DNA of 64,000 bases. It comes from Gammaproteobacteria bacterium (lineage in GTDB: Bacteria; Pseudomonadota; Gammaproteobacteria; UBA4575). Within the stretch, counting starts at the first letter, position 1; each line of letters opens with the position of its first letter. The notes under the pieces were generated by a model. The model had not been told where the DNA came from. It saw nothing but the letters and a program-made list of their open reading frames with translations, and searched no databases. Positions 1 through 64,000 of the stretch are shown piece by piece. The DNA lies in contig OY759361.1 in NCBI GenBank assembly GCA_963662355.1, positions 1,865,668-1,929,667 on the forward strand, given 5' to 3'. The translations under genes and the position numbers were made by a program.

Positions 1-24
1 TCGAGAGTCGAAAAAGGAGAGTTT

Positions 25-741
25 ATGATGACAGGCATGCTCGCAAGCGTGCGCAATCTGGAAGAGGCAAATATCGTATGCGAAGGTGGCGCTGACATTG
101 TCGACCTTAAGGAACCTGACTACGGTGCACTAGGTGCCGTCCCCTTGGATATGATGCACCGCGTAGTCGATGCACTATGGGAAAAATGCCTCATTAGTGC
201 TACCACCGGAGACTTGCCCGCCAACGCATCCGCAATCGAAGATCAAGTCATGAAGACCTCCGAAACAGGTGTCGATTACGTCAAGGTAGGAATGTTCAGC
301 AAACAGCATATAGAAAACTGCCTCCCGCACCTGGCCTCTTGCGCCTGCAAGGGTATCGCCATAATTGCTGTTATGTTTGCTGATTTGGACTTTGATATGG
401 ATTATGCAATCCAAACGGCAAAACAGGCTGGGCTAAGAGGCATTATGCTGGATACGGCACGCAAGGGCTCTGGGAGCTTACTCAAGCACAAAAGTATTTT
501 GCAACTCGAGTATTTCGTTAACCGCTCCCGGCAAAATGGTTTGCTAATTGGGCTAGCCGGTTCGTTAACAGTAGAAGATATTCCAGCGGTAATCAAGGCT
601 GGCCCCAATTATATTGGTTTTCGCTCGGCACTATGCTCAAGCCAGCAAAGAACTAGCTATATCGACAAGAGCGCCTTTCAGGAGGTCAGAAGCAGTATTC
701 CTATCCTTGCCGGGCAGAATTCAGCTTCAAGAAAGATTTAA
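25..741 (+). CDS. mfnB: MfnB/DUF556-family protein, 4-(hydroxymethyl)-2-furancarboxaldehyde-phosphate synthase-like; furan moiety of methylofuran/methanofuran
   Basis: 238-aa ORF preceded by an AGGAG-type RBS (aaaaaggagagtttATG). The N-terminal pattern LEEANIVCEGGADIVDLKEP...GVDYVKVGMF is characteristic of the class-I-aldolase-like MfnB family. It is embedded in an H4MPT/methylofuran island. Confidence 0.6.
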   Translation: MMTGMLASVRNLEEANIVCEGGADIVDLKEPDYGALGAVPLDMMHRVVDALWEKCLISATTGDLPANASAIEDQVMKTSETGVDYVKVGMFSKQHIENCLPHLASCACKGIAIIAVMFADLDFDMDYAIQTAKQAGLRGIMLDTARKGSGSLLKHKSILQLEYFVNRSRQNGLLIGLAGSLTVEDIPAVIKAGPNYIGFRSALCSSQQRTSYIDKSAFQEVRSSIPILAGQNSASRKI

Positions 742-3247
742 AAGGCCGAGTGGACGTGGCCTCAAGCAATAGAGGAATAACGCTGAATGTTGCAAACAGG
801 GAAATCAGCATGGCTAAGCTGGTAAGCAGCCCAAAATAAATTGAGGGGATAAAGTTGGACAATACGAGTATGAGAAATCCCAGAGCAATTGTTATCGATG
901 TAAAATAAAGTGCTTTGCCAACGGTCGTTTGTGCAGTATGCATGGCCTTGAAGTGATCACCCCCGTGTGCGCATTCTTTCTTGTAACGATGAATGTAGTG
1001 TATGGCATAATCAACACCCACCCCTACCGTGATTGCAGCAGTAGTAATCGTCATGATATCCAGAGGTATCCCCAAGACGCCTATCAGTCCCAGTATAAAC
1101 AGTACAGTAAATGCATTGGGCAGAGCTCCGATTAACGCCAGCCTTAAACTGCGAAACAAAACTGTCAGCACAACAAGAATACAGGCAAATACTGTACCCA
1201 GAGTCAAAATCTGGGAGCGGAACAAACTCTGTAAGAGATTATTGTACAAAACACTTACACCGGTGAGTTTTGCCTCTTCATTCTCTTTGACATAATTGTT
1301 ATTGATTTCGGAGTGTATTTTTTTCAACAAGTCGTTTCTTACCAAAGAAGGATCTGAGTCCTTAATGCGTGCCAAAATTCTGGCCTGGGTCCCATCTTTC
1401 GAGATAAAGGGAAAGATCACATCTTGCTTCATATCTTCAGGCACTTTTGAGTAGATCAGCGACAAATGGAAGTCCTCCAAGGCTTCGCCATTGTTTACGG
1501 CCCGGAAGACTTGTTCAATACTCGAGAGTGACAGAACTTTACCGACCTGTGGCAAACCTTCAAGATAATCATGTATTCGATCTATTTTCCTGATACCGCT
1601 TCGATTGTACCAGTAGCTCTTGGTTGTGAAGTCATCCTGGGTGTCTTCAAGCTCTGCCAAGTAGTCATCAAATTCATCCATTTCCTCCTCGGTTTCTGCC
1701 TCCAGCCCGGTATCCGATGTAGCCTCAAGCATGACTTCTAGCGGGACTGTACCTCCGAGCTCCAGATCTATTGTTTTCAGCCCCTTATAAATGTCTGTTG
1801 ACTCCTTGAAGTAATCAATAAACCGGTTCTCAACAGTCAGCTGACTGATTCCAATCATACTGAACACAAACATACCCGCTAACACAGTTGCTGACATTTT
1901 CTTGTGTTCCATAACCAGACTGAGAATCCTGTCAAGAAACACGGAGTATGTATCTTTACGAAATTGCCTGGGCGCAGGACCTATCAGCCTGATCAGCGCA
2001 GGCAAGACAGTAAACGTGAGCACAAATGCACAGAAAAGTCCCAAAATCATCATGTACCCAAAAGTTATGAGAGGCCTTATGTCACTCAAAGTCAATGAAA
2101 AAAATGCGACAGCAGAAGTCAACACCATGTAAAAGCACGGAGTCACGATTTGTGACACTGCTGTTTTTGTATTTTCTTCAGTATTGTCACCTGGATTCAG
2201 CAACTGGATTTCCTGATACCGGATAATGACGTGTATCGACAACGCGATCGAAAAGATTATCAGTAACGCTATAAAGTTTGAGGAAACGACCGTCAGCTGA
2301 AAACCCAGCAAGCCTATGAGCCCGGTAACCAGCAGTACATTCAAGACTGCACATACTAACGCGAGAAATATCCATGCTGGATTGCGGAAAAAAATAAACA
2401 GTACGATGACCATAATGACCGCAATAGCAATGCCAAAAGTTTTCAAGTCGTTCAGGGCAAACATTTTCACGTCACTTATAATCAACGGCGTGCCTGCCAG
2501 ATAAAATTGACCTTTTTCTTGCACGCTGGAAAGTACAGCACGTATTGAAGTTAGAATACGTTCAAATCGCTTACTCTCTAATTCCTTTTGTACACTCAAC
2601 TTTTCCCGTACTGATTCAAGCTCAGCCTGTTCCCCTTCTGACAGCAGTTGGCTATTGTATTTTTGTACCAACTGAAATTTCCTCTCTAGCAACCCTGCAA
2701 GTTCATGGTTTTTCTGAATCGCCACCTGCATTGCAGTCAGACTGAGATCCTTGCTCACCAGATTATCTACGTAAATAGAACTGGTAGTGAATTCCTCAAG
2801 TGCCTTACCCAAATCTACTTGTGAGGACAGTAAATTTGGGTATGTTATCGCGCCGGTCTTTTCGTCCTCCTGCTGTTGTAAAAGTAATGGCACATTAACA
2901 ATTGAAGTAACTCCGGCTACGCCCTCGATCTGCCCAAACTGCTCTGAGAGGTTTTCAATCAGCTCAATCGTGTCCCTGTCCAGAATTCCCGCACGGGGCT
3001 TTACTCCAACAACGACAAAGTCATCCAGCCCAAAATGGCGATGCACTTTCCGGTAGTACTCAAGATCAGGATCGTTCTCAAGCATCAGTGAGTCAGGTGA
3101 TGCATCAATGTGCAGTTTTTTGATATGCGGACTTACGGCGATGACCAGTGCCAGCATACCCAAGATAACGAGATACGGGTGATGCATGACGATGCGTACA
3201 AAATTTCTCGTCAGTGTGTGGAACATTGTCAAATTTGTATCACTCAT
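701..3247 (-). CDS. RND-superfamily exporter with MMPL/sterol-sensing domain (HpnN-like)
   Basis: 848-aa ORF with two blocks of 5-6 hydrophobic helices separated by large soluble domains, the typical 12-TM RND/MMPL architecture. Its 3' end overlaps the convergent mfnB-like ORF by about 40 nt. Confidence 0.65.
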   Translation of the reverse strand: MSDTNLTMFHTLTRNFVRIVMHHPYLVILGMLALVIAVSPHIKKLHIDASPDSLMLENDPDLEYYRKVHRHFGLDDFVVVGVKPRAGILDRDTIELIENLSEQFGQIEGVAGVTSIVNVPLLLQQQEDEKTGAITYPNLLSSQVDLGKALEEFTTSSIYVDNLVSKDLSLTAMQVAIQKNHELAGLLERKFQLVQKYNSQLLSEGEQAELESVREKLSVQKELESKRFERILTSIRAVLSSVQEKGQFYLAGTPLIISDVKMFALNDLKTFGIAIAVIMVIVLFIFFRNPAWIFLALVCAVLNVLLVTGLIGLLGFQLTVVSSNFIALLIIFSIALSIHVIIRYQEIQLLNPGDNTEENTKTAVSQIVTPCFYMVLTSAVAFFSLTLSDIRPLITFGYMMILGLFCAFVLTFTVLPALIRLIGPAPRQFRKDTYSVFLDRILSLVMEHKKMSATVLAGMFVFSMIGISQLTVENRFIDYFKESTDIYKGLKTIDLELGGTVPLEVMLEATSDTGLEAETEEEMDEFDDYLAELEDTQDDFTTKSYWYNRSGIRKIDRIHDYLEGLPQVGKVLSLSSIEQVFRAVNNGEALEDFHLSLIYSKVPEDMKQDVIFPFISKDGTQARILARIKDSDPSLVRNDLLKKIHSEINNNYVKENEEAKLTGVSVLYNNLLQSLFRSQILTLGTVFACILVVLTVLFRSLRLALIGALPNAFTVLFILGLIGVLGIPLDIMTITTAAITVGVGVDYAIHYIHRYKKECAHGGDHFKAMHTAQTTVGKALYFTSITIALGFLILVLSNFIPSIYFGLLTSLAMLISLFATFSVIPLLLEATSTRPFKSFLKLNSARQG

Positions 3248-3296
3248 CAGCCTTGTAGACTAACACAAATATTAGGGCAAAGTGCCGAACAGACAT

Positions 3297-3884
3297 TCAG
3301 GTTATGCCTATCAGTTTTGCAAATTCATTGGCATGAGACTTGTGCATGAAGTGTGCTGTAATTCCCTTGTCTGCAAGCAGCGTAGGCAAAACCGGGTCTA
3401 TACACTCATGCTTTTTCAGATCATGAATTGAGACGTTTAAAAGTGTAGCCGGCGCAGATTTCACAAATAACAGATGTTCAATAGATAAATATCTGGCTAA
3501 CCATGCAGCGAGGCTGTCTGACGTGACGTCCCAAGTTCTTGCGAGCTCGCAATGCTGGCTCACCATATGATAAGGCTCCCATATTGCGACCTTGCCATCA
3601 TCCCAGCAGGATTGAATCCGTTCCCTGCAGCTTGCAAGACACATCCGTGGGCACAACGATGCCAACATGTAGCCAAACTGCTGCATACCTAGTACCGCCA
3701 TATTATGTGCGAGTGTCATGTCAAGGCCAAATTGCCTGTCAGTAGTACGCACTTGGTCTGCATAAGGGCCTCCACCCGGCACAATCACAAACTGATGTGT
3801 GCTGCAAGCATCCAAGATGTCCAGCCACTCCTTTAGGTGACTGCTCCCATACAAGCTGCCGCCGATCTTAACTACCCATGGCAT
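3297..3884 (-). CDS. amino-acid-kinase-fold protein (aspartate/glutamate/uridylate kinase superfamily; MfnE-like small-molecule kinase of methylofuran/H4MPT biosynthesis)
   Basis: 195-aa ORF; N-terminal VKIGGSLYGS...VIVPGGGPYAD matches the nucleotide-binding start of the amino acid kinase fold; island context. Confidence 0.55.
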   Translation of the reverse strand: MPWVVKIGGSLYGSSHLKEWLDILDACSTHQFVIVPGGGPYADQVRTTDRQFGLDMTLAHNMAVLGMQQFGYMLASLCPRMCLASCRERIQSCWDDGKVAIWEPYHMVSQHCELARTWDVTSDSLAAWLARYLSIEHLLFVKSAPATLLNVSIHDLKKHECIDPVLPTLLADKGITAHFMHKSHANEFAKLIGIT

Positions 3885-5310
3885 AGACTTTATTTTCGCC
3901 CAACAAATTCATCATTGCAGCCGCCTTGTCGAAGGTCTCCTGATACTCTGCATCCTCATCAGAATCAAACACAATCCCACCTCCCGCATAGAAATACATC
4001 TGATGGCTCCGATGCAAAATCGTACGAATTGCAATATTGATATCCATATTGCCATCGAACCCTATGTACCCTATCGACCCGCAATAAATACCCCGACGGT
4101 GTGGCTCCAATTCTTCTATCACTTCCATAGAACGGATTTTAGGCGCACCTGTTATCGAACCTCCCGGAAAACAACCTCGCAACAAATCCATTGCAGACCG
4201 GTGAGCTCTGAGCTTCCCTGTAATCGTGCTCACCATGTGATGTACATTTGGAAAACTTTCTATATCAAAAAGCTTCTGCACCTGCACAGATCCGAGTGCA
4301 CAATTCTTGCTGATGTCATTGCGTAGCAGATCAACGATCATGAGATTCTCTGCCTGATCCTTCACACTGAGTGCAAGTTCTTTTGCCAGACACCGATCCT
4401 TATTTTGATCTTGGGACCGTGGTCGTGTCCCTTTTATTGGCCTTGTCTTGACCATTCCGTCTTTGACTGATAAAAACTGTTCGGGCGAATTGCTTAACAC
4501 CTGAAATTCAGGGTAGTTCATGTAAGCACTGAATGGAGAAGGATTTATTTTTCTCAAAACCTGATAAGCTGACCAAGGGTCGCCTTCAACATCCGTAGTG
4601 AACCTTTGTGCAAGATTCACTTGGTAACAATCGCCTTCCAGAATATATTGTTTTATCTTCCTGAATGCATTGCCATAGTATTCCCGTGTCATGTTGGAGC
4701 TGATTGGGGCATTGACCCTGAATTCCTGATGTTTCTTGTGATTGGCCTGACTTGTGAATAGCTTTACTAATCCATTCCAGCACCTTTTGGTTCTGGTGTT
4801 TGAACAGTCTCCTACTAAAACCGATTTCATTTTAGAGTGGTCAACGACAACGGCCCAAGAGTAGATACCTATAACCATATCCGGTATCGCAACATCATTA
4901 GCAGCTACAGAGGGTATTTTCTCCATATAGCGGCATAGATCATAACTGAAAAAACCGAGTGCACCCCCTGCAAACGGAAGGTCACATGTATTTGGCCCAG
5001 TTTCCGGAAGCTGTTCGCGCAGAACCGTAAAAGGCCCATCCAGCACTGTATAGGACTGGGAACATGTCTGAATTTTCGTCCTGCAGTCCTGTGTGGTAAT
5101 ACAAACATCAGGTCTTGCAACCATGATGTCGTAGCGGCCCTGTGTGCCGGCTGGTCGATTGCTGTCGATGAAAACGGACCAAGGTTCACCTGCAATTTTA
5201 TTGAAGAGCAGCGCACTGTCTCTTTGGTATGGAAGATCAGCAAATGTGAGGTCCGTCATATGCAGTATCTCTGAAAACCCAAACAGGCAATGGATGCAGC
5301 TGAGGCACAA
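3868..5310 (-). CDS. pabB: aminodeoxychorismate/anthranilate synthase component I family protein (PabB-like; pABA supply for H4MPT)
   Basis: 480-aa ORF with the chorismate-utilising enzyme C-terminal signature SITGAPKIRSMEVIEELEPHRRGIYCGSIGYIGFDGNMDINIAIRT. Confidence 0.75.
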   Translation of the reverse strand: MCLSCIHCLFGFSEILHMTDLTFADLPYQRDSALLFNKIAGEPWSVFIDSNRPAGTQGRYDIMVARPDVCITTQDCRTKIQTCSQSYTVLDGPFTVLREQLPETGPNTCDLPFAGGALGFFSYDLCRYMEKIPSVAANDVAIPDMVIGIYSWAVVVDHSKMKSVLVGDCSNTRTKRCWNGLVKLFTSQANHKKHQEFRVNAPISSNMTREYYGNAFRKIKQYILEGDCYQVNLAQRFTTDVEGDPWSAYQVLRKINPSPFSAYMNYPEFQVLSNSPEQFLSVKDGMVKTRPIKGTRPRSQDQNKDRCLAKELALSVKDQAENLMIVDLLRNDISKNCALGSVQVQKLFDIESFPNVHHMVSTITGKLRAHRSAMDLLRGCFPGGSITGAPKIRSMEVIEELEPHRRGIYCGSIGYIGFDGNMDINIAIRTILHRSHQMYFYAGGGIVFDSDEDAEYQETFDKAAAMMNLLGENKVYAMGS

Positions 5311-6308
5311 TCCCCCACATTCACACCGTCATCAATGTCCTCATAGTCAAACAGGCTGGCCGCGTCCACATATCGTCGATTCAGGCGTTGAGCAATTTCT
5401 TTGACAAGAAAACGGCCGACTCCTGCTCCAACAACTGGAAAATTGAGTGATTGTTCCACCTTGGAAAGGTGCTTACGACATGCGTTAATGATCGTCTGTA
5501 TCTGTTGCTCACGTACATACTCAGCGACATCCCGCCACAGGCTTAATGCTTCCGGGACTGCATCGTAACCAAATATTCTTGCCAGACGGGCCGCGCTGGA
5601 CATCTTGTCCCTGCCTCGGCCATCAGGTGTATTGCCCATATCTGCATACCCTGGAAGTTCCCCGGTCAACCTGTACAGGTCCGCTGAACTTGCAAAATAC
5701 TCGTTGATTACCGGAATGAACCGGTCTTCTATAGGTGCTGCTTTGCAAAGGGCGAACACCGGCGTCCTCACCACACCACAATACACCAGTTCCTGCGCAT
5801 AAAGTCTCTCAGCATCAGTACAGCCTTCATTCATGACCTGATGACCCTGTATGGCCAAGATATCAGTCGTTGTGCTGCCGACATCTATAAAAAGCGCATC
5901 TTTCAGTTGGGTAGCAATAAAATTTGCACTACCAAACCAATTAGCAGAAGCGATATGCCTGTACTCTCTGACGGCTTCCCCGGCACTGACAAATCCTTTA
6001 GCTCCAGCAAAATAGCGTGTTTCCGTTTCGCTGAAGTTTTCTTCAATCTCACCAATAATCCTCCGGGTACCTTCTTTACGACTGTTGAAATGATCTACCA
6101 TTTCACCTGTCATCGTGATTGCGAACAAGGATTCCGAAAAATCTAATTGTTTACTGATTACGTCAATTGAAGCACGCAATTGATTCAGCCCTCTCCACAA
6201 TTGACAAGGTAGCTGATAGACATGAGATATCGACCTGCTGCCCGCAGCCTTAGCCACCTTGACATGAGCCCCACCGATATCCCAGCCCAAAACATTCTCA
6301 CGCGGCAT
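5256..6308 (-). CDS. hydantoinase/ASKHA-fold 'H4MPT-linked C1-transfer pathway' protein
   Basis: 350-aa ORF. The N-terminal GWDIGGAHVKVA and a second ...FIDVGSTTTDI match the two ASKHA phosphate-binding loops of the hydantoinase-A-like family that co-occurs with H4MPT genes. Confidence 0.55.
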   Translation of the reverse strand: MPRENVLGWDIGGAHVKVAKAAGSRSISHVYQLPCQLWRGLNQLRASIDVISKQLDFSESLFAITMTGEMVDHFNSRKEGTRRIIGEIEENFSETETRYFAGAKGFVSAGEAVREYRHIASANWFGSANFIATQLKDALFIDVGSTTTDILAIQGHQVMNEGCTDAERLYAQELVYCGVVRTPVFALCKAAPIEDRFIPVINEYFASSADLYRLTGELPGYADMGNTPDGRGRDKMSSAARLARIFGYDAVPEALSLWRDVAEYVREQQIQTIINACRKHLSKVEQSLNFPVVGAGVGRFLVKEIAQRLNRRYVDAASLFDYEDIDDGVNVGDCASAASIACLGFQRYCI

Positions 6309-7293
6309 GGCATGCCACCAGGTCTACCATGACTGTACCCATATCGGTGGGTACCAGACCAGGCAACTGTCTGTCGAGAAAACATTTCAGTATCAATTCA
6401 GCAGGGTTCACACACAAGACCGACCCAAGTCCTACATAGGAAGTGGTTAACCTAGGATTGATTTCAACCAGCAATATTTGATTCCCTGTAATTACAACAT
6501 CAACACCAACATATCCGCACAGTCCAGGTAATGCCTGCACCAGTCTGTCGCAAAATGGAGTGAATCTATCTCTCTCAAAAGCATTTACATTGCATTTGAC
6601 CCATTGCAAGCGGCCATTTCCTTCACGAATATATTGCTCATTGCAACTTAATACCGAACATCTGCCTTGCAGACACAGCAAGCTCAGGCTCGCATGCGTG
6701 CCCTGAACATAGGGCTGGAAAATATATTGATTCCTGTCAGGCAGGTCAGCAGCCGCCTGCAACTCAGACCGGTTATTTAAAAGGGATACTTCAGTGCAGC
6801 CAGCACCGTCTACAGGCTTCATTATAAATTGTTCTCCTCCCAGATGCCGGGCATCACTTGTCAGGCAGGTCGGAATTTGTGGGACGTTATGTGCCAGCAA
6901 GTGCCTGTATGTAGCATACTTGTTGCTGGTCAGCCTAATAGTTTCTATCTCACAGTTGAGCAGCTTGAACGTCTGCCCCGAACATCTTTTACAAAGTGAA
7001 TACAAAATGTCATCATATTCCGGTGCAATAATCAGCAATGCATCTTTCTTACAGGCAAGCTGCTCAAGCTTCTCTGAGTAATGCTCTCCAGGCTCAATTA
7101 CTATCGTTTCTGCACCTTCCACACCGTTTCCAAGGCGCTTGTCCCTGAGTATAAAGACACTGCAATCAGGTAACTGCTGGAAGTCATTGACAGCAGCCCG
7201 GAGCATCAAGTCCCCTTCTCTTTCCAAAGATGGTGACAGGGGCTGGCCCAGCATGCCTCCACCAGTGATATACTCAAAAATTAGGATATTCAT
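6298..7293 (-). CDS. ATP-grasp domain protein (H4MPT/methylofuran cofactor biosynthesis ligase, orf17/orf5-like)
   Basis: 331-aa ORF with the ATP-grasp C-terminal motif ILLVEINPRLTTSYVGL and MKPVDGAGC. Confidence 0.6.
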   Translation of the reverse strand: MNILIFEYITGGGMLGQPLSPSLEREGDLMLRAAVNDFQQLPDCSVFILRDKRLGNGVEGAETIVIEPGEHYSEKLEQLACKKDALLIIAPEYDDILYSLCKRCSGQTFKLLNCEIETIRLTSNKYATYRHLLAHNVPQIPTCLTSDARHLGGEQFIMKPVDGAGCTEVSLLNNRSELQAAADLPDRNQYIFQPYVQGTHASLSLLCLQGRCSVLSCNEQYIREGNGRLQWVKCNVNAFERDRFTPFCDRLVQALPGLCGYVGVDVVITGNQILLVEINPRLTTSYVGLGSVLCVNPAELILKCFLDRQLPGLVPTDMGTVMVDLVACHAA

Positions 7294-7302
7294 CTTCGTA
7301 CG

Positions 7303-8010
7303 ATGCAGATTGTTCCGGTACTTGACCTATCTAAAGGCCTGGTTGTTCATGCAAAAAAAGGAATCCGGAGACATTATAGGCCAATACAATCATCCTTATG
7401 CCCTACTGCCTATCCTGTAGGTGTTGTCCAAAATTTCATGGAGTTGTTTGACTTTCACACGCTTTATATTGCTGATCTGGATGCCATAGCGCTGCAGGGC
7501 CACAATGCAGATGTCGTTCAGGGTATCTGTGTTGAGTACCCAGAACTCGAAATATGGCTGGATACTGGGCCTTCGTTAATTAGTCACTACCTTGATAATC
7601 CAATCACTCCCTCGCTGCGAATAATCCTATCTACAGAATCCTTGCACTCCGCATCAATCTTAATTTCACTGAGAAATGCCTACCGGGATCATCGCTTTGT
7701 ACTTTCTCTTGATTACAAATCAAATTCCGTACTAGGATCACAGGAAATCATGCAGGAAAGAGATTCATGGCCATCAGATATAGTGGTTCTAAACCTGGAT
7801 CATGTAGGCACTTGCAGCGGAGTGAACTTCCCAGCCATACCGAACCAGCAGACATTATTTGCTATGCACAAAATTTACTATGGTGGCGGAATCAGAAATT
7901 ATGCTGATTTGCTGCAGCTGAAAAATCTGGGTGCTGCAGGTGCCTTGCTTTCCACAGCATTGCATGAAAAAACGGTTACCAAAACTGAACTGCAGTTGTT
8001 CAACCGATAA
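7303..8010 (+). CDS. HisA/HisF-family (beta/alpha)8-barrel protein associated with H4MPT biosynthesis
   Basis: 235-aa ORF. N-terminal MQIVPVLDLSKGLVVHAKKG resembles the HisA/HisF phosphate-binding start. It is the only plus-strand gene in the island. Confidence 0.55.
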   Translation: MQIVPVLDLSKGLVVHAKKGIRRHYRPIQSSLCPTAYPVGVVQNFMELFDFHTLYIADLDAIALQGHNADVVQGICVEYPELEIWLDTGPSLISHYLDNPITPSLRIILSTESLHSASILISLRNAYRDHRFVLSLDYKSNSVLGSQEIMQERDSWPSDIVVLNLDHVGTCSGVNFPAIPNQQTLFAMHKIYYGGGIRNYADLLQLKNLGAAGALLSTALHEKTVTKTELQLFNR

Positions 8011-9220
8011 TTTTTAGACTATCTCGTCTGCTCTGGTGCAACAATCTGCGCAATCGAGACTTGCCCAATTCATCCGAGGTGAAGTGTCCCAACAAGGCAT
8101 TGCGCCCTCGCTCCTGCAACTCACGCAGGCTAGGGCCGGTATAACAGCAGTACGAATGCTCTGTCTCAAAAATCTGCAGTTCCACAAGTCCTGGCAAATA
8201 TTCAATCAGCATTTCCCATATGTAGATACTCAATAGCTCGGTACTGGACCGCCAACTCAACTCGGCACTAACATAATTCAGAGTTTGGTGATCTAGTTCA
8301 TCAATCACTTTTTGGCTAACAATTCGTTTCAAATACCCATAATCCGCAACAAAGCCTGTAAGCGCATCGATTTGGTCCTCAACTTTCACGCTCATGGCGT
8401 AATGACCACCATGCAAGTTTACGCATTTCCCTGGGTGGTCAGTGATAAAATGTGCTGAATCAAACACCAGTTCCTTGACAACGGTTGCCCGATCATGCGA
8501 CTTAAAAAATCTCTCACATGCAGCAGGTATCTTTTCCAAGTACTCAGCTATCACTTCCAGTAAACGTGATGTGTCCTTGCGAGTTTCGCTTCTCATCAAA
8601 AGTCCATTTTCATGTACCGAGGCGTCAAGCCCTTTCAGGCAGACCTGATAATTCTTTTTCAGGTGGTCGCTGACCCTGTTTGCATCCTTGCAGTCCGGAA
8701 AATCAATAAACAGATATCCTGCATGCATCTCGCCAATATGTGCGATGAGTATCGTGATTTGCTGCAAAAATGACCCTGCAGATAATTGTGTGATTTCGGA
8801 AGGCACCCAAATACTGGGGATTTTTAGGCTGTTTCTGGCAATCACGCGGTGTGTTGCATTTTCATACATATATTCCTGCCTGAATTGAAACCCCAGAGAC
8901 CGCAATGATTCCAGATACCAGAGCAACTGTTCGAGTCTACGCACCCCAAGTGAAATCATCGTGAATTTGCCTTGCTGCACCATGGCCCGTGCCATTCCTA
9001 GACCCTTCAGAATATCCAGTGTATTCCGGCCAACTTTTCTGTCCGGCCTCCAGTAAGAAGAAATGTCATCCGCCTGATTAATCTGATCCGGGCTCAGCAC
9101 CAAATCCAGAGGCAGGTGATGACGTAAGGCATACTCTTGCAACGTCAAACCGCTACAAGCCAATAGATGCTCATTCGTCAAACTATTGCCAACATCTTCA
9201 TGACAATCAAGACATTGCAT
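8000..9220 (-). CDS. two-domain protein: uncharacterised N-terminal domain fused to a 6-pyruvoyl-tetrahydropterin synthase (PTPS/QueD)-like C-terminal domain
   Basis: 406-aa ORF. Residues about 240-360 carry PTPS-like motifs (VFDSAHFI...GKCVNLHGGHYAMSVKVE, ELSWRSSTE). PTPS paralogues can act as dihydroneopterin aldolase in pterin-branch biosynthesis. Confidence 0.55.
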   Translation of the reverse strand: MQCLDCHEDVGNSLTNEHLLACSGLTLQEYALRHHLPLDLVLSPDQINQADDISSYWRPDRKVGRNTLDILKGLGMARAMVQQGKFTMISLGVRRLEQLLWYLESLRSLGFQFRQEYMYENATHRVIARNSLKIPSIWVPSEITQLSAGSFLQQITILIAHIGEMHAGYLFIDFPDCKDANRVSDHLKKNYQVCLKGLDASVHENGLLMRSETRKDTSRLLEVIAEYLEKIPAACERFFKSHDRATVVKELVFDSAHFITDHPGKCVNLHGGHYAMSVKVEDQIDALTGFVADYGYLKRIVSQKVIDELDHQTLNYVSAELSWRSSTELLSIYIWEMLIEYLPGLVELQIFETEHSYCCYTGPSLRELQERGRNALLGHFTSDELGKSRLRRLLHQSRRDSLKIIG

Positions 9221-9284
9221 ATTCGAACCCAGTTTTCATACCGGTGGTAACACTGTTACAAATTATATCAGCAAAACAGTTGAC

Positions 9285-9314
9285 CAAAAAAAATGCCCCG
9301 CAATTGCGGGGCAT
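9285..9314 (-). terminator. rho-independent terminator downstream of fae
   Basis: GC hairpin gccccgcaattgcggggc (9295-9312) followed on the minus strand by an 8-nt U-run (plus-strand A-run 9286-9293). Confidence 0.75.
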
Positions 9315-9340
9315 TTCCTTAGGTTAACCTGAGAAAGTAA

Positions 9341-9868
9341 TCAGAAGCCTTTGAATGGATGCTCTGCACTGTCCTTTTGCGCAACCACTGCTGAGGCTTT
9401 GGGCTCGTCTTTGACAGCACGTTCCAAAGATTCTTTCACAGCCTTGTAGTTATTTTCATAGATAGCTTCATTGTCTTTTGCTTCCCAGTGAATGAAAACA
9501 CCTACACATACGAAAACGTCATCCGCTTCGTCTGCAGGAATAGTGCCATCTTCAACACTGTCTGCTACAGCTTTAGCGACCGCCACTTGTGCAGGACCAA
9601 ACATCTGTACAGCTTGGTTTGCACCCTTGATAGTCACTTTGTTGAACATCATGGTGTTAGGCTTACATGGCAAATTAGGAGCAATCACAGCCAGCAAAGT
9701 GGAAAAACCGTCCTTATTGTTAACCAAGCCATTACAAAAAGCAGTTTCAACGGCAGAGCCACGCGGGCCAATCAATAAATCGATATGCGCGATTTCTGCC
9801 ATTGTGCCGGAAGGATCATTATCATTAACGAGTGATTCTCCGACCATTACTTTGTTAATCAATGCCAT
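9341..9868 (-). CDS. fae: formaldehyde-activating enzyme (5,6,7,8-tetrahydromethanopterin hydro-lyase)
   Basis: 175-aa ORF co-linear with Fae ([14 protein letters not shown]...[17 protein letters not shown]...); strong downstream terminator. Confidence 0.85.
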
Positions 9869-9967
9869 TATTATTCTCCTGTTTCATTTTGTTGTCGATA
9901 AACCGCAGACCATCAGTCCGCCCGTACCCTCATGGATTATGCTAGCAACTGCGCATTGTACCACACT

Positions 9968-10930
9968 TCACAGTGTTCCTAGCCCAACTGCAAAGATACT
10001 AGCTACCGTCAGGTCCGCTGTTGTTCCCGGGTTAATTCGATCACGCCTGAGTTGGTCATCGATTTCCAGTAATCGTGCCTCATACCTGATTGGCGAATCC
10101 GAACGGTAGAATTCCTTTTCAAGTGGGGTGATCATATCACTAATTTCCCGAGCTTTTAATACACCGAATTTTCGTTCGATCAGGCTATCCGGAAATCTTG
10201 ATAGAAAGGCTAGGAACAATCCAGTTGCAGCCCAGCACTCATCATTCCAACGTGCCATCAATGCTTCAAAATGGGGCGCCCCAAAAAACAGAATATCGTG
10301 GTAATTATTTGAATACTGGTTAGCTATGCGGTCCCAAGAGGAAGCATATTTCATTGTATTTAATAGGGTTACCGTAGGCTCTTCATATATATCTTGATTT
10401 TGCTTGTGCCCCATCCCGCCTGGTTCTGCCATACGAATGGCCTGATATACTTTTTTTGCATCCTGCACTGTGGATTGCCGCAGAACTGCCCATAGCGACT
10501 TTGCGAGATCGGAACCTGTTTCCCTCCTCAGGCAGGCTTGAATCAAAGGCGCGACAAGCAGAATGATCCCAAGATTGGTATTTGTACCTACTGCCAGGTG
10601 TGTAGCTTGGACTGCCCGCAAAACCCGTTCTCCCAGTGTCAGGGCAGGGGCAGCCATAGATTCGGCACTGACCTGCGCACTGCTCAGGAAATCTTCAACA
10701 CTGGGTACAGAATCACTTGAGTGAATTCCCGTATTCCCGGGCTTTAGTGCATGCATATCAACCCAGCATACATGCCTGTACAGGTCCGCCAGCTTTGGAC
10801 TCAATGAACCCTGATTACGCATACTGCTGTACACAGTAAAAGGGAGAAAATCTGAAACAGGCTCATGATTCTTGCCTAGCGCAGAAACGCTCAATTTTGG
10901 ATTTTTCTGGATCGTACAGTACCGGAACAC
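9968..10930 (-). CDS. CitG/MdcB-like triphosphoribosyl-dephospho-CoA synthase homologue (orf9-type H4MPT biosynthesis protein)
   Basis: 320-aa ORF with the ATP-binding region ...LAVGTNTNLGIILLVAPL... and the conserved C-terminal ...GTTADLTVASIF typical of the CitG family. Confidence 0.6.
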   Translation of the reverse strand: MFRYCTIQKNPKLSVSALGKNHEPVSDFLPFTVYSSMRNQGSLSPKLADLYRHVCWVDMHALKPGNTGIHSSDSVPSVEDFLSSAQVSAESMAAPALTLGERVLRAVQATHLAVGTNTNLGIILLVAPLIQACLRRETGSDLAKSLWAVLRQSTVQDAKKVYQAIRMAEPGGMGHKQNQDIYEEPTVTLLNTMKYASSWDRIANQYSNNYHDILFFGAPHFEALMARWNDECWAATGLFLAFLSRFPDSLIERKFGVLKAREISDMITPLEKEFYRSDSPIRYEARLLEIDDQLRRDRINPGTTADLTVASIFAVGLGTL

Positions 10931-11817
10931 TGCTGCAAACTACTCAGGAAATGCTCGACCAGCTTCTCTGCGACTATAATTTTGCTGACACTTTGCAGGC
11001 CCCGCCATGCAGGAATGCTATTCACTTCAGTAACCCACAAATTTTGATTCTGATCACACATGACATCGACGCCACCGTAATACATATCAACCGCTTTTAC
11101 AGCTTCTCTGGCAATCCCGGTAAATTTTTCATCCAGCACTGCTGGATAGCACTTCCCTCCCGTTGCCACATTGGTAATCCAGCCACTACCTTGCCTTTTC
11201 ATCATTGCAACAACCTGGTCTCCTATTACGAATAGTCTCCAGTCATAAGCATCTTCTGAACCCGTCTCAATATATCTTTGCAAATAATAAATCCTGTTAC
11301 ATATTGTAAAATCAGTCATATCGCCAAGTTTGGTAATTAACTGCAGGTTTTTCCCCTGGGAGCCAAACAGGGGTTTCATTACAACCTTGTACCCTAGCTC
11401 CAACTGCTGACGTATGAAGGAATATGCATCATGAACATTGTTCCCGACCCAGGTTGGAGGAGTCAAAAGACCTGCATGACTAAGCAGAAAACTGGTCATG
11501 CCTTTGTCAACACTGCGTTCAATGGCACGAACTTCGTTATACACAAATACATTCAGTTCACGCAGTGCATGCAGGATATCCAGATAAAAAACGACTTCTT
11601 CGAGAGATCCTCCCGGCACCCCACGCACAAATACTCCGTCAGGCAAACACCCACTAAAACCGGGAATAAACAGACTCCCCGGACCTAGCCCCGTCTCAAA
11701 ATGACAGTTCGTCAATGAAACATTTGTACATTGATGGCCCTTAGCGCAGAAAGCCTTGTGCAGTTCTTTTCCGTGCCAGCCAGGATCATCAGTGATAATC
11801 GCAATATGCCGAGACAT
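10891..11817 (-). CDS. mptN: RimK-type ATP-grasp ligase (tetrahydromethanopterin:alpha-L-glutamate ligase-like)
   Basis: 308-aa ORF with the RimK-like ATP-grasp core (VVMKPLFGSQGKNLQLI..., WVTEVNSIPAW). Confidence 0.65.
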   Translation of the reverse strand: MSRHIAIITDDPGWHGKELHKAFCAKGHQCTNVSLTNCHFETGLGPGSLFIPGFSGCLPDGVFVRGVPGGSLEEVVFYLDILHALRELNVFVYNEVRAIERSVDKGMTSFLLSHAGLLTPPTWVGNNVHDAYSFIRQQLELGYKVVMKPLFGSQGKNLQLITKLGDMTDFTICNRIYYLQRYIETGSEDAYDWRLFVIGDQVVAMMKRQGSGWITNVATGGKCYPAVLDEKFTGIAREAVKAVDMYYGGVDVMCDQNQNLWVTEVNSIPAWRGLQSVSKIIVAEKLVEHFLSSLQQCSGTVRSRKIQN

Positions 11818-11819
11818 GA

Positions 11820-12773
11820 CTAGGAAAAGGATTTTGCAAGCAGGTCAGGCGCCAGATTTCCACCCCTGAAGGTTCTACCGCTATCAACCGAAGTGACTGC
11901 AACCCAGGCAGGACTGAACAGCATGGGATCAATTTTGAAAAAGTCATACCCACAGTCTTTGAGAATCCTAGCAAATGGTTTGCCATAATCGGGCGATGAA
12001 CTTGATGGAAGATCCAGTGCAAGTTTTTCCGCACGTGTATCGTCCCCTTGGACAAACAGGTGCACTCGTCCAGCAAACAAGATTGCTGTATTGGTACGCT
12101 CCATAGCTGTCACAAAATCGGGTACTGGTGGAGAAAGTGGTGCACTTGCAGAGCCGTCCAGCACATCATCCAGAGGAAACCCTAGTGTATGAACCTTGTG
12201 CATGGCAACTTCCAGCACTCTGGAAACTACCTGGACATTACCTGCAATCGAACGGGTCGGAGTCAGAATGAAGGTCAGGGCAGCCGGAGTCAATCTGCAT
12301 GTCTCAGCAATCCTGTTAATCAGTGCAACAGGTGGCAACTGATCTACCTCAAGTACAAACGTTGCGCTGTCACAAGTATCCTCATAGCCCAAATCTTCAA
12401 AAAGGGACTCTTTTCGCGCTATAGCACGGCCCGGACCTGATCCCAAGGCATGAAATTTTTCATGTGACAGACTCCAGCCCGCATACTGGCTGGCAAGGCA
12501 TGCCAGAACCGGATTACACGTATGTACATGCAAGGAAAGTGGCCAGTCACTCACAGCCGCTGTATGGCAAAGCGTTACTTTTCCCAAGCCCCCCATACAG
12601 ATTTCACCAATCACCCTGCCAGCTTCAAGCCCACCTGCGCAATCTATACCTGCATCGATATATTTCGCACCATTACTGAACTCACCCACGATGACTCTCA
12701 AGGCGTCACTTTTATCAATTAGCTCCTGAACTAACGGCTTGGCCAATTGGTTCACACTTACATTTTGCATCAT
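11820..12773 (-). CDS. mch: methenyltetrahydromethanopterin cyclohydrolase
   Basis: 317-aa ORF, Mch length and pattern (MMQNVSVNQLAKPLVQEL...); sits between mptN-like and the ATP-grasp gene next to mtdB, as in methylotroph islands. Confidence 0.8.
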   Translation of the reverse strand: MMQNVSVNQLAKPLVQELIDKSDALRVIVGEFSNGAKYIDAGIDCAGGLEAGRVIGEICMGGLGKVTLCHTAAVSDWPLSLHVHTCNPVLACLASQYAGWSLSHEKFHALGSGPGRAIARKESLFEDLGYEDTCDSATFVLEVDQLPPVALINRIAETCRLTPAALTFILTPTRSIAGNVQVVSRVLEVAMHKVHTLGFPLDDVLDGSASAPLSPPVPDFVTAMERTNTAILFAGRVHLFVQGDDTRAEKLALDLPSSSSPDYGKPFARILKDCGYDFFKIDPMLFSPAWVAVTSVDSGRTFRGGNLAPDLLAKSFS

Positions 12774-12792
12774 CTGTTCTCTTGTCTTAAAT

Positions 12793-13983
12793 TCAAGATT
12801 TATTCTCTGGTCCGCACAAGTTTTTCAAAATCATCTTTTTCCGGGTACAAACCATCGCACGCACTTGAGCTGCATTTTGACCTCCTGCAAATACACTGCA
12901 TATAGGTTCATTTGTTTGAATGACATTTTTCGGGCGCGGTCGATCTGCTGTCCACAAAGGCCAGTTAAAGCCAATCGGCACCTGTACTGGTTTTGTAGCG
13001 TAAACAATCGCATGCGCACGTAAATGCGGCGTGCCCTTCGCCGGGCTGAGTTTAGCATGTAGACACGCATCCATATGTTCCTTGATTAGATTTCCATGCC
13101 TGGTTTCGTATAATCCATAGGTTGCAGGGATACGCGGATTGATTTCCAGCACATAGGCCTGACCATTATCAAGAATAAAGTCGATACTGTTCAAGCCGAC
13201 AAGATCAAATTCACATGTAAGGCGGGTTGCATAATCTAAAACGGTACAACGTTGCTCTTCGGTAAGATTGGCCTGATTGACAGCCCCTTGGTACAGGTAA
13301 GGCTTGCCTGGGCCTGATGCCCGGCTCCACAAGGTATTGAATCCCAATGCCTTTATTTTTTGACCATTTGCCAGAAACGTCAGGGAAAAATTTATGCCAT
13401 TCATTTTCCTTTGAAGATATGTATTTTGATCGTGTACAAACTGTTCAGGACATGCAGTAACACCCATACCGCCCGTACTCCTTGAGTTTTTCAGTAACCA
13501 CAAGCTACTGTCACCCCGAACAGGCTTGAAACGTATCTCAGGATACGGAATTGACTTTGTGTCAAGTGCCGGAAAAAATACTTTTGGATCTTTACACCTG
13601 CGAAGCGTGGCACTTGAATTCCCGATGACACTGTCAACTGCAATGGCATCCAAGATATCTGGGGCAGATTCCAGGGCTGCGTCATAAAACAGGCCTTTCA
13701 GACAATTCTCACTCTGCAACCTGTGTACAGCACCAAGTACTTCAGCCCTATCCAGCCCGAATCGTGTACGTGATACTTTTTGACTGACAACTGCTGCTGC
13801 ACAAGTATCCATATCTGCAAATCCATCGATCACAGCCACAGGAGAGCCGCTGGCTTTCAGAGCTTCAGCGATGGCACGACCTGAAATCGCTACAACCAGA
13901 TAAATCTGCCTACCCCTGGGTAATCTCCCGGGCAACCTCGAATGCATGCTCAAAATGCAAATAGACGGGCTTGTCTGTGTCAC
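12793..13983 (-). CDS. ATP-grasp domain protein (MfnD/orf5-like ligase)
   Basis: 396-aa ORF with C-terminal YVLEINPRIPATYGLYE. The called start overlaps mtdB by 74 nt, so the true start is probably internal. Confidence 0.55.
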   Translation of the reverse strand: MTQTSPSICILSMHSRLPGRLPRGRQIYLVVAISGRAIAEALKASGSPVAVIDGFADMDTCAAAVVSQKVSRTRFGLDRAEVLGAVHRLQSENCLKGLFYDAALESAPDILDAIAVDSVIGNSSATLRRCKDPKVFFPALDTKSIPYPEIRFKPVRGDSSLWLLKNSRSTGGMGVTACPEQFVHDQNTYLQRKMNGINFSLTFLANGQKIKALGFNTLWSRASGPGKPYLYQGAVNQANLTEEQRCTVLDYATRLTCEFDLVGLNSIDFILDNGQAYVLEINPRIPATYGLYETRHGNLIKEHMDACLHAKLSPAKGTPHLRAHAIVYATKPVQVPIGFNWPLWTADRPRPKNVIQTNEPICSVFAGGQNAAQVRAMVCTRKKMILKNLCGPENKS

Positions 13984-14812
13984 GCATTTTCTGCAAAAGC
14001 CTGTGCTGGGCCTGATATTTCACATTACCGATAACCAGCGCACCAATCCCTACTGCACCACTGCTGGATCCTGCAACAGGTTTACAATTCCCCATCACGT
14101 CTAGTCCTGAAATTCCCGAAGGTGGTACAGCGTTCACGTCTGCAGCAACCTTCAGCTTGTCTGAGCTTTCAATATGTTCGGCAGATACGAGCTGTACCCC
14201 AGCCGCTACTGAGGCTAGAACTACATCTGCATTTTGTATCACCTCATCAATCATATCGTTGGCTTCCCCTTGTATGTCTGTGACACCGTCACCGTATTCC
14301 CGGTTACACAATTCTGCCATTTGCTCAGACTTTTCTTTTTTCCGACCCAGAATCTGTACACTGGCACCCGCCTTGGCCGCCAGAAGTGCAGCTGTGGAAC
14401 CGACCGGGCCGGTACCTCCCAATACCACGACATGCCTTCCTTGCAAATTTGTACCGAATTTTTCTTCAAGGGCCTGTTCCACACAGGCCATCATTCCAGC
14501 TGCCGTCGTAAATGCGCCACTGGGGTCTGCGAAACAGGAGACCTCGAAAGGCGGAACCATGGATCCTTGGCAAATTTTCATCATTTCCATGGCAAGATGC
14601 ATGTCCCTTCCACCCAAGAACACTCCAGTTCTCTTCACTCCAACTGGCCCACGGGAAAAAATTGCATCCTGAACCAAGGCCTGTATTTCGTCTTTCTCAA
14701 CATGCGTATAGCCCATCGTATGATCCCACCCAGCATCCAGTGCCATATTTACGTCGAATGGACTCAAATTTTTAGCCGGGGTAAACATATGTAGTATGTA
14801 TGGTTTTTCCAT
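13910..14812 (-). CDS. mtdB: NAD(P)-dependent methylene-tetrahydromethanopterin dehydrogenase
   Basis: 300-aa ORF with a Rossmann motif VVVLGGTGPVGSTAA and MtdA/MtdB-like N-terminus (LSPFDVNMALDAGWDHTMGY). Confidence 0.8.
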   Translation of the reverse strand: MEKPYILHMFTPAKNLSPFDVNMALDAGWDHTMGYTHVEKDEIQALVQDAIFSRGPVGVKRTGVFLGGRDMHLAMEMMKICQGSMVPPFEVSCFADPSGAFTTAAGMMACVEQALEEKFGTNLQGRHVVVLGGTGPVGSTAALLAAKAGASVQILGRKKEKSEQMAELCNREYGDGVTDIQGEANDMIDEVIQNADVVLASVAAGVQLVSAEHIESSDKLKVAADVNAVPPSGISGLDVMGNCKPVAGSSSGAVGIGALVIGNVKYQAQHRLLQKMRDTDKPVYLHFEHAFEVAREITQG

Positions 14813-14889
14813 TGTTATCTCTCACAATAAATTCTGTGTAAATAATTCACCCAACACCATATCTAGTGGGGTGCCTCATGCTTTGAATT

Positions 14890-15885
14890 TCAGGATTTTG
14901 CTGCTTTTGACAAAGAGACTGTGTCTTGCTGCTGAATAACTGCTCCAGTGTTTCGTCCGGATACTATTTTGAATTGCAAATCCTTATTACTCTTAAATCC
15001 AATTCGCAGCTCACGTAACAGCATACGCGCCTGTGCATCACTATCGACGAAAGCAAACCCCATGGGGCCCCATGAACTCTGCCCGACGCCCTCAATACCC
15101 AACGACTCTGCATAACCGATTGCCTCACCGACAGCTCGACTAGTATAGCGCCCACCTTGTTCCGATGCGAAAAAATCGCCCATGCACCTTTGCAGTCCGC
15201 GAATACCTTTGCTGAAAGCCCCCAAATCCTGTTCAGAAACTGCAGGCAAAATCTGCATCAGCACCAAGCGACACAGATATGCCGCAATTTCTGAAGAAAA
15301 TGGAGGCAAGGCAGAAAATGATGTACTTTCATCAATTCCATACAAACCATGTAAGGTCGTATCGATAATCAATACTATGCGCCAGCCAGGTGGGAACTGT
15401 ATCCGGGATACTATCGGGGGGATGGAATTGCTAGCATTCCTTCCAGCATCCAGCAAGAATCCTCCCTGTTGAAATGCACCAATTCCAACCCCGGACCTTG
15501 TCCCACGAGCCAGTGTTACAGCAATATCCTGGCAGGAACAATCCAGCGAATAGAGCCTAGAAATTGCAGTCCCGACAGCGAGTGCCAGCTGGGTGCCTGA
15601 ACCCAGACCTGAGTGAGCAGGAATCTGCTCAAGTACTTGAATTTGGCAACCACCTGTCAATCCCTTGCATGCAAAAAATTTTTCAGCGAGTTTCTGGACA
15701 TGTCCGGCTGGCTCGCCAGACACACTGATGTAATCCTTGCGCTGGGCTACAATTCGTGTCGCTATACCATCGAGTGTAAGTCCAAGGCTTCCAAATCGCC
15801 TTCCTAAACCACCCTCCAGATCCATAAATCCGAGGTGTAGTCGGGCTGGCGCCTCTATAAAGACGGGCAGGCTGTTCATAGGCAT
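14890..15885 (-). CDS. mptG: beta-ribofuranosylaminobenzene 5'-phosphate synthase (GHMP-kinase fold)
   Basis: 331-aa ORF with a GHMP-kinase ATP-binding-like motif PAHSGLGSGTQLALAV; first committed H4MPT biosynthesis enzyme family. Confidence 0.7.
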   Translation of the reverse strand: MPMNSLPVFIEAPARLHLGFMDLEGGLGRRFGSLGLTLDGIATRIVAQRKDYISVSGEPAGHVQKLAEKFFACKGLTGGCQIQVLEQIPAHSGLGSGTQLALAVGTAISRLYSLDCSCQDIAVTLARGTRSGVGIGAFQQGGFLLDAGRNASNSIPPIVSRIQFPPGWRIVLIIDTTLHGLYGIDESTSFSALPPFSSEIAAYLCRLVLMQILPAVSEQDLGAFSKGIRGLQRCMGDFFASEQGGRYTSRAVGEAIGYAESLGIEGVGQSSWGPMGFAFVDSDAQARMLLRELRIGFKSNKDLQFKIVSGRNTGAVIQQQDTVSLSKAAKS

Positions 15886-16393
15886 TATTTTATTAGATTC
15901 TGTCTACCTGACTCTATAAATTTTCGTAAAAATATAAAAGAAGTATTTTCAATACTAAGGCTTTAGAATATCTGGACAAAATGCTCAGCAGCCGAGCTTG
16001 CCAGAAGGCTGATCGTGCTAGCAGCAAGCTGGAATCACTTTTCAGACACTTGCGTATAGACTCTTACTGATGGTTACAGCCATTTCAACAGGTAGTAAAT
16101 AATTTGTCCTTCCGATGACTTGGACGGACCGAGCACCTTGGCTGCAAATCTCTTGTCGTCCGGTTCGGATGAAGCCTGGGCCTGTTCAGCACTGTCCTTA
16201 ATCTCTACACAGTTTGCAGCAAACCGGCTGCGGCTGCGCTTCGGCACATATACTACAGCGTATCGAATTTTTGATATGCCGCCCTCAGGGTCTGGTGGTA
16301 CCAAGCCTCTCAACCTTAGCCCCCCTGCATAATCGTCTCGCACCCAACTAGGAATGCGCTGTTAAAGTTCAGAATGATACACCTTGCGACGAA

Positions 16394-17770
16394 TTACGCC
16401 TTTCTCCAACTTGATGTCCCATCGGACCGGTCCTGAACCTGAATCCCCATTGCTTTAAGTTGATTTCGGATTTCATCGGCCCGCTTGAAATCTCTTTCGT
16501 TTTTGGCGCTGGCTCTTTGCTCTAGAAGAGCCAGAATCTCCATTTCATCAATTTCATTTGTTCCCCGAAACCATGCCGCTGGATCTTGCTGCAAGATTCC
16601 TAATATTTTCCCTGCTGCCAGCAACTGTTTTTTGAGCACTTGTCTTGAATCATGACTAAATACCGTATTCACTTGTTTAGCCAATTTGTGCAATTCTGCA
16701 ATGGCAGCAGGGGTATTCAGATCATCTTTTAACGCATCCATGAACGCTACAGGCATGTCTTCAGCAGATACATCGACATCAACATCATCCAGCTTTTGTA
16801 GAACCTCGTAAAGTCGGTCCAAGTTTCGACACGACTGGTTCAGTACTTGATCTGTCCAGTCCAGAGGACTTCGATAGTGTGTACCCAGAAGTGTAAACCG
16901 GACAGCCTCTCCCGATGCCTGTTCCAGCAGATCCTGCACCAGTAAAATGTTGCCCAGTGACTTGGACATCTTTTCGTGGTTGACGTTTACGAAACCATTA
17001 TGCATCCAGTAGCGACTGAACAGTTTTCCATGATGTGCACAGGTACTTTGTGCCCTCTCATTCTCATGATGAGGAAAAATCAGGTCCTGTCCACCACCAT
17101 GTATATCAATTGTCTCACCTAGGTGCTGTTCAATCATTGTAGAACACTCGATATGCCAACCCGGTCTGCCTGCCCCCCAAGGACTGTCCCACGCCGGTTG
17201 ATCCTCTCCAGAAGGCTTCCACAAGACAAAATCAGCATCATCCTTTTTAAAAGGTGCCACATCCACCCGCGCACCTGCGATCAATTCTTTCAGATTACGG
17301 CCGGACAAAACCCCATACTCATGATAGGAAGGAACATGGAATAATACGTGTCCCTCGGCTTCATAAGCATTTCCTGCCACAATCAGGCGTTTGATCATGT
17401 CAATGATCTGCGGCATGTGCTCGGTTACTTTCGGCTCAATAGATGGTGGTAAGACACCAAGATCTGCCATATTCTGATGATATGTCCTGGTATACCGGGC
17501 ACTGATTTGACCAATTGAAATCCCCTCACTTACCGCGGCTGCATTAATCTTGTCATCTACATCCGTGATATTGCGCACGTAGATGACATGACCAAACTCA
17601 TGCATCAGTAACCGGTAAAACACATCAAATACAACAGCAGGACGTGCATTCCCTATATGAGGAAAGCTATAGACAGTTGGACCACAGACATACATGGTTA
17701 CACGCTTTGGATCTGCAGGAATAAACTCCTCTTTTCTGCGTGCAACCGTGTTGTAAATTTGGATCGTCAT
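16394..17770 (-). CDS. cysS: cysteine--tRNA ligase
   Basis: 458-aa ORF with HIGNARP (HIGH) and KMSKSLGN motifs and Zn-binding Cys residues. Confidence 0.95.
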   Translation of the reverse strand: MTIQIYNTVARRKEEFIPADPKRVTMYVCGPTVYSFPHIGNARPAVVFDVFYRLLMHEFGHVIYVRNITDVDDKINAAAVSEGISIGQISARYTRTYHQNMADLGVLPPSIEPKVTEHMPQIIDMIKRLIVAGNAYEAEGHVLFHVPSYHEYGVLSGRNLKELIAGARVDVAPFKKDDADFVLWKPSGEDQPAWDSPWGAGRPGWHIECSTMIEQHLGETIDIHGGGQDLIFPHHENERAQSTCAHHGKLFSRYWMHNGFVNVNHEKMSKSLGNILLVQDLLEQASGEAVRFTLLGTHYRSPLDWTDQVLNQSCRNLDRLYEVLQKLDDVDVDVSAEDMPVAFMDALKDDLNTPAAIAELHKLAKQVNTVFSHDSRQVLKKQLLAAGKILGILQQDPAAWFRGTNEIDEMEILALLEQRASAKNERDFKRADEIRNQLKAMGIQVQDRSDGTSSWRKA

Positions 17771-17816
17771 GATTGGTCAGAAGCCTTCCCTGACTCCTCA
17801 GGCAGTTGCAAACAGC

Positions 17817-18203
17817 TTATTCCGGTTCTCCCTGCCACAGCATCTCGTACCCTATTTCATAGGTCTCAATTGTATGCTGGGTCAAAGCTTCAAACTTTTC
17901 CTTGAATACCTCATCAGCATGAGACTGTTCATGCTGATCAAAGGATTGCCAATAGGTTACAATTGCAACATGCTCCTCAGTCTGGTTTTTTGAAGCAATT
18001 GAGCCTTCATCAGAGACAAATCCAGCAAACTTATATACCTGCCCTCCTATAAAACCGCCTTTGACATTGCCATAGGTGTTCTTAACCACATTACACATCT
18101 CTCCCAAGGCAAGCTGTATATCCTCTTCAGACACGTTTTCTTTTAGCTTGACAACGTTGTATAACATCACACAGCCAAATGGAATACTAAGCGAACCAAA
18201 CAT
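17817..18203 (-). CDS. hypothetical protein (128 aa)
   Basis: ORF with coding-like composition between cysS and fprA; no recognisable motif. Confidence 0.35.
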   Translation of the reverse strand: MFGSLSIPFGCVMLYNVVKLKENVSEEDIQLALGEMCNVVKNTYGNVKGGFIGGQVYKFAGFVSDEGSIASKNQTEEHVAIVTYWQSFDQHEQSHADEVFKEKFEALTQHTIETYEIGYEMLWQGEPE

Positions 18204-18410
18204 TTCAACTCCTTGGCCTCATAAGGACCCAGTCATCACATACAAATGCATACTCTATTCCATTTCATAACCCAAGGAAATAAAGTACCGTAACACCAAA
18301 CGATGTAGATGCTCCTGCTGACACCGGTGCCAGAGATATTCGGAATTCAGGATCAAGAAATGCCTGTCAGTTGCACAGGCACTGAGGTAAAAACGTAAGA
18401 AAACCCAGTC

Positions 18411-19790
18411 TCAGCTGTTTGCTGCAGCCAGCATCTCATCACAATAAGTGAATTTTTCGCGTGGCTTGCCCTTAGGTTCTCCTGCCGCAACTTCTGCAGC
18501 ATCAACCTTTTCCCATTGTGCGTAATTGATGTACTGTACACCATTACGATCCAAAACAGCATACAGACCTTCACGACCGGGCTTGTCTGAACCGAATTGG
18601 TCGATATCTTCAAGCACAGCACTGACAGACTCAACAGCGCAGGCACGATTGGTTCCGATGATTCCTGAAGGACCCCGCTTGATCCAACCAGCTGTATACA
18701 GACCAGGTAATACATTGCCACCGTGCTCTACTGTAATACGTCCGGTTTCATTTGGAATGGTTCCCCAGCGTTCATAGAATGGTACACCAGGGATAGGAAC
18801 CCCGTTATACCCGATACTGCGGAACAAGATTCCACATTCGATTTCCATCGTCTTACCAGTACCCTTGGCTGACTGCTTGAAGGGTTCACCTGATAATTCA
18901 TTGACTTCAAAAACAACCTTTTGCAGCCGGCGGTCTCCTTCCAGGCGGATAGGGCTTTTTAAAAAGGTTGAAATACAGGTCCGTTGCTTGCCTGTATCCT
19001 CCGATTCTGCAAATTTTTGGAATATTTCTAGATTCTTTTTATTTCCCCTACCCTCTTTGGAATCAATTTCCCGTTGACTTGTTGTGTTCAAGTCAAGCTC
19101 AACTGGATCTATATAGGGGCGACAATTTTCAATCTCTAGGAATTCCTTGAGTTCTTTTGAGGCAAATTTTGCCTGTGCTGGCCCGCGTCGACCGACCACG
19201 TAAATTTTTCTGACTTTACTCTCTGCGAGTACATCCAGTGCATGCTGTGCAATGTCCGTATGCTTCAGTTCATCCACTGATTTTGCCAGAATTCTAGCCA
19301 CATCTGCTGCTACATTGCCCTGGCCTATGACTACAGCATTTTCATGGGACAGATCAAAGGTTCGATCCCGGTAGTCGGGATGTCCGTTATACCAGCCCAC
19401 AAATTCAGTGGCTGTATAGCTGCCGTTTAATTCTTCGCCAGGTATTCCAAGTTTACGATCCGTTTCAGCACCACATGTATAAATTACGGCGTGGTATGTC
19501 TCCTGCAGTTCTTGTGCCTTGATATCTTCACCAACCGTGACATTACCGACGAAATTGAACTCTGGACTTTGTGCAATTTTCTTGTATACCTCAATTGCCT
19601 GCTTAAGCTTGGGATGATCGGGCGCGACACCATTTCGGACGAGACCAAACGGAGCCGGGAGTCTTTCGATTAAATCAATCTCTACCTTCTGGTCTGACTT
19701 GATTAATGCCTCGGTCGCATAAAACCCGCTAGGACCGCTTCCCACAATTGCTACACGTAACGGATTAGATTCACTGCCTATACTGCCCAT
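18411..19790 (-). CDS. FprA-type NADPH:ferredoxin reductase (adrenodoxin-reductase family)
   Basis: 459-aa ORF with N-terminal FAD site VAIVGSGPSGFYA and a second NADP site VVIGQGNVAADVARIL. Confidence 0.8.
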   Translation of the reverse strand: MGSIGSESNPLRVAIVGSGPSGFYATEALIKSDQKVEIDLIERLPAPFGLVRNGVAPDHPKLKQAIEVYKKIAQSPEFNFVGNVTVGEDIKAQELQETYHAVIYTCGAETDRKLGIPGEELNGSYTATEFVGWYNGHPDYRDRTFDLSHENAVVIGQGNVAADVARILAKSVDELKHTDIAQHALDVLAESKVRKIYVVGRRGPAQAKFASKELKEFLEIENCRPYIDPVELDLNTTSQREIDSKEGRGNKKNLEIFQKFAESEDTGKQRTCISTFLKSPIRLEGDRRLQKVVFEVNELSGEPFKQSAKGTGKTMEIECGILFRSIGYNGVPIPGVPFYERWGTIPNETGRITVEHGGNVLPGLYTAGWIKRGPSGIIGTNRACAVESVSAVLEDIDQFGSDKPGREGLYAVLDRNGVQYINYAQWEKVDAAEVAAGEPKGKPREKFTYCDEMLAAANS

Positions 19791-19888
19791 GAAATATTCC
19801 TGAACTTAGCTCCTGCTTGACAACTCTTAAAACACAGAAAACAACAAAATGATGGAATCCACTACAGCATCATTAATCATACATACAC

Positions 19889-20194
19889 CTAGAAGCCTAA
19901 ATCTGCCTTACGACCTTCCGCTTCGGGCAGAGGATCCATAGGTTCTTCTATTAATGGCAGATCAGGAGCTTTTTCTGCGTTGATTTCGACCCACTGTTCC
20001 TGACCTTCAGGCAAGTCATCTTCTTCAAAAATTGCTTCAACCGGGCACTCTGGGATGCATGCACTGCAATCAATGCAAACATCCGGATCTATATAAACCA
20101 TTTCATCATCAAAGTGAAAGCATGCAACAGGGCATACTGCAACACAATCTGTGAATCGACAGCCTTTACAATTTTCTGTTACAACCGTAGTCAT
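19889..20194 (-). CDS. fdxA: 7Fe ferredoxin ([3Fe-4S][4Fe-4S], FdxA-type)
   Basis: 101-aa ORF with CKGCRFTDCVAVCPVAC and CIDCSACIPECP cysteine clusters, co-linear with Azotobacter-type FdI. Confidence 0.85.
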   Translation of the reverse strand: MTTVVTENCKGCRFTDCVAVCPVACFHFDDEMVYIDPDVCIDCSACIPECPVEAIFEEDDLPEGQEQWVEINAEKAPDLPLIEEPMDPLPEAEGRKADLGF

Positions 20195-20270
20195 GTAACT
20201 CTCTCCTATACTGTGAACAGCATCAGATTATACATACCGAAGACATGATAGATGTTACGAGCAATTCTCA

Positions 20271-21089
20271 CTACCGTGAAAAAAGCAGAATTTCACCTCT
20301 ATTGAGTTCAATCCCGTCTCCACTGTAGCGTCTGTATTTACCGTTCAGATGTTGATCCGTAATTTTATTTTCAAACCCATTTTCCTGTAGCCTGATCAAG
20401 TAAAGACGCAAAAATAAGGGCTGATATTTACACGAAAATTCAAAGCTAGGCAACATCGGGGCATCTTCAAAGCAAACAACAGTTCCCCGTATCATACCGG
20501 CACCTGCACGAACACCCATTTTGCCCATGACAATGACAGTGCCAGCCCGCATATTCACTGCTGTAAAATCTCCTGCATCCCCACCAATTGCAATCAGTCC
20601 ACGCCTCATGGAATTACCAATTTCGTTTTTAGCATCTCCATGAATAAAGATTTCCCCGCCTGTAATACCTATTGCCTGCCCTCTGAACGCGCTGCCAATC
20701 ATGTGCCCCGCATTACCCTTGACAACAATACGCCCCCCTGACATTTCAGGCCCGACCCAATCCGAGGCATTACCTTTGACCAGTATCTCCCCACCTGACA
20801 TGCCAATGCCAACATGCATGCCTACATTACCCTCAATGGTAATGCTCCCGGCGGACATGCCTGCGCCTATCATCTTTATCTTACCTAAATCGCCTTCCAG
20901 TAAAATATCGGGAACCCCCTTACCTGTGACTTTGAAAAAATCGCCTATTTTCGCCTTGATATTTCCATGCAGAACCGGCAAGTGTTCAATACCAAGCTCC
21001 GACAGCCCGGCAATTGCAACCGGACTGATTGCTTCTGCCTCCAAAGGCACATCAGGCTGAGTATGCAGGCGCAGAAATGTCGTAGTCAT
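20271..21089 (-). CDS. fhcC: formyltransferase/hydrolase complex subunit C (FwdC homologue)
   Basis: 272-aa ORF made of repeated G-x-x-G-x-x beta-helix units (GNVGMHVGIGMSGGEILVKGNA...) typical of FwdC/FhcC. Confidence 0.8.
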   Translation of the reverse strand: MTTTFLRLHTQPDVPLEAEAISPVAIAGLSELGIEHLPVLHGNIKAKIGDFFKVTGKGVPDILLEGDLGKIKMIGAGMSAGSITIEGNVGMHVGIGMSGGEILVKGNASDWVGPEMSGGRIVVKGNAGHMIGSAFRGQAIGITGGEIFIHGDAKNEIGNSMRRGLIAIGGDAGDFTAVNMRAGTVIVMGKMGVRAGAGMIRGTVVCFEDAPMLPSFEFSCKYQPLFLRLYLIRLQENGFENKITDQHLNGKYRRYSGDGIELNRGEILLFSR

Positions 21090-21113
21090 GATATCTTACT
21101 TGATATAAAAATT

Positions 21114-22013
21114 TTAAGTATTTGATTCTTTTATTATATTATGCAAATAAAACTTATACTTCCCAAGTTCACCACCATAATTTCCAGCCGTGATCATCAT
21201 GACCCCTTTTCCTGCAGCAGCATGCATACCACGGCGCATTGCCTCTTTCACAGCTTCCTCATTCAATCCATCAGCGACAATTTCATAAACAGCTTCCACA
21301 TTTTCCGGAAGAACTCCCTTGCTGGAAATCGAGCCCAAGGTTGGGCAATAAGCATCATTGGTAGATGCAATCATGGACTTGTACCGGGCACCTATTTTGC
21401 TTCCGGAACCTACCACGCCTTGTGGAAATGGCAGAAATACACCAGCAACTTCGCGCATCGCATTGCTTGCAGCAGTGGCTGCCTGTAATGCAGTATATTT
21501 GTTTGTGCCAAGAATAATCAGGTTCCCGCCCCCCACAGCTGGCTGTATCCCAAATGTATCCTCTATCAGAAACTCTCCCTCCATAACAGGAATGCGCCAG
21601 ATTCTACGGCCACCAATGACCTTACTGATCTGGTAACCATCACCAAAGAAACGTAATTTACCACCTACTGAAACAGTTTTTTCAGACTCCAGTCCGTTAT
21701 ATGCTGCGGTTGTGGGACAGGTCATTACACATTGGCCAATCCTGTCAATGAGCTGACCAGCAATAGTCTTACTACTCATTGTAAACAGCAATACGCTGAC
21801 TCCAGGACGATGATCAGGCGTGTCTTCTTTACGAATCTCACACTCTACAGCCGCCTCAAGCTTGCAACGAATAACTGAAGTAGCAAAACCTGTCATAGAT
21901 GCTGCAGCTGCACGTGCCCACTGTTTGGTATCTGCAGTAATGACTACACGGGCACCCCACATTTTAAAGGCTTCAGCAAATGTATCGACAATTTCCGTTT
22001 TTTGAATCTTCAT
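21114..22013 (-). CDS. fhcD: formylmethanofuran:tetrahydromethanopterin formyltransferase
   Basis: 299-aa ORF (MKIQKTEIVDTFAEAFKMWGARVVITA...), Ftr family; 4-nt overlap with fhcA. Confidence 0.8.
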   Translation of the reverse strand: MKIQKTEIVDTFAEAFKMWGARVVITADTKQWARAAAASMTGFATSVIRCKLEAAVECEIRKEDTPDHRPGVSVLLFTMSSKTIAGQLIDRIGQCVMTCPTTAAYNGLESEKTVSVGGKLRFFGDGYQISKVIGGRRIWRIPVMEGEFLIEDTFGIQPAVGGGNLIILGTNKYTALQAATAASNAMREVAGVFLPFPQGVVGSGSKIGARYKSMIASTNDAYCPTLGSISSKGVLPENVEAVYEIVADGLNEEAVKEAMRRGMHAAAGKGVMMITAGNYGGELGKYKFYLHNIIKESNT

Positions 22014-23707
22014 GATTTTGGATGAGTCGGAATCTCTTCATGATCATGCAGGTAATCATCACTGATCGCATAATTACTAAACCTGACTGAGTAATAGTCC
22101 TCAAAAAACGGCTCTATCTCTGCTGCAATATCTTCATTATATCCCGGTTTTGAATGTAGGATTTTACCCTTGTGATCGGTGGCAAATTCATGGTCATTGA
22201 TGACAGTGATTCCGTCTTTAATTACGTAACGGGGTGCATTGAACATTTTCTCCTTATCATCTTCTTCCGTGTAGACGGTTATATCTGCATCTGCACCTAC
22301 TCCAAGATGACCTTTATTCATCAAACCCAATGCTCTAGCCGGCCCGGCACGCGTAATGATTGCAATCTCGTTCAATGTGTACTCACGGTCGAGCTCAAGC
22401 AGTACGGTCTTATCAACTGCTTTTTGGTTCAGGTGTTTTAATGCCTCTTTTCGATATGCACTATCCATCAACAGTTTGATTAATTTCGGATAGTTCATGA
22501 AAGAGCCACCATTGGGGTGATCTGTAGACAGCAGTACTCGCCACGGATCCTTGGACATCAAAAATAACTCTAGCCCCATTGCCCATTGCAAAGTGTGTGT
22601 GTAGATACTTTCCTGATAGGAAAATGGGATGATCCCGCAACCACTTTCACACTCCGTGTCTGCATTTACCCACTTATCAAACTTAACGTTGCGTAGCATC
22701 CAAGCCAGTGGAGCATCTGCAGTCATTGCTGTCGCTTTACCAAACATGACCTGACCCACATCAGCTGTAATATTTTCATGATCATTAATGTAATCAATGA
22801 TCTCTCTGGCACCAGATACAGGATTTTTATTCAGTTCACCGCCAAAACTGTGAAACTGGATGTGAGCCATATGGACACGTCGACCCTGTGCGGCTTTCAT
22901 AGTGTCCAGCGTCGTACTGATATTCCCGCTGTGACCCAGATTGTTACAGTGGATATGGGGAGGGTGAGGCAACCCCAATTCGTGTGCAGCCTCAATAAAA
23001 CTTTCCATGACATGGACAGGTGTGATGTCGTAATGATCAATACTCTCATTCACATCCGTGATATTTGCATTTTTCCGACCTTTCCAGAGTTCGTCACTCC
23101 CGGTATTCACCAGTTTGACCGTGTATGCATGAACCGAGTTAACCCACCATGCAATTGCCTCCTTGAATTCATTTTTTCGCCCCTCTTTTAATAGCTTGTA
23201 CAAGAATGCATTATTGCCTAGTAATACATAAAAGCCTTTGTCAATCACCGGGGTGTCATCAAGTTCTTCAAGTACATGTCTTGCAGTAATCGGAGGAACT
23301 GCTGCCTCCATAGCCGTGGTATAGCCCATAGTGGCGTAACGATAACCTGTTGCAAAAGTCGAAGGTACAATACCGCCTGTCCCAGAACGGGTAACTGCAG
23401 TTTTGGGATGAACATCCAGGCGATGATCTTCTGGCATCAATTTACGGGCAAGGTTCACTTTAGGTCCTGCAATGTGGCAATGAATATCGATTGCCCCTGG
23501 CATCACTACCATTCCATGTGCATCAATCTTGGTTACAGATTTTGATACGGAATCTACGATCTTTCCATCCCTGACACAAATATCCTGTACATCTCCATTG
23601 ATATGATTGGCAGGATCGTATACACGACCGTTCACGATTTTCAATTCAGATGGCATATTCGGCAATCTCGATATATAACCACCGCCACCTGGTTTGATGG
23701 TCGGCAA
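22010..23707 (-). CDS. fhcA: formyltransferase/hydrolase complex subunit A (amidohydrolase, FwdA homologue)
   Basis: 565-aa ORF with metal-dependent amidohydrolase motifs (GAIDIHCH...). Confidence 0.8.
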   Translation of the reverse strand: MPTIKPGGGGYISRLPNMPSELKIVNGRVYDPANHINGDVQDICVRDGKIVDSVSKSVTKIDAHGMVVMPGAIDIHCHIAGPKVNLARKLMPEDHRLDVHPKTAVTRSGTGGIVPSTFATGYRYATMGYTTAMEAAVPPITARHVLEELDDTPVIDKGFYVLLGNNAFLYKLLKEGRKNEFKEAIAWWVNSVHAYTVKLVNTGSDELWKGRKNANITDVNESIDHYDITPVHVMESFIEAAHELGLPHPPHIHCNNLGHSGNISTTLDTMKAAQGRRVHMAHIQFHSFGGELNKNPVSGAREIIDYINDHENITADVGQVMFGKATAMTADAPLAWMLRNVKFDKWVNADTECESGCGIIPFSYQESIYTHTLQWAMGLELFLMSKDPWRVLLSTDHPNGGSFMNYPKLIKLLMDSAYRKEALKHLNQKAVDKTVLLELDREYTLNEIAIITRAGPARALGLMNKGHLGVGADADITVYTEEDDKEKMFNAPRYVIKDGITVINDHEFATDHKGKILHSKPGYNEDIAAEIEPFFEDYYSVRFSNYAISDDYLHDHEEIPTHPKS

Positions 23708-23720
23708 GTAATTATTAATT

Positions 23721-25079
23721 TTAAAATGCTGTCCTTGCTTTACTTCCTGTCAGCAGTCGCTTTACCCGTTGACGTATTCCTTCCAGTACTTCCTGGTCTG
23801 TCGGGAATGGTGAGTCAAATGCTGGGCGTAAGGAAATTGGCACGTCATCCATTCTGTATACCGTGCCACCTGTGTTGATCCCATAAGTCGCTACTGCAAA
23901 GCGGACTTTGGAGATCTTGGTCGTATGTGTTTCCTTTGTGTCCATGGTAATGACCGGAATCTTCGCTAAATGCTCGATGGCCCTTCTAGAAAAGTTTGAC
24001 GCAGGGTCTGATGCAATAATCATTGCAGCATCCGTTTCACCTCTGGCGAGCACATCACTTGTTGTAAATTCACCCGGATTGAATCTTGGATATCCACGAT
24101 TAAAGTTGACACCAAATGGATAACCTGTCTGCCAAGAGACAACATTGTCTGCTCCGGTTACATTGCCATGACCACGCACAGGCTTAGCAACAAAGTGTGT
24201 AAATTCATTAAGGTCGGCTGCCAAAGAATAAACAGCACCAGAATTGAAGTGGCGACCACGAGTCATTGTCAAGCCCATACCCAAAAACAAAACTCCATAT
24301 TGGCAATTTTTCATTCGGTAGACCAGATCATCGAGCATTTCTCGAGAAACACCCGTTTGCTCCTCAATGTCTTTGCTGATTCTTTTTCCTTTGACAAGTG
24401 CACGCAATGCCCATAGCACCTCAAAATCCTTCCCAGGCTTTACTTGCACAAATATATCAGCCACCGGTGTGCTGGGCGTTTTACGCACATCCACTAAAAC
24501 GACAGTACGATCTTTTTTCCCATTAGGGATATACATCCCTTTTGGAGTTACCGCATAGCGTGTGAAATGTCTAGGATGTGATTCTGCAGGATTGCCACCC
24601 CAGTAAATAACCAGGTCAGCCCGATTTCGAATTTCGCCAAGCGTAGCAGTACTTTCTCCTACACCCTGAAAGGCCATACCTGACGGACCATGACACACCG
24701 AGGTAGTGGTATCGACATTGCCATTTATAGTATCCATGATATCGACGGCTACGCGCTGTGCCTCACAGGTACAGTCACTGAGCCCATAAGTGATCGGAAA
24801 CTTAGCATCCACTAAAATTTGGGCGGCAGTATCCATGCCTTCTTCGAGAGTTGCCTCCTTGCCATCAATCAGTACTACTGGACGATCTTCCAGAACGTGT
24901 TCATAAAACCATGCACGTCCCAATACACATGCATTCTTGGCTTTGGTGATACGATGTTCATCAAGGTCAACTGTAAGCTCCATATCATCACAGACACAGC
25001 CACAAAAAGTGCAGGTTGCATCTTTTACGATCTTAATGTTCTTTTTTTCTTTAGGCTTTGACTGAATAACTTCTGGCAT
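23721..25079 (-). CDS. fhcB: formyltransferase/hydrolase complex subunit B (FwdB homologue)
   Basis: 452-aa ORF with N-terminal Cys cluster CTFCGCVCDD and molybdopterin-oxidoreductase-like fold. Confidence 0.8.
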   Translation of the reverse strand: MPEVIQSKPKEKKNIKIVKDATCTFCGCVCDDMELTVDLDEHRITKAKNACVLGRAWFYEHVLEDRPVVLIDGKEATLEEGMDTAAQILVDAKFPITYGLSDCTCEAQRVAVDIMDTINGNVDTTTSVCHGPSGMAFQGVGESTATLGEIRNRADLVIYWGGNPAESHPRHFTRYAVTPKGMYIPNGKKDRTVVLVDVRKTPSTPVADIFVQVKPGKDFEVLWALRALVKGKRISKDIEEQTGVSREMLDDLVYRMKNCQYGVLFLGMGLTMTRGRHFNSGAVYSLAADLNEFTHFVAKPVRGHGNVTGADNVVSWQTGYPFGVNFNRGYPRFNPGEFTTSDVLARGETDAAMIIASDPASNFSRRAIEHLAKIPVITMDTKETHTTKISKVRFAVATYGINTGGTVYRMDDVPISLRPAFDSPFPTDQEVLEGIRQRVKRLLTGSKARTAF

Positions 25080-25111
25080 GGTTTTTTCCTAACATAAGCT
25101 TTTGATCAGTT

Positions 25112-25450
25112 TTATACTTTAGTAACTATGACTTCCATATGCTTTGACATGGGCATACCAGAAGCTGCCGTATCAGACGCCATCAACTGACTGGATGATG
25201 GTCCATAGGGAATAAAAATCATCCCCGCCGGTAAATCTTCCTTCTTCTTGCTTTTACATGTCACAACAGCCTGCCCAACATCTGATTTCAACTGAATCTT
25301 GTCGCCATTGACCAGTTTCATCCTTTGCATGTCGCTTTCGTTCATCTCTGCCGTCGTGGTCACCGTCAGATATTCATCTTTGAGCTTGCCCTTATTCAGT
25401 GAAGTGCCCTGTTTTTGGGATCGTCCTGGCACAAGTATCATCGTTTCCAC
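25112..25450 (-). CDS. FwdD-like small subunit (molybdopterin-dinucleotide-binding-domain protein), first gene of the fhc operon
   Basis: 112-aa ORF co-linear with archaeal FwdD/FmdD (ILVPGRSQKQG...KLVNGDKIQLKSDVGQAVVTCKSKKKEDLPAGMIFIPYGP); 32 nt upstream of fhcB. Confidence 0.65.
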   Translation of the reverse strand: METMILVPGRSQKQGTSLNKGKLKDEYLTVTTTAEMNESDMQRMKLVNGDKIQLKSDVGQAVVTCKSKKKEDLPAGMIFIPYGPSSSQLMASDTAASGMPMSKHMEVIVTKV

Positions 25451-26381
25451 TGCTTACGCTTCCTTAAAATAATATAGCTACGTTTGGTTTAAGCGAGAGA
25501 AAATGGAGAAGCAGCCTAGATCTACTAACTTACAACTGCCTAATGTCCACCAAATCCTTCCTTGGGTGGTAGTGTGTACTAACTCTTCAAGTGTCAAATA
25601 TTAGCATATCTTACTGTAATTCGCGGGAATATACCTCCTTCGTCTCATCTGCTCTGCCTACTCCTGACATCATAAATGTACTCTTAACAGAGAGCTATAG
25701 CATCCAGTCATTTATTGATTCATCGGAAACAAATGTGTTTCACGCAACTCAATAAACATGGCTTATCGCTTTGCTACTACCTTGGCTAATCCCACCGTCG
25801 TCATTCAGCATCGGTAAATAGGCTTTCCCGGTAGGACATACTCCCTGAAATTGCCAAGCTGACCAGCGTTTCACCTTCAAACGATACATCAGTGATCAAA
25901 AAAACCGACAACCTTTCCCTGGCCGTTTATATTGGCAAAGGGACCTGATTCTTACATATCCAGAAAGAAAATGTCCCCATCAGCTCTTACATGAAAACTT
26001 TCCATCACAGTGCCTATCGAGGCAGCACTTGCCTGAAGACAGAACAAAAGAATTTCGGGCAAACCCACGAATACAACTGTGCAAGAACTCAGAAAATCCA
26101 AACCTATCAGGCTCATGATAATTTCCGACTTCCAGTGGTATTTGGTGGGTGTCCAGGCTCACACATTTCTACCGCAGCTTCAAACCAAATTCGGAACAAA
26201 TATTTCTCTAAATTGTGCTCAACGATTTTGAAATTCAAGTGAAAAGTGTGCCATCGAACTGACTTGAAATACACAACCACTCCCATAAAATCTGGTACTA
26301 TGCCTGCTGAAAGTAACAGACTCGAGCAGACAGCAAGCTGCAACTTGCCAGAGCCAGATTATCAATTAGGAGAATTCTACT

Positions 26382-26654
26382 ATGCCAAAATATATGATTG
26401 AACGTGAAATCCCTGGAGCTGGTGACCTACAGGCTGATGATCTAAAGGGAATTTCCCAAAAATCATGCAACATCTTAAAAGAAATGGGTCCCCAGATTCA
26501 GTGGATAGAAAGCTTTGTAACAGACGACAAGATCTATTGTACTTACATAGCACCAAATGAAGACGAAATCCGAAAGCATGCAGAAGAAGGTGGATTTCCA
26601 GCCAACAAGATTGTAGAAATCAAAACGGTTATAAGCCCCACTACAGCAGAATAA
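26382..26654 (+). CDS. DUF4242-like small protein (90 aa)
   Basis: ORF with a good RBS (aggagaattctactATG) and conserved-looking sequence; function unknown. Confidence 0.5.
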   Translation: MPKYMIEREIPGAGDLQADDLKGISQKSCNILKEMGPQIQWIESFVTDDKIYCTYIAPNEDEIRKHAEEGGFPANKIVEIKTVISPTTAE

Positions 26655-26728
26655 CGCGCATTCCAAGTTAACAATCTAATCAGTATTTCTGTCAGCCTCT
26701 GTTCAGAAAGGCTGATGGAAGTACTTGA

Positions 26729-27358
26729 TTATCCGGGCTTTGAGAAAAACTGGCCCAGCGTGCTTTCATACAGCCAGCCAAAGGATTTCTTAAACTGCTC
26801 AAGAAGATATTCTGAGGGTGTTTGCGGCTTAACCTTCACCATTTGCGGATGGCCGGATAGTAAGCCTATTAAAAACTTTGTCATTGCAGGTGAATCCCAC
26901 TTGCGCTCCCCTACTGCCTTATAGATAAGCCTGCCCTCTGGATTTACCAAGAATGTCGTAGGCAAACCCAGTACCCCCCAGTTTGCAAGACCCATATCCT
27001 GGTCAATCAGAATCGTAAATTCGACTGGCACTTGATCTAAAAACTTTTCCACACCACTCAGGCTTGGCCCTACATGTATGCCAATCACTTCAAGACCGTT
27101 ACTGCGCATCCTGCTGTGCAAATTATCTAGGGCCGGCATCTCGTTTCTACAGGGCGCACACCATGTAGCCCAAAAGTTAAGCAATACAAATTTTCCCTGG
27201 AAATCATTCAGACTGATACTTGCCCCGTTTACAGCATCCAGCCTGAAACCTTCTGCCTCAGGCTTGCCTGCTATCGGCTCCATGGGTGCTCGAGCCAATA
27301 CCCCGTAAGCAAACAAATACATAAACAAAAACAGACACCAACCCAGTATTTTAATCAT
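26729..27358 (-). CDS. periplasmic thiol:disulfide oxidoreductase, TlpA/ResA-like thioredoxin
   Basis: 209-aa ORF with N-terminal signal/anchor, WCAPC active site, TlpA-like fold and about 40-aa C-terminal extension. Confidence 0.75.
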   Translation of the reverse strand: MIKILGWCLFLFMYLFAYGVLARAPMEPIAGKPEAEGFRLDAVNGASISLNDFQGKFVLLNFWATWCAPCRNEMPALDNLHSRMRSNGLEVIGIHVGPSLSGVEKFLDQVPVEFTILIDQDMGLANWGVLGLPTTFLVNPEGRLIYKAVGERKWDSPAMTKFLIGLLSGHPQMVKVKPQTPSEYLLEQFKKSFGWLYESTLGQFFSKPG

Positions 27359-27582
27359 TGTTAGGTTATCTTACTTGCATATGCACTGATAAAACGTTGC
27401 TAAAAACTGACTCACAATGAATCTGCTTTCACATTTTCATGAATTTCCTTTACTTCCTGTACTCCGACATGACACGCATCGTAAGGCATACTGAAAACCA
27501 GTTGTATGAATTCTTCAACAAAATATTTGCATGGAAATCATCGCTGGTCCAAGACATCCTGCCAATCTTTGGCTCGTGCGTA

Positions 27583-28932
27583 TTAAAATTCTAGCTTATT
27601 CTCGTGGGCCCAATTGGGGTCGTCAGCACTGATATCACCTATAGGCGCAGCAAATGCATCTTCTACCAAAATACTGACGTTACCACCAGTTAGAGACTTC
27701 AAGAAAGCAGCCAGATCATCGATCTCAGTATCAGTCAGGTTCAGCGGCCGTATCAGGGGACTGAGTAATTCGTTGGGTATTCCGCCCTGATTATAAAATT
27801 CAATGACGTCACGCAAGGTCAACAGAGAGCCATTGTGCATGTATGGAGCTGTCAATGCGACATTCCGTAAAGAGGGTGTGCGGTATTTCCATCGGTCATT
27901 CGGATCTTCTGTAACTTCATACAAGCCTAGATCATTTTCTCTGGGTCTTGAAACAGACTTGATGACACTTGTGTCCAGTTCCGTATACACACCAGGTGCC
28001 AGCTGCACCCTTGTGGTTTCAGGCTCTACACCCATCGAGTCCTCAAAACCCACCCCTGTATTATGTAGCTGGTCGTCACTGAACAAAGCAAATCCTTCTT
28101 GAATCTGATGACAGACACTGCAGGAACCCTTGCCTGCAAACACCTTGAATCCACGCTTGACCTGTTCGCTGACTGCATCTTCGTCTTTGCCGTAATACCA
28201 AAGATCAAAGGGCGAATTAGCTGCATTCAAGGTTCGCTGGTAGCTAGCAAGTGCCATGCCGATCGTTTCCATGGTCGGACCTCGACCTTCAAAAGCTCCT
28301 TCAAACAAATTGTCATATTCGCGGATAGCCATGATTTTGTTAATGACATAACCAATGGATGGATTAGCCATCTCATTTCGTGCCAACAACGGAGACCAGA
28401 CCTGTTGCTCCAGAGTAGATTCACGCCCATCATGAAAAATCTTTTCCAAATATGCAGAATTAAAAACGGTAGGCGTGTTACGTTTTACAGTACGCCCTTC
28501 AACGCCAACGGCAGTCTTAATTTCATTGTTGGCAAATCCTTGCTCAGGGATATGGCATATAGCACAAGAAAATGTGTCATTGATTGACAGGCGACGGTCA
28601 AAAAAAAGCTTTCTTCCTAGCTGTATCTTCTTGGTAGTAACAGGATTATCGGCTGGAACAGGAACAGGAGGTAACCCTAACGGGGGGCTACTGACAAAAT
28701 CGATCAGTCTAGCTTCCTTTCCTATGCGCTGTTGTAAATCCAAAGAATTCGTTTGGTAATCAGCAGACTCATAACCCTCCTTGTTATCTCCCGGGCCAAA
28801 CACTGCATGGTTCGTGCTCTCAACCAAGTCTGCGGTGAAACCCCTTAAGGCATACAGTACAAGAGCCAAGATGATAGCACTGAAAATAATCGGGACTTTT
28901 ATATTCTTAATTGATCTATTTATGAAATGCAT
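27583..28932 (-). CDS. mauG: di-haem cytochrome c peroxidase family protein (MauG-like)
   Basis: 449-aa ORF with N-terminal TM helix and two CxxCH haem motifs (CAICH, CSVCH). The start overlaps the stop of the upstream SCO1 gene (ATGA). Confidence 0.7.
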   Translation of the reverse strand: MHFINRSIKNIKVPIIFSAIILALVLYALRGFTADLVESTNHAVFGPGDNKEGYESADYQTNSLDLQQRIGKEARLIDFVSSPPLGLPPVPVPADNPVTTKKIQLGRKLFFDRRLSINDTFSCAICHIPEQGFANNEIKTAVGVEGRTVKRNTPTVFNSAYLEKIFHDGRESTLEQQVWSPLLARNEMANPSIGYVINKIMAIREYDNLFEGAFEGRGPTMETIGMALASYQRTLNAANSPFDLWYYGKDEDAVSEQVKRGFKVFAGKGSCSVCHQIQEGFALFSDDQLHNTGVGFEDSMGVEPETTRVQLAPGVYTELDTSVIKSVSRPRENDLGLYEVTEDPNDRWKYRTPSLRNVALTAPYMHNGSLLTLRDVIEFYNQGGIPNELLSPLIRPLNLTDTEIDDLAAFLKSLTGGNVSILVEDAFAAPIGDISADDPNWAHENKLEF

Positions 28933-29678
28933 TATGAATCTATTCGGCCAGGCAATACTCCTTCCTCAATAAGAAGTGTTTTAATGTCGACAGTGACCAA
29001 TTGATCATGTAAAAACGAAACACTGTATTCCTGTCGAATATTTTTCGACCTGTCAATCAGGAAGGCACGCAAAACATGCGCCATAGTCCCCTTGTATTTC
29101 CCGCTTTCATCATACTCCTTGATCACCATCTGCCCGTATTGCCTGATAATCGGCCCTAACGTCTCCTCGGAAGCAGTGGTTAAAAATAACCATTGCGGAT
29201 CTCCATCCTCAAACCCTTCGCCATACAGTCTCATGACTTCAGGAGTATCGTGTTCAGGATCAAAGCTTACACTGATCAACCGGATCGTTTTCGCAAGCTC
29301 CGGGTCATCCTTGAAACGTTCCTTGACTTTATAGAATACAGCAGTCGCCAATGGACAGCCGTTGAAATCTGTGCAACTGCTATAGATGAATGTGAGAAGT
29401 ACGATTTTGTCTCCCATCAACTCACCTAGCTCCAGTTCTTTTCCATCCGGGCCCAAAACAGACCCACCTCCTGCAACGCCTACCCTCGGCAGAGCATATG
29501 ACCCCGGCTTAGGCACTTCATAGGGTAAACTGGCCTTCCAGCCATCTGCCATGATCCTGACTTCTGCACGCGCTGCATGTGAACCCGAGAGATATGAATC
29601 GCGATCAGTATCGCGGTCACAGCCGGGTCCAGCTAGCAGGACACCGCACAACACCAAACCTGTGAAAAATTTTTTCAT
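28932..29678 (-). CDS. SCO1/SenC-family copper chaperone
   Basis: 248-aa lipoprotein-like ORF (signal peptide + LAGPGC), thioredoxin fold with a Cys pair CTDFNGCP in place of the canonical CxxxC, conserved distal His. Confidence 0.7.
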   Translation of the reverse strand: MKKFFTGLVLCGVLLAGPGCDRDTDRDSYLSGSHAARAEVRIMADGWKASLPYEVPKPGSYALPRVGVAGGGSVLGPDGKELELGELMGDKIVLLTFIYSSCTDFNGCPLATAVFYKVKERFKDDPELAKTIRLISVSFDPEHDTPEVMRLYGEGFEDGDPQWLFLTTASEETLGPIIRQYGQMVIKEYDESGKYKGTMAHVLRAFLIDRSKNIRQEYSVSFLHDQLVTVDIKTLLIEEGVLPGRIDS

Positions 29679-29778
29679 CTACAACAACTACTCCAGAAAC
29701 GACAAGGCCGCCTCACAGGCGGCCTTGTTCCAGTTCTAATTCTGGCTGATGATTACATCATTGTAAACAAGCCGCTTT

Positions 29779-31155
29779 TTAATGTTGTGACAGCAGCGTA
29801 CCCGTGGAGTTCGGTTTTTGCGAATACAGTGAGTATGCTCCAAAACGCATCTGATGGGCACGGCCAAGTTTCAGAGCGTAGAAATCTACCGTAAACTCAT
29901 GAACAAGCTCCTGTCCGTTCCATGAAAACAATTTGAAAAACTGTTCGTCCATGTCACCGGTTTTATCCCAGTTTCCTAACAAAGATGACGTGAAGTAAGT
30001 ACGTTTCCCATCCCAACTCTGTGAAATCATGTTCACTTGTGAACCAATCTCATGCTCATATGTCTGCTTTGGATTAAATGGGTCAGAAATATCAAAATAT
30101 CGCGTCTTGCCATCCATGAAGGTCTGTACCCAAAGACCCTTATCATCTGCTGTAATTGAGATATCCACAGGCAACGGCACTTTAGAGGGATCACCTATAT
30201 CCCCTACTGCCTTGGCTTGCCATTCACCTGCATCGTCTTCATAGATCAACCAGATTTTTGAAGTCAAGGCCGTAGTGGTCAAACAGTAGTTATGATTTGA
30301 ACCCCATGCGCAACGAATTTCCAAAGGCGCCCCAGGAACTTCAAATACTTTTTTCGGTTTACGGGTATGCAAGTCCCACACTACCACAGTATTACCAAAC
30401 CGTTTCATGGCCTCTGCATCTGAAAGCATCTTGCTGAAATCCATCATGTAGTTGGACCAGCCCGTAAACGAGGAGGTAATCATCACGTTTCGACGTGGCA
30501 AAGCCCGCACATCGTAACCATATCCGTCAGCAATATTTCCCACCTTCTTAGCACCACGCAGATTTTCATCTGTCGGCATCCAATGTGCAGCAACAAATTC
30601 ACCTTCATTGGTAAATTCTGCAATTCCGGTCCTGCCTCCATGATCCACATTATTGGATAAAGCACTGACCATGATTCGGCCAGGTAAGGCATACATTGTG
30701 TGAGGGCCAACCATGCCTCCAGTCTTCTCTACAAAATCAGTAATAACTTTATGCAAGACGGGTTTACTAGGATTGGTGTGTACATCAAAAATAAAAATCT
30801 TGTTGCTGTCCAGACCACCACCAAACAGATAACGACGATCATCCGTTAAACCGGAGTGGTGCGCTTCATTACGTCCTCCTACAGAAAGCACATTGACAAC
30901 TTTCCCGTAGTTGACTGAATCTGGATTAACAGAAATGGTAACCAGCTTATCCTGCTCATCACCAAGACCTTCTACACCCAATGTCCAAACGTACACATAG
31001 TCTTCTTGGCCAACGATTTTTGCCATATAGGGAGACATACAGGTCTCATCGGCCATAGCAGTAGAGTGAAAGCCAATTGCAGATGCCAGTACGACCCATA
31101 AAAATGCAATGCTGCCTTGCACCCACTTAGCTTGTGATTTCGCCATTTTCTTCAT
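29779..31155 (-). CDS. mtoX: selenium-binding-protein (SBP56) family methanethiol oxidase
   Basis: 458-aa ORF with signal peptide and SBP56 beta-propeller architecture including His-rich sites (EAHHSG...). The gene order SBP56 - SCO1 - MauG is the one reported for mtoX in Hyphomicrobium. Confidence 0.75.
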   Translation of the reverse strand: MKKMAKSQAKWVQGSIAFLWVVLASAIGFHSTAMADETCMSPYMAKIVGQEDYVYVWTLGVEGLGDEQDKLVTISVNPDSVNYGKVVNVLSVGGRNEAHHSGLTDDRRYLFGGGLDSNKIFIFDVHTNPSKPVLHKVITDFVEKTGGMVGPHTMYALPGRIMVSALSNNVDHGGRTGIAEFTNEGEFVAAHWMPTDENLRGAKKVGNIADGYGYDVRALPRRNVMITSSFTGWSNYMMDFSKMLSDAEAMKRFGNTVVVWDLHTRKPKKVFEVPGAPLEIRCAWGSNHNYCLTTTALTSKIWLIYEDDAGEWQAKAVGDIGDPSKVPLPVDISITADDKGLWVQTFMDGKTRYFDISDPFNPKQTYEHEIGSQVNMISQSWDGKRTYFTSSLLGNWDKTGDMDEQFFKLFSWNGQELVHEFTVDFYALKLGRAHQMRFGAYSLYSQKPNSTGTLLSQH

Positions 31156-31475
31156 ATCTACAGGACTCCGTATGATTTTCGTTGATTGAAACTTTTTCTC
31201 GAAATTCTTTCAACTGTCCATTATGCCGTATCCAGTATTCTATTCAAGGCTGTATCAATCAATATCCCTAGTTTTTCAACATTTAAACTGCATTATAGAA
31301 CAAGCCAGAAATAAAGCAGACCGAGCAAGCTAGCTTAGTAAAGCCTGTTTTATTTGCTCTGAATAATTACAATTGTCACGAGCACAGCAAATTTGATGGA
31401 TATGCCTCGGTAACCGAAACATTATTTGCACTTACTATTTGATCAGCAGCAAGCAGGGTAAATTCCCTTTTTAAA

Positions 31476-32042
31476 ATGCTTAACAATTTACATAGATTTC
31501 ATTTATTTTTTTTATTGATTATTTGCCTTGCTGCCAGCTTGGCTGAAGCCGACAGGGTGGGAGGTGATTTTGAGCTTACCACTCACCAAAACATGCCCTA
31601 CTCACTGGCTAATTCCAGGGGTCAGGTAGTTTTATTGTTCTTCGGCTTTACAAGCTGTCCGGATGTATGCCCTCACACATTAAGTGTCGTTCAAAGCGTA
31701 TTGAACCAATTAGGCTCCAAAGCCCAACAGGTTCAGCCACTGTTCATCACCGTTGACCCCAACCGTGATACGCCAGAAATTTTGAAACATTACCTGGAAT
31801 ATTTTGGCAGCGGTTATATAGGCTTAACCGGGTCTGTTGAGGAGATAGATAAAGTAGTTGGCCAGTTCAGTGCCTTTTACTCATTTGAAGGGAATACTGT
31901 TGAAGGCGCCTACTCTGTCAATCATACTTCCAATTTATATATAATAGACACTGAAGGTGAAGTTGCAAGCATAGTTCCTTATGGTACACCCATGCAGGCA
32001 ATCCTTAGGAGTATTGAGGAATTGCTGCTTAGCAAGTTATAG
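31476..32042 (+). CDS. SCO1/SenC-family copper chaperone (second paralogue)
   Basis: 188-aa ORF with signal peptide and the canonical CPDVCP motif; divergent from mtoX. Confidence 0.75.
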   Translation: MLNNLHRFHLFFLLIICLAASLAEADRVGGDFELTTHQNMPYSLANSRGQVVLLFFGFTSCPDVCPHTLSVVQSVLNQLGSKAQQVQPLFITVDPNRDTPEILKHYLEYFGSGYIGLTGSVEEIDKVVGQFSAFYSFEGNTVEGAYSVNHTSNLYIIDTEGEVASIVPYGTPMQAILRSIEELLLSKL

Positions 32043-32053
32043 CCAGAAGGCCA

Positions 32054-32440
32054 TTATTTGTACTGAATGTAGGCAAAGCGTGGGTCGCTTGGCGTGCCCT
32101 CCAAATCTCCACTGCCTGTACCAGGTTGCCACATTATTACCTCTTCAATTTTCTGAGCCAGTTCAAAGTCCTTATTGGTGACCCCCTTGGCAGCATGATT
32201 CATTAGCTTGCAGATGACAAAAGCATAAGACACCGTGAGGTCAGGATGATGAAAGGCTGCTTCTGCTAAATGTCCAATCGTATTCACTACCATAAGTGTG
32301 CCTTTCCAGCCATGTGTCCTGTACTTTCTACGAATCCATCCATTCTCGTAATACCAAGTAGGCAATTCTTCAGTTAGCCTTTCTTTTATTTGTTCTTCTG
32401 TATAGGTCTGTTCAGATTTGATATCGCGCCACTTCGACAT
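32054..32440 (-). CDS. pterin-4a-carbinolamine dehydratase-like protein
   Basis: 128-aa ORF with the PCD signature ...EAAFHHPDLTVSYAF... Confidence 0.6.
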   Translation of the reverse strand: MSKWRDIKSEQTYTEEQIKERLTEELPTWYYENGWIRRKYRTHGWKGTLMVVNTIGHLAEAAFHHPDLTVSYAFVICKLMNHAAKGVTNKDFELAQKIEEVIMWQPGTGSGDLEGTPSDPRFAYIQYK

Positions 32441-32723
32441 AATTTCTGTCTCCCTTGAAAAATATTTTTAAAGAGTCCGAGCCCATTTTACTCTCAATTC
32501 GCTGAATTTATGCCGCAAATCTGATACCCAAATTCTGGAACGCATGGACTACCGCAGTAATTCACGACTGGAATACATATTCTGCACTATTCTGCATACT
32601 CGGTTTACAGATGAAAATACCACGGAACAGACCTGTACTGACGTGCATTGTACAGGTTACCCCTAAAGACTGGCAGAATACTCAGACCCAAGACTGAAAA
32701 CCCCAGCTATGTCTGTTACCAGA

Positions 32724-33605
32724 TCAGCAGGGCATAGATAAGGTAGCCACTTTTACGACATTTTTCATCAACATGGCCACGGTCATTGGACCCACACCGC
32801 CCGGCACAGGGGTAATCATTGAAGCAACACCTATGGCCTGAGCAAAGTCCACATCTCCTACGAGACAGGTTTTTCCATCCTCTTCAATGCGATTAATCCC
32901 AACATCTATGACGATCGCCCCAGGTTTTATCATGTCTGCCTTAATAAACCGTGCCTGTCCTATCGCCGCAATCAGGATGTCAGCCTGCAGTGTGAAATTC
33001 TCAATATTTTCAGTTCTGGAGTGACACACAGTAACTGTTGAATTGGCATATCTGGCTTTTTGTACCAGCATGTTCATAAGCGGTTTCCCTACAATATTGC
33101 TGCGCCCGACGATAACTACGTGCTTGCCAACAGTTTCAATACCGCTCCTTGAAATCAACTGCGATACCGCATTGGGTGTACAGGAAACCAAGGTATCCAG
33201 TCCGGCAGTCAAGCACCCGACATTATAGGGGTGGAAACCGTCAACATCCTTTTGAGGCGAAATTGCAGCGATGATGTTGTGTTCTCCAATATGGTCAGGC
33301 AAGGGTAACTGGACCAAGATGCCATGCACCTCAGGATTATCATTTAACGTAGTGATCAGCCCGATCAGTTCTGGCTCAGAAATATCCTCTAGAAGGTCAT
33401 GTTGAATCAATCGTATTCCGACTTGCCTTCCTGCTTCCTGCTTGGCTCCCACATAGGCACGAGAAGCAGGATCACTCCCAACCAGGATAACCGCCAGACA
33501 AGGATGCACACCCCGTGATTGCAGCTTGTCTACTTGGCCTTTAACTTCCAGTTGAATTTGTGTGGCAATCGCTTTCCCGTCAATTAGTACTGTCGCCATA
33601 GTCAC
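32724..33605 (-). CDS. folD: bifunctional methylenetetrahydrofolate dehydrogenase/methenyltetrahydrofolate cyclohydrolase
   Basis: 293-aa ORF, FolD co-linear (IDGKAIA...VILVGSDPASRAYV...). Confidence 0.9.
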   Translation of the reverse strand: MTMATVLIDGKAIATQIQLEVKGQVDKLQSRGVHPCLAVILVGSDPASRAYVGAKQEAGRQVGIRLIQHDLLEDISEPELIGLITTLNDNPEVHGILVQLPLPDHIGEHNIIAAISPQKDVDGFHPYNVGCLTAGLDTLVSCTPNAVSQLISRSGIETVGKHVVIVGRSNIVGKPLMNMLVQKARYANSTVTVCHSRTENIENFTLQADILIAAIGQARFIKADMIKPGAIVIDVGINRIEEDGKTCLVGDVDFAQAIGVASMITPVPGGVGPMTVAMLMKNVVKVATLSMPC

Positions 33606-33707
33606 CTCAAATCAATTTAAAACGACAACTGGCCTCTTCATCAGACAATACATCACTACACTTCAGATTCTTTCACAAAAATTACATTTCTTGATTGTAC
33701 CGCAATG

Positions 33708-33740
33708 CAAAAACGGCGAACGTATAGTCCGCCGTTTTCA
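33708..33740 (-). terminator. rho-independent terminator downstream of the EGKCG-repeat gene (bidirectional-looking hairpin)
   Basis: Stem acggcg/cgccgt (33713-33718 / 33730-33735) flanked by A5 on one side and T4 on the other. Confidence 0.5.
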
Positions 33741-33769
33741 CAAAGCTACAGGTAAACCGAAGAGCAGTA

Positions 33770-34222
33770 TTAGCTGCTGTCACTACCTTCTTCGGATTTA
33801 CCTTCCCCGCATTTGCCTTCTCCACACTTGCCTTCCCCGCATTTGCCTTCTTCAGATTTATCCTCTTCAGATTCGCCTTCCCCGCATTTGCCTTCCCCAC
33901 ACTTGCCTTCCCCGCATTTGCCTTCTTCAGATTTATCCTCTTCAGATTCGCCTTCCCCGCATTTGCCTTCCCCACACTTGCCTTCCCCGCATTTGCCTTC
34001 TTCAGATTTATCCTCTTCAGATTCGCCTTCCCCGCATTTGCCTTCCCCACATTTACCTTCCTCGGCTGCACCATGGCTATCAGCTACCATGTACCCGGCT
34101 GACAATTCGGTCATTTGAAACAGGTCTTGATCAGCACTTGCTGTAGAAATTCCAAATGCGCCTGTTGCCAAGACTGCACCAACAGCCACTACCAATGGCT
34201 TTAATTCAGATTTCGCTTTCAT
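33770..34222 (-). CDS. secreted EGKCG-repeat protein (HvfA-like oxazolone/thioamide RiPP-type Cu-metallophore precursor family)
   Basis: 150-aa ORF. Sec signal peptide MKAKSELKPLVVAVGAVLATGAFGISTASA, then 9 EGKCG motifs in three identical 25-aa modules (EGKCG)3-EGESEEDKSE plus a partial fourth. SD-like aggag upstream and a terminator hairpin downstream. Confidence 0.7.
   Translation of the reverse strand: MKAKSELKPLVVAVGAVLATGAFGISTASADQDLFQMTELSAGYMVADSHGAAEEGKCGEGKCGEGESEEDKSEEGKCGEGKCGEGKCGEGESEEDKSEEGKCGEGKCGEGKCGEGESEEDKSEEGKCGEGKCGEGKCGEGKSEEGSDSS
33800..34060. repeat. 75-bp near-perfect tandem repeat, about 3.5 copies (encodes the EGKCG modules); also internal 15-bp sub-repeats
   Basis: Units 33801-33874, 33875-33949 and 33950-34024 are identical except 1 nt. 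A diverged partial copy runs to about 34060. Confidence 0.9.
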
Positions 34223-34727
34223 AAAACTCTCCTAAGGTTTTTTGTTTTCAATCAATTTTTAAGGAACAGAATCTTAAGGATACACATTGCACCATCAGCC
34301 ATTCCTGATTTAGAAAGCTACCGTATACAATTCAGCCAGGTAAACCAAGTATCAAAGTAGCTTAAAATCTCCTTAAGGCTTTACGCATGCATCCCAATCG
34401 ATCACCACAATTTAACATAGTATTATAGTAGTATCACAAGTATATGGCGTCACTTTCTGTACCTGTGGGTAACAGAACTATTTAGTTGCTTATAAGAAAA
34501 TGGCTAGACACATTCATGACTAGAAATCTTAGCTCGACCATACATCTTTTCAACCAGTTACAATGATAACCGCTCGCATCAGGTTCCGTAGTTAGCAGGC
34601 AAACCGGTTTTACCTTAATAGCGGGTTCTCCATGAATAAGGGAAGAACAATTTACCTTCAGCGAAACAAGAAAGAATAGCTTCTCTTTTAAACTGACATC
34701 CTTACAGCCACTCAGTTCCCCATCATA

Positions 34728-35267
34728 ATGGATGAAAAACCTTTTACCATCTGTGGTGTAATTGCAGCAGGATGGAGCCTGGCCGGCCTGCTGCTGTTAC
34801 TTGGATTTGCAATCTGGAGATTATCCCTATACACCATCGAATCTTTGCACATGCCAATGAACTGGATGCACTGGACTGTGTTCATTGGCTTTACGGTCTT
34901 TATGGCACACAGCGAAGGGTATAAAGGATTTCAAAAAAAATTTTCACCGCGATTTGCTGCTCGAACAAAATACTTACTAGCAAACAGTACGGTAACACAA
35001 TGCATTTTTGCACCGCTATTTAGCATGGGCTTTTTCCATGCCCCCAAAAAACGTATTGTCGCTTCTATCTGCCTTACCATCATGATAGTTGTTTTTATTT
35101 TCCTATTTCAATACATCCCCCAGCCATGGAAGGGCTTGCTGGATGCAGGTGTTGTGATTGGATTAATTTGGGGCATGATCTCCACTATCCTGTTCTGCAC
35201 CAAAGCATTTTCAAATGCCGAATACAATTGGGATGCAGAAATTTTAAACATCCACTCCAAGTCGTAA
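34728..35267 (+). CDS. hypothetical 4-TM inner-membrane protein (179 aa)
   Basis: Four clear hydrophobic helices; no motif recognised. Divergent from the EGKCG-repeat gene across a 505-bp intergenic region. Confidence 0.45.
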   Translation: MDEKPFTICGVIAAGWSLAGLLLLLGFAIWRLSLYTIESLHMPMNWMHWTVFIGFTVFMAHSEGYKGFQKKFSPRFAARTKYLLANSTVTQCIFAPLFSMGFFHAPKKRIVASICLTIMIVVFIFLFQYIPQPWKGLLDAGVVIGLIWGMISTILFCTKAFSNAEYNWDAEILNIHSKS

Positions 35268-35322
35268 GCAATTACCAATACTCATCACGAGTAGGCGCAT
35301 ACTGTACATAGGGCAGTGAAGT

Positions 35323-36147
35323 TCAGCTTGTATGAATAGCCCAGGTGACATCGATAGCCTGACGATTTTGCCAAACATCGTGCACACGAAATATTTTTAC
35401 TCCTGCTAACACCCCAAGAGCAGACGTCGCGCATGTTGCCGGCATCCTTGCCCTTGGATTCTCCTGCATTGAAATCTCACCCATAAATCGTTTACGGCTA
35501 GTACCCAGCATCACCGGGTACCCTAGTCCAGTAAACATCTTCAGATCCCGTAGTAATTCCAGGTTATGTTGAGTTCGTTTACCAAACCCAATTCCCGGGT
35601 CGAGTATAATGTTATCTTTTTTTACACCTATATCCTGAGCCTTCTCAGCCCGGCCCAAAAGAAAGTCTGATACTTCTCGGGTGACATTTTCGTAATCAGG
35701 ATGATCCTGCATGGTTGCGGGCTCTCCACGCATGTGCATTAGACAAACAGGAACTTCAGCCACTGCTGCAAGTTTTAATAAACCCATGTCTTCACGGCCC
35801 GCACTCACATCATTCAGCATGGTTGCACCTGCATCCAAGGCCGCGTAGGCAACTTCAGATAAAGTCGTATCAATGCTGATATGGATATGTTCAGGCAACT
35901 CCGCATGCAGACCTGCGATCACATCAATCACCCTGCGCTTTTGCTCTGACGCTCCTACACGAGTGGACCCTGGTCGAGTTGATTCTCCACCTACATCAAT
36001 AATATCTGCACCTTGTTCAACCATTTCTATCCCGCAGGCAATTGCATCTTTGGAAGAAGGGTATACTCCACCATCGGAAAAACTGTCTGGTGTTACATTG
36101 AGCACACCCATCAGAAGTGGCCTTGAATAATCTAAATGCACAGTCAT
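35323..36147 (-). CDS. folP: dihydropteroate synthase
   Basis: Classic FolP motifs LMGVLNVTPDSFSDGG and IIDVGGESTRPG. The ORF as called starts at 36177, but the internal Met at 36147 aligns with FolP N-termini. Confidence 0.85.
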   Translation of the reverse strand: MTVHLDYSRPLLMGVLNVTPDSFSDGGVYPSSKDAIACGIEMVEQGADIIDVGGESTRPGSTRVGASEQKRRVIDVIAGLHAELPEHIHISIDTTLSEVAYAALDAGATMLNDVSAGREDMGLLKLAAVAEVPVCLMHMRGEPATMQDHPDYENVTREVSDFLLGRAEKAQDIGVKKDNIILDPGIGFGKRTQHNLELLRDLKMFTGLGYPVMLGTSRKRFMGEISMQENPRARMPATCATSALGVLAGVKIFRVHDVWQNRQAIDVTWAIHTS

Positions 36148-36177
36148 ATGCCTCAGTAAATGGAATCTGTTACACAA

Positions 36178-37122
36178 TCAATGAAACATTCTGTCAAACT
36201 GCGAAATCTTCACATCGCTCCCTACATCAAGGCTCATTAGGTCTTTCCCCATATGAACCTTGCCTGGGAATTCATCCTGCAAATACCGGATAAGCGCCTC
36301 TTCTTTCGTACCTACCAGTATCGCATGCGTCAGTATTGCCAGTTTCGGCTTGGTTTCATGCAAAACACGTAACATCTGCTCGGGGTTGGTATGATAGCTT
36401 TCGACTTTCCGCAAGCGAGGATTATTTTCAAGAAAGTCAGGATGTGCAGCAAAAATCTCATGTACAAGTAAATCCACCCCTTGGGCATGCTCAACCAGAT
36501 TTTCAGAGTACGTAGTATCACCAGATATCACCACAGAGCGGTCCCCAAAATCAACTCTATACCCATAGGCCGGATCAACGGGTCCGTGATTTACTGAGAA
36601 TGCCGTAACCATGACTCCATTTTCAGAGTACACCACGCCAGGCTGGATTTCTGTTGCAACAAGATGTGCTGCCTTACTGTCCAGACCTGAATGCTGATTT
36701 CTCAACGCTACATCATAGGCGAAAGCTTGTTGCAACCCCTCAACAAAAGCCCGTGTTCCGGTAGGACCATGTACAGAAAGAGGTTTTGGACGCTGGTACA
36801 CCCAACCGGTAAGCCATAAGTCATCAAGCGCAAAAATATGATCAGAATGCAGATGAGTCAGGAATACCGGATTAATTTCTGTGATGGGGATGTCAAGCTG
36901 TGCCAACCTTAGTACGAGGCCACGACCAGCATCAAACAACAGAAAGCTTCCCCCTGCCTCAACCAGTATGGCCTGACCAAATCTGTCGGGTTCCATGCGT
37001 GGTGTGCCTGTACCTAACAGGCTGACACGCATAAAATAGTCTGTAAAGCCAACACCCGGGAAAACGGTTAACAGACAGAAAAGAAGCAGGTGCACAGAAA
37101 CTTTGAGCATGCACATCATCAA
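36178..37122 (-). CDS. periplasmic MBL-fold metallo-hydrolase (RNase Z/ElaC-like HxHxDH)
   Basis: 314-aa ORF with signal-peptide-like N-terminus and HLHSDH metal-binding motif; immediately upstream of folP on the same strand. Confidence 0.6.
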   Translation of the reverse strand: MMMCMLKVSVHLLLFCLLTVFPGVGFTDYFMRVSLLGTGTPRMEPDRFGQAILVEAGGSFLLFDAGRGLVLRLAQLDIPITEINPVFLTHLHSDHIFALDDLWLTGWVYQRPKPLSVHGPTGTRAFVEGLQQAFAYDVALRNQHSGLDSKAAHLVATEIQPGVVYSENGVMVTAFSVNHGPVDPAYGYRVDFGDRSVVISGDTTYSENLVEHAQGVDLLVHEIFAAHPDFLENNPRLRKVESYHTNPEQMLRVLHETKPKLAILTHAILVGTKEEALIRYLQDEFPGKVHMGKDLMSLDVGSDVKISQFDRMFH

Positions 37123-37141
37123 AATGCTTCTCTGAATACAA

Positions 37142-38932
37142 TCATTTGTCCAGCGTTAATGCTGCTAAGAATGCTTCTTGCGGTATTCCCACCTTGCCAA
37201 TCTGCTTCATACGCTTCTTACCTGCTTTTTGTTTTTCAAGAAGCTTTTTTTTACGCGTGACATCGCCACCGTAACATTTCGCTGTAACATTTTTTCGTAA
37301 CGCCCGGGTCGTGGTTCTAGCAATAATTCTTGATCCAATAGCTGCCTGTATGGAAACATCGTACATCTGTCTTGGGATGGTCTCTTTCATTTTTTCTGCA
37401 AGACTTCTCCCGTAAGCTTCAGCCTGCCCCTTGTGTATGATCGTGGACAAGGCATCTACCCGCTCACCATTGATTAAGATATCAAGCTTTACCAAGGGTA
37501 CTACTGCGAAATGTGACAGATAATAATCAAATGACGCATAGCCCCGGCTGACAGATTTTAGTTTATCGAAAAAATCCAATGCGACTTCACTCAGTGGCAA
37601 TTCAAATACCAGAGAAACCTGATTACCGTGGTAATGCAAACTCTTTTGCGCACCTCGCCTTTCAATACACAAGGTAATCACATTCCCAATATGCTCATGT
37701 GGGACAAGTATAGATGCCTGGATAATTGGTTCCCTGACCTCCCTGATTTGGTTTACCGGCGGCAACGCAGAAGGATTGTGAATATATTGAATATTTCCAC
37801 TCGTAGTATGTACTTCATGTGCAACGGTAGGTGCAGTGGTGATTAGATCCAAAGCGTATTCACGCTCCAGACGCTCTTGAACAATCTCCATATGCAACAT
37901 ACCGAGAAAGCCACACCGAAACCCAAAACCCAGAGCATCTGATGTCTCAGGCTCATAGGTAAAGGCAGAGTCGTTTAGGCGAAGTTTTTCTAAAGCATTC
38001 CTAAACGATTCATAACCATTCGAATTGATCGGGAAAACACCTGCAAATACATTTGGCTGAATTTCCTTGAACCCAGCAAGAGGCTTGTCTGCCGGACTTG
38101 AGGCAGATGTGAAGGTATCTCCAACTTTTGCTGAAGAAATATCCTTGATTCCGCAAACGACATAGCCTACTTGTCCTGGTTGCAAAAAGCCTGTGTCAGT
38201 GCGTTTGGGCGTGAATATCCCCAACTTTTCGACCTGGTAGCTGTAGCCAGATGACATAGCCGTAATTTTTTGCTTGGCTTTGATTGATCCCTGTACCACA
38301 CGTACCAGTGATATCACACCAACATAACTGTCAAACCATGAGTCCACAACCAATGCCTTCAGGGGTCCCTGTTTAGAACCCGTTGGAGCAGGAAACCGAC
38401 GTACAATTGCTTCCAGCACATTTTCCACACCCTGGCCAGTCTTAGCGCTTACTAACAAGGGCTCTGACACATCAATACCAATTACCTCTTCAATTTCAGC
38501 GGCTACACGTTCGGGATCAGCAGACGGAAGATCGACCTTGTTGAGCACTGGTATGATTTCCAGACCCAAGGCAACAGCTGTATGACAGTTAGCGACACTT
38601 TGAGCTTCCACGCCTTGCGAAGCATCGACGATAAGGAGGGCACCTTCACAGGCTGCCAAGGAACGTGATACCTCGTATGAAAAATCGACGTGCCCAGGCG
38701 TATCAATGAAATTCAGTTGATAGTCCTGTCCATTCTTGGCCTCATACTGTAATGAGACGCTCTGGGCCTTAATGGTTATTCCGCGCTCACGCTCAAGATC
38801 CATGGAATCCAGCACTTGCTCACTCATCTCACGTTCGGACAAGCCTCCACAATGCTGGATAAAACGGTCAGCTAATGTAGATTTTCCATGGTCAATGTGG
38901 GCAATTATGGAAAAGTTGCGAATGTGCTCCAT
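37142..38932 (-). CDS. lepA: elongation factor 4 (LepA)
   Basis: 596-aa ORF with GTPase motifs [18 protein letters not shown] and the LepA C-terminal domain. Confidence 0.95.
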
Positions 38933-39013
38933 ATGGCTACCAGTCGAACTGAAAGACCTCTTATATTACAGATGTCTTTGAGTAAACAGGCTCCACCACT
39001 TCATCATGCCTGT

Positions 39014-40495
39014 CTATCCTTGTTTTTTGGGGATCCGCATGGCCAAAAATTCCGGACCACGTGCACGTTGCACAAGTAGAGACACAAATTTGCCTGCCGG
39101 CAGACCTTCTAAAAGATCTTTGAAATCACTAACCGTTTTAACGGACTTGCCATTGACCATCTGGATCACATCACCATTTCGAATTCCTGCAGTTTTTGCA
39201 GAATCCCCCTGTACGTCAAGTACCACAAGACCTCCTTCCTCCAGCTTCATTGCCTTGATTTCCTTTTCAGTGAGAGCACGAAGAGAAAGCCCCAAAACAG
39301 TGTCTGCCGATTCTTCCTCACTGCTTGAATCACTTGCAAGTATCTGGTCCTTTTCAGGCAACTGGCCCACCTTTAATTCAACGATCCTGGTTTTCCCATC
39401 GCGCATGACTTCCAAACTGACTTGTTCACCTGCTTTTGTCTGGCCAACCATGGGTGGCAATGCCGCAGAGTTTTTCACCTCCTTTCCGTTATAGCCCAGA
39501 ATAATATCTCCGACTTCTATGTCGGTATCTTCCGCAGGGCTGCTGGGCAAGACCTTGGCAACCAGTGCACCAGCAGGTTTATCCATACCAAACGATTCAG
39601 CAAGCTCCATAGTTACTTCCTGTATATAAACACCAAGCCACCCTCTAGATACATGGCCATGTGCTTTGAGTTGGTTAACAACATCTACTGCAACTTCTAT
39701 TGGAATTGCAAAAGAAAGGCCCATAAACCCTCCGGATCGAGTATAGATCTGGGAGTTAATGCCTACAACATGGCCATCAAGATCAAACAGAGGGCTACCC
39801 GAATTTCCAGGGTTGATTGCTACGTCAGTTTGAATAAAAGGGACATAGTTGTCACTCGGCAGGTTTCGGCCCTTGGCGCTTACAATTCCAGCTGTTGCCG
39901 ATGCATCGAACCCGAACGGTGATCCGATAGCCAATACCCATTGTCCCACCTTTACATTTTCAGAAGAACCAAGTTTTACTGTTGGCAATCCTGCAGCATC
40001 CAACTTCAGCAATGCTATATCGCTACGCGGGTCGTTGCCGATAACTTCGGCCACAAACTGTCTTCGGTCGCTTAACTTTACAATAATTTCGTCTGCATCT
40101 TTTATGACATGATGGTTGGTAATTACGTAGCCATCCTCTGAAATGATGAAACCAGAACCAAGTGAGCGGGAGTTGAAATATCTTTCTCCATTGTCTTCAG
40201 AATCACCAAAAAATCGATGGAAAAAATCACCGAACGGGCTGTCTTTGTAAAGTTCGGGAATATCCATGCCGGGGGGCAGACTACGGTGGGCTTGGGCTGG
40301 TTTGCTGGTGCTGATATTTACCACTGCATCAGCAGTTTCTTCAACAAGTTCAGTAAAATCCGGAAGGTTGTAGCGGGCGTGAACCGGAACAGCAATTAAT
40401 AATAATTGCCCGATCAAATAAATCGCTAAGACATTTCTAAATATCTGTCCATGCGCTGCCTGTACACTGGCATATTTTTTAAACAAATGATTCAT
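39014..40495 (-). CDS. degP: periplasmic serine endoprotease DegP/MucD (trypsin domain + 2 PDZ)
   Basis: 493-aa ORF with catalytic motif GNSGSPL and two PDZ regions; downstream of rseB. Confidence 0.9.
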   Translation of the reverse strand: MNHLFKKYASVQAAHGQIFRNVLAIYLIGQLLLIAVPVHARYNLPDFTELVEETADAVVNISTSKPAQAHRSLPPGMDIPELYKDSPFGDFFHRFFGDSEDNGERYFNSRSLGSGFIISEDGYVITNHHVIKDADEIIVKLSDRRQFVAEVIGNDPRSDIALLKLDAAGLPTVKLGSSENVKVGQWVLAIGSPFGFDASATAGIVSAKGRNLPSDNYVPFIQTDVAINPGNSGSPLFDLDGHVVGINSQIYTRSGGFMGLSFAIPIEVAVDVVNQLKAHGHVSRGWLGVYIQEVTMELAESFGMDKPAGALVAKVLPSSPAEDTDIEVGDIILGYNGKEVKNSAALPPMVGQTKAGEQVSLEVMRDGKTRIVELKVGQLPEKDQILASDSSSEEESADTVLGLSLRALTEKEIKAMKLEEGGLVVLDVQGDSAKTAGIRNGDVIQMVNGKSVKTVSDFKDLLEGLPAGKFVSLLVQRARGPEFLAMRIPKKQG

Positions 40496-40572
40496 TGCAA
40501 ATTGACTCCTGTAGCCAAGACAAATTTAAAAAGTTTTATACCAACAACAGAAAGTTGCAGACTTTGAGCTAG

Positions 40573-41556
40573 TTACTGGCTTGAATAAAAAACCGACTCA
40601 CCAATGCTTTTTACAGTGTTTTTAGGAACCTCGCCGATTACTGTAATCTGGTGCCTGTTTAAATCGCGCGCATACGCATTGATCACACCTCTATTATGTG
40701 CACCCTGATAGATATGCTTTGGATCATCTACCTTGCTGATGAACACAGAAACAGATGCCAAACCATCAGTCAGCACAATATGCTGGACCGGATTTTTACT
40801 TGCACTCATCAGACGTCTTGTGACACTGCTCAATGAAAAGCCTGGAGGCAGATTGCGAATCTTCCATGCACGATCAGGCTGCATTTCCCCATTTAGACCT
40901 GGTCCAGCAGTTTTCCATGTGTAGTCCTTCAGAGACGCACTATATTCGAACATTGAGTCCGGAACATCTTCAAGTAAACGAAAGCTGGTGAACATCATAC
41001 TTTCTATGGTCTCACCTTCTACATCAAAGGTCCTCGATTTAAGCAGCATCCCGGATTTGGTATTGATGCACAATTCATGACCATAGCGGTACGCATCCAA
41101 AGGCTCAAAACGCACAATTTTGCAGCTGAACCCGGCAATTCTGGATGAACCCGATTCCTTCAGCTTATAACGGAGTGCCAACTGCTCCAGATTCTCCAGC
41201 AGAGCGGATGGCAGACCATGACCTGCCCGGGCTGTCTCAATCACAACCAGCCTGTCTTTAGGCCATATACATGTGAGCACATCCTTATCCCGGATCACTT
41301 CACGTGCATCACCTGTAAGAGAAACCAGCTTTTCCCTGACACCATAATCTGAATAGCCATGGACAATCTGCATCGCTTCAACAATGCCGTCATGTATAAA
41401 CACAAATGTACCCTGATAATTACCTGTTTCCAGAGCATGATTCATGTCGTTCAGAAGCTTCCACATTTTATTTTCTGCAAAGACAGCAGTTGAACTGCTA
41501 GCCAGTAAAACAATAAGCAAAAGTCGAACAAATGGCATTTGTTTATTCATTACCAT
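40573..41556 (-). CDS. rseB: sigma-E regulatory protein RseB/MucB
   Basis: 327-aa ORF with signal peptide, co-linear with RseB; located after rseA. Confidence 0.85.
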   Translation of the reverse strand: MVMNKQMPFVRLLLIVLLASSSTAVFAENKMWKLLNDMNHALETGNYQGTFVFIHDGIVEAMQIVHGYSDYGVREKLVSLTGDAREVIRDKDVLTCIWPKDRLVVIETARAGHGLPSALLENLEQLALRYKLKESGSSRIAGFSCKIVRFEPLDAYRYGHELCINTKSGMLLKSRTFDVEGETIESMMFTSFRLLEDVPDSMFEYSASLKDYTWKTAGPGLNGEMQPDRAWKIRNLPPGFSLSSVTRRLMSASKNPVQHIVLTDGLASVSVFISKVDDPKHIYQGAHNRGVINAYARDLNRHQITVIGEVPKNTVKSIGESVFYSSQ

Positions 41557-42088
41557 ACTCAGGGTAGTCCCGGTTATGACTTACGATTCTCACATGAGGT
41601 ATAGATACACGCGGCGAGGCATATTCTGCATGGTTGACAATATAACTGTTAAAATCCTCTGCTGCTTTGGGGATTAACGTGAAATCCTGCAGACCTTCAT
41701 CGCCAGCATGCTCGGCAACTGCTGTCGGGGTCGGGCTGGACGGCAAGTCAGGCTGTATGACATTTTGTACGATAACAAGGGAAAACACGGTAACCAGGGC
41801 AGCTACACCTAGACCTATCGGTATTTTTAATTTGTTTAAACGGGTACTCCATACCGAACTTTCTGTATCCGGTTCGTTGTGCAGCCTATTCATGACTTCC
41901 TTGCTGAAATCATGGTTTAACCGGGCAGGTAATTCCCGGCGCATTGCATGACCGATAAGACTGTAACGCTGATAAGCAGAGTACAGTTCAGGGTCCAGCT
42001 CAATTTCTTTTAAAATACGCCGGACTTCAAATTCAGAGATATTTTCATCCAGCATTCTGGATACGAGTTCCTGATCAGCTTCCTTCAT
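41543..42088 (-). CDS. rseA: anti-sigma-E factor RseA/MucA
   Basis: 181-aa ORF with RseA N-terminal domain (ELVSRMLDENISE...), a single TM helix, and a position directly after rpoE. Confidence 0.8.
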   Translation of the reverse strand: MKEADQELVSRMLDENISEFEVRRILKEIELDPELYSAYQRYSLIGHAMRRELPARLNHDFSKEVMNRLHNEPDTESSVWSTRLNKLKIPIGLGVAALVTVFSLVIVQNVIQPDLPSSPTPTAVAEHAGDEGLQDFTLIPKAAEDFNSYIVNHAEYASPRVSIPHVRIVSHNRDYPEYGNE

Positions 42089-42108
42089 AATACGCTCGCC
42101 CTGTGTCT

Positions 42109-42681
42109 TCAGTGCAATAGTGGCTTTAGAGATTTATCGATGACTGCACGTGCGCGGAAAATCCTGGACCTTACCGTGCCAACTGGACACTCCATCACAC
42201 TGGCAATTTCATCATAGGTCATCCCTTCTATTTCACGCAGAGTAATGGCTGTCTTCAAATCCTCCTGTAACTCCTGAATCGCTTGCCAAACCGCCCTCTC
42301 AATCTCTTGAGTTAACATGTGTCCCTCAGGAGTCTCCAGTTCCTTCATTGAAGCTGCATCCATACGCTCTGCATCTTCAACATCAACCACACAGGCTGGA
42401 GTCCTGCGACCCTTTGATACTATATAATTCTTAGCAGAATTAATCACAACTTGATACAGCCACGTATAGAATGCACTATCACCTCGAAAATTTGCCAGGC
42501 CGCGATAGGCCTTGATAAAAGCCTCCTGTGCAATATCCTGAGCCTCATCTTCATCTTTCACAAAGCGCCCTGCCAGATTGATCACTTTATACTGATATTT
42601 GGTTACCAGTGCATCAAATGCTGTCTTGTCTCCTCGTTGAGCTCTTTTTACAAGCTCCTTATCATTATCACTTGCGCCCAT
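42109..42681 (-). CDS. rpoE: RNA polymerase sigma-24 factor (sigma-E)
   Basis: 190-aa ECF sigma factor with region 2 and region 4 motifs; divergent from nadB as in E. coli/Pseudomonas. Confidence 0.9.
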   Translation of the reverse strand: MGASDNDKELVKRAQRGDKTAFDALVTKYQYKVINLAGRFVKDEDEAQDIAQEAFIKAYRGLANFRGDSAFYTWLYQVVINSAKNYIVSKGRRTPACVVDVEDAERMDAASMKELETPEGHMLTQEIERAVWQAIQELQEDLKTAITLREIEGMTYDEIASVMECPVGTVRSRIFRARAVIDKSLKPLLH

Positions 42682-42862
42682 TTAGGCCTGGCTCCTGTAT
42701 CATGGCTGTCCATAGCTACGCCGTAGCTATAAGACAATTTTAAGGTATAAGAGTTCGTTCCAAACTTATTCTTGCTTTCAGGTGGTCCAGATTTGCTTAA
42801 CTGAGCGTACTCATTTATGACACAATTTAATTAGAAAACAACTATATTTTCACATTTTATTC

Positions 42863-44509
42863 ATGCATGAATTTGACGTCCTGATAATTGGCAGTGGAGC
42901 GGCCGGGTTAAGCTTGGCATTACGCATTGATCCCAGACTGAAAATTGCCGTGCTCTCCAAAGGCTCCCTTGATGCTGGCAGTACCGCTTGGGCACAGGGC
43001 GGAATTTCTGCAGTCATAGATGAGGAAGACTCGATTGATCAACATGTCGCAGATACCATGGATGCCGGTGCGGGGTTGTGTAACGAAAACGTGGTATCCC
43101 ACACTGTAGCCCACGGCAGGGAGATGATCACATGGCTCACAGACCTGGGCATTAAATTTACATGCGAGACAGCTTCAAATGGAAAATCTTATCTTCATTT
43201 AACCCGTGAAGGCGGGCACAGCCAACGCAGAATTGTGCACGCCGCCGATGCAACGGGTTGGGCCATACAGAATGAGCTCATCAAAAATGCATCTGAAAAA
43301 GAATATATTAAAATATTTGAACATCACATCACTATTGATCTCATTACTACACATAAGCTCTTTCAAAACCCGGGGGGTGGTATTCCTAACCAATGTGTCG
43401 GTGCTTATGTGCTGGATACACAAACGCAACGTGTGGAAACATTCAAGGCTAAATACACAGTGCTGGCAACCGGTGGAGCCAGTAAAGTTTACCTGTATAC
43501 AAGTAACCCGGATGGTGCATCGGGAGATGGTATCGCAATGGCGTGGCGTGCGGGCTGTCGCATTGCAAATATGGAATTCATCCAGTTCCACCCAACATGC
43601 CTGTATCACCCAAGTGCAAAATCATACTTGATCACAGAAAGCATTCGGGGTGAGGGTGGAAGACTTTTACTTCCTGATGGTTCAGAGTTTATGCATGAAT
43701 TTGACCCGCGTGGCGTACTCGCACCGCGTGACATTGTCGCACGAGCAATTGACCATAAGATGAAAAAACTTGGCATTGACTGTGTCTACCTGGACATCAG
43801 TCATAAACCGAAAAAGTTCATACAACGGCATTTCCCCAATGTCTTTGCACGTTGCCTGAAATCGGGTTACGACATGTCAAAGGAACCCGTACCTGTCGTA
43901 CCGGCTGCACATTACACCTGTGGCGGTGTCATGACAGACCTGCATGGTCGTACGGATATCCATTACTTATATGCAATAGGTGAGACTACCCACACTGGAT
44001 TACATGGTGCAAACCGTATGGCTAGCAACTCCCTGCTTGAATGCCTGGTATTTGCAAACTCGACAAGTAAGGATATCAACACCTGTCACCTTCCGGAAGT
44101 AGCAGATATTGATATCCCACCCTGGGATGAAAGCCGTGTAACAGAGGCTGACGAAGAAATTGTTGTTGCACATAACTGGGATGAACTGAGAAGGTTCATG
44201 TGGGATTATGTTGGTATTGTTCGGACTACGAAACGATTACAGCGAGCCAAACACCGTGTCGATTTGCTCATTGCAGAAATTGACGAGTATTACAGCAATT
44301 TTCGAGTAAGCAGTGACCTGATAGAATTAAGAAATATAACCCTGGTCGCAGAAATCATTATCAGAAGTGCACTATCCAGAAAAGAAAGTCGCGGCCTGCA
44401 CTACACTATGGACTACCCTGCCGCAGACTCCCGCCTGGAGTACACTGACACTGTACTAGACCCTGGAGCAGAGTCCAATACAGTAAACTCAATGTACATG
44501 GTCTCCTGA
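42863..44509 (+). CDS. nadB: L-aspartate oxidase
   Basis: 548-aa ORF with FAD motif [16 protein letters not shown] and the fumarate reductase/succinate dehydrogenase flavoprotein fold. Confidence 0.9.
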
Positions 44510-44518
44510 AATACCTTG

Positions 44519-45067
44519 CTAAATACTGCTTTTCAGCAGATGGATGCGATAGTACCTGAGTTCTTCTATGGAGCCACGGATATCATCCAAGGCTAGGTGT
44601 CTGGACTCCTTTTCAAAGTTTTTCGTATCAGGATACCAACGCTGTGCAAGCTCCTTCAGCGTACTGACATCAAGATTCCGGTAGTGGAAATAGCTTTCTA
44701 GTTCGGGCATAAATCGTGCCAAGAACCGTCTGTCCTGACAAATGCTGTTGCCGCACATAGGCGAGCCATTGCTTGGCACATATTGACGAATGAAATTCAA
44801 AACCGCTTTTTCTGCCTGTCTTTCATTGATCGAACTGTTTTTCACACGCTCAGTCAACCCTGATTGTGCATGCTGTTTTGTATTCCAGTCATCCATGGAA
44901 TCTAATACAGAATCTTCCTGATGAATTGCCATAACAGGCCCAACTGCCAGCTCTTCCAAGTTCCCACTGGTCACAACTGCCGCTATTTCAATAATGTGAT
45001 CCTTAAATGGGTTGAGACCTGTCATTTCCAAGTCTATCCAAACCAGATTACCAGAACTCATAGGCAT
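44519..45067 (-). CDS. orn: oligoribonuclease
   Basis: Co-linear with E. coli Orn from [18 protein letters not shown]. The ORF as called (to 45160) has a 31-aa N-terminal extension that is probably not translated. Confidence 0.85.
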
Positions 45068-45207
45068 TCGCTTTTCGATGTTTTCGACATGATACACAGG
45101 GCAGAAATTTATTACACAACTCTTGCAGATACATAAATTTCTCTGGGTAACGCCACGCATTACACAGAGGTAACTGCAGGCACAGAAAATTCTGTATTTG
45201 TAAATTC

Positions 45208-45834
45208 TTAGTAGCTTTTTCGCCCGGCAAAAGCTTGTGCAATCGTGTTTTGATCTACAAACTCCAGTTCCCCGCCGATAGGCACGCCTTGGGCCAAGCG
45301 CGTTGTCTGAACATTCTGCTTGCCTGCTATTTCACTTAGCACATGAGCGGTGACTTCACCCTCAACAGTGGAATTCGTTGCTAAAATCAGCTCCTCGACT
45401 GTATCCTTCTTAAGGCGGTCTTCAAGTATATTCAGGCCCAGTTCCTTGGGTCCAATACCATCAAGTGGAGATAGACGGCCCATCAGTACAAAATACAGAC
45501 CCTTGTAATCGGTACTTTTTTCTATTGCCAGTACATCCGCTGGGCTTTCCACCACACAGATCTTCGAACGAATGCGCGATGCATCCAGGCATATTGAGCA
45601 GTATTCATGCTCGGAAAATATACGACAAGCCTTGCAATGGCCAATTTCCCTGATTGCCCGGCTCAAGGTATCCGCCAAGGTTTTTGCCCCATCCCGGTTA
45701 CGCTGTAACAAGTGAAAAGCCATGCGTTGTGCAGACTTCGGCCCAACACCTGGCAAACATCTCAGGGACTCAATCAGTAAATCCAGTAGTGACGGAGCAG
45801 ACCCAGAACCATTACTGAAATAACTTGCAGCCAT
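45208..45834 (-). CDS. recR: recombination protein RecR
   Basis: 208-aa ORF with HhH, C4 zinc finger ([16 protein letters not shown]) and Toprim domain. Confidence 0.9.
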
Positions 45835-45839
45835 GTGGG

Positions 45840-46172
45840 TTAAAAAGGCAGCTTCAGTCCACCAGGCAAGTCCAAACCACCTGTCAAACTGGAAAGCTGA
45901 TCCTTGGTTAACTGCTCCACTTTGTTCGACGCATCGTTCATTGCAGCAACAAGCAGATCCTCCAGCATGTCCCTGTCATCATCCAGTAGGCTATCCTCTA
46001 TACACACTTTTCGCACTTCATGTTTTCCAGTCATCACTATTTTCACAAGTCCGCCACCAGCCTGCCCTTCCACTTCGAGGTTTTTTAACTCTTCCTGTGC
46101 CTTTTTCATGTCTTGCTGCATTTTCTGCGCCTGCTTCATCAGGTTTCCTAGTCCACCTTGCATCATAGTCAT
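45840..46172 (-). CDS. ybaB: nucleoid-associated protein YbaB/EbfC
   Basis: 110-aa ORF (GGLGNLMKQAQKMQQDMKKAQEEL...). Confidence 0.9.
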   Translation of the reverse strand: MTMMQGGLGNLMKQAQKMQQDMKKAQEELKNLEVEGQAGGGLVKIVMTGKHEVRKVCIEDSLLDDDRDMLEDLLVAAMNDASNKVEQLTKDQLSSLTGGLDLPGGLKLPF

Positions 46173-47749
46173 TCTCCAATGGGCTTTACCGATCCGGGGA
46201 TAATCTCTGCACCAAAATTCAACTTAAGTGCCTTTATCGCTTCATCTTCTTCCACGAGCTTTTCCGCTAAAGACTGTCTTTGCTCCATCATTTGATCCTT
46301 CTTTTTGGCTGGAGTCTCAATATCATCTGAACAAAGCTCAATTTTCAGCCTGATTTCTTCATGATTAAAACAGACCTGCACAGCATGCTCCAGCTTTCGC
46401 CGGGTGCTTTCTGCGGCCATGCTTTCGTGCTGCTTCGCAAGATTCAGGACAAGACAACTGTCACTTGCTTCACGTACGCTGCAGCGTGAAGCTAGCTCCT
46501 GGACAGCACCTTTCAGATTCATATTTGCAACCACATTCGACCAACATCCACTTCGAACAAGATCCTCAATAGTATAGCTTGTTACCCGCTCTGCCATTTC
46601 TTGGGCATCCCGTTTAGCAGTGTCCACATGTACAATCGACCGTTCAGTCTTGTCAGCGGCTTGATCTGCTAGCCTGAATGAAAGCATGCGCAAAAACGTC
46701 ATTTCCAGAGCACTCTGCTGCGAAGTGGCTAGATACAGGTCGCGCTTGCCAATCAGGGCTATCTGATAATATAGCTGTACATCTTCAGGGGTTAATTGTT
46801 TGCTCAGTTTATCTACCAGGGCCTTATCAGGTTCTATGGAATCGCTGGAATGTGGCACAGCCTGTGCAATTGCGGTTTGATGCAAAATATCGATTATGTC
46901 CTCGAACAGGCCGTTGAAGTCAGCAGACAATTGTGCCAACTCATGCGTGCACTGCATGATCGTCGAAGCATCTTCGCCAGCCAAAGCATTCATCAGCTTA
47001 TGCAAATATTCTCTTGGTACAGTGCCCAACATTTCATGTATAGCGCTGTCCGTGACATTTTCTTCACTGTATGCAATGGCCTGATCAAGCAAACTTAGTG
47101 CATCTCGCATACTGCCATCTGACACTCTTGAAATCGAGCGCAGGGCAGACTTTTCAAACGGCACATTCTCAGCTCGCATGAGATCTTCAAGGTGCTGAAC
47201 CATTGCATCACTTGGCAATTTTCTCAAATTAAATTGCAAACAGCGCGATAACACGGTCATCGGCAACTTTTGAGGATCAGTTGTGGCCAGTAGAAACTTT
47301 ACATGCGGGGGAGGCTCTTCCAATGTCTTCAGCAACGCGTTAAAACTATGCCCAGATAACATGTGAACCTCATCAATCAGATACACCTTGAAACGACCCC
47401 GGGTCGGACTGTATTGCACGTTATCCAGCAACTCTCGAGTATCCTCTACTTTGGTGCGAGAAGCTGCATCAACTTCTATGAGATCAATATGTCGACCCTC
47501 ATCAATTTCCTGACAGGCACTACACGTCGCACAAGGACTTGCACTTGCACCCTGCTCACAATTCAGACACTTTGCAAAAATTCGAGCTAACGTGGTTTTT
47601 CCGACACCACGTGTGCCTGTAAACAGATAGGCATGATGCAGTCGTTGCTGGTCTAGAGCATTGGCTAATGCTTTCACAACATGAGTCTGGCCTACAACCT
47701 CAGTAAATTTTTTGGGCCGCCACTTGCGTGCCAGTGCTTGATAACTCAT
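46169..47749 (-). CDS. dnaX: DNA polymerase III subunit gamma/tau
   Basis: 526-aa ORF with AAA+ motifs GTRGVGKTT and a C4 zinc module (CATCSAC). Confidence 0.9.
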   Translation of the reverse strand: MSYQALARKWRPKKFTEVVGQTHVVKALANALDQQRLHHAYLFTGTRGVGKTTLARIFAKCLNCEQGASASPCATCSACQEIDEGRHIDLIEVDAASRTKVEDTRELLDNVQYSPTRGRFKVYLIDEVHMLSGHSFNALLKTLEEPPPHVKFLLATTDPQKLPMTVLSRCLQFNLRKLPSDAMVQHLEDLMRAENVPFEKSALRSISRVSDGSMRDALSLLDQAIAYSEENVTDSAIHEMLGTVPREYLHKLMNALAGEDASTIMQCTHELAQLSADFNGLFEDIIDILHQTAIAQAVPHSSDSIEPDKALVDKLSKQLTPEDVQLYYQIALIGKRDLYLATSQQSALEMTFLRMLSFRLADQAADKTERSIVHVDTAKRDAQEMAERVTSYTIEDLVRSGCWSNVVANMNLKGAVQELASRCSVREASDSCLVLNLAKQHESMAAESTRRKLEHAVQVCFNHEEIRLKIELCSDDIETPAKKKDQMMEQRQSLAEKLVEEDEAIKALKLNFGAEIIPGSVKPIGE

Positions 47750-47782
47750 TGCGGAATCTACGTAGACTTTCCCGTTTTAAAA

Positions 47783-47882
<100 letters not shown>

Positions 47883-48129
47883 GATGCTGATACAGACCGC
47901 TTTATGACTATAACCTAACAGTTTGAATTTTTAAAACACATATGGTTGTCATGAGAATCGACCTGTTGATAGGGTCATCCCCACAGTAAATTATTACAGA
48001 CAGCTTGCAGGCTTATATTTGGCTACCTGATGCGGTACTTGCCGAACATCTCTAACAACTGATGGAATTGCCTGCAGAAACCAGCTTTTTCTGATGCATT
48101 TCAGTTCCATAAAACCATCCTGCAGGAGT

Positions 48130-48313
48130 TCTAACAGGTCACGTTCCGCAAGAAAGTCTATTAGGGCATCCCTGCTCTGCAATCAGACCAGGATAAATGG
48201 CTGCAGCACTATGATCATAAGCGCACCTACCAGGGAAAAATGTGCTGTGGAAAAACCCCATGGCCACCCTAGAAGATGGCAAACTCATCTGGAAAGAGAA
48301 GTTTATACACTGA
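48130..48313 (+). pseudogene. frameshifted 3' remnant of a DDE (integrase-core) IS transposase gene
   Basis: Translation gives ...ALQSDQDKWLQHYDHKRTYQGKMCCGKTPW then, after a 1-nt deletion (about 48260), ATLEDGKLIWKEKFIH*. This is the conserved C-terminal tail of IS481-like/integrase-core transposases; upstream frames are broken by stops and there is no N-terminal part. Confidence 0.55.
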
Positions 48314-48780
48314 ACCTGGATGACAACCACTGACGCCAAAATCGGTACCTGTCAGACCGGTCTGAATCGCTACATATAATGATATCCAACACCGTGCTCT
48401 TTGAATCTACAGTTTGATTCATCGATTTTTTTCTGCTCTTTCCGAAGCATCTGAGCGCCACAAATAATTCTAATCTCTCGATTTTGTATTAAAAACTGAA
48501 AATGACAACTCTACCGCATCAAGAACCCTATCAATATCTTTTCATGAACTATCTGTACTCTATGAGGCCTTGGTAAGTCATCATAGGTGTACGCATCAGG
48601 TAAGTCTCCACGAAGCTTCTTTTGACACTTTGAGTATATTTCGATCATTTAAATACCATTCTCAAATGTACATGGCAGTACGAGGCACTAAATCGTTGAT
48701 TCATGTAAAGATCGATTGCTGACAAAATGCTGACATGAATTTTTATGAGCTGCTTATAGTACTATAAAATATTGATTTTA

Positions 48781-48818
48781 TTGGAGCTGTCGACAGGATT
48801 TGAACCTACGATCTGTTG
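48781..48818 (-). other. tRNA-like 3' fragment (T-arm GGTTCAAATCC plus acceptor end GACAGCTCCA) without a matching 5' half, a possible att-site remnant
   Basis: The reverse complement reads ...caacagatcgtaGGTTCAAATCCtgtcgacagctccaa. No complementary 5' acceptor strand lies within 100 nt. The surrounding DNA is AT-rich. Confidence 0.4.
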
Positions 48819-48826
48819 ATTACAAA

Positions 48827-49135
48827 CTACTTGCTGAGTGGAAGGCCAAATAAAATCTCTAGAGCTTGACGCCTAAATTCAGGTTTGTTAGGGGTTGATG
48901 TAGCTACCATGACCTGCTCCATACAAAGGATACGTTTAGACTCTAAAACTCCAGGATTAATTGCCGGATATCCATATTTCCATGGATACCCATGTAAAAG
49001 GCGGGGATCAAAACAATCAGCAGAGATGCCATAACCAATCAACTCAATGGCTATTTTTAAAGGATCTCCTTTAGGTTGATGTGCAGCCACTTGAGAAGTC
49101 AGGACAATCGACAAGAGGATTGCAAATCGGGACAT
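48827..49135 (-). CDS. hypothetical small secreted protein (102 aa)
   Basis: ORF with signal-peptide-like N-terminus (MSRFAILLSIVLTSQVAA) inside the AT-rich scar; no motif. Confidence 0.35.
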   Translation of the reverse strand: MSRFAILLSIVLTSQVAAHQPKGDPLKIAIELIGYGISADCFDPRLLHGYPWKYGYPAINPGVLESKRILCMEQVMVATSTPNKPEFRRQALEILFGLPLSK

Positions 49136-49226
49136 ATAGTTATGCCAGGCTTGTGTATATAAATGTATGCGTAATGAATTTATTACTTAGTATATGTAGT
49201 CTAATCAATAAGATATAATCTTATTA

Positions 49227-49318
49227 TGGCGGAGAGAGAGGGATTCGAACCCTCGGTGCCCCGTTGAGGACACACTCACTTTCCAGGCGAGCCCGTTCGA
49301 CCACTCCGGCATCTCTCC
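49227..49318 (-). tRNA. tRNA-Ser (anticodon GGA), class II with long variable arm, CCA encoded
   Basis: Reverse complement: GGAGAGATGCCGGAGTGGTCGAACGGGCTCGCCTGGAAAGTGAGTGTGTCCTCAACGGGGCACCGAGGGTTCGAATCCCTCTCTCTCCGCCA. It shows the canonical D-arm, the anticodon loop CUGGAAA, a 15-nt variable arm and the T-arm GGTTCGAATCC. Confidence 0.85.
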
Positions 49319-49412
49319 AAACTTTGCTCTGACATTGGAGTCTGTAAAGCATGGTGTGTGCCTTCCATTGGCCAAGGCCCGCATCCTTGCATAAAACAGA
49401 GTTTAAACCTGA

Positions 49413-49751
49413 TTATGATTTCTTACCTCTGTCATTCCCAGGGCCATAGACTGAGGACGGGAATTGTGCAATGTTTTCACCTGGATCTGAAATTTTCGCT
49501 ACACCTTGCTTGTCCACTTCATCAATTCGGATAATTGCGTGCATGGGTACGAAAAACCGTTTTACCTGCTCGAACTCTGTTTTGAGTTTTTCCTCACTAG
49601 GATCCACTACTACAGTCGACCTTTCATCGAAAGCCAGTCCTTCTATAGTAATAAATCCATACAAGTCAGATTGGTACACCTGGTGTGCAAAAACTTCATA
49701 AACTTTGTTCAGGTTATAAAAGCTGATTTTGTAAAGCTTCTTTTTAGGCAT
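49413..49751 (-). CDS. conserved hypothetical protein (112 aa)
   Basis: ORF with coding-like composition upstream of icd; no motif recognised. Confidence 0.45.
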   Translation of the reverse strand: MPKKKLYKISFYNLNKVYEVFAHQVYQSDLYGFITIEGLAFDERSTVVVDPSEEKLKTEFEQVKRFFVPMHAIIRIDEVDKQGVAKISDPGENIAQFPSSVYGPGNDRGKKS

Positions 49752-49914
49752 CGTTAATAAATAAACCCTCTTGTCCGAATATTCCCCGATCTGTTTCCCC
49801 TGTATCGAATCAGACGGTTTCTATTCTCGCACAACGCTGCTGCAAGTCTGCATACGACTCCACCACAATCACCTGTGAAGAAACCACGTCACTGGGCACA
49901 GACCGACCTGAAAA

Positions 49915-51258
49915 CTACGTGTGCATGTTGTTGATTATTGCTTCTCCAAAACCTGAAGTGCTTACCAGAGTAGCTCCAGGCATCAAGCGTTCCAAATCTT
50001 CCTGTACCTCTTTGGAAGTACCTGGCCTTCGCGCCTTGGCCTGAAATCCTGCACGAGCTCTGGCTAGATCGTAGGTCACTGTCCTGGATGCGATTGCTCC
50101 AGATATCCCTGTTATCACCAAATCAGCCGCCTCGGTCCAGCCTAAATGACGTAGCATCATTTCAGCGGACAGGACGATAGACCCTGGATTAACCCGATCC
50201 TTGCCCGCATGACTGGGTGCTGTACCATGGGTAGCCTCAAAACACGCGACATCGTCCGAAACATTTGCCCCCGGGGCAATACCAATTCCTCCTACCTGTG
50301 CAGCCAAGGCATCTGAAATGTAATCGCCATTCAGATTCAAGGTGGCAATCACTTCATAGCTCTCCGGTTTTAAAAGGATTTGCTGCAAAAAGTTATCTGC
50401 AATTATATCCTTGATGATAATTTCTTTACCGTTGTTCGGATTTTTTATCGTACACCAAGGACCCTCACCAATTACTTCGGCCTTGAACTCTTGCTGGGCA
50501 AGCTCATAACCCCAGTTTCGAAACGCCCCCTCTGTAAATTTCATAATGTTTCCCTTATGCACCAGGGAAACAGAATTACGATGATTATCTATTGCATATT
50601 GAATGGCTTTACGTATCAACCGGACTGAGCCTTCTTTTGAGACAGGCTTGACCCCAATGCCGGATGTCTCAGGGAAACGAATTTTTGTGACATTCATTTC
50701 TCCGCGCAAAAACTTTATGATCCTTTTTGCCTCTTCACTCTGGGCCTCCCATTCAATTCCTGCATAAATGTCTTCAGTATTTTCCCTGAAAATCACCATG
50801 TCTGTAGTGGCTGAATCTTTCAACGGAGTAGGTGTTCCCGGGAAATATCGAATCGGACGCACACAGGCAAACAAATCCAGCTTCTGTCGTATGGACACAT
50901 TCAATGAACGCATGCCCTCTCCCACAGGCGTTGCCAATGGGCCCTTTATTGAAACGACGTATTTTTTCATCACTTCAAGTGTTTCTTCGGGCAGGAAACT
51001 ATGCTTGCCGTATAAGCGTGCCGCTTTTTCACCTGCATAAATTTCCATCCAGCTGATACGGCGTTTCCCTCCATACGCCCGATTAACTGCTGCTGTGACC
51101 ACCCGCCTCATTACCGGAGTCACATCCAGACCGATTCCATCACCCTCAATAAACGGAATTATCGGCGTATCAGGGACATTCAGGCTTTTGTCCGGATTAA
51201 GGGTGATAACTTCACCCTGTGCCGGAACCTGGACATGCTCGTAAGGCTTGTGCTCCAT
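49915..51258 (-). CDS. icd: NADP-dependent isocitrate dehydrogenase (homodimeric, E. coli type)
   Basis: Co-linear with E. coli Icd from [20 protein letters not shown]...[12 protein letters not shown]; contains the phosphorylation-loop region and C-terminal ...[10 protein letters not shown]. The likely start is at 51258, not 51270. Confidence 0.9.
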
Positions 51259-51330
51259 GAAAAACCTCAAAGAAAATGAAACAAACGCAACCAGTATCTA
51301 AAAAAGTGCAACCTGCCTTAAACTGGACAG

Positions 51331-52635
51331 TTACCCAACCTTGGATTCAAATTGCATTTCTTCTGTTGAGCCGGTAAGCGCAGTAACCGATGACTGACCT
51401 CCCTGAATTGTAGTGGTTACGTCGTCAAAATAGCCTGCACCAACTTCCTGTTGATGGCTAACAAAAGTATAACCACGTTCACGCGCTTCAAATTCAGGCT
51501 GCTGTACCATGTTCACGTAAGCTGTCATACCTTCTCTTGCATACCCCTGTGCAAGATCAAACATGTTGTACCACATGTTGTGAATACCGGCCAAAGTAAT
51601 GAATTGATATTTATAGCCCATTGCGCCCAACTCACGCTGGAATTTGGCAATGGTGGCATCATCAAGATTCTTCTTCCAGTTGAAAGAAGGAGAACAGTTA
51701 TATGCAAGTAACTGTTCAGGGTGTTCCTTGCGCACACCTTCTGCAAAGGCTTTTGCAAACTCCAGGTCCGGTGTACCGGTTTCACACCAGATCAAATCAG
51801 CGTATTCGGCATAGGCAATGCCACGAGAGATAGCCTGTTGCAAGCCGTTTTTTACACGCAGAAAGCCTTCTGATGTCCGCTCTCCTGTCAAAAACGAATG
51901 GTCTCTTTCGTCACAATCTGAGGTAAGCAAATTAGCGGCTTCCGCATCAGTGCGCCCCAAAATAACAGTGGGTACACCCATTACATCCGCCGCAAGCCTG
52001 GCTGCATTAAGTTTTTGACATGCCTCCCGGGTTGGAACAAGGACCTTGCCTCCCATGTGACCACACTTTTTGACGGCAGCTAGCTGATCCTCGAAATGTA
52101 CGCCCGCAGCACCTGCTACAATCATGTTTTTCATGAGCTCAAAGGCATTGAGTACTCCACCAAATCCAGCTTCAGCGTCTGCAACGATAGGAATAAAATA
52201 GTCAATTTCATTTCCACCGCGTGCCCATTGAATTTCATCCGCACGTTTGAATGCATTATTAATGCGCCGCACGACAGTAGGCACCGAGTCGTATGCGTAG
52301 AGCGACTGGTCCGGGTACATGGTCTCACTGGTGTTGGCATCTGCTGCAACCTGCCAGCCTGACAAATAAATTGCCTTGATTCCTGCCTTGACCTGTTGGA
52401 CAGCTTGACCACCGGTCAATGCGCCCAAACAATTAATGTAGTCTTCCTCATTAACCAGTTTCCAAAGCTTCTTTGCACCATTTCTTGCTAGTGTATGCTC
52501 AATCTTCAAAGAGCCCCGCAAACGTACTACATCCTCAGCTGTATAATCACGCCTGACATTCTTCCAGCGAGGACTATCGGCCCATTCCTTTTCCAGTTCT
52601 TTTACCTGTGCAATTCTACTCTCACTCACAACCAT
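51331..52635 (-). CDS. aceA: isocitrate lyase
   Basis: 434-aa ORF with the ICL signature KKCGHMGGK and co-linear ends. Confidence 0.9.
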
Positions 52636-52931
52636 GTCTCCTTCTGAAACCCTCTAAAATCAATCAAATATTAGCATTGACTCTAGAATCAAGGTCAATG
52701 CCCAAACGGAAAGTGTATACTATCAGATACTAATTTGAAGGTACTAAAAAATTGAAATGTAAACTCTGCATGTCACCAGAGAAAAACACAAGATACCTGT
52801 TTGTATGCACGTTCCTATGGTCTTGCACCTATCATGGTATACATCGAAGCGGCCTCACCCTGAAGTCTTGTCACATACCAGTCCCTTTCACCTACTGAGG
52901 TTTACTGCCGCGACCCGTCTGATAACTTGCG

Positions 52932-53420
52932 ATGCAGATTCATACCGCAGACCTCTGTGATGCAAATGAATCCAGTGTTTCAGTAGCAGAACCACTGTTT
53001 CGTGATTTTGGGGGCCTAGTATCTTTCCATGGGAAGATTTCAACCGTGAAGTGCTTTGAAGACAACTCGCTTGTCCGTGAGGCACTAAAAAGCCCTGGTG
53101 CAGGACATGTTTTGGTAGTCGACGGCGGAGGTTCAACACGTCGGGCACTGGTGGGTGACATCCTGGCACAGTCCGGTGCGGACAATCACTGGGCCGGTAT
53201 AGTTGTATACGGATGTATTCGCGACTCCGGCATCATTGCAACCATTAAAATTGGTTGCAAGGCAGTTGCCACCGTGCCTCTCAAGACCGAGAAAAAAGGA
53301 GCAGGAGAAAAAGACGTTCCTGTACATTTTGCGAATGTAGATTTTATTCCAGGCCAATTTCTATACGCAGATGAAGACGGCATCATCGTGAGCAAGAAAA
53401 ATCTTCTTACCCAAACCTAG
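52932..53420 (+). CDS. rraA: RraA-family protein (ribonuclease E inhibitor RraA / 4-hydroxy-4-methyl-2-oxoglutarate aldolase fold)
   Basis: 162-aa ORF (MQIHTADLCDANE...GHVLVVDGGGS...). Confidence 0.8.
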   Translation: MQIHTADLCDANESSVSVAEPLFRDFGGLVSFHGKISTVKCFEDNSLVREALKSPGAGHVLVVDGGGSTRRALVGDILAQSGADNHWAGIVVYGCIRDSGIIATIKIGCKAVATVPLKTEKKGAGEKDVPVHFANVDFIPGQFLYADEDGIIVSKKNLLTQT

Positions 53421-53431
53421 CCTATCGCAGC

Positions 53432-54391
53432 ATGGAACCTGTATTTTACGATTACGATCAGGGCATCACTTGCATCGATACGATGTATGTACAACCAGGG
53501 CGTGCAGCATGCTATCTGATTATCCACAATAACCGGGCTGTCTTTATTGATACAGGCACATCCCACACTGTTCCATACTTGCTTGAAACCCTGAAATCAA
53601 AAACCGTTTCTCCCGAGGCAGTTGAATATGTCATCCCTACTCATGTGCACCTGGATCATGCCGGGGGTGCAGGTGTATTGATGGATGAATTGCCCAATGC
53701 AAAACTGGTTATCCATCCACATGGAGCGCGTCATATGATTGACCCTTCCAAGCTGATTCTCGGAGCAACACAGGTGTACGGTGCTGATAATTTCAGACAC
53801 AGTTTTGGGGAAGTCAGGGCAGTTGATGAAAATCGCGTCATCGTGGCTGAGGATGAGACAACTCTGGAGTTTGCATCCCGGGCACTTACTTTCATCGATA
53901 CACCAGGGCATGCACGCCACCATTTCTGTGTCTATGATGAAACCAGCAAGGGATTTTTTACCGGAGATACCTTCGGGCTTTCCTACAAGGAACTGGATGA
54001 TGAAAATGGTGCTTTTATCATGCCAACCACAACCCCGGTACAGTTTGATCCAGATGCCTGGCAAAATTCACTTACGCGGTTACTGGACTACAGCCCGAAA
54101 TACATGTATTTAACACACTTTGGTCGCATTACAGAAATTGACCGCCTTGCACGAGAACTGCGCCAAGATATCAATCGTTACGCTGAAATTGCCCAACAAC
54201 ATACGCAGGATAACCATCGCAACGAAAAAATCCTTGGTTCCATTACTGAATACCTGCAGCAACGATTGAAAGACAGGAAAAATATCGGCGATGTGGAACT
54301 GCTTACGGAGTTCCTGAAGGACGATCTGGAACTGAATGCTGCCGGACTTGAGATTTGGCTGGACAGGCTTGAAAGGCAGCCTCGATATTAA
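53432..54391 (+). CDS. MBL-fold metallo-hydrolase
   Basis: 319-aa ORF with metal-binding motif THVHLDHAGG. Confidence 0.7.
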   Translation: MEPVFYDYDQGITCIDTMYVQPGRAACYLIIHNNRAVFIDTGTSHTVPYLLETLKSKTVSPEAVEYVIPTHVHLDHAGGAGVLMDELPNAKLVIHPHGARHMIDPSKLILGATQVYGADNFRHSFGEVRAVDENRVIVAEDETTLEFASRALTFIDTPGHARHHFCVYDETSKGFFTGDTFGLSYKELDDENGAFIMPTTTPVQFDPDAWQNSLTRLLDYSPKYMYLTHFGRITEIDRLARELRQDINRYAEIAQQHTQDNHRNEKILGSITEYLQQRLKDRKNIGDVELLTEFLKDDLELNAAGLEIWLDRLERQPRY

Positions 54392-54414
54392 GCTAACAGA
54401 TACATAAACTGTAT

Positions 54415-55224
54415 TCAGACGAAACTAGGCTGTCGGCGATGATAGTACTTGACTCCATCGAAGGAAACATCTTTTCCTCCACCCAAGTACATTTCTGCCA
54501 CGTCCGTGGACTCAAGCAATTCTTTCGATGCGCCCCTTTTAACTACACGCCCATTCTCGATCACGTAGCCTACAGTGGCATAACGCAACGCGACCATCGC
54601 ATTTTGTTCTGATACCAAGAAGCTTACACCTTCTTCTTCATTCAGCCGCTTGACAATTTCAAAGATCTGCTCGATAAACTGTGGTGCAAGTCCCATAGAG
54701 GGTTCATCCAGTAAAATGAGACTTGGTTTGGCCATTAGTGCTCGACCAACTGCAATCATCTGCTGCTCTCCACCTGAGCAAAGACCACCAGGAGTTTTTA
54801 TACGACTCTTGATACGAGGAAACAACTCGTACACATAGTCAAGATTTCTTCGAACCTCGGCCCTGCCCATATTCTTGATAAAAGAGCCTGTTAGCAGATT
54901 CTCTTCCACATTCAGATGTGAAAATATATGTCGTCCCTCCAAAACCTGCACTACACCCTGCTTCACTATATCGAATGCATTGAGCTTAGAAATATCTTCA
55001 CCATTCAGCTCGATAACACCCTTGGTAACTTCTCCCCTTTCAGCTCCCAGCAAGCGTGAACACGCCTTCAGTGTCGTAGTCTTGCCTGCACCATTTGCAC
55101 CCAGCAATGATACGACCTCACCTTTATTGACAGCGAGTGACACACCACGTAGCGCAAGTATTGCACCACCATAAATAGCTTCAATATTGTTAACTGCGAG
55201 TACGGGTGTATTACTCATGTTCAC
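54415..55224 (-). CDS. ABC transporter ATP-binding protein, LivF-like
   Basis: Walker A GANGAGKTT, signature LSGGEQQ, Walker B ILLDEP. Confidence 0.85.
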   Translation of the reverse strand: MNMSNTPVLAVNNIEAIYGGAILALRGVSLAVNKGEVVSLLGANGAGKTTTLKACSRLLGAERGEVTKGVIELNGEDISKLNAFDIVKQGVVQVLEGRHIFSHLNVEENLLTGSFIKNMGRAEVRRNLDYVYELFPRIKSRIKTPGGLCSGGEQQMIAVGRALMAKPSLILLDEPSMGLAPQFIEQIFEIVKRLNEEEGVSFLVSEQNAMVALRYATVGYVIENGRVVKRGASKELLESTDVAEMYLGGGKDVSFDGVKYYHRRQPSFV

Positions 55225-55262
55225 TACCTTTTGTATATGTCAAATGCTTCTGCAAGTTTACT

Positions 55263-56375
55263 TTATGTCCTGAATGGCCAAATTCGCAATCTGTGTTTTA
55301 CAGAATTCCATAAACCCGCAAATCCAAGAGGCTGATAAACCAATAGAACAACAATGATAGTCCCAACAACAATCTTAGAGTTATTCTCTACAAATGCAGT
55401 ATCCAGATAGCCTCCTCCAAACACCGCATCACCAAACCGTGTAACAAATATTGGCCACCCATATACAAATATTGCTCCTAAGAAGGAACCCAGAATTGAC
55501 CCCAGGCCGCCCAGGATAATCATAAACATTACAAGGAAAGATCTTCTCAAGTCATAGATCATGAAATCAAGGTTGCCAATATAGCAATATGAGTACATTG
55601 CACCCGCTACACCACAGTAAAAACAGCTTACAAAAAAGGCATTTAACTTTGTTTTACCTACAGGGATGCCAATTACCTTCGCAGCAATGTCCATATCCCG
55701 CACTGCCATCCAGTTTCTTCCTGTTGAACTGCGCACCATGTTTTTGGCAGCTAAAGCTAAAAGTACAGTAACTATCAGGGTAATCAGGTATCTCCACACA
55801 TAGGCGTTGTACTCCTTTGCCAAGCCTAACATGTCAAAGATCTGGTCCTGAAAAGGCAAGAAACGATAATGAAAATATGGGAGGTGTACAACACCAGAAC
55901 TCGCATAGTTCAGGAACCAGGGATAGGCATTAAACAACCACTCATGGAAGAACTGTGCGCACAATGTCGATACAAGCAAATAAAATCCCTTGATACGTAG
56001 GCTTGGAAGACCAAATACTATCCCCATTAAACCGGCCACAATACCTGCAGCCAAAAAAGCCAGCCAAATATTCATCCACTCGACACGCAACAGAAAGTTA
56101 TAGGCGGTAAATGCACCAAAAGACATAAACCCGGCAGAACCGAGTGAAAGCTGGCCAGTGTACCCTGATGCAATATTCAGCCCCAGGCTTGCAATACTTA
56201 GCACCATCATTGGAATCAGAATTGCACTGAACCAGTAATCATTACCAATAAATGGAACTACCAAAAACATAAAGGCAAGGAATACTGCCATGATCCAGCG
56301 ATCCTCTCGCAGTGGAACCATGCTACGGTCTTTCACATAGCTTCTGACTATCTGGCCAGTTTCCCGGTAATACAT
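55263..56375 (-). CDS. ABC transporter permease, LivM-like
   Basis: 370-aa polytopic membrane ORF in a liv-type operon. Confidence 0.8.
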   Translation of the reverse strand: MYYRETGQIVRSYVKDRSMVPLREDRWIMAVFLAFMFLVVPFIGNDYWFSAILIPMMVLSIASLGLNIASGYTGQLSLGSAGFMSFGAFTAYNFLLRVEWMNIWLAFLAAGIVAGLMGIVFGLPSLRIKGFYLLVSTLCAQFFHEWLFNAYPWFLNYASSGVVHLPYFHYRFLPFQDQIFDMLGLAKEYNAYVWRYLITLIVTVLLALAAKNMVRSSTGRNWMAVRDMDIAAKVIGIPVGKTKLNAFFVSCFYCGVAGAMYSYCYIGNLDFMIYDLRRSFLVMFMIILGGLGSILGSFLGAIFVYGWPIFVTRFGDAVFGGGYLDTAFVENNSKIVVGTIIVVLLVYQPLGFAGLWNSVKHRLRIWPFRT

Positions 56376-56393
56376 TGACTCAGTTACCCTTTG

Positions 56394-57341
56394 TTATATT
56401 CTTTCTATATCACGTTCACCAAAAATCCCTGTGGGGCGTATCAATATAAAAACCAATGCCGTTAAGTACGCCCACCAGTGCTCAATTCCCTGACCACCAA
56501 ACACATCGGCAAAAAAGATCTCGCCAATTTTCTCACTGGCTCCAATAATCAAACCGCCAACAAGGCATCCTGGAATCGATGTTAAGCCACCGATCAAAAT
56601 TACCGGTAAGCCCTTCAAAACAGCCCATGTCAGTGTAAAGGAAACACTTAATCGGTCCGCCCAAATGAGGCCAGCAATAAAGCAAATTATGCCAGTTACA
56701 GCCCAGACAATAGCCCAGATCTTAGCCAGTGGAATGCCCACTGCCTGTGATGCCATGTGATCATCTGACACGGCCCGTAACGAAAGACCTGTACGCGTGT
56801 ACTGAAAAAACAAATAGAGACCTACTACCATGCCCAAGGCAACAGCAGCTGCAAAACCATCAAATTTACTTACCAATATATCTAGCCAAGGGATAACTTC
56901 AGAAACGAATACAGGGTCAGTGGGGATGCCCAGTTCAACACCGTGGACAGCTGAATCCCAAGTACCCTGCGCCAGACCCTCCAGAAAATAGTTCACACCT
57001 ACTGTCGCCATAAACAGTGACAGCAAATTCTGGTTTGCCAACGGGCGCATAACGGTACGTTCAATGATGAGCCCAATGATCACCATCACAACACATGTGA
57101 TGGCAAATGCTACCCAAAAGTTTACCTGCCGCTCAGTAAGACTGACAAAAGTTAATGCAGCAAATAAGAGCATAGTGCCCTGTGCAAAATTGAATACGCC
57201 GGATGATTTGTAGACCAGCACAAATCCAATTGCCACCAGGGAGTACATAATTCCGGATAGCATGCCTCCCACAAACACTTCAAGCCCAAATAAGGAGAAC
57301 AGGTCTGCAAATGCTGTGACCAGCGAAGCTAAGATTTCCAC
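56394..57341 (-). CDS. ABC transporter permease, LivH-like
   Basis: 315-aa polytopic membrane ORF. Confidence 0.8.
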   Translation of the reverse strand: MEILASLVTAFADLFSLFGLEVFVGGMLSGIMYSLVAIGFVLVYKSSGVFNFAQGTMLLFAALTFVSLTERQVNFWVAFAITCVVMVIIGLIIERTVMRPLANQNLLSLFMATVGVNYFLEGLAQGTWDSAVHGVELGIPTDPVFVSEVIPWLDILVSKFDGFAAAVALGMVVGLYLFFQYTRTGLSLRAVSDDHMASQAVGIPLAKIWAIVWAVTGIICFIAGLIWADRLSVSFTLTWAVLKGLPVILIGGLTSIPGCLVGGLIIGASEKIGEIFFADVFGGQGIEHWWAYLTALVFILIRPTGIFGERDIERI

Positions 57342-57370
57342 TCGATTGCCCCCTCCCCTATGCCTGAATA

Positions 57371-58165
57371 TTAATTATCGTGACTGACGCCTAGGTAAGC
57401 ATCAATTACATCTTTATTATTTTTAATTTCATTGGGCGTACCATCGCCAATTTTTTTGCCATAATCCATCACTACCACATGATCGGAAATATCCATCACG
57501 ACTCCCATATCATGCTCGATCAAAACTATCGTAGTACCACGGTTGCGATTGATTTCCTGTATGAAGCATGCCATATCCAATTTTTCATCCAGATTCATCC
57601 CGGCAATAGGTTCGTCCAATAGTAGCATTTTTGGTTCTGCGGCCAAAGCTCGACCAAGCTCCACGCGCTTTTGTAGCCCATAAGATAATGAAGATACGTG
57701 GACTTTCCGAATCGACTGAAGACCCAAAAATTCAATGATTTCCTCAACCGCTTCACGATGCTCAAGTTCCTCACGCCGACTACGGCCAACCCCCAAGGCA
57801 TTTTCGATGAACGTCGATTTCATCATCAGGTTTCGACCTGTCATGATGTTCTCAACTGTCGTCATTCCAGAAAACAGCGCAATGTTTTGGAAAGTTCGCC
57901 CAATTCCCATGACAGCTGCCGAGTGTGGTTTCATCTTGGCAAACTTTTTCCCTTCATAGGTAATGGCCCCTTGTTGCGGAGTGTACACACCATTGATCAC
58001 ATTCAGCATCGAACTCTTTCCTGCGCCATTCGGACCGATCACAGCACAGATTTCACCTTTGTAGACAGTAAAGCTTATATCTGTAATTGCTTTTGCACCC
58101 CCGAAGGACAGATCAATTCCCTCTATCACCATATGAGGTACTTTTCCGTTTGCTCCATTTGCCAC
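57371..58165 (-). CDS. ABC transporter ATP-binding protein, LivG-like
   Basis: Walker A GPNGAGKSS, signature motif, Walker B LLLDEP. Confidence 0.85.
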   Translation of the reverse strand: MANGANGKVPHMVIEGIDLSFGGAKAITDISFTVYKGEICAVIGPNGAGKSSMLNVINGVYTPQQGAITYEGKKFAKMKPHSAAVMGIGRTFQNIALFSGMTTVENIMTGRNLMMKSTFIENALGVGRSRREELEHREAVEEIIEFLGLQSIRKVHVSSLSYGLQKRVELGRALAAEPKMLLLDEPIAGMNLDEKLDMACFIQEINRNRGTTIVLIEHDMGVVMDISDHVVVMDYGKKIGDGTPNEIKNNKDVIDAYLGVSHDN

Positions 58166-58177
58166 CGTTACTACCTC

Positions 58178-60064
58178 TTATGCCGATTTCAACTTTATTC
58201 TTGCAAGTATCTCGCCACTTGTAGCATCCGTGACTTCATAGGCCTTTTGCGATGAATATAACGAATCCACCAGTGCCTTGTGTCTACCCATAACAACATC
58301 TCGCCTGATTTTCCTTGAACGGGTAATTTCCCCAGCCTCCACATTAAACTCTCTATGCATAATCAGATATCGTTTTATCGGAGGACAAGACTTACCTTCT
58401 ATTTGTTCAATATGTGAATTGACATCACTTACCGTTTTACTGACCAGGTCATACACTTCATCTTTGGTTGCCAAATCCCGGTAACCAGTAAAACGTATGT
58501 TATTAGCCTCAGCCCAGCTTCCTACTGTATCACCGTCGATCACCAGAAATGCAGCAATCGAGTCCTTAGCTTCTCCCACAGCTATAGCATCCTTGATATA
58601 CGGAGATGATTTCAAAGCATTTTCTACTAGCTGTGGTGCAAACGTTTCACCACTGCTGAACTTGCCTAATGCATCCACACGACCCGTAATTCTTATGCCA
58701 CCCTGTTCATCAATTTCACCTAAATCACCTGTATGCACCCAGCCTTCTGCATCTTTAGCAGCAGCAGTAGCATTAGGATGCCCATAATATTCCTTGAAAG
58801 AATTTACCCCCCGAAATGCAATTTCTCCATCATCGAGCAGCTTGACCTCTACACCGGGTAGCGGTGAGCCCATAATGAATTCACCACTGGGGCTGTTTAT
58901 CTGAGCTGGTCCCTGGATACAGATAAACCCGGCACTTTCGGCAGTTCCATACGCCTTCTTCAGGTGCAAACCGATACTGCGATAAAAATTGAACACCTCA
59001 CTGCTCATAATGTCGCCACCAGTAAATGCCTTGCGCAATTTGGATAGCCCATAAACATTTTTGAGCGGTGCAAACATCAGTATGTTTCCCAGCTTAAATT
59101 TAAAGTTGTCTATCCCACTTATCTCGCCGGTTTCAAGAAACTTTTCCCTGTTTGCACGCGCGACACCAAACCACATACGAAACACCCTTGTACTGGACCG
59201 TTGGGATCTGGCGATAATTTCAGCATACAATTGCTTGTAAAAGTGGGGAGGGGCATAAAGAATTGTCGGACCAATCTCACGCAAATCATTCATGCATGTT
59301 TCATTACTTTCTGGGCAATTTACCGTGAAACCTTTTAACAGCCACAATGTATAGGTAAACAACAGACTTGCCGCATAGGATATGGGCATGAATGCGAGAA
59401 CCACCTCGGTCTCTCGAATTCTTTCCTGTTCAACAACAGCCTTACCCGTAATTATCATACTTCCGTGAGTATGTACTGCTCCACGTTCTTCACCTGATGT
59501 GCCCGATGTATAAAGTACAAAAGCTTCCGAATCCTGTGTAACTTTGCTAGTTATGTCTTCAAAAAACCCAGGGTGCTCGGCCCCGAATTTTTTCCCTGCC
59601 TCCTGCAATTCCTCGAAGCTGCTCAAATGGCTATGGTCATAATCCTGCATGCCACGGCCATCGTGATAGATAAGCTCCCCAAGATTCTTGCATCGGTCGA
59701 TTACGTTATACAGTGCATCAACCTGCTGCTGATCCTGAACAACAGCAACTTTTGCCTCGCAGTTGTTGAGGGTGGACACTAGCTCTTCAGTGTTGGAATC
59801 TGGATGGACCGGTACCGGCACCGCGCCCAAACACTGCACAGCAACCATTGCCAAATAGAGCTCAGGAATGTTGTTTCCGATAATGGCAACTTTTTCTCCT
59901 GACTCAAGACCCTTGGACGCCAAACCATATACACAGTTCTCGACTATGGAACTCGTATCATCCCATGTCCAACTGTGCCACAATCCGAGTCGTTTGACGC
60001 GGATGGCTGGGTCCGCATTGCGTGTCCTGACTAGTTGTTGAAAAAGACTTGGGAATGTATCCAT
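58178..60064 (-). CDS. AMP-dependent synthetase/ligase (long-chain acyl-CoA synthetase-like), first gene of the operon with the liv-like ABC genes
   Basis: 628-aa ORF with AMP-binding motifs YTSGTSGEERGAV and GWVHTGDLG. Confidence 0.8.
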   Translation of the reverse strand: MDTFPSLFQQLVRTRNADPAIRVKRLGLWHSWTWDDTSSIVENCVYGLASKGLESGEKVAIIGNNIPELYLAMVAVQCLGAVPVPVHPDSNTEELVSTLNNCEAKVAVVQDQQQVDALYNVIDRCKNLGELIYHDGRGMQDYDHSHLSSFEELQEAGKKFGAEHPGFFEDITSKVTQDSEAFVLYTSGTSGEERGAVHTHGSMIITGKAVVEQERIRETEVVLAFMPISYAASLLFTYTLWLLKGFTVNCPESNETCMNDLREIGPTILYAPPHFYKQLYAEIIARSQRSSTRVFRMWFGVARANREKFLETGEISGIDNFKFKLGNILMFAPLKNVYGLSKLRKAFTGGDIMSSEVFNFYRSIGLHLKKAYGTAESAGFICIQGPAQINSPSGEFIMGSPLPGVEVKLLDDGEIAFRGVNSFKEYYGHPNATAAAKDAEGWVHTGDLGEIDEQGGIRITGRVDALGKFSSGETFAPQLVENALKSSPYIKDAIAVGEAKDSIAAFLVIDGDTVGSWAEANNIRFTGYRDLATKDEVYDLVSKTVSDVNSHIEQIEGKSCPPIKRYLIMHREFNVEAGEITRSRKIRRDVVMGRHKALVDSLYSSQKAYEVTDATSGEILARIKLKSA

Positions 60065-60205
60065 GAAAGACCTACGCCCCTATTCTATGGGCTGAGCGCT
60101 GTAACCATACCTGTAGTTGTTCTTTGCGCTGTTCTAACTTCCAAATTGTCAAGATTTGGGGCTCCTCATTAGCAACTCTGTCGGTTCCACTTTGTTGTAT
60201 TGATT

Positions 60206-60496
60206 CTAGCAAATTTTGCCTGCATTACAGATTACTATCGTGTCTGCGTGGCAGTAGTTATTTTTAAAATTACTCAACTTGCTTATATGGTATCCAACAG
60301 TGTGTAAACTTACACTAGCAAACCGATGCTTTGCAAGCATTTGTGCAAGCTGTTTGCGATTTGTACCTGAAATATCCATATGTGTGAATGCTAAATCCTT
60401 TACTATCCTTCTGTAATTTATGCTCCAAGAACACATTCCACACATCCAAACTTGCTGCTCAGCAAGACTGAACAATTCATCTAAATAGTCTGTCAA
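60206..60496 (-). CDS. hypothetical protein (96 aa), possible HTH fragment
   Basis: ORF in the 490-bp AT-rich region upstream of the acyl-CoA ligase operon. Its weak HTH-like stretch (NRKQLAQMLAKHRFASVSLHTVGYHISKL) may be a regulator remnant. Confidence 0.25.
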   Translation of the reverse strand: MTDYLDELFSLAEQQVWMCGMCSWSINYRRIVKDLAFTHMDISGTNRKQLAQMLAKHRFASVSLHTVGYHISKLSNFKNNYCHADTIVICNAGKIC

Positions 60497-60553
60497 GATC
60501 TATATTTACTGAATCTAATAATGACGTTTAACTTATTGGAATAGTTATATATT

Positions 60554-61009
60554 CTATTGTTTTCGACGCAATCGGAAAAACTTCTTCAGCAGTGTTCCAC
60601 ATTCTTGCTCCATAACACCGCCTGTAAGCTCAACTGAATGGTTATGCCTTTGATCTGCTATCAGGTTGAACACTGACCCGGCAGCTCCTGACCTGGGGTC
60701 ACGGGCACCAAATACCAGCCGTTTGATTCTTGCATGCAATATGGCTCCCACGCACATTACGCAAGGCTCCAGAGTTACAAACAAAGTAGTATCAGTCAGT
60801 CGATAATTCTGCAAGGAATGTGCTGCAACACGCATGGCAATGATTTCTGCATGTGCACTCGGATCATTTGCGAGTATTGACTTATTGTGGCCCTTGCCGA
60901 TGACTTTTCCTTCACGAACAATAACTGCTCCTACTGGCACCTCCTGATGTGCCTCAGCATGCTGTGCCTGAATAAAGGCTTCATGCATCCAGTGTTCGTC
61001 TTCTGTCAA
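60554..61009 (-). CDS. tadA: tRNA adenosine(34) deaminase
   Basis: 151-aa ORF with HAE and PCVMC zinc-binding motifs. Confidence 0.9.
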   Translation of the reverse strand: MTEDEHWMHEAFIQAQHAEAHQEVPVGAVIVREGKVIGKGHNKSILANDPSAHAEIIAMRVAAHSLQNYRLTDTTLFVTLEPCVMCVGAILHARIKRLVFGARDPRSGAAGSVFNLIADQRHNHSVELTGGVMEQECGTLLKKFFRLRRKQ

Positions 61010-61036
61010 GAAAAACCCAGCTTATAGGTGGTACGC

Positions 61037-62623
61037 CTATTCCCACTCGATTGTAGCAGGAGGCTTTCCAGATATATCGTAGGTAACCCTGGAGATTCCA
61101 CTGACTTCATTAATGATGCGCCGGGAGACACGGTCAAGAAACTCATAGGGAAGCCGTGCCCAACGTGCAGTCATGAAATCAGTCGTTTCAACTGCGCGCA
61201 GTGCAACGACATTTTCATATTTTCTACCATCCCCCATAACTCCCACAGACTTTACAGGCAGCAATACAGCAAAGGCCTGTGAAACCTGATCGTATAAGGA
61301 ATGCTCCCTGAGTTCAGTAATGAAGATGTCATCTGCCAGTCGCAGCAGGTCTGCATATTCCTCGTTAACCTTGCCCAAAATACGAACGCCAAGACCCGGT
61401 CCTGGAAAAGGATGCCGAGAGACGATTTCGCGGGGCAATCCAAGCTCTAGACCAATTTTTCGAACTTCGTCCTTGAACAACTCCTTCAGGGGCTCAATAA
61501 GCTTCAATTCCATATTTTTTGGCAGTCCTGCAACATTGTGATGTGATTTGATCAAATGAGCTTTACCTGTCGCGGCTCCTGCTGATTCAATAATGTCTGG
61601 ATAGATTGTCCCCTGCGCCAACCACTTGACATTACTAAGTTTTTTCGCTTCAGCTTCAAAAGTTCTGATGAAAAGACTTCCAATAACGGCACGTTTCTGC
61701 TCAGGGTCTGCGACACTCTTGAGTGCATCAAAATACTGTTGCCCGGCATTTACACGAATAACTTTTACTCCCAGGTGCCGGGCAAAAGTCTGCATGACGT
61801 GATCACCCTCATTCAGGCGCAATAGACCAGTATCAACAAAAATGCAAGTCAGTTGGTCGCCAATAGCTTGATGCAACAGTACTGCGACAACAGATGAATC
61901 CACACCCCCCGACAATGCAAGTAATACTTTGTCCGTGCCTACCTGCTGCCGAATCCGTTCGATGTATTCCCGGATGACATTTGTAGTAGTCCAGCCCTTA
62001 CCACAACCACAAATCCTGTTTACAAAACGCTCAAGAATTTGTTTGCCTTGTTTGGTGTGTGTAACCTCAGGATGAAACTGTAAACCGAACAGTTTCCTTT
62101 TTTCATCAGCAATGGCTGCAATAGGTGAACTCTCAGTACTGCCAATCACCCTAAATCCATCAGGCAGTTTTACTACCTGGTCACCATGTGACATCCAGAC
62201 ATCCAGAATGTGGGCACCATTTTTCATCCTGTCGTCACAAATACCGTCCAGTAATTTGGAATTCGATTCCATTTTTACCTGGGCATAACCAAATTCCCTT
62301 TGATCTGAAACCTCAACCTCGCCTCCCATTTGTTTGGCCATGGCGTGCATACCATAACAAATGCCCAATACCGGAACTTTTTGACTGAATACCGGCGCAA
62401 TCTCACTGAATGCATCATTTGCGGCAACCGATTCTGGGCCACCTGATAACACTATGCCTTTTGGACTGAATGCCTTAATCATTTCTATTGAGACATCACA
62501 AGAGTATATTTCGCAATACGTACCAATTTCACGTATGCGTCTAGCAATGAGTTGCGTGTATTGTGACCCGAAATCCAGGATCAAAATCCTGTCTACCTGA
62601 ATATTAGTCATTAATAGGTCCAA
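61037..62623 (-). CDS. guaA: GMP synthase (glutamine-hydrolysing)
   Basis: 528-aa ORF with GATase-1 domain and ATP-pyrophosphatase SGGVDSSV motif. Confidence 0.95.
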
Positions 62624-62660
62624 AAAAAGAGGCAGGCGTATAGGTCAGCATTCAGACTCG

Positions 62661-64000
62661 CTAGTCAAGGTGATAGTTAGGTGCTTCTTTGGTAATAGTT
62701 ACATCATGAACATGGCTCTCACGCATCCCTGCTGATGAAATCCTTACAAACTCTGGCCTGACGCGCATTTCTCCGATATTTGCACACCCTACGTAACCCA
62801 TGCTGGAACGCAAACCACCTATCAGCTGCTGGATGATGGTGACCACAGTACCCCTGTATGGCACTCGACCCTCGATCCCTTCAGGAACATATTTTCCTTT
62901 AAGAGTATCTTCATTCTGGAAATAACGATCACCTGAACCCATTTGCATTGCAGACAAGGAACCCATTCCACGATAGGCTTTATAAGAGCGTCCCTGATAG
63001 AGTTCAACCTCACCTGGCGCCTCTTTGGTGCCTGCAAACAGGCCTCCAATCATGACAGCATTGGCTCCCACTGCAATCGCTTTGGCAACATCACCTGAAT
63101 AACGTATCCCTCCATCTGCAATGATGGGAACTTCAGATTTGATGGCCTTATGAACATTATCCACCGCACTGATTTGAGGCACACCCACACCTGCTACGAT
63201 CCTAGTTGTACATATTGAGCCCGGGCCAATGCCTACTTTTACGGCATCTGCACCAGCCTGGACCAGATGTTTTGCCGCTTCACCGGTTGCAATATTACCA
63301 CCTACGACCTGGACTCCCGGGTATGTTTTCTTTACCCAGCGTACACGGTCGAATACTGCCTGTGAATGCCCGTGAGCAGTATCAACTACGATCATATCTA
63401 CACCCGCTTGTACCAGCCCATCGACTCGCTCCTCAGTGTCGGGCCCAACACCCACTGCTGCGCCCACCAGTAACCTCCCTTCTTCATCCTTGCATGCATG
63501 AGGATAATCTGTCGACTTTTGGATGTCCTTGACCGTTATTAGCCCTCGCAATTCAAAATCATCATTTACTACCAACACTTTTTCTATACGATGCTGATGC
63601 AACAAAGCCTGAATTTCATCTTTTCCTGCACCTTCCTTGACAGTAACTAAATGTTTTTGCGTGGTCATGATTTTAGAAACAGGTTCTTCCTTTCGGGTTT
63701 CAAATCGGAGGTCGCGGCTGGTAACAATGCCGACTAGCGACTCACCTTCCACTACGGGAACTCCTGAGATATTTTTCTCTCGGGTCAATTCCAGCACCTC
63801 CCCAATACTGCTGGTCGGGTCCACACATATTGGATCCTTGATGACGCCACTTTCGAATTTTTTGACCAGACGGACTTCGTCAGCTTGGTTTACGATTGGC
63901 ATATTTTTGTGAATCACACCAAGCCCGCCTTCCTGTGCAATGGAAATTGCCAAACGGGCTTCTGTCACAGTATCCATGGCAGAAGAAAGCAATGGGATAT
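62661..64000 (-). CDS. guaB: IMP dehydrogenase (N-terminus beyond window end)
   Basis: IMPDH barrel with CBS pair; catalytic loop [11 protein letters not shown]. The open frame runs to the window edge, so the first about 50 residues are missing. Confidence 0.9.

Follow-up and report, generated by a model that had tools for sequence, protein, structure and literature searches.

A gammaproteobacterial methanethiol oxidase gene cluster and its candidate maturation genes

A three-gene unit on the minus strand of a 64,000-nucleotide stretch of gammaproteobacterial DNA (the window, meaning the whole stretch analysed) is best explained, mechanism included, as a methanethiol oxidase operon that includes genes devoted to maturing the enzyme, an explanation that we hold to be probable. 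We infer that a Sco-like protein would insert copper into the oxidase, MtoX, and that a MauG-type di-haem enzyme would oxidize its residue Trp233. The locus is a typical case of an already described methanethiol copper-enzyme gene cluster, Eyice et al. (2017; PMC5739008) having reported the order mtoX-SCO1/senC-mauG from Hyphomicrobium sp. VS and Ruegeria pomeroyi. What appears to be new comes from a comparison of 168 mtoX copies: the norm for the cysteine loop of the Sco protein, the co-variation of MtoX residues Trp233, Met238, and Pro78 with MauG, and the histidine at the inter-haem position of the di-haem protein.

The three-gene unit and its methanethiol oxidase

An earlier, sequence-only reading of the window had placed an SBP56 protein, a Sco protein, and a MauG-like protein at this locus, and all three ORFs were confirmed:

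29779-31155, minus strand: mtoX, methanethiol oxidase (458-aa ORF; NF052453, Pfam SBP56)
28932-29678, minus strand: sco, Sco-like gene for a thioredoxin-fold copper chaperone (248 aa; Pfam SCO1-SenC)
27583-28932, minus strand: mauG, MauG-type di-haem gene (449 aa; Pfam CCP_MauG)

Pfam scores were 161 bits for SBP56, 51.9 bits for SCO1-SenC (cut-off 22.8), and 168 bits for CCP_MauG. The sco/mauG junction, previously described as an ATGA overlap at 28932, proved to be a TAATG reading GATTCATAATGCATT, in which the TAA stop codon of sco and the ATG start codon of mauG have only base 28932 in common; the ATGA form is that of R. pomeroyi. The 1-nt overlap supports a predicted translational coupling of the pair.

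The claim that the gene order is that of known mtoX clusters holds for Hyphomicrobium sp. VS and for R. pomeroyi DSS-3 (SPOA0269-0271), in which the same three families stand in the same order on one strand and, in R. pomeroyi as in the window, sco and mauG overlap; in Methylophaga thiooxydans, sco1 and mauG form a single fusion gene with a tlpA-like gene after it, whereas the window has two coupled genes (PMC6548844). In mto clusters 1 and 2 of M. thiooxydans, likewise a gammaproteobacterial methylotroph host, Sco and MauG functions come after mtoX as in the window, and a TlpA-like periplasmic protein comes next (Kroeber and Schaefer, 2019; PMC6548844). The genes pdo, sqrB, and sulP were not found among the families identified over ~15-41 kb of the window, where the flavoprotein at 18411-19790 and some small ORFs have no assigned family. 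The window differs from the R. pomeroyi/Hyphomicrobium operon in having no upstream IclR regulator, in its TAATG junction, and in its additional divergent canonical Sco, TlpA-like, and DUF4242 genes; moreover, its mtoX directly adjoins genes of H4MPT-pathway formaldehyde oxidation, whereas the R. pomeroyi/Hyphomicrobium type has a glutathione-dependent formaldehyde dehydrogenase.

Of 127 mtoX copies for which at least 1.8 kb downstream was available, 99 are directly followed by genes for a Sco and a MauG-type protein (the Sco loop is Cx5CP in 97 and not readable in the HSP in two), and in 40 of those 97 loci sco and mauG are fused into a single polypeptide. Judged from these sequences, the arrangement is far beyond chance. 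It is very improbable that the neighborhood is coincidental, with the Sco and di-haem genes having their roles in cytochrome oxidase or periplasmic copper homeostasis generally: a second, canonical Sco gene and a TlpA-like gene, typical of oxidase assembly, do lie in the region, but coincidence is effectively refuted by conservation of the same order in ~100 loci from Alpha- and Gammaproteobacteria and metagenomes, the Sco protein of the mtoX locus belongs to a distinct subfamily, and the two genes are co-induced with mtoX on DMS in M. thiooxydans (PMC6548844).

The identification of the SBP56 protein as MtoX was upheld by a score of 760.2 bits against the NCBIfam equivalog NF052453 (cut-off 650; profile positions 1-407 of 408) and by 69% identity to the genetically validated MtoX of R. 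pomeroyi. The signal peptide assigned to it is likewise plausible as a Sec signal (MKKMAKSQ...HSTAMA/DETC), leaving a mature end like that of R. pomeroyi MtoX. The relevant residues are as follows:

31051-31155, minus strand: MtoX signal peptide, residues 1-35 (sequence reading)
31039-31041, minus strand: Cys39 of the DETCMSPYM motif (alignment)
30856-30861, minus strand: putative copper ligands His99 and His100 (alignment)
30700-30702, minus strand: putative copper ligand His152 (alignment)
30457-30459, minus strand: Trp233, co-varying with MauG
30442-30444, minus strand: Met238, co-varying with MauG
29968-29970, minus strand: Trp396 (residue mapping, conservation)
29854-29856, minus strand: putative copper ligand His434 (alignment)

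MtoX proteins are recognized by a single cysteine in the motif TC(Q/M)SPYM at the mature N-terminus (Cys28 of RpMTO; PMC10936201), which the window sequence TAMA/DETCMSPYM fits; Cys39 is kept in 167 of 168 copies, the other having a gap. His99, His100, His152, and His434 align with His88, His89, His141, and His424 of R. pomeroyi and, together with Trp396, are unvarying in all 168 copies; counterparts of the four copper-ligand histidines proposed for strain VS (His89, His90, His140, His412) are all present. The R. pomeroyi equivalents of Trp233 and Trp396 are Trp223 and Trp386, which have been placed beside the histidine ligands on the 2ECE structure (PMC10936201; PMC5739008); these published statements on closeness to the copper site cover Trp233, not Met238. 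The Sec signal, the mature DETC(M/Q)SPYM, the four histidines, and the two tryptophans are common to the window, R. pomeroyi, and Hyphomicrobium sp. VS. The mtoX product is accordingly predicted, with strong support, to be a Sec-exported, copper-dependent methanethiol oxidase that would catalyze CH3SH + O2 -> formaldehyde + reduced sulfur product + H2O2.

The Sco-like and di-haem proteins

Two features of the Sco-like protein and three genes around the unit bear on copper delivery or recur beside mtoX:

29352-29375, minus strand: Sco cysteine loop C102-TDFNG-C108-P (CTDFNGCP, residues 102-109)
29076-29078, minus strand: Sco distal His201, aligning with the histidine of T. thermophilus Sco1 (2K6V)
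26729-27358, minus strand: TlpA/ResA-like periplasmic thiol:disulfide oxidoreductase, 209 aa (Pfam AhpC-TSA, Redoxin, Thioredoxin_8)
27149-27163, minus strand: WCAPC motif of the TlpA-like protein, residues 66-70 (sequence reading)
31476-32042, plus strand: canonical Sco with CPDVCP, 188 aa (SCO1-SenC, 149 bits), divergent from mtoX
26382-26654, plus strand: SCO4226-like (DUF4242) small cytoplasmic protein, 90 aa (PF14026, 102 bits)

The unusual cysteine spacing noted in the sequence-only reading is genuine, and is the norm for this Sco subfamily rather than a peculiarity of the window. The protein lacks the CxxxCP of the SCO1/SenC family while passing the PF02630 threshold and keeping the distal histidine; in alignment with 2K6V, CpdvCP with a two-residue gap faces CtdfngCP and the Cys2His triad is retained. 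A profile search of the window matched no NCBIfam model to it. Among 71 genome loci, 70 have Cx5CP, as does R. pomeroyi SPOA0270 (CGDVNGCP); in 97 of 99 cases a MauG gene accompanies the family loop CxDxxGCP, which has reverted to CxxxCP in one MauG-less clade. The lipoprotein label of the sequence-only reading is not established: the hydrophobic N-terminus, read as an anchor or signal sequence, has in the window the ending ...LLAGPGC, unlike a canonical lipobox, while some orthologues have one (e.g., LLTAC, VLAC). An N-terminal extension of ~70 aa relative to canonical Sco contains a PxPGSYxLP motif.

The window protein resembles the canonical Sco/TlpA pair for CuA (Bradyrhizobium ScoI, 4WBJ; B. 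subtilis Sco, 1XZO) in its thioredoxin fold, two cysteines, and distal histidine and, by prediction, in a membrane-tethered periplasmic location beside a TlpA-type reductase. It differs in its Cx5C rather than CxxxC spacing, in the extension, in the frequent di-haem fusion within its family, and in the proposed client, which would be the all-histidine copper site of the oxidase rather than CuA. The TlpA-like gene, 224 nt downstream of mauG and matching the NCBIfam ResA and TlpA models below their cut-offs, probably encodes the protein responsible for holding the Sco cysteines in reduced form; it occurs downstream at 33 of 51 well-flanked genome loci vs. 1 of 18 metagenome loci, and is an accessory and not a core part. 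The canonical Sco, found at 33 of 51 genome loci and at 4 of 18 metagenome loci, is another copper chaperone, and its divergent position recurs in many gammaproteobacterial relatives, a lineage-restricted association. The DUF4242 gene also recurs beside mtoX clusters, convergent downstream in relatives of the window and co-directional just upstream of mtoX in Methylotuvimicrobium and several metagenome loci, and its membership in the system is uncertain.

The di-haem protein has an N-terminal signal or anchor sequence and four diagnostic sites:

28552-28566, minus strand: haem motif CAICH (CxxCH), residues 123-127
28108-28122, minus strand: haem motif CSVCH (CxxCH), residues 271-275
28432-28434, minus strand: His167, at the inter-haem Trp position of bCcP enzymes (FHDGR vs. 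FWDGR)
27793-27795, minus strand: axial Tyr380, aligning with MauG Tyr294

Two CxxCH motifs occur in 100 of 101 orthologues and Tyr380 in 100 of 100; the tyrosine aligns with MauG Tyr294 and with the methionine ligand of MacA, a canonical peroxidase. Two CxxCH motifs together with a tyrosine in place of methionine as sixth ligand of the electron-transfer haem mark the protein as MauG-type; such His/Tyr enzymes use H2O2 as oxidant and are poor peroxidases (PMC11892367). The tryptophan that lies between the haems in MauG (Trp93) is replaced by His167, the FHDGR of the window aligning to FWDGR in five bCcPs, and the chemistry of electron transfer may not be the same as in MauG, since this position is histidine in 89 of 101 orthologues and tryptophan in four.

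Assignment as a canonical bacterial cytochrome c peroxidase was rejected because of the tyrosine where the His/Met class has methionine. That the protein nonetheless acts as a periplasmic cytochrome c peroxidase, clearing the H2O2 made by the methanethiol oxidase, would fit its place in the bCcP/MauG superfamily and the good alignment of its N-terminal domain with canonical peroxidases; given the tyrosine in every orthologue read and the poor peroxidase activity of His/Tyr enzymes, and because this would leave the fusion to a copper chaperone and the co-variation of Trp233 and Met238 (below) without explanation, we consider it improbable.

The closest solved relative is MbnH of the MbnH-MbnP pair (6E1C, E = 4e-44, aligned residues 84-432), with which the MauG-type tyrosine ligand is common. 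MbnH turns a tryptophan of MbnP, a periplasmic copper protein, into a kynurenine that binds copper with histidine and methionine (PMC11951088). The score against the MbnH family TIGR04039, however, is 238.6 bits, under the cut-off of 362.85, the inter-haem residue is histidine rather than tryptophan, and no MbnP-like gene adjoins the di-haem gene in the window, where the neighbors are the Sco and TlpA-like genes; unlike in MbnH-MbnP, a Sco protein is the chaperone, and the proposed partner is a beta-propeller oxidase. With MauG acting on pre-methylamine dehydrogenase (3L4M) the protein has in common the His/Tyr second haem and, as proposed, long-range oxidation of a partner tryptophan, but the window has neither mauA nor mauB, Trp93 is replaced by His167, and the TTQ MauG equivalog TIGR03791 scores 203.9 bits, under the cut-off of 443.85. 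No NCBIfam models match the protein better than TIGR04039 and TIGR03791.

Proposed maturation of MtoX

The argument that conservation of MauG implies a modification of MtoX is not new, a tryptophan tryptophylquinone (TTQ) cofactor having been proposed in 2017 (Eyice et al., 2017; PMC5739008), and it is weakened because recombinant RpMTO, Roseobacter RdMTO, and human SELENBP1 all turned over methanethiol when produced in E. coli in the absence of any MauG. A literature search found no demonstration of a modified residue, TTQ included, in any MtoX. Neither sco nor mauG lies beside the genes of the cytoplasmic SBP56 clade, which also counts against a maturation step.

We compared 113 MauG-linked mtoX copies with 19 Sco-linked copies having no MauG gene within 2-6 kb of the locus. 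Of 84 MtoX positions strictly invariant in the MauG-linked copies, 74 are unaltered in the 19, and only three are altered in most of them: Met238 (14/19), Trp233 (13/19, replaced by K, L, F, or R and kept in 6/19), and Pro78 (12/19). A neighbor-joining tree shows at least three independent losses of Trp233, each of them following loss of MauG. Few evolutionary events lie behind this co-variation (two MauG losses, three Trp233 losses), and Fisher p-values overstate the support because the CxxxCP loci without MauG form a single clade, for which a different substrate may be an alternative cause. From these patterns one tryptophan and one methionine of MtoX, Trp233 and Met238, are the likely site of the proposed maturation step.

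The di-haem protein might instead act on or with Sco, setting the redox state of its cysteines or of Cu(I)/Cu(II) or modifying the cysteine loop, and leave MtoX unmodified. The overlap and frequent fusion of the two genes speak for this, as does the longer loop that accompanies MauG and is canonical only in a clade without it. The association of loop and MauG, however, amounts to a single evolutionary event, two loci (L154 and L164) keep Cx5CP without MauG, known MauG-type enzymes oxidize tryptophans of partner proteins, and relaxation of Trp233 and Met238 after MauG loss would be unforeseen were MtoX no substrate; we regard action on Sco as unlikely.

In the maturation of MtoX that we favor, apo-MtoX would fold in the periplasm, and Sco, through its Cys-x5-Cys and histidine triad and kept reduced by the downstream TlpA-like thioredoxin, would load copper into the four-histidine site. 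The MauG-type enzyme, with its His/Tyr electron-transfer haem and often fused to Sco, would then oxidize Trp233 from a distance, using H2O2, or O2 and a reductant. The product might be a quinone cross-linked to Trp396, as in the 2017 proposal, or a kynurenine or hydroxy-Trp ligand, as with MbnH on MbnP; together with Met238 this group could tune the copper site and perhaps also which products are formed, while basal thiol oxidation would not require the step. The most specific form, in which an MbnH-like enzyme makes of Trp233 a kynurenine-type ligand or Trp396-linked quinone that forms or tunes the copper site with Met238, the Cx5CP Sco being an obligate and frequently fused partner, is put forward tentatively and may well be wrong. 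If true, it would add a third kind to the MauG-family systems for protein maturation, of which one makes TTQ in methylamine dehydrogenase and another kynurenine in MbnP, and would explain why recombinant, unmatured MTO yields sulfane sulfur and no H2O2 whereas the native enzyme yields H2S and H2O2.

The mtoX-sco intergenic hairpin

The intergenic region between mtoX and sco contains a structure absent from the sequence-only reading:

29693-29729, minus strand: hairpin and U-rich tail, 49 nt past the mtoX stop codon

The GC-rich stem-loop (29702-29729) has a 12-bp stem, AACAAGGCCGCC-UGUGA-GGCGGCCUUGU, and is followed by the U-rich tail CGUUUCUGG (29693-29701). The hairpin alone has a folding energy of -22.4 kcal/mol, and the entire intergenic region a z-score of -4.5 vs. 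shuffled sequences; a consensus terminator scan did not call the hairpin. It is likely to be a leaky terminator or attenuator, or an mRNA-stabilizing 3' hairpin, giving high mtoX and low sco/mauG expression, and part of the transcripts may be terminated there. In the proposed maturation scheme most transcripts would end at this point and read-through would supply small amounts of the helper proteins. Relatives have the same structure at the same position, with compensatory changes in the stem, and a hairpin of -12 kcal/mol or stronger was found in 93 of 108 loci.

The mtoX locus of the window

Three open reading frames of the expected Pfam families lie on the minus strand, where the sequence-only reading had placed them, and a hairpin separates the first two:

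29779–31155, minus strand: mtoX, 458 aa (Pfam SBP56, 161 bits)
29693–29729: 12-bp GC-rich hairpin with a U-rich tail, between mtoX and sco
28932–29678, minus strand: Sco-like gene, 248 aa (Pfam SCO1-SenC, 51.9 bits)
27583–28932, minus strand: MauG-type di-haem gene, 449 aa (Pfam CCP_MauG, 168 bits)

Assignment of the SBP56-family protein as methanethiol oxidase (MtoX) is borne out by a score of 760 bits against the NCBI curated methanethiol oxidase equivalog (NCBIfam profile search; cut-off 650) and by 69% identity to the enzyme of Ruegeria pomeroyi, in which knockout of mtoX abolishes methanethiol degradation (PMC5739008). The N-terminus is a predicted signal peptide ending TAMA|DETC. Cytoplasmic SBP56 homologues share 25–29% identity and are without sco or mauG neighbours; a PDB search for structures of MtoX or SELENBP1 returned as the only relative an uncharacterised Sulfolobus tokodaii protein (2ECE).

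The Sco-like protein is divergent, matching none of the NCBIfam models and scoring 52 bits where the canonical Sco at 31476–32042 reaches 149 (Pfam SCO1-SenC). The Cys motif CTDFNGCP is present as read (residues 102–109); in an alignment to Thermus thermophilus Sco1 both Cys and the distal His201 are kept, with a loop two residues longer. The loop consensus among mtoX-linked Sco proteins is CxDxNGCP, and the R. pomeroyi operon, on which experiments have been done, encodes CGDVNGCP. Of the earlier description as a SCO1 lipoprotein, membership of the Sco family stands, and the lipoprotein part is unproven because the hydrophobic N-terminus ends in LLAGPGC, a non-canonical lipobox. Public databases already list an identical protein, from a MAG, under the name 'SCO family protein'. 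The sco/mauG-type junction, GATTCATAATGCATT, had been read as an ATGA overlap; it is TAATG, with the single base 28932 belonging both to the stop codon TAA and to the start codon ATG. Relatives have the mtoX-sco hairpin at the same place, with changes in its stem that compensate each other, and a comparable hairpin was found in 93 of 108 loci; it would attenuate expression of the helper genes.

The gene order is, as proposed, of a reported type: the mtoX operon, its copper dependence and a proposed MauG-made TTQ cofactor were published in 2017 (PMC5739008), and M. thiooxydans has fused sco1/mauG and a tlpA-like gene, with co-induction on DMS (PMC6548844). The first finding is thus correct and well read, yet the system was already known, and the window locus is a new instance from an uncultured gammaproteobacterium with nothing new in kind. 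The statement that oxidative maturation of MtoX has not been worked out also holds, since a literature search for an MtoX modification or demonstrated cofactor found no paper, and a 2025 review of protein-derived cofactors omits MtoX.

Methanethiol oxidase has a key place in the cycling of DMSP, DMS and sulfur derived from methionine, and its human homologue, SELENBP1, underlies one form of halitosis. The value of the present comparison lies in the maturation question: how the active site is acquired, asked since 2017, is narrowed to MtoX Trp233 and Met238 and one Sco loop, and clades lacking MauG supply natural controls, so that co-variation at the level of residues and loop makes a maturation hypothesis directly testable.

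Arrangement of mtoX loci

The survey comprised 168 mtoX copies (80 species-level genome loci, 80 metagenome loci, six plasmid loci and the window itself).

Genes downstream of mtoX in the 127 copies having at least 1.8 kb of downstream sequence
Sco (Cx5CP) and MauG-type gene: 97 of 127, 40 of them fused
Sco (Cx5CP) without MauG: 2 of 127
Sco (CxxxCP) without MauG: 9 of 127
Sco (CxxxCP) and MauG: 0 of 127
Neither Sco nor MauG downstream: 14 of 127
Sco undetected, MauG-type match within 3.6 kb: 3 of 127
Fused Sco-MauG, loop motif unresolved: 2 of 127

Sco loop type is associated with MauG (Fisher p = 1e-11); all CxxxCP loci form a single clade in a neighbour-joining tree, so that the association counts as one event. 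This loop co-variation, together with the Sco-MauG fusions, speaks for a rival reading in which the haem enzyme acts on Sco, whereas the residue changes described below point to MtoX as its substrate.

The CxxxCP clade, sister to the MauG-linked lineages, is a soil or alphaproteobacterial group of MtoX-like proteins with a canonical-CxxxCP Sco downstream of mtoX, no MauG-type gene after it, and substitutions at Trp233 and Met238; its members are loci L087–L091 (Skermanella and Microvirga plasmids), L092–L102, L119, L136, L141, L152 and L156. A search of the Skermanella and Microvirga plasmids for a MauG orthologue elsewhere found none, only unrelated bCcP/MauG homologues at no more than 40% identity. 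Loci L154 and L164 represent a second loss of MauG in the same tree.

Related genomes contain further mtoX copies that have neither sco nor mauG beside them (L020 at 4349 and 6001, L025–L027, L031–L035 and L076). Locus L020 is a tandem mtoX-mtoX-sco-mauG array, one MAG has two orphan copies plus a complete cluster (L006, L025, L026), and four sponge-associated 'Porisulfidus'/Oxydemutatoraceae chromosomes have an orphan copy only, among the loci retrieved.

MtoX residues, the di-haem protein and the proposed maturation

Strict invariance across the 113 MauG-linked copies was found at 84 MtoX positions, 74 of which are unchanged in all 19 Sco-linked copies that are MauG-less, that is, with MauG absent locally, near mtoX. 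At only three of the 84 is the residue replaced in the majority of these 19: Met238 (to R or L in 14), Trp233 (to L, K, F or R in 13) and Pro78 (changed in 12). Tyr43, beside the catalytic Cys39, is Phe in five. His99, His100, His152, His434, Cys39 and Trp396 are invariant across all of the 168 copies, and on this ground the MauG-less proteins appear to be functional enzymes. The neighbour-joining tree shows three losses of Trp233, one to K, one to L/F and one to R, each inside MauG-less lineages whose basal members still have Trp. Trp233 and Trp396 correspond to R. pomeroyi Trp223 and Trp386, which were earlier placed beside the His ligands (PMC10936201, PMC5739008). Fourteen orphan copies retain Trp233 and Met238; some share a genome or tandem array with a complete cluster, and their products could therefore be matured in trans. 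The comparative signal is built on few evolutionary events, and the substrate of the MauG-less clade may be a different one. An initial finding that Trp233 sets MtoX apart from the cytoplasmic SBP56 clade was dropped: the first alignment gave Pro there, but the cytoplasmic proteins have a Trp three residues earlier (SEWAxPN vs SSFTGWSNY), an equivalence that sequence cannot decide, so the Trp233 claim is restricted to the MtoX clade.

The di-haem protein has two CxxCH motifs. In alignments its Tyr380 falls on Tyr294, an axial ligand in MauG, and on the Met that is the axial ligand in MacA, a canonical peroxidase. Published work uses His/Tyr ligation to tell oxidising enzymes of the MauG type from peroxidases that scavenge H2O2 (PMC11892367); a role as a plain peroxidase was considered and, after the axial ligand mapped as Tyr and not Met, down-weighted, and is disfavoured. 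The nearest solved structure is MbnH (6E1C, E = 4e-44), followed by MauG (E about 1e-24), and the protein falls under the curated NCBIfam cut-offs of both families. MauG, MbnH and canonical peroxidases conserve an inter-haem Trp, whereas mtoX-linked di-haem proteins mostly have His: the window protein shows FHDGR where bCcPs show FWDGR (His167, 28432–28434), and among 101 mtoX-linked orthologues His occupies the position in 89 and Trp in only 4. BthA is the sole MauG-type enzyme reported without this Trp (PMC11892367).

Homology and conservation assign to MtoX the putative role of Cu oxidase in the periplasm, to the Sco-like protein that of its dedicated chaperone, and to the di-haem protein, which is coupled or fused to Sco, that of an oxidising enzyme of the MauG type; a TlpA-type reductase would be optional. 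Sco would load the site formed by the putative Cu ligands His99, His100, His152 and His434 of MtoX, and the di-haem enzyme would oxidise Trp233. The copper site of MbnP is kynurenine/Met/His (PMC11951088); because the kinship of the di-haem protein with MbnH and the joint behaviour of Trp and Met in MtoX recall MbnP, a kynurenine-type ligand is regarded as at least as plausible as TTQ. Produced in E. coli with no MauG present, RpMTO (the R. pomeroyi MtoX), RdMTO and human SELENBP1 turn over methanethiol, with products that differ by study (sulfane sulfur without H2O2, or H2S and H2O2 from copper-loaded enzyme). Since such unmatured recombinants are active, the modification would tune MtoX rather than enable catalysis.

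Neighbouring genes

The following genes surround the cluster:

14890–15885, minus strand: beta-RFAP synthase
20271–25450, minus strand: H4MPT formaldehyde-oxidation genes (GXGXG subunit, formyltransferase, amidohydrolase subunit, FMD subunit B/D-like)
26382–26654, plus strand: SCO4226-like DUF4242 cytoplasmic protein, 90 aa; convergent, downstream
26729–27358: TlpA/ResA-like thioredoxin (WCAPC), downstream of the di-haem gene
31476–32042: canonical Sco, divergent, upstream of mtoX
32054–32440, minus strand: pterin-4a-carbinolamine dehydratase (PCD), adjoining the divergent canonical Sco
32724–33605, minus strand: FolD, upstream of mtoX
35323–36177, minus strand: dihydropteroate synthase

The H4MPT formyltransferase/hydrolase genes fit a formaldehyde-releasing enzyme; as H4MPT-linked genes flank the cluster, the host is taken to be a methylotroph-type gammaproteobacterium able to dispose of the formaldehyde from MtoX. 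The TlpA-like, canonical Sco, DUF4242 and PCD genes, common in gammaproteobacterial relatives of the window and rare elsewhere, are accessories. PCD keeps its position beside the canonical Sco in two gammaproteobacterial groups (27–96% identity).

A secreted 150-aa peptide with EGKCGEGKCG...ESEEDKSE repeats (33770–34222, minus strand) scores 81 bits against NCBIfam NF050137 (KCGExKCG_twice, HvfA-family oxazolone/thioamide-modified RiPP metallophore; cut-off 19.5). It has no modification gene of the DUF692 or DUF2063 type beside it, the neighbours being FolD downstream and an uncharacterised membrane protein upstream, and this metallophore precursor was rejected as part of the system because only the six closest relatives have it syntenic with mtoX. 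Open reading frames overlapping it, at 33562–34146 (plus), 33682–34074 (minus) and 33813–34118 (plus), are repeat artefacts. A 459-aa flavoprotein (Pyr_redox_2; 18411–19790, minus strand) has only weak matches, to the N-terminus of the glutamate synthase small subunit.

DUF4242 genes stand beside mtoX in the window and at L041, L043, L045, L058, L080, L122, L126, L155 and L160. They do so in two arrangements, convergent and downstream in relatives of the window, and co-directional 330–530 nt upstream in Methylotuvimicrobium and several metagenome loci; this recurrence suggests an undescribed functional link.

Follow-up and report, generated by a model that had tools for sequence, protein, structure and literature searches.

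The closest described relative of the gene reported here is HvfA of nontypeable Haemophilus influenzae (NTHI1441). HvfA carries a Sec signal peptide and EGKCG repeats, and it is encoded in one operon with its maturase (PMC11252979; bioRxiv 10.64898/2026.06.05.730506). The partners are the MNIO enzyme HvfB, the DUF2063 RRE partner HvfC and the DoxX protein HvfX. H. influenzae HvfB and HvfC modify all six repeat cysteines of HvfA, with a mass change of -4 Da each, and they also modify small HvfA fragments lacking the signal peptide and N-terminal region (PMC11252979). Modified and unmodified HvfA each bind several Cu(I) in vitro (PMC11252979). Copper binding hence does not strictly require the modification. 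The modified group, formerly described as oxazolone/thioamide, has been reassigned to 5-thiooxazole both by the original authors (bioRxiv 10.64898/2026.06.05.730506) and in a second study (bioRxiv 10.1101/2025.11.18.689057). The oxazolone/thioamide chemistry assumed in a first-pass annotation of our locus is thus out of date.

The same motif, a signal peptide, variable repeat numbers and Pseudomonadota hosts are features of the Buf_EGKCG or oxazolin family (PMC12452194) and of captophorins such as fontiphorin FonA (bioRxiv 10.1101/2025.11.18.689057). Stand-alone precursor genes have already been reported, and modification by an MNIO at another locus was suggested (PMC12452194). Complete genomes with Buf_EGKCG genes encode an MNIO in 97% of cases, and 67 of 2,583 do not (PMC12452194, Table 3). 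Bufferins of the Buf1 (DUF2282) and Buf2 (Buf_6/12Cys) types are a further parallel, as Sec-exported, cysteine-derived 5-thiooxazole copper chelators matured by MNIO, DUF2063 and DoxX proteins, with closely related MNIOs. Bufferins differ in their repeat architecture though. Methanobactin, produced by MbnB and MbnC from MbnA, is also a copper-binding RiPP made from cysteines by an MNIO. In contrast, this small secreted chalkophore carries oxazolone/thioamide groups, depends on a different partner protein (MbnC) and lacks both a Sec signal peptide and EGKCG motifs.

Here, we describe an EGKCG precursor gene in the window, i.e. the whole 64-kb stretch of gammaproteobacterial DNA that was analysed. 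The precursor is a genuine gene of a known RiPP family and does not represent a novel type of system. The usual hvfA-hvfB-hvfC(-doxX) cluster is split in this lineage. Judging from the characterised systems, HvfBC probably matures the precursor in trans, to yield a Cu(I) buffer of the periplasm. New chemistry does not follow from an apparently orphan RiPP precursor, as the maturase can sit hundreds of kilobases away in an operon without a precursor. Cluster-based genome mining would miss such a pairing of precursor and maturase.

The precursor gene and its family

The hvfA-like gene encodes an EGKCG-repeat RiPP metallophore precursor of the oxazolin or Buf_EGKCG type and is located on the minus strand at 33770..34222, including the stop codon. 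The open reading frame starts with ATG and spans 150 aa. ORF calling and inspection of the N-terminus agree with the earlier reading of a minus-strand frame with a Sec signal peptide. The predicted signal peptide covers residues 1-30 (34133..34222, minus strand) and reads MKAKSELKPLVVAVGAVLATGAFGISTASA followed by DQ. By inspection, a K-rich n-region leads into a hydrophobic core of 20 residues and an A-S-A site, with cleavage likely occurring between A-S-A and D. The signal-peptide region is conserved across homologues (alignment A1). The mature peptide begins with a conserved N-terminal region of 24 residues, DQDLFQMTELSAGYMVADSHGAAE (34061..34132, minus strand), where F35, S41, G43, Y44 and M45 are invariant in the same alignment. 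The motif FxMTELS(S/A)GYM of this region is kept among homologues. It occurs in 8 of the 80 species-representative loci, and 7 of these 8 adjoin hvfB. The N-terminal region is a possible recognition region for HvfC.

The repeat core (33806..34060, minus strand) contains 11 EGKCG motifs in four blocks (2+3+3+3), between which the linker EGESEEDKSE recurs three times without change. With C for EGKCG and L for the linker, the order is CC-L-CCC-L-CCC-L-CCC-tail, and the tail reads EGKSEEGSDSS. The nine EGKCG motifs and nine cysteines reported by the first-pass annotation are an undercount, since motif counting yields 11 of each. The described composition of EGKCG motifs and acidic linkers stands. 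The arrangement as three identical 25-aa modules and a partial fourth does not, as only two modules have the full 25 aa, the first one being shorter and the last triplet ending in a variant tail. Tandem Repeats Finder detected the underlying DNA repeat at 33789..34061, with a 75-bp period, 3.6 copies and 96% matches. The 15-nt EGKCG unit is present in four DNA variants, all synonymous. The mature part is highly acidic with 38 acidic and 15 basic residues. Modification and Cu(I) binding are predicted to occur at the 11 cysteines. The AlphaFold2 model (17-sequence alignment) has a mean pLDDT of 42.8, and the signal-peptide helix is the sole structure. Such an unstructured model fits a flexible precursor.

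The precursor is an HvfA-family member but not a strict HvfA equivalog. The search against family HMMs bore out the proposed HvfA-family assignment. The protein scored 81.1 bits against the 19.5-bit cut-off of NCBIfam NF050137 (KCGExKCG_twice, HvfA-family RiPP metallophore domain), with E = 3.2e-23 and five matched stretches. This model is titled 'HvfA family oxazolone/thioamide-modified RiPP metallophore'. The equivalog model for H. influenzae HvfA, NF050188, yielded 50.5 bits, below its cut-off of 95. Pfam has no model for the EGKCG precursor family and returned no family for the precursor at E <= 10, hence also no DUF2282 as expected of bufferin Buf1. A leader and core as in MbnA are lacking as well. 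Compared with HvfA, the window precursor has 11 rather than six modifiable cysteines and lacks the N-terminal disulfide pair. It is built from EGKCG triplets and 10-aa acidic linkers instead of the AEGKCGEGKCG pairs of HvfA, and its 25-residue module of three EGKCG motifs and a linker also sets it apart from Buf_EGKCG proteins and captophorins. A search of a large protein collection recovered 44 homologues, mostly from metagenome-assembled Gammaproteobacteria, some of them fused to EF-hand domains. Precursors carry 5-14 cysteines across 80 species-representative homologues, which makes 11 cysteines ordinary. An exact look-up of the 150-aa protein found no match, and the allele is unique to the window's strain. 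The precursor is present in frame in six same-species assemblies and three related species.

The gene has its own expression signals. A Shine-Dalgarno sequence, AGGAGAG, lies 4 nt from the ATG (34227..34233, minus strand), and its AGGAG is invariant in an upstream alignment of four species (A2). RNA folding revealed an intrinsic-terminator-like hairpin of ~16 bp with a U-run in the 3' arm (33706..33742, minus strand). The hairpin begins 28 nt past the hvfA stop codon and folds at -31.6 kcal/mol (z = -6.15), with none of 200 shuffles folding as well. A simple consensus terminator scan yielded nothing above shuffled sequences and missed this hairpin. Its presumed function as a terminator suggests a monocistronic hvfA. 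The densest run of invariant columns in the upstream alignment is a block of ~34 nt located 91-124 nt before the ATG (34313..34346, minus strand), and the remaining intergenic DNA is not conserved. This block may be a promoter or operator. By eye, it fits no sigma-70, sigma-54 or ECF promoter and contains no apparent dyad, and a promoter scan yielded nothing above shuffled sequences and no convincing sigma-70 match. The Rfam search of the whole window recovered only the SRP RNA and one tRNA, with nothing near hvfA.

A window without maturase genes and a remote hvfX-hvfB-hvfC operon in same-species genomes

The hvfA-like gene is located between folP and folD. On one side, the genes running outward are folD (32724..33605), a pterin-4a dehydratase gene (32054..32440), a SCO1 gene (31476..32042), the gene for the Cu-dependent methanethiol oxidase MtoX (29779..31155), a further SCO1 gene (28932..29678), and genes for a MauG/MbnH-like di-haem protein and a redoxin. 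MtoX scored 760 bits with NCBIfam NF052453 (cut-off 650). hvfA and mtoX are 2.6 kb apart, with folD and the pterin dehydratase gene in between. On the other side, a divergent gene for a 179-aa multi-TM protein (34728..35267, plus strand) is followed by folP (35323..36177) and genes for an MBL-fold protein, lepA, degP, rseB, rseA and rpoE. Pfam and NCBIfam searches confirmed the neighbours named in the first-pass annotation, i.e. folD, pterin dehydratase, folP, a 4-TM protein and methanethiol oxidase with two SCO1 proteins.

The 179-aa membrane protein adjoins hvfA in the four species examined and shares 75% identity with the homologue in the related species L022 (tblastn). It has no Pfam or NCBIfam match and carries the strongly conserved motifs HSEGYKGFQK and PQPWKGLLDAGVVIGL. 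The possibility that this 4-TM neighbour is a hidden DoxX was rejected, as hhalign against 29 HvfX/DoxX sequences returned a probability of 0.3%.

None of the 61 substantial ORFs of the window encodes a DUF692/MNIO, DUF2063/HvfC or DoxX protein, based on Pfam for most ORFs and NCBIfam for the last two. Likewise, tblastn searches of the window with the DoxX, MNIO and HvfC proteins of the related locus L010 recovered nothing below E = 0.1. The absence of nearby MbnB/MbnC-type or DoxX partners noted earlier is confirmed and extends to the entire 64-kb window. The window precursor thus lacks the clustering with hvfB and hvfC that is typical of, though not obligatory for, the HvfA family (PMC12452194).

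The maturation genes are found elsewhere in genomes of the same species. The exact sequence of the 179-aa membrane protein occurs on nine contigs, and six loci were fetched (L001-L006). Over about 20 kb, their identity to the window is 99.0-99.75%, which assigns them to the same species. MNIO searches with the L010 protein and P0136 recovered thousands of HvfB-like proteins, and the members of the closest 90% clusters were then listed. The MNIOs P0198, P0194 and P0192 are encoded on contigs of 2,033,262, 2,152,178 and 1,214,352 bp, matching exactly in size contigs with the hvfA locus; a further hvfA locus is in GCA_026713925.1. Four same-species assemblies hence carry a precursor-less hvfX(doxX)-hvfB-hvfC operon. 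On ctg49667c, metG-fdx-nth-doxX-MNIO-hvfC is located at ~1.1135 Mb and the hvfA-like gene at ~0.7358 Mb, i.e. ~377 kb apart. The distance is ~493 kb on ctg17056_6x_l. In GCA_026713925.1, hvfA is on contig 25 and doxX-MNIO-hvfC on contig 35. We found no KCG-rich ORF near the maturase operon in L013-L021, where the stretch from metG to nth has a single extra ORF, for a 4Fe-4S ferredoxin. The operon in the window's own strain is extrapolated from the four same-species assemblies. The DUF692, DUF2063 and DoxX genes that the first-pass annotation proposed to look for genome-wide are present in same-species assemblies and, by this extrapolation, expected in the window's strain.

The remote operon exceeds the NCBIfam equivalog cut-offs for HvfX (228.6 vs 80), HvfB (453.3 vs 360) and HvfC (295.9 vs 142). 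The window's species thus encodes the maturase families of the H. influenzae system at a distance of ~0.3-0.5 Mb from the precursor rather than in one operon with it. The remote MNIO scored below the cut-offs for BufB (264.7 vs 310) and for MbnB (TIGR04159, 47.6 vs 325), which separates the system from bufferins and methanobactin, respectively.

Two related species share the split on single contigs, with distances of ~350 kb (L008/L016) and ~312 kb (L012/L015). In two further loci (L010 and L031), the precursor follows just after nth and doxX-hvfB-hvfC is 2.4-5.9 kb downstream. This layout looks like an intermediate arrangement and suggests that the precursor left the nth locus in the window's clade. 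In addition to what the Buf_EGKCG survey records for stand-alone genes, several species share the split described here, and its partner operon is precursor-less. Proximity is otherwise the rule. Among the 80 species-representative loci, hvfB is near hvfA in 70, of which 68 have it at 1 kb or less and 59 at 100 bp or less. The remaining loci comprise six stand-alone genes with adequate flanks and four with flanks too short to judge. The remote hvfXBC in same-species genomes, together with the known stand-alone precursors, largely dissolves the puzzle of the orphan gene.

The neighbours at the five other stand-alone loci are DoxX together with either MsrP/MsrQ-like genes or a radical-SAM gene, or else are unrelated. 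In L041 (10560-12760) and L064 (3954-5624), DoxX is kept and hvfBC is replaced. The replacement consists of genes for a molybdopterin oxidoreductase and a ferric-reductase-like membrane protein (MsrPQ-like) in one locus and of a DUF3641 radical-SAM gene in another. Pairing of a stand-alone precursor with MsrPQ-like genes was mentioned previously (PMC12452194). A general rule that stand-alone hvfA genes adjoin cuproenzymes is not supported, as these five loci have no cuproenzyme neighbours.

Probable maturation in trans and the unmodified alternative

The proposed mechanism is modelled on the characterised Haemophilus and Fontimonas systems. The precursor would be expressed from a monocistronic gene between folP and folD, and the maturation genes would be those of the precursor-less hvfX(doxX)-hvfB-hvfC operon that adjoins nth at a distance of hundreds of kilobases on the same chromosome. 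In the cytoplasm, the MNIO iron enzyme HvfB and its RRE partner HvfC would oxidise each EGKCG cysteine, up to 11 in total, to a 5-thiooxazole. The peptide would then be exported by Sec, with signal peptidase I cutting off the signal peptide. The disordered and highly acidic product could bind several Cu(I) in the periplasm and act as a copper buffer or sequestering agent. A product binding multiple Cu(I) is expected here by analogy with HvfA. It is likely that HvfBC acts on this precursor by such chemistry and that the product functions in copper binding. The first-pass annotation had offered maturation in trans by enzymes elsewhere in the genome, an unmodified copper buffer, or a substrate of a different chemistry as alternatives. 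The precursor-less hvfX-hvfB-hvfC operon ~377-493 kb away in same-species genomes favours the first. The lineage would then provide a natural in-trans pairing across several species, useful for studying substrate recognition by HvfC.

The main rival is that the peptide is exported unmodified and buffers periplasmic Cu(I) through cysteine thiolates and carboxylates, with the remote hvfXBC serving another substrate or none. We consider this unlikely. The ability of unmodified HvfA to bind multiple Cu(I) in vitro (PMC11252979) is in line with such a role, as is the physical uncoupling of hvfA from the maturase, with its own Shine-Dalgarno sequence and terminator. The authors of the Buf_EGKCG survey also leave open that stand-alone precursors stay unmodified (PMC12452194). 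However, no precursor accompanies the maturase operon in these genomes, and the HvfB, HvfC and HvfX proteins encoded there are of the equivalog type associated with EGKCG precursors. None of the large contigs has more than one entry among the EGKCG precursor matches, hence a second precursor that could occupy the operon is not in evidence. The precursor has also retained its N-terminal region and a canonical context of the EGKCG motifs. Modification in trans by HvfBC thus remains the likely fate of the peptide.

Linkage to methanethiol oxidase and repeat-number variation

The proximity to mtoX raises the question of whether the precursor serves a special job. Once uncoupled from its maturase, the precursor might have been fixed next to mtoX, SCO1 and MauG as a periplasmic Cu(I) reservoir or donor, storing copper for MtoX or delivering it via the two SCO1 proteins instead of providing general protection against copper stress. 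The variation between 5 and 11 cysteines would then tune capacity. MtoX is a periplasmic Cu-dependent enzyme, and its SCO1 neighbour was proposed to mature it (PMC5739008). The linkage of hvfA with mtoX-SCO1-mauG over 2.6 kb in the window recurs in the related species L008, L012 and L022, hence in four species in all. In L007, an EF-hand-fused homologue is found ~5 kb from pterin4a-SCO1-mtoX-SCO1, with different flanks on the other side. However, the linkage is limited to one clade of uncultured Gammaproteobacteria with small genomes (~1.7-2.15 Mb) and could reflect inherited synteny. folD and the pterin dehydratase gene intervene, and hvfA has its own terminator. Furthermore, MtoX is found at only 1 of the 80 species-representative hvfA loci, and the other stand-alone loci lack cuproenzyme neighbours, which makes a dedicated role in MtoX supply quite improbable. 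If true, such a role would give EGKCG metallophores a concrete client enzyme, which is unknown in the literature so far.

Repeat numbers vary within the species. Seven alleles from ~99% identical assemblies encode proteins of 90, 110, 110, 120, 125, 145 and 150 aa with 5, 7, 7, 7, 8, 10 and 11 cysteines, respectively. These alleles were compared as assembled (33806-34060 of the window and about 9061-9495 of L001-L006), and assembly collapse is possible. The alleles differ in the order of EGKCG and EGESEEDKSE units and only by in-frame gains or losses of units. The variation in repeat number and the copper-enzyme neighbour are leads on the physiological role of EGKCG metallophores.

The in-frame variation also bears on whether the ORF is a gene at all. 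That a GA-rich tandem DNA repeat leaves this frame open by chance could be suspected from the three other frames that the repeat keeps open, the missing Pfam match and the unstructured AlphaFold model, but this reading is effectively refuted by the match to a curated family HMM, the signal peptide and Shine-Dalgarno sequence, the exclusively synonymous variation among units, the in-frame indels among all seven alleles and the 65-77% protein identity in other species compared with a mean column identity of 55% in the upstream DNA (A2), and disorder is expected of a RiPP precursor. The overlapping frames at 33562-34146 (plus strand, 194 aa), 33682-34074 (minus strand, 130 aa) and 33813-34118 (plus strand, 101 aa) are by-products of the low-complexity repeat and could be mis-called as genes.

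Additional features of the surroundings concern copper and one-carbon metabolism. The region 26382-32440 of the window forms a periplasmic copper/redox island with genes for a SCO4226-like protein, redoxin, the MauG/MbnH-like di-haem protein, SCO1, MtoX, pterin-4a dehydratase and a second SCO1 that is divergent. mtoX and the second SCO1 gene are separated in locus L004 of the same species by an inserted IS1595-type transposase and N6/N4 DNA methyltransferase. The EF-hand-fused homologue of L007 (8001-8456) is a stand-alone EGKCG protein of 151 aa (P0024) with an internal EF-hand pair, and formate dehydrogenase genes lie between P0024 and the mtoX cluster. L007 thereby offers another setting in which the family is tied to mtoX. 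The window also contains a large tetrahydromethanopterin/methanofuran-linked C1-oxidation cluster at 25-25450. The cluster encodes 4-HFC-P synthase, Fae, Mch, an Mpt_N dehydrogenase, Ftr, formylmethanofuran dehydrogenase-like subunits, PTPS, a CitG-like protein and ATP-grasp proteins. Together with mtoX, this cluster points to a methylotroph-like organism using organosulfur compounds.

Follow-up and report, generated by a model that had tools for sequence, protein, structure and literature searches.

The window (the whole 64,000-nt stretch of DNA that was analysed) carries on its minus strand, at 33770..34222, an HvfA-like gene encoding 150 aa, which was recognised from the ORF list, from its match to NF050137 and from 44 homologs with a conserved N-terminus. 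A Shine-Dalgarno-like AGGAGA, read from the sequence, precedes it at 34228..34233 (minus strand), 5 nt before the ATG, and the predicted product encompasses a Sec-type signal peptide (codons 1–30, 34133..34222), a conserved leader DQDLFQMTELSAGYMVADSHG delimited by the homolog alignment (codons 31–51, 34070..34132) and a repeat core (33789..34061), all on the minus strand. By inspection, the putative signal peptide is MKAKSELKPLVVAVGAVLATGAFGISTASA followed by D, with a basic n-region (MKAKSELK), a 17-residue hydrophobic core (PLVVAVGAVLATGAFGI) and STASA ending in ASA, and an alignment of 21 homologs shows conservation of both this core and the A-x-A site. The leader motif FQMTELSAGYMVA is located between the signal peptide and the repeat core, and the invariant leader columns of the homolog alignment are F35, L40, S41, G43, Y44, M45, V46 and A47. 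A terminator-like hairpin with a 16-bp stem followed by UUUUU was observed by RNA folding 28 nt past the stop codon (33706..33742, minus strand); the fold of 33690–33775 on the minus strand reached −32.8 kcal/mol (z = −5.6), and 0 of 200 shuffles were as stable. The position of this hairpin and its U-run so shortly after the stop codon suggests that the HvfA-like gene is monocistronic. The same long-loop hairpin was overlooked by a consensus terminator scanner. Promoter-like sites found by the promoter/terminator scanner were no commoner than in shuffles, and a search of 33000–35500 against Rfam gave no match at E ≤ 1.

Several other open reading frames overlap the gene, including one of 194 aa at 33562..34146 (plus strand) that also overlaps the start of folD, one at 33813..34118 (plus strand) and one at 33682..34074 (minus strand), none of which has a family match. 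The repeat contains no stop codon in five of the six frames, and the overlapping frames exist for that reason alone, so they were rejected as real genes; homologs and a family match were found only for the minus-strand frame 33770–34222. The preliminary description, made from the sequence of this DNA, had already dismissed the long plus-strand frame and an alternative minus frame as artefacts of the repeat, and this is borne out.

The repeat core exhibits two nested periods. TRF reported a period-75 array at 33789–34061 (3.6 copies, 96% matches, score 504) and, nested within it at 33796–34061, a period-15 array (17.7 copies, 74% matches). The stretch 33801–34051 is 75-nt periodic with one mismatch and 33822–34051 is perfectly periodic; in the lag-75 comparison from 33801 to 33976 the single mismatch is that of 33821 against 33896. 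Three full 75-nt copies differing at one nucleotide therefore occupy 33801–34025, followed by 26 identical bases (34026–34051) and then by divergence, which is the arrangement of three near-identical copies and a diverged partial copy that had been described beforehand. The repeat is far beyond chance: perfect lag matching extends over 155 positions here and over no more than 13 in any of 392 random windows of 453 nt drawn from the same sequence. Among about 165 family genes compared, only one has a longer run.

Each 75-nt unit consists of five 15-nt pentads, three of them Cys pentads and two of them diverged spacer pentads, so that the earlier count of three 15-bp sub-repeats, each with a Cys motif, holds for a tract that is 15-nt periodic throughout. 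On the minus strand, the first unit in coding order (33953..34027) encodes GESEE DKSEE GKCGE GKCGE GKCGE, the second (33878..33952) is identical to it at 75/75 positions, and the third (33803..33877) carries one synonymous difference, GGA for GGG at 33821. In a pentad code in which T, A and B denote synonymous spellings of GKCGE, and S1 (GESEE) and S2 (DKSEE) denote the acidic spacers, pentad maps give the core as N0 T A [S1 S2 A B A] [S1 S2 A B A] [S1 S2 A B' A] E1 E2, the T A and the three bracketed units making up the array seen by TRF at both periods. The 11 Cys residues of the core are all found in an EGKCG context ((E/G)GKCG) and are grouped in runs of 2 + 3 + 3 + 3. The units thus stand head to tail with 75/75 and 74/75 identity and with a unit length that is a multiple of 3, as in a VNTR, and they lie in frame within a 150-aa minus-strand gene with a predicted Sec-type signal peptide, in agreement with the earlier view of an in-frame coding repeat in a secreted Cys-motif protein.

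The preliminary description had missed the identity of this protein, which is that of an HvfA-family precursor. The NCBIfam model NF050137 ('HvfA family oxazolone/thioamide-modified RiPP metallophore') matched the product in four stretches with 81.1 bits against a cutoff of 19.5, whereas the strict HvfA equivalog NF050188 (NCBIfam) reached 50.5 bits against a cutoff of 95 and aligned to the repeat region only; by these scores the window protein is classed as a family member and not as an ortholog-level equivalent of HvfA from nontypeable Haemophilus influenzae (NTHi). The architecture shared by the window protein and its relatives comprises a signal peptide, an NPFxMTELSSGYMVA leader and EGKCG cassettes, and the leader motif is also found in L010, L011, L016 and L043, precursors whose genes directly adjoin that of an MNIO (multinuclear non-haem iron oxidase). 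The N-terminal Sec signal peptide that characterises the family was recognised here by inspection of the sequence, and the two or more adjacent EGKCG pentads that also define it are present in all runs (2, 3, 3 and 3), so that every Cys stands in a run of two or three, matching the two-adjacent-pentad requirement for a substrate. By model and architecture, the protein is accordingly placed in the HvfA / Buf_EGKCG-oxazolin / captophorin precursor family. The earlier reading as a secreted Cys-motif protein stands, and the generic Cys-thiolate metal binder gives way to an HvfA/captophorin RiPP precursor (NF050137).

Searches of the 150-aa protein against Pfam gave no family at E ≤ 1, DUF2282 (bufferin Buf1) included, and an exact-sequence look-up of the product returned no record. 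Three other identities were rejected, namely methanobactin (MbnA), for which there was no NCBIfam model match and no MNIO in the window; bufferin Buf1 (DUF2282), with no Pfam domain match; and metallothionein, with no model match. AlphaFold with a 21-sequence alignment yielded a pLDDT of 41.8 and no confident fold, a low value that is consistent with a flexible, disordered precursor core.

The family has been characterised in several species. For HvfA of H. influenzae, the six Cys in its AEGKCGEGKCG motifs are all modified by the MNIO HvfB together with HvfC, and each pair of modified Cys then takes up about one Cu(I) (PMC11252979). Later work revised the chemistry from oxazolone/thioamide to 5-thiooxazole and gave the class the name captophorins; processing requires at least two adjacent EGKCG pentads in the peptide, and up to four Cu are bound by fontiphorin, which has seven sites (PMC12668002; bioRxiv 10.64898/2026.07.17.739211). 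The family is Sec-exported (PMC11252979, PMC12452194). Leprevost et al. (2025) described about 2,000 Buf_EGKCG/oxazolin signal-peptide precursors of 31–506 aa with variable repeat numbers, accepted stand-alone precursor genes within the family, and noted that precursors are rare in genomes without an MNIO, where the peptides might act unmodified (PMC12452194). The Microbulbifer precursors have a conserved leader, with a Cys number of five to eight across the genus (PMC12538549).

Compared with HvfA/oxazolin of nontypeable H. influenzae (NTHI1441), fontiphorin (FonA) and gonophorin (NgoA), the window protein exhibits the same Sec signal, short N-terminal region and C-terminal EGKCG pentads, which in those proteins are modified and bind Cu(I) as adjacent pairs (PMC11252979; PMC12668002). 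Unlike HvfA, it has the leader FQMTELSAGYMVA without the Cys38/Cys43 disulfide pair, its Cys residues are arranged in triplet cassettes with acidic ESEEDKSE spacers between them in a 25-aa unit, and its gene lies outside any hvfABC(X) operon. It resembles the Buf_EGKCG/oxazolin type 1 precursors (PMC12452194) in its signal peptide, its variable EGKCG repeat number and its stand-alone gene, as seen for some of theirs, and differs from what that paper describes in its 25-residue unit with three EGKCG and in the lack of a confident AlphaFold fold; the variation among near-identical strains described below is likewise not what that paper reports. The MmrA precursors of marine Microbulbifer (PMC12538549) are also related, as locus L030 is 57% identical to residues 27–139 of the window protein; however, mmrA always adjoins mmrB and mmrC, whereas the window gene is stand-alone, and the range at the window locus is wider (3–11 Cys) and occurs among strains about 97–99.8% identical in their flanks. 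Methanobactin (MbnA/MbnBC) is similar in that Cys-derived heterocycles installed by an MNIO-family enzyme serve as Cu(I) ligands, while MbnA, a short peptide of leader and core, lacks a Sec signal and EGKCG repeats, bears oxazolone-thioamide groups and is encoded in an operon of its own, with induction by copper starvation (PMC12668002). Lastly, the array is like the coding VNTRs or contingency repeats of bacterial surface or secreted proteins in having in-frame units of about 100% identity and a length that varies between near-identical strains. It is unlike contingency VNTRs in that, all units being multiples of 3, there is no frameshift on/off switching, and the varied property would be the number of metal sites instead of antigenicity or adhesion length.

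The genes around the HvfA-like gene were also surveyed. Its neighbour folD (32724..33605, minus strand) is followed by further same-strand neighbours, a pterin-4a-dehydratase-like gene, an SCO1 gene and a TlpA-like thioredoxin, and a cluster of mtoX (methanethiol oxidase), SCO1/SenC and a MauG-like gene lies 2.6 kb downstream (27583..31155, minus strand), in which MtoX was assigned by NF052453 (760 bits against a cutoff of 650) and SCO1 and CCP_MauG by Pfam. MtoX, which oxidises methanethiol and depends on Cu, is periplasmic, and the linkage of its gene to SCO1 and mauG is known (PMC5739008). On the other side there is a divergent gene for a 179-aa membrane protein with no family match, and beyond it folP, an MBL hydrolase gene, lepA, degP and rseB/rseA/rpoE. 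The left half of the window contains genes of H4MPT-dependent formaldehyde oxidation (Fae, Mch, Fhc subunits and 4-HFC-P synthase). The window clade is one of C1- and methanethiol-oxidising gammaproteobacteria with genomes of about 2 Mb, and the order hvfA-folD-...-mtoX is kept in at least four of its species (L001, L002/L008, L172 and L173). A general link between HvfA-like genes and mtoX was not supported, as among the fetched loci mtoX was found nearby only in this clade and in L007.

In the GTDB genome scan, 80 loci with relatives were recovered, and an MNIO gene lies directly downstream in 67 of them and is accompanied by a DUF2063/NGO1945_C partner gene in 65, the MbnB_TglH_ChrH (MNIO) and DUF2063/NGO1945_C assignments having been made by Pfam on representatives and then mapped by tblastn. 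A JGI metagenome scan gave 80 family members, the best of them 56% identical, with no alleles of the window species among them. The neighbouring genes for an MNIO (PF05114) and a DUF2063/PME-1 partner (PF09836) that are usual for the family were absent from the window, where tblastn with five MNIO and four HvfC queries (best E = 0.34) and Pfam scans detected no MNIO or HvfC; the orthologs in L001, L002, L008, L172 and L173 likewise have no MNIO or DUF2063 gene within 10 kb, and no DoxX gene was found near the HvfA-like gene. The HvfA-like gene is thus stand-alone within 64 kb, unlike its relatives at 67 of the 80 loci. In protein-collection searches with MNIO queries from L015 and L011, no match on a contig of the clade's lengths appeared among the best 120 of 8000.

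The lack of a maturase gene in the 64 kb and near the orthologs would fit a protein that acts unmodified, the reduced genomes of about 2 Mb having lost hvfBC, with its thiolates and carboxylates binding copper or another metal as a periplasmic buffer or chaperone, possibly for MtoX. The position two genes upstream of mtoX-SCO1-mauG, kept in four to five species, and the rare MNIO-less genomes whose precursors may be active unmodified (PMC12452194) would fit such a role, and to these is added the protein-collection result for the two MNIO queries, a search that covered only the best 120 of 8000 matches. Precursors without a genomic MNIO are, however, rare (PMC12452194), and the strict EGKCG context and the MNIO-type leader are needed for recognition by HvfBC but not for simple thiolate binding. 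The strict retention of this context, together with a leader shared with precursors beside maturase genes, speaks for continuing selection on recognition by HvfBC, and action of the unmodified protein, the main alternative, is considered unlikely.

Differential lengths of the array were observed among closely related strains, for which the comparison proposed in the preliminary description was carried out. Five contigs with flanks about 97–99.8% identical to the window carry four shorter layouts, of 80, 90 or 100 aa with 3 or 5 Cys, next to the 150 aa and 11 Cys of the window (N0 T A [S1 S2 A B A]x2 [S1 S2 A B' A] E1 E2). L001, on a 1.2-Mb contig, encodes 90 aa with 5 Cys (N0 T B A B' A E1 E2); L168 and L169, with MEGAHIT-style k141 names, encode 100 aa with 5 Cys (N0 A A [S1 S2 A B' A] E1 E2); L170, a 567-nt scaffold, encodes 100 aa with 5 Cys (N0 A T [S1 S2 A B' A] E1 E2); and L171, a scaffold, encodes 80 aa with 3 Cys (N0 A B' A E1 E2). 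Across 20 kb, the flanks of L001 match the window at 99.7–99.8% without any gap outside the repeat; flank identities are 99.3–99.6% for L168 (12 kb), 98.3–99.0% for L169 (1.5 kb), 97.4–98.2% for L170, and 99.5% downstream and 97.9% upstream for L171, the contigs of L001, L168 and L171 spanning 6–20 kb and those of L169 and L170 being short. The repeat is the sole indel relative to the window in L001, L168, L169 and L170, with 12–20 kb compared in the long contigs. The L001 allele is 180 nt shorter than that of the window, and L168, L169 and L170 have one 75-nt unit where the window has three. All the allele differences (30, 60, 150 and 180 nt) are multiples of 15 nt, so the slipping register is the 15-nt pentad and the 75-nt unit is one possible step, which refines the earlier proposal of a copy-number-variable 75-bp locus. 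Outside the window species, the sister-species loci L002 (3 + 3 Cys) and L008 (3 + 3 + 2 Cys), with 95.9% nucleotide identity, differ as well.

Such differences might instead be produced by the assemblies, through collapse or mis-joining of a perfect repeat in a population that truly has one copy number. The names of L168 and L169 (MEGAHIT-style k141) and the scaffolds of L170 and L171 point to short-read assemblies, de Bruijn assemblers can shorten a 230-nt perfectly periodic tract, and the coverage of L001 is only 6x; as short-read assemblers can collapse perfect repeats, the unit counts of L168–L171 are lower bounds. Against this, the name of the L001 contig, 1.2 Mb long, suggests an assembly of long-read type, and its order T B A B' A without spacers is not obtainable by collapsing the window array. 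The one-unit alleles are distinct sequences that start with A A or A T where the window has T A, the chromosome-scale L002 (307x, circular) and L008 differ in cassette number, and every allele is in frame. Length differences arising entirely from assembly are therefore judged very unlikely, and the locus is of variable length, with differing repeat numbers in near-identical strains, although short-read collapse is possible for L168–L171.

The near-identity of the units could also reflect ongoing gene conversion or selection at the nucleotide level, with no recent duplication and with a neutral copy number. The shuffling of pentad types between alleles (T/A swaps at positions 1–2) is conversion-like, but conversion and slippage can coexist, and the unit number does vary between near-identical strains, and this explanation is regarded as extremely improbable.

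The reading that we consider probable is that the repeat forms the core of a stand-alone HvfA-family precursor which is modified by a distally encoded MNIO, binds Cu(I) and changes in length by in-frame slippage. The leader of the window protein would be the probable docking site for an HvfC-type partner, and in the disordered acidic core that is predicted to follow, each 15-nt Cys pentad would supply one (E/G)GKCG motif. By analogy with the characterised members, a distally encoded HvfB-type MNIO and its DUF2063 partner would convert each Cys to 5-thiooxazole, with 4 Da lost from each Cys and an absorbance near 302–305 nm, the modified protein would then be exported to the periplasm via Sec, and the periplasmic product would bind Cu(I), about one ion per two modified Cys, and so buffer or handle copper. 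Replication slippage or unequal recombination would add or remove whole pentads in frame, giving the population alleles of 3, 5 and 11 Cys, which presumably differ in copper capacity; on the same analogy, these would provide approximately 1–2, 2–3 and 5–6 Cu(I) sites, respectively. That copy number tunes the metal capacity of the secreted protein, as had been proposed beforehand, is a reasonable expectation, since the Cys of characterised HvfA/captophorin members become Cu(I)-binding 5-thiooxazoles (PMC11252979, PMC12668002). From the same members we infer that a distal MNIO modifies the window protein, that the product binds Cu(I) and that its capacity scales with copy number; the repeat, its frame, the affiliation by profile and architecture, the length polymorphism and the lack of a maturase gene in the 64 kb are direct observations.

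The conserved stand-alone position beside the cluster of a Cu-dependent methanethiol oxidase leads to a concrete hypothesis about a client enzyme. According to it, the stand-alone precursor, long kept beside mtoX-SCO1-mauG, would serve as a copper store or buffer for MtoX, the hypermutable array would be a contingency-type device by which a population varies this capacity from 3 to 11 sites, and the protein might act unmodified if hvfBC is lacking; we regard this combination as quite doubtful. The locus is notable for its very pure array, its allelic series and its stand-alone position, and falls within the existing captophorin framework; captophorin/oxazolin precursors form a very widespread class of copper-binding peptides that has been recognised only recently. 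With 3, 5, 5 and 11 modifiable Cys in nearly the same background, the alleles offer a natural test of how pentad number relates to copper capacity, and the window gene is a test case for the dependence of a precursor on a distal maturase. It also indicates that repeat number in the captophorin family can shift on the time-scale of strain divergence, beyond the change seen between species.

The repeat was also compared in other lineages. Protein lengths within clusters at 90% identity run from 80 to 150 aa, those of the other clusters from 80 to 132 aa. Synonymous changes have scrambled the repeats of the related lineage L172/P0009, where the longest perfect run is 25; the representative and two members that were read are of 106 aa, and the cluster table gives 106 aa for 10/10 members. 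The purity of the repeat tracks its instability, with a long pure run in the variable window species and a scrambled repeat in the 106-aa proteins of L172/P0009.

Very pure arrays were also observed in other members of the HvfA family, namely at loci L122 (2995-3648), L015 (10001-10432), L118 and L126 (3001-4718). Recurrent recent repeat expansion seems to have taken place across the family. The L122 relative carries 22 cysteine residues and a perfect run of 212 nt at a period of 48, L015 harbors six 45-nt units that are all identical, in an array adjoining the gene of its HvfB-type maturase (MNIO), and L126 contains three hvfA-like genes in tandem. One allele, P0170 (132 aa, P0005 cluster), terminates in ...SKSERVNVAKASVAKINLNKAEATAEVNFQIVT, a C-terminus that has shifted to the repeat's other stop-free reading frame, which represents either a sequencing error or a genuine frameshift variant; if real, the frameshift would be tolerated because the other frames of the repeat are without stop codons.

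Differential architectures were also observed among the relatives. An EF-hand Ca-binding module is inserted between the EGKCG cassettes (the Cys pentads of the precursor core) in P0020, P0024, P0032-P0038 and the copy at L007 8001-8456, and these relatives exhibit the same signal peptide and leader as the hvfA product; the L007 copy lies about 6 kb away from a pterin4a-SCO1-mtoX cluster. Such Buf_EGKCG|EF-hand chimaeras, to which all of these relatives belong, were already recorded by Leprevost et al. 2025 (PMC12452194). A stand-alone HvfA-like gene was detected at L028 10560-12115, on a 1.95-Mb MAG chromosome, where the genes that come after it are an ORF of 196 aa and, in place of an MNIO gene, one of the Oxidored_molyb type (MsrP/YedY-like), an arrangement that fits the minority gene clusters cited in PMC12452194.

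Upstream of hvfA, an intergenic region of 505 nt (34223-34727) shares DNA that can be aligned to L002 and L008, the sister species, over only about 130 nt, and exhibited neither an Rfam match nor a convincing sigma-70 promoter. Beyond it, a multi-pass membrane protein of 179 aa (34728-35267, plus strand), without a match in Pfam or NCBIfam, is transcribed divergently from hvfA and keeps its position in the clade, with identities of 100% in the near-identical strain L001 and ~76% in L002 and L008, and it may have a functional tie to hvfA.

Downstream of hvfA, a full mtoX - SCO1/SenC - MauG/MbnH-like di-haem cluster with further genes occupies 27583-32440, and the mtoX product is a methanethiol oxidase by its match to NF052453 (760 bits). 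The further genes are another, divergent SCO1 (31476-32042) and one resembling pterin-4a-dehydratase (32054-32440), and a TlpA-like thioredoxin was annotated at 26729-27358. L001, L002, L008 and the further clade species L172 and L173 all keep the cluster in the same arrangement with respect to hvfA and folD. The left 25 kb of the window (25-25079) is occupied by an H4MPT/methanofuran C1 island, which includes 4-HFC-P synthase (25-741), Fae (9341-9868), Mch (11820-12773) and the Fhc-type formyltransferase, GXGXG and amidohydrolase subunits (20271-23707), and MtoX-derived formaldehyde could feed directly into it. Rfam and ARAGORN searches over the window gave no matches besides a tRNA-Ser (GGA) (49227-49318, minus strand) and a small SRP RNA (47795-47890, minus strand; RF00169, 56 bits), the latter adjoining dnaX and recR.
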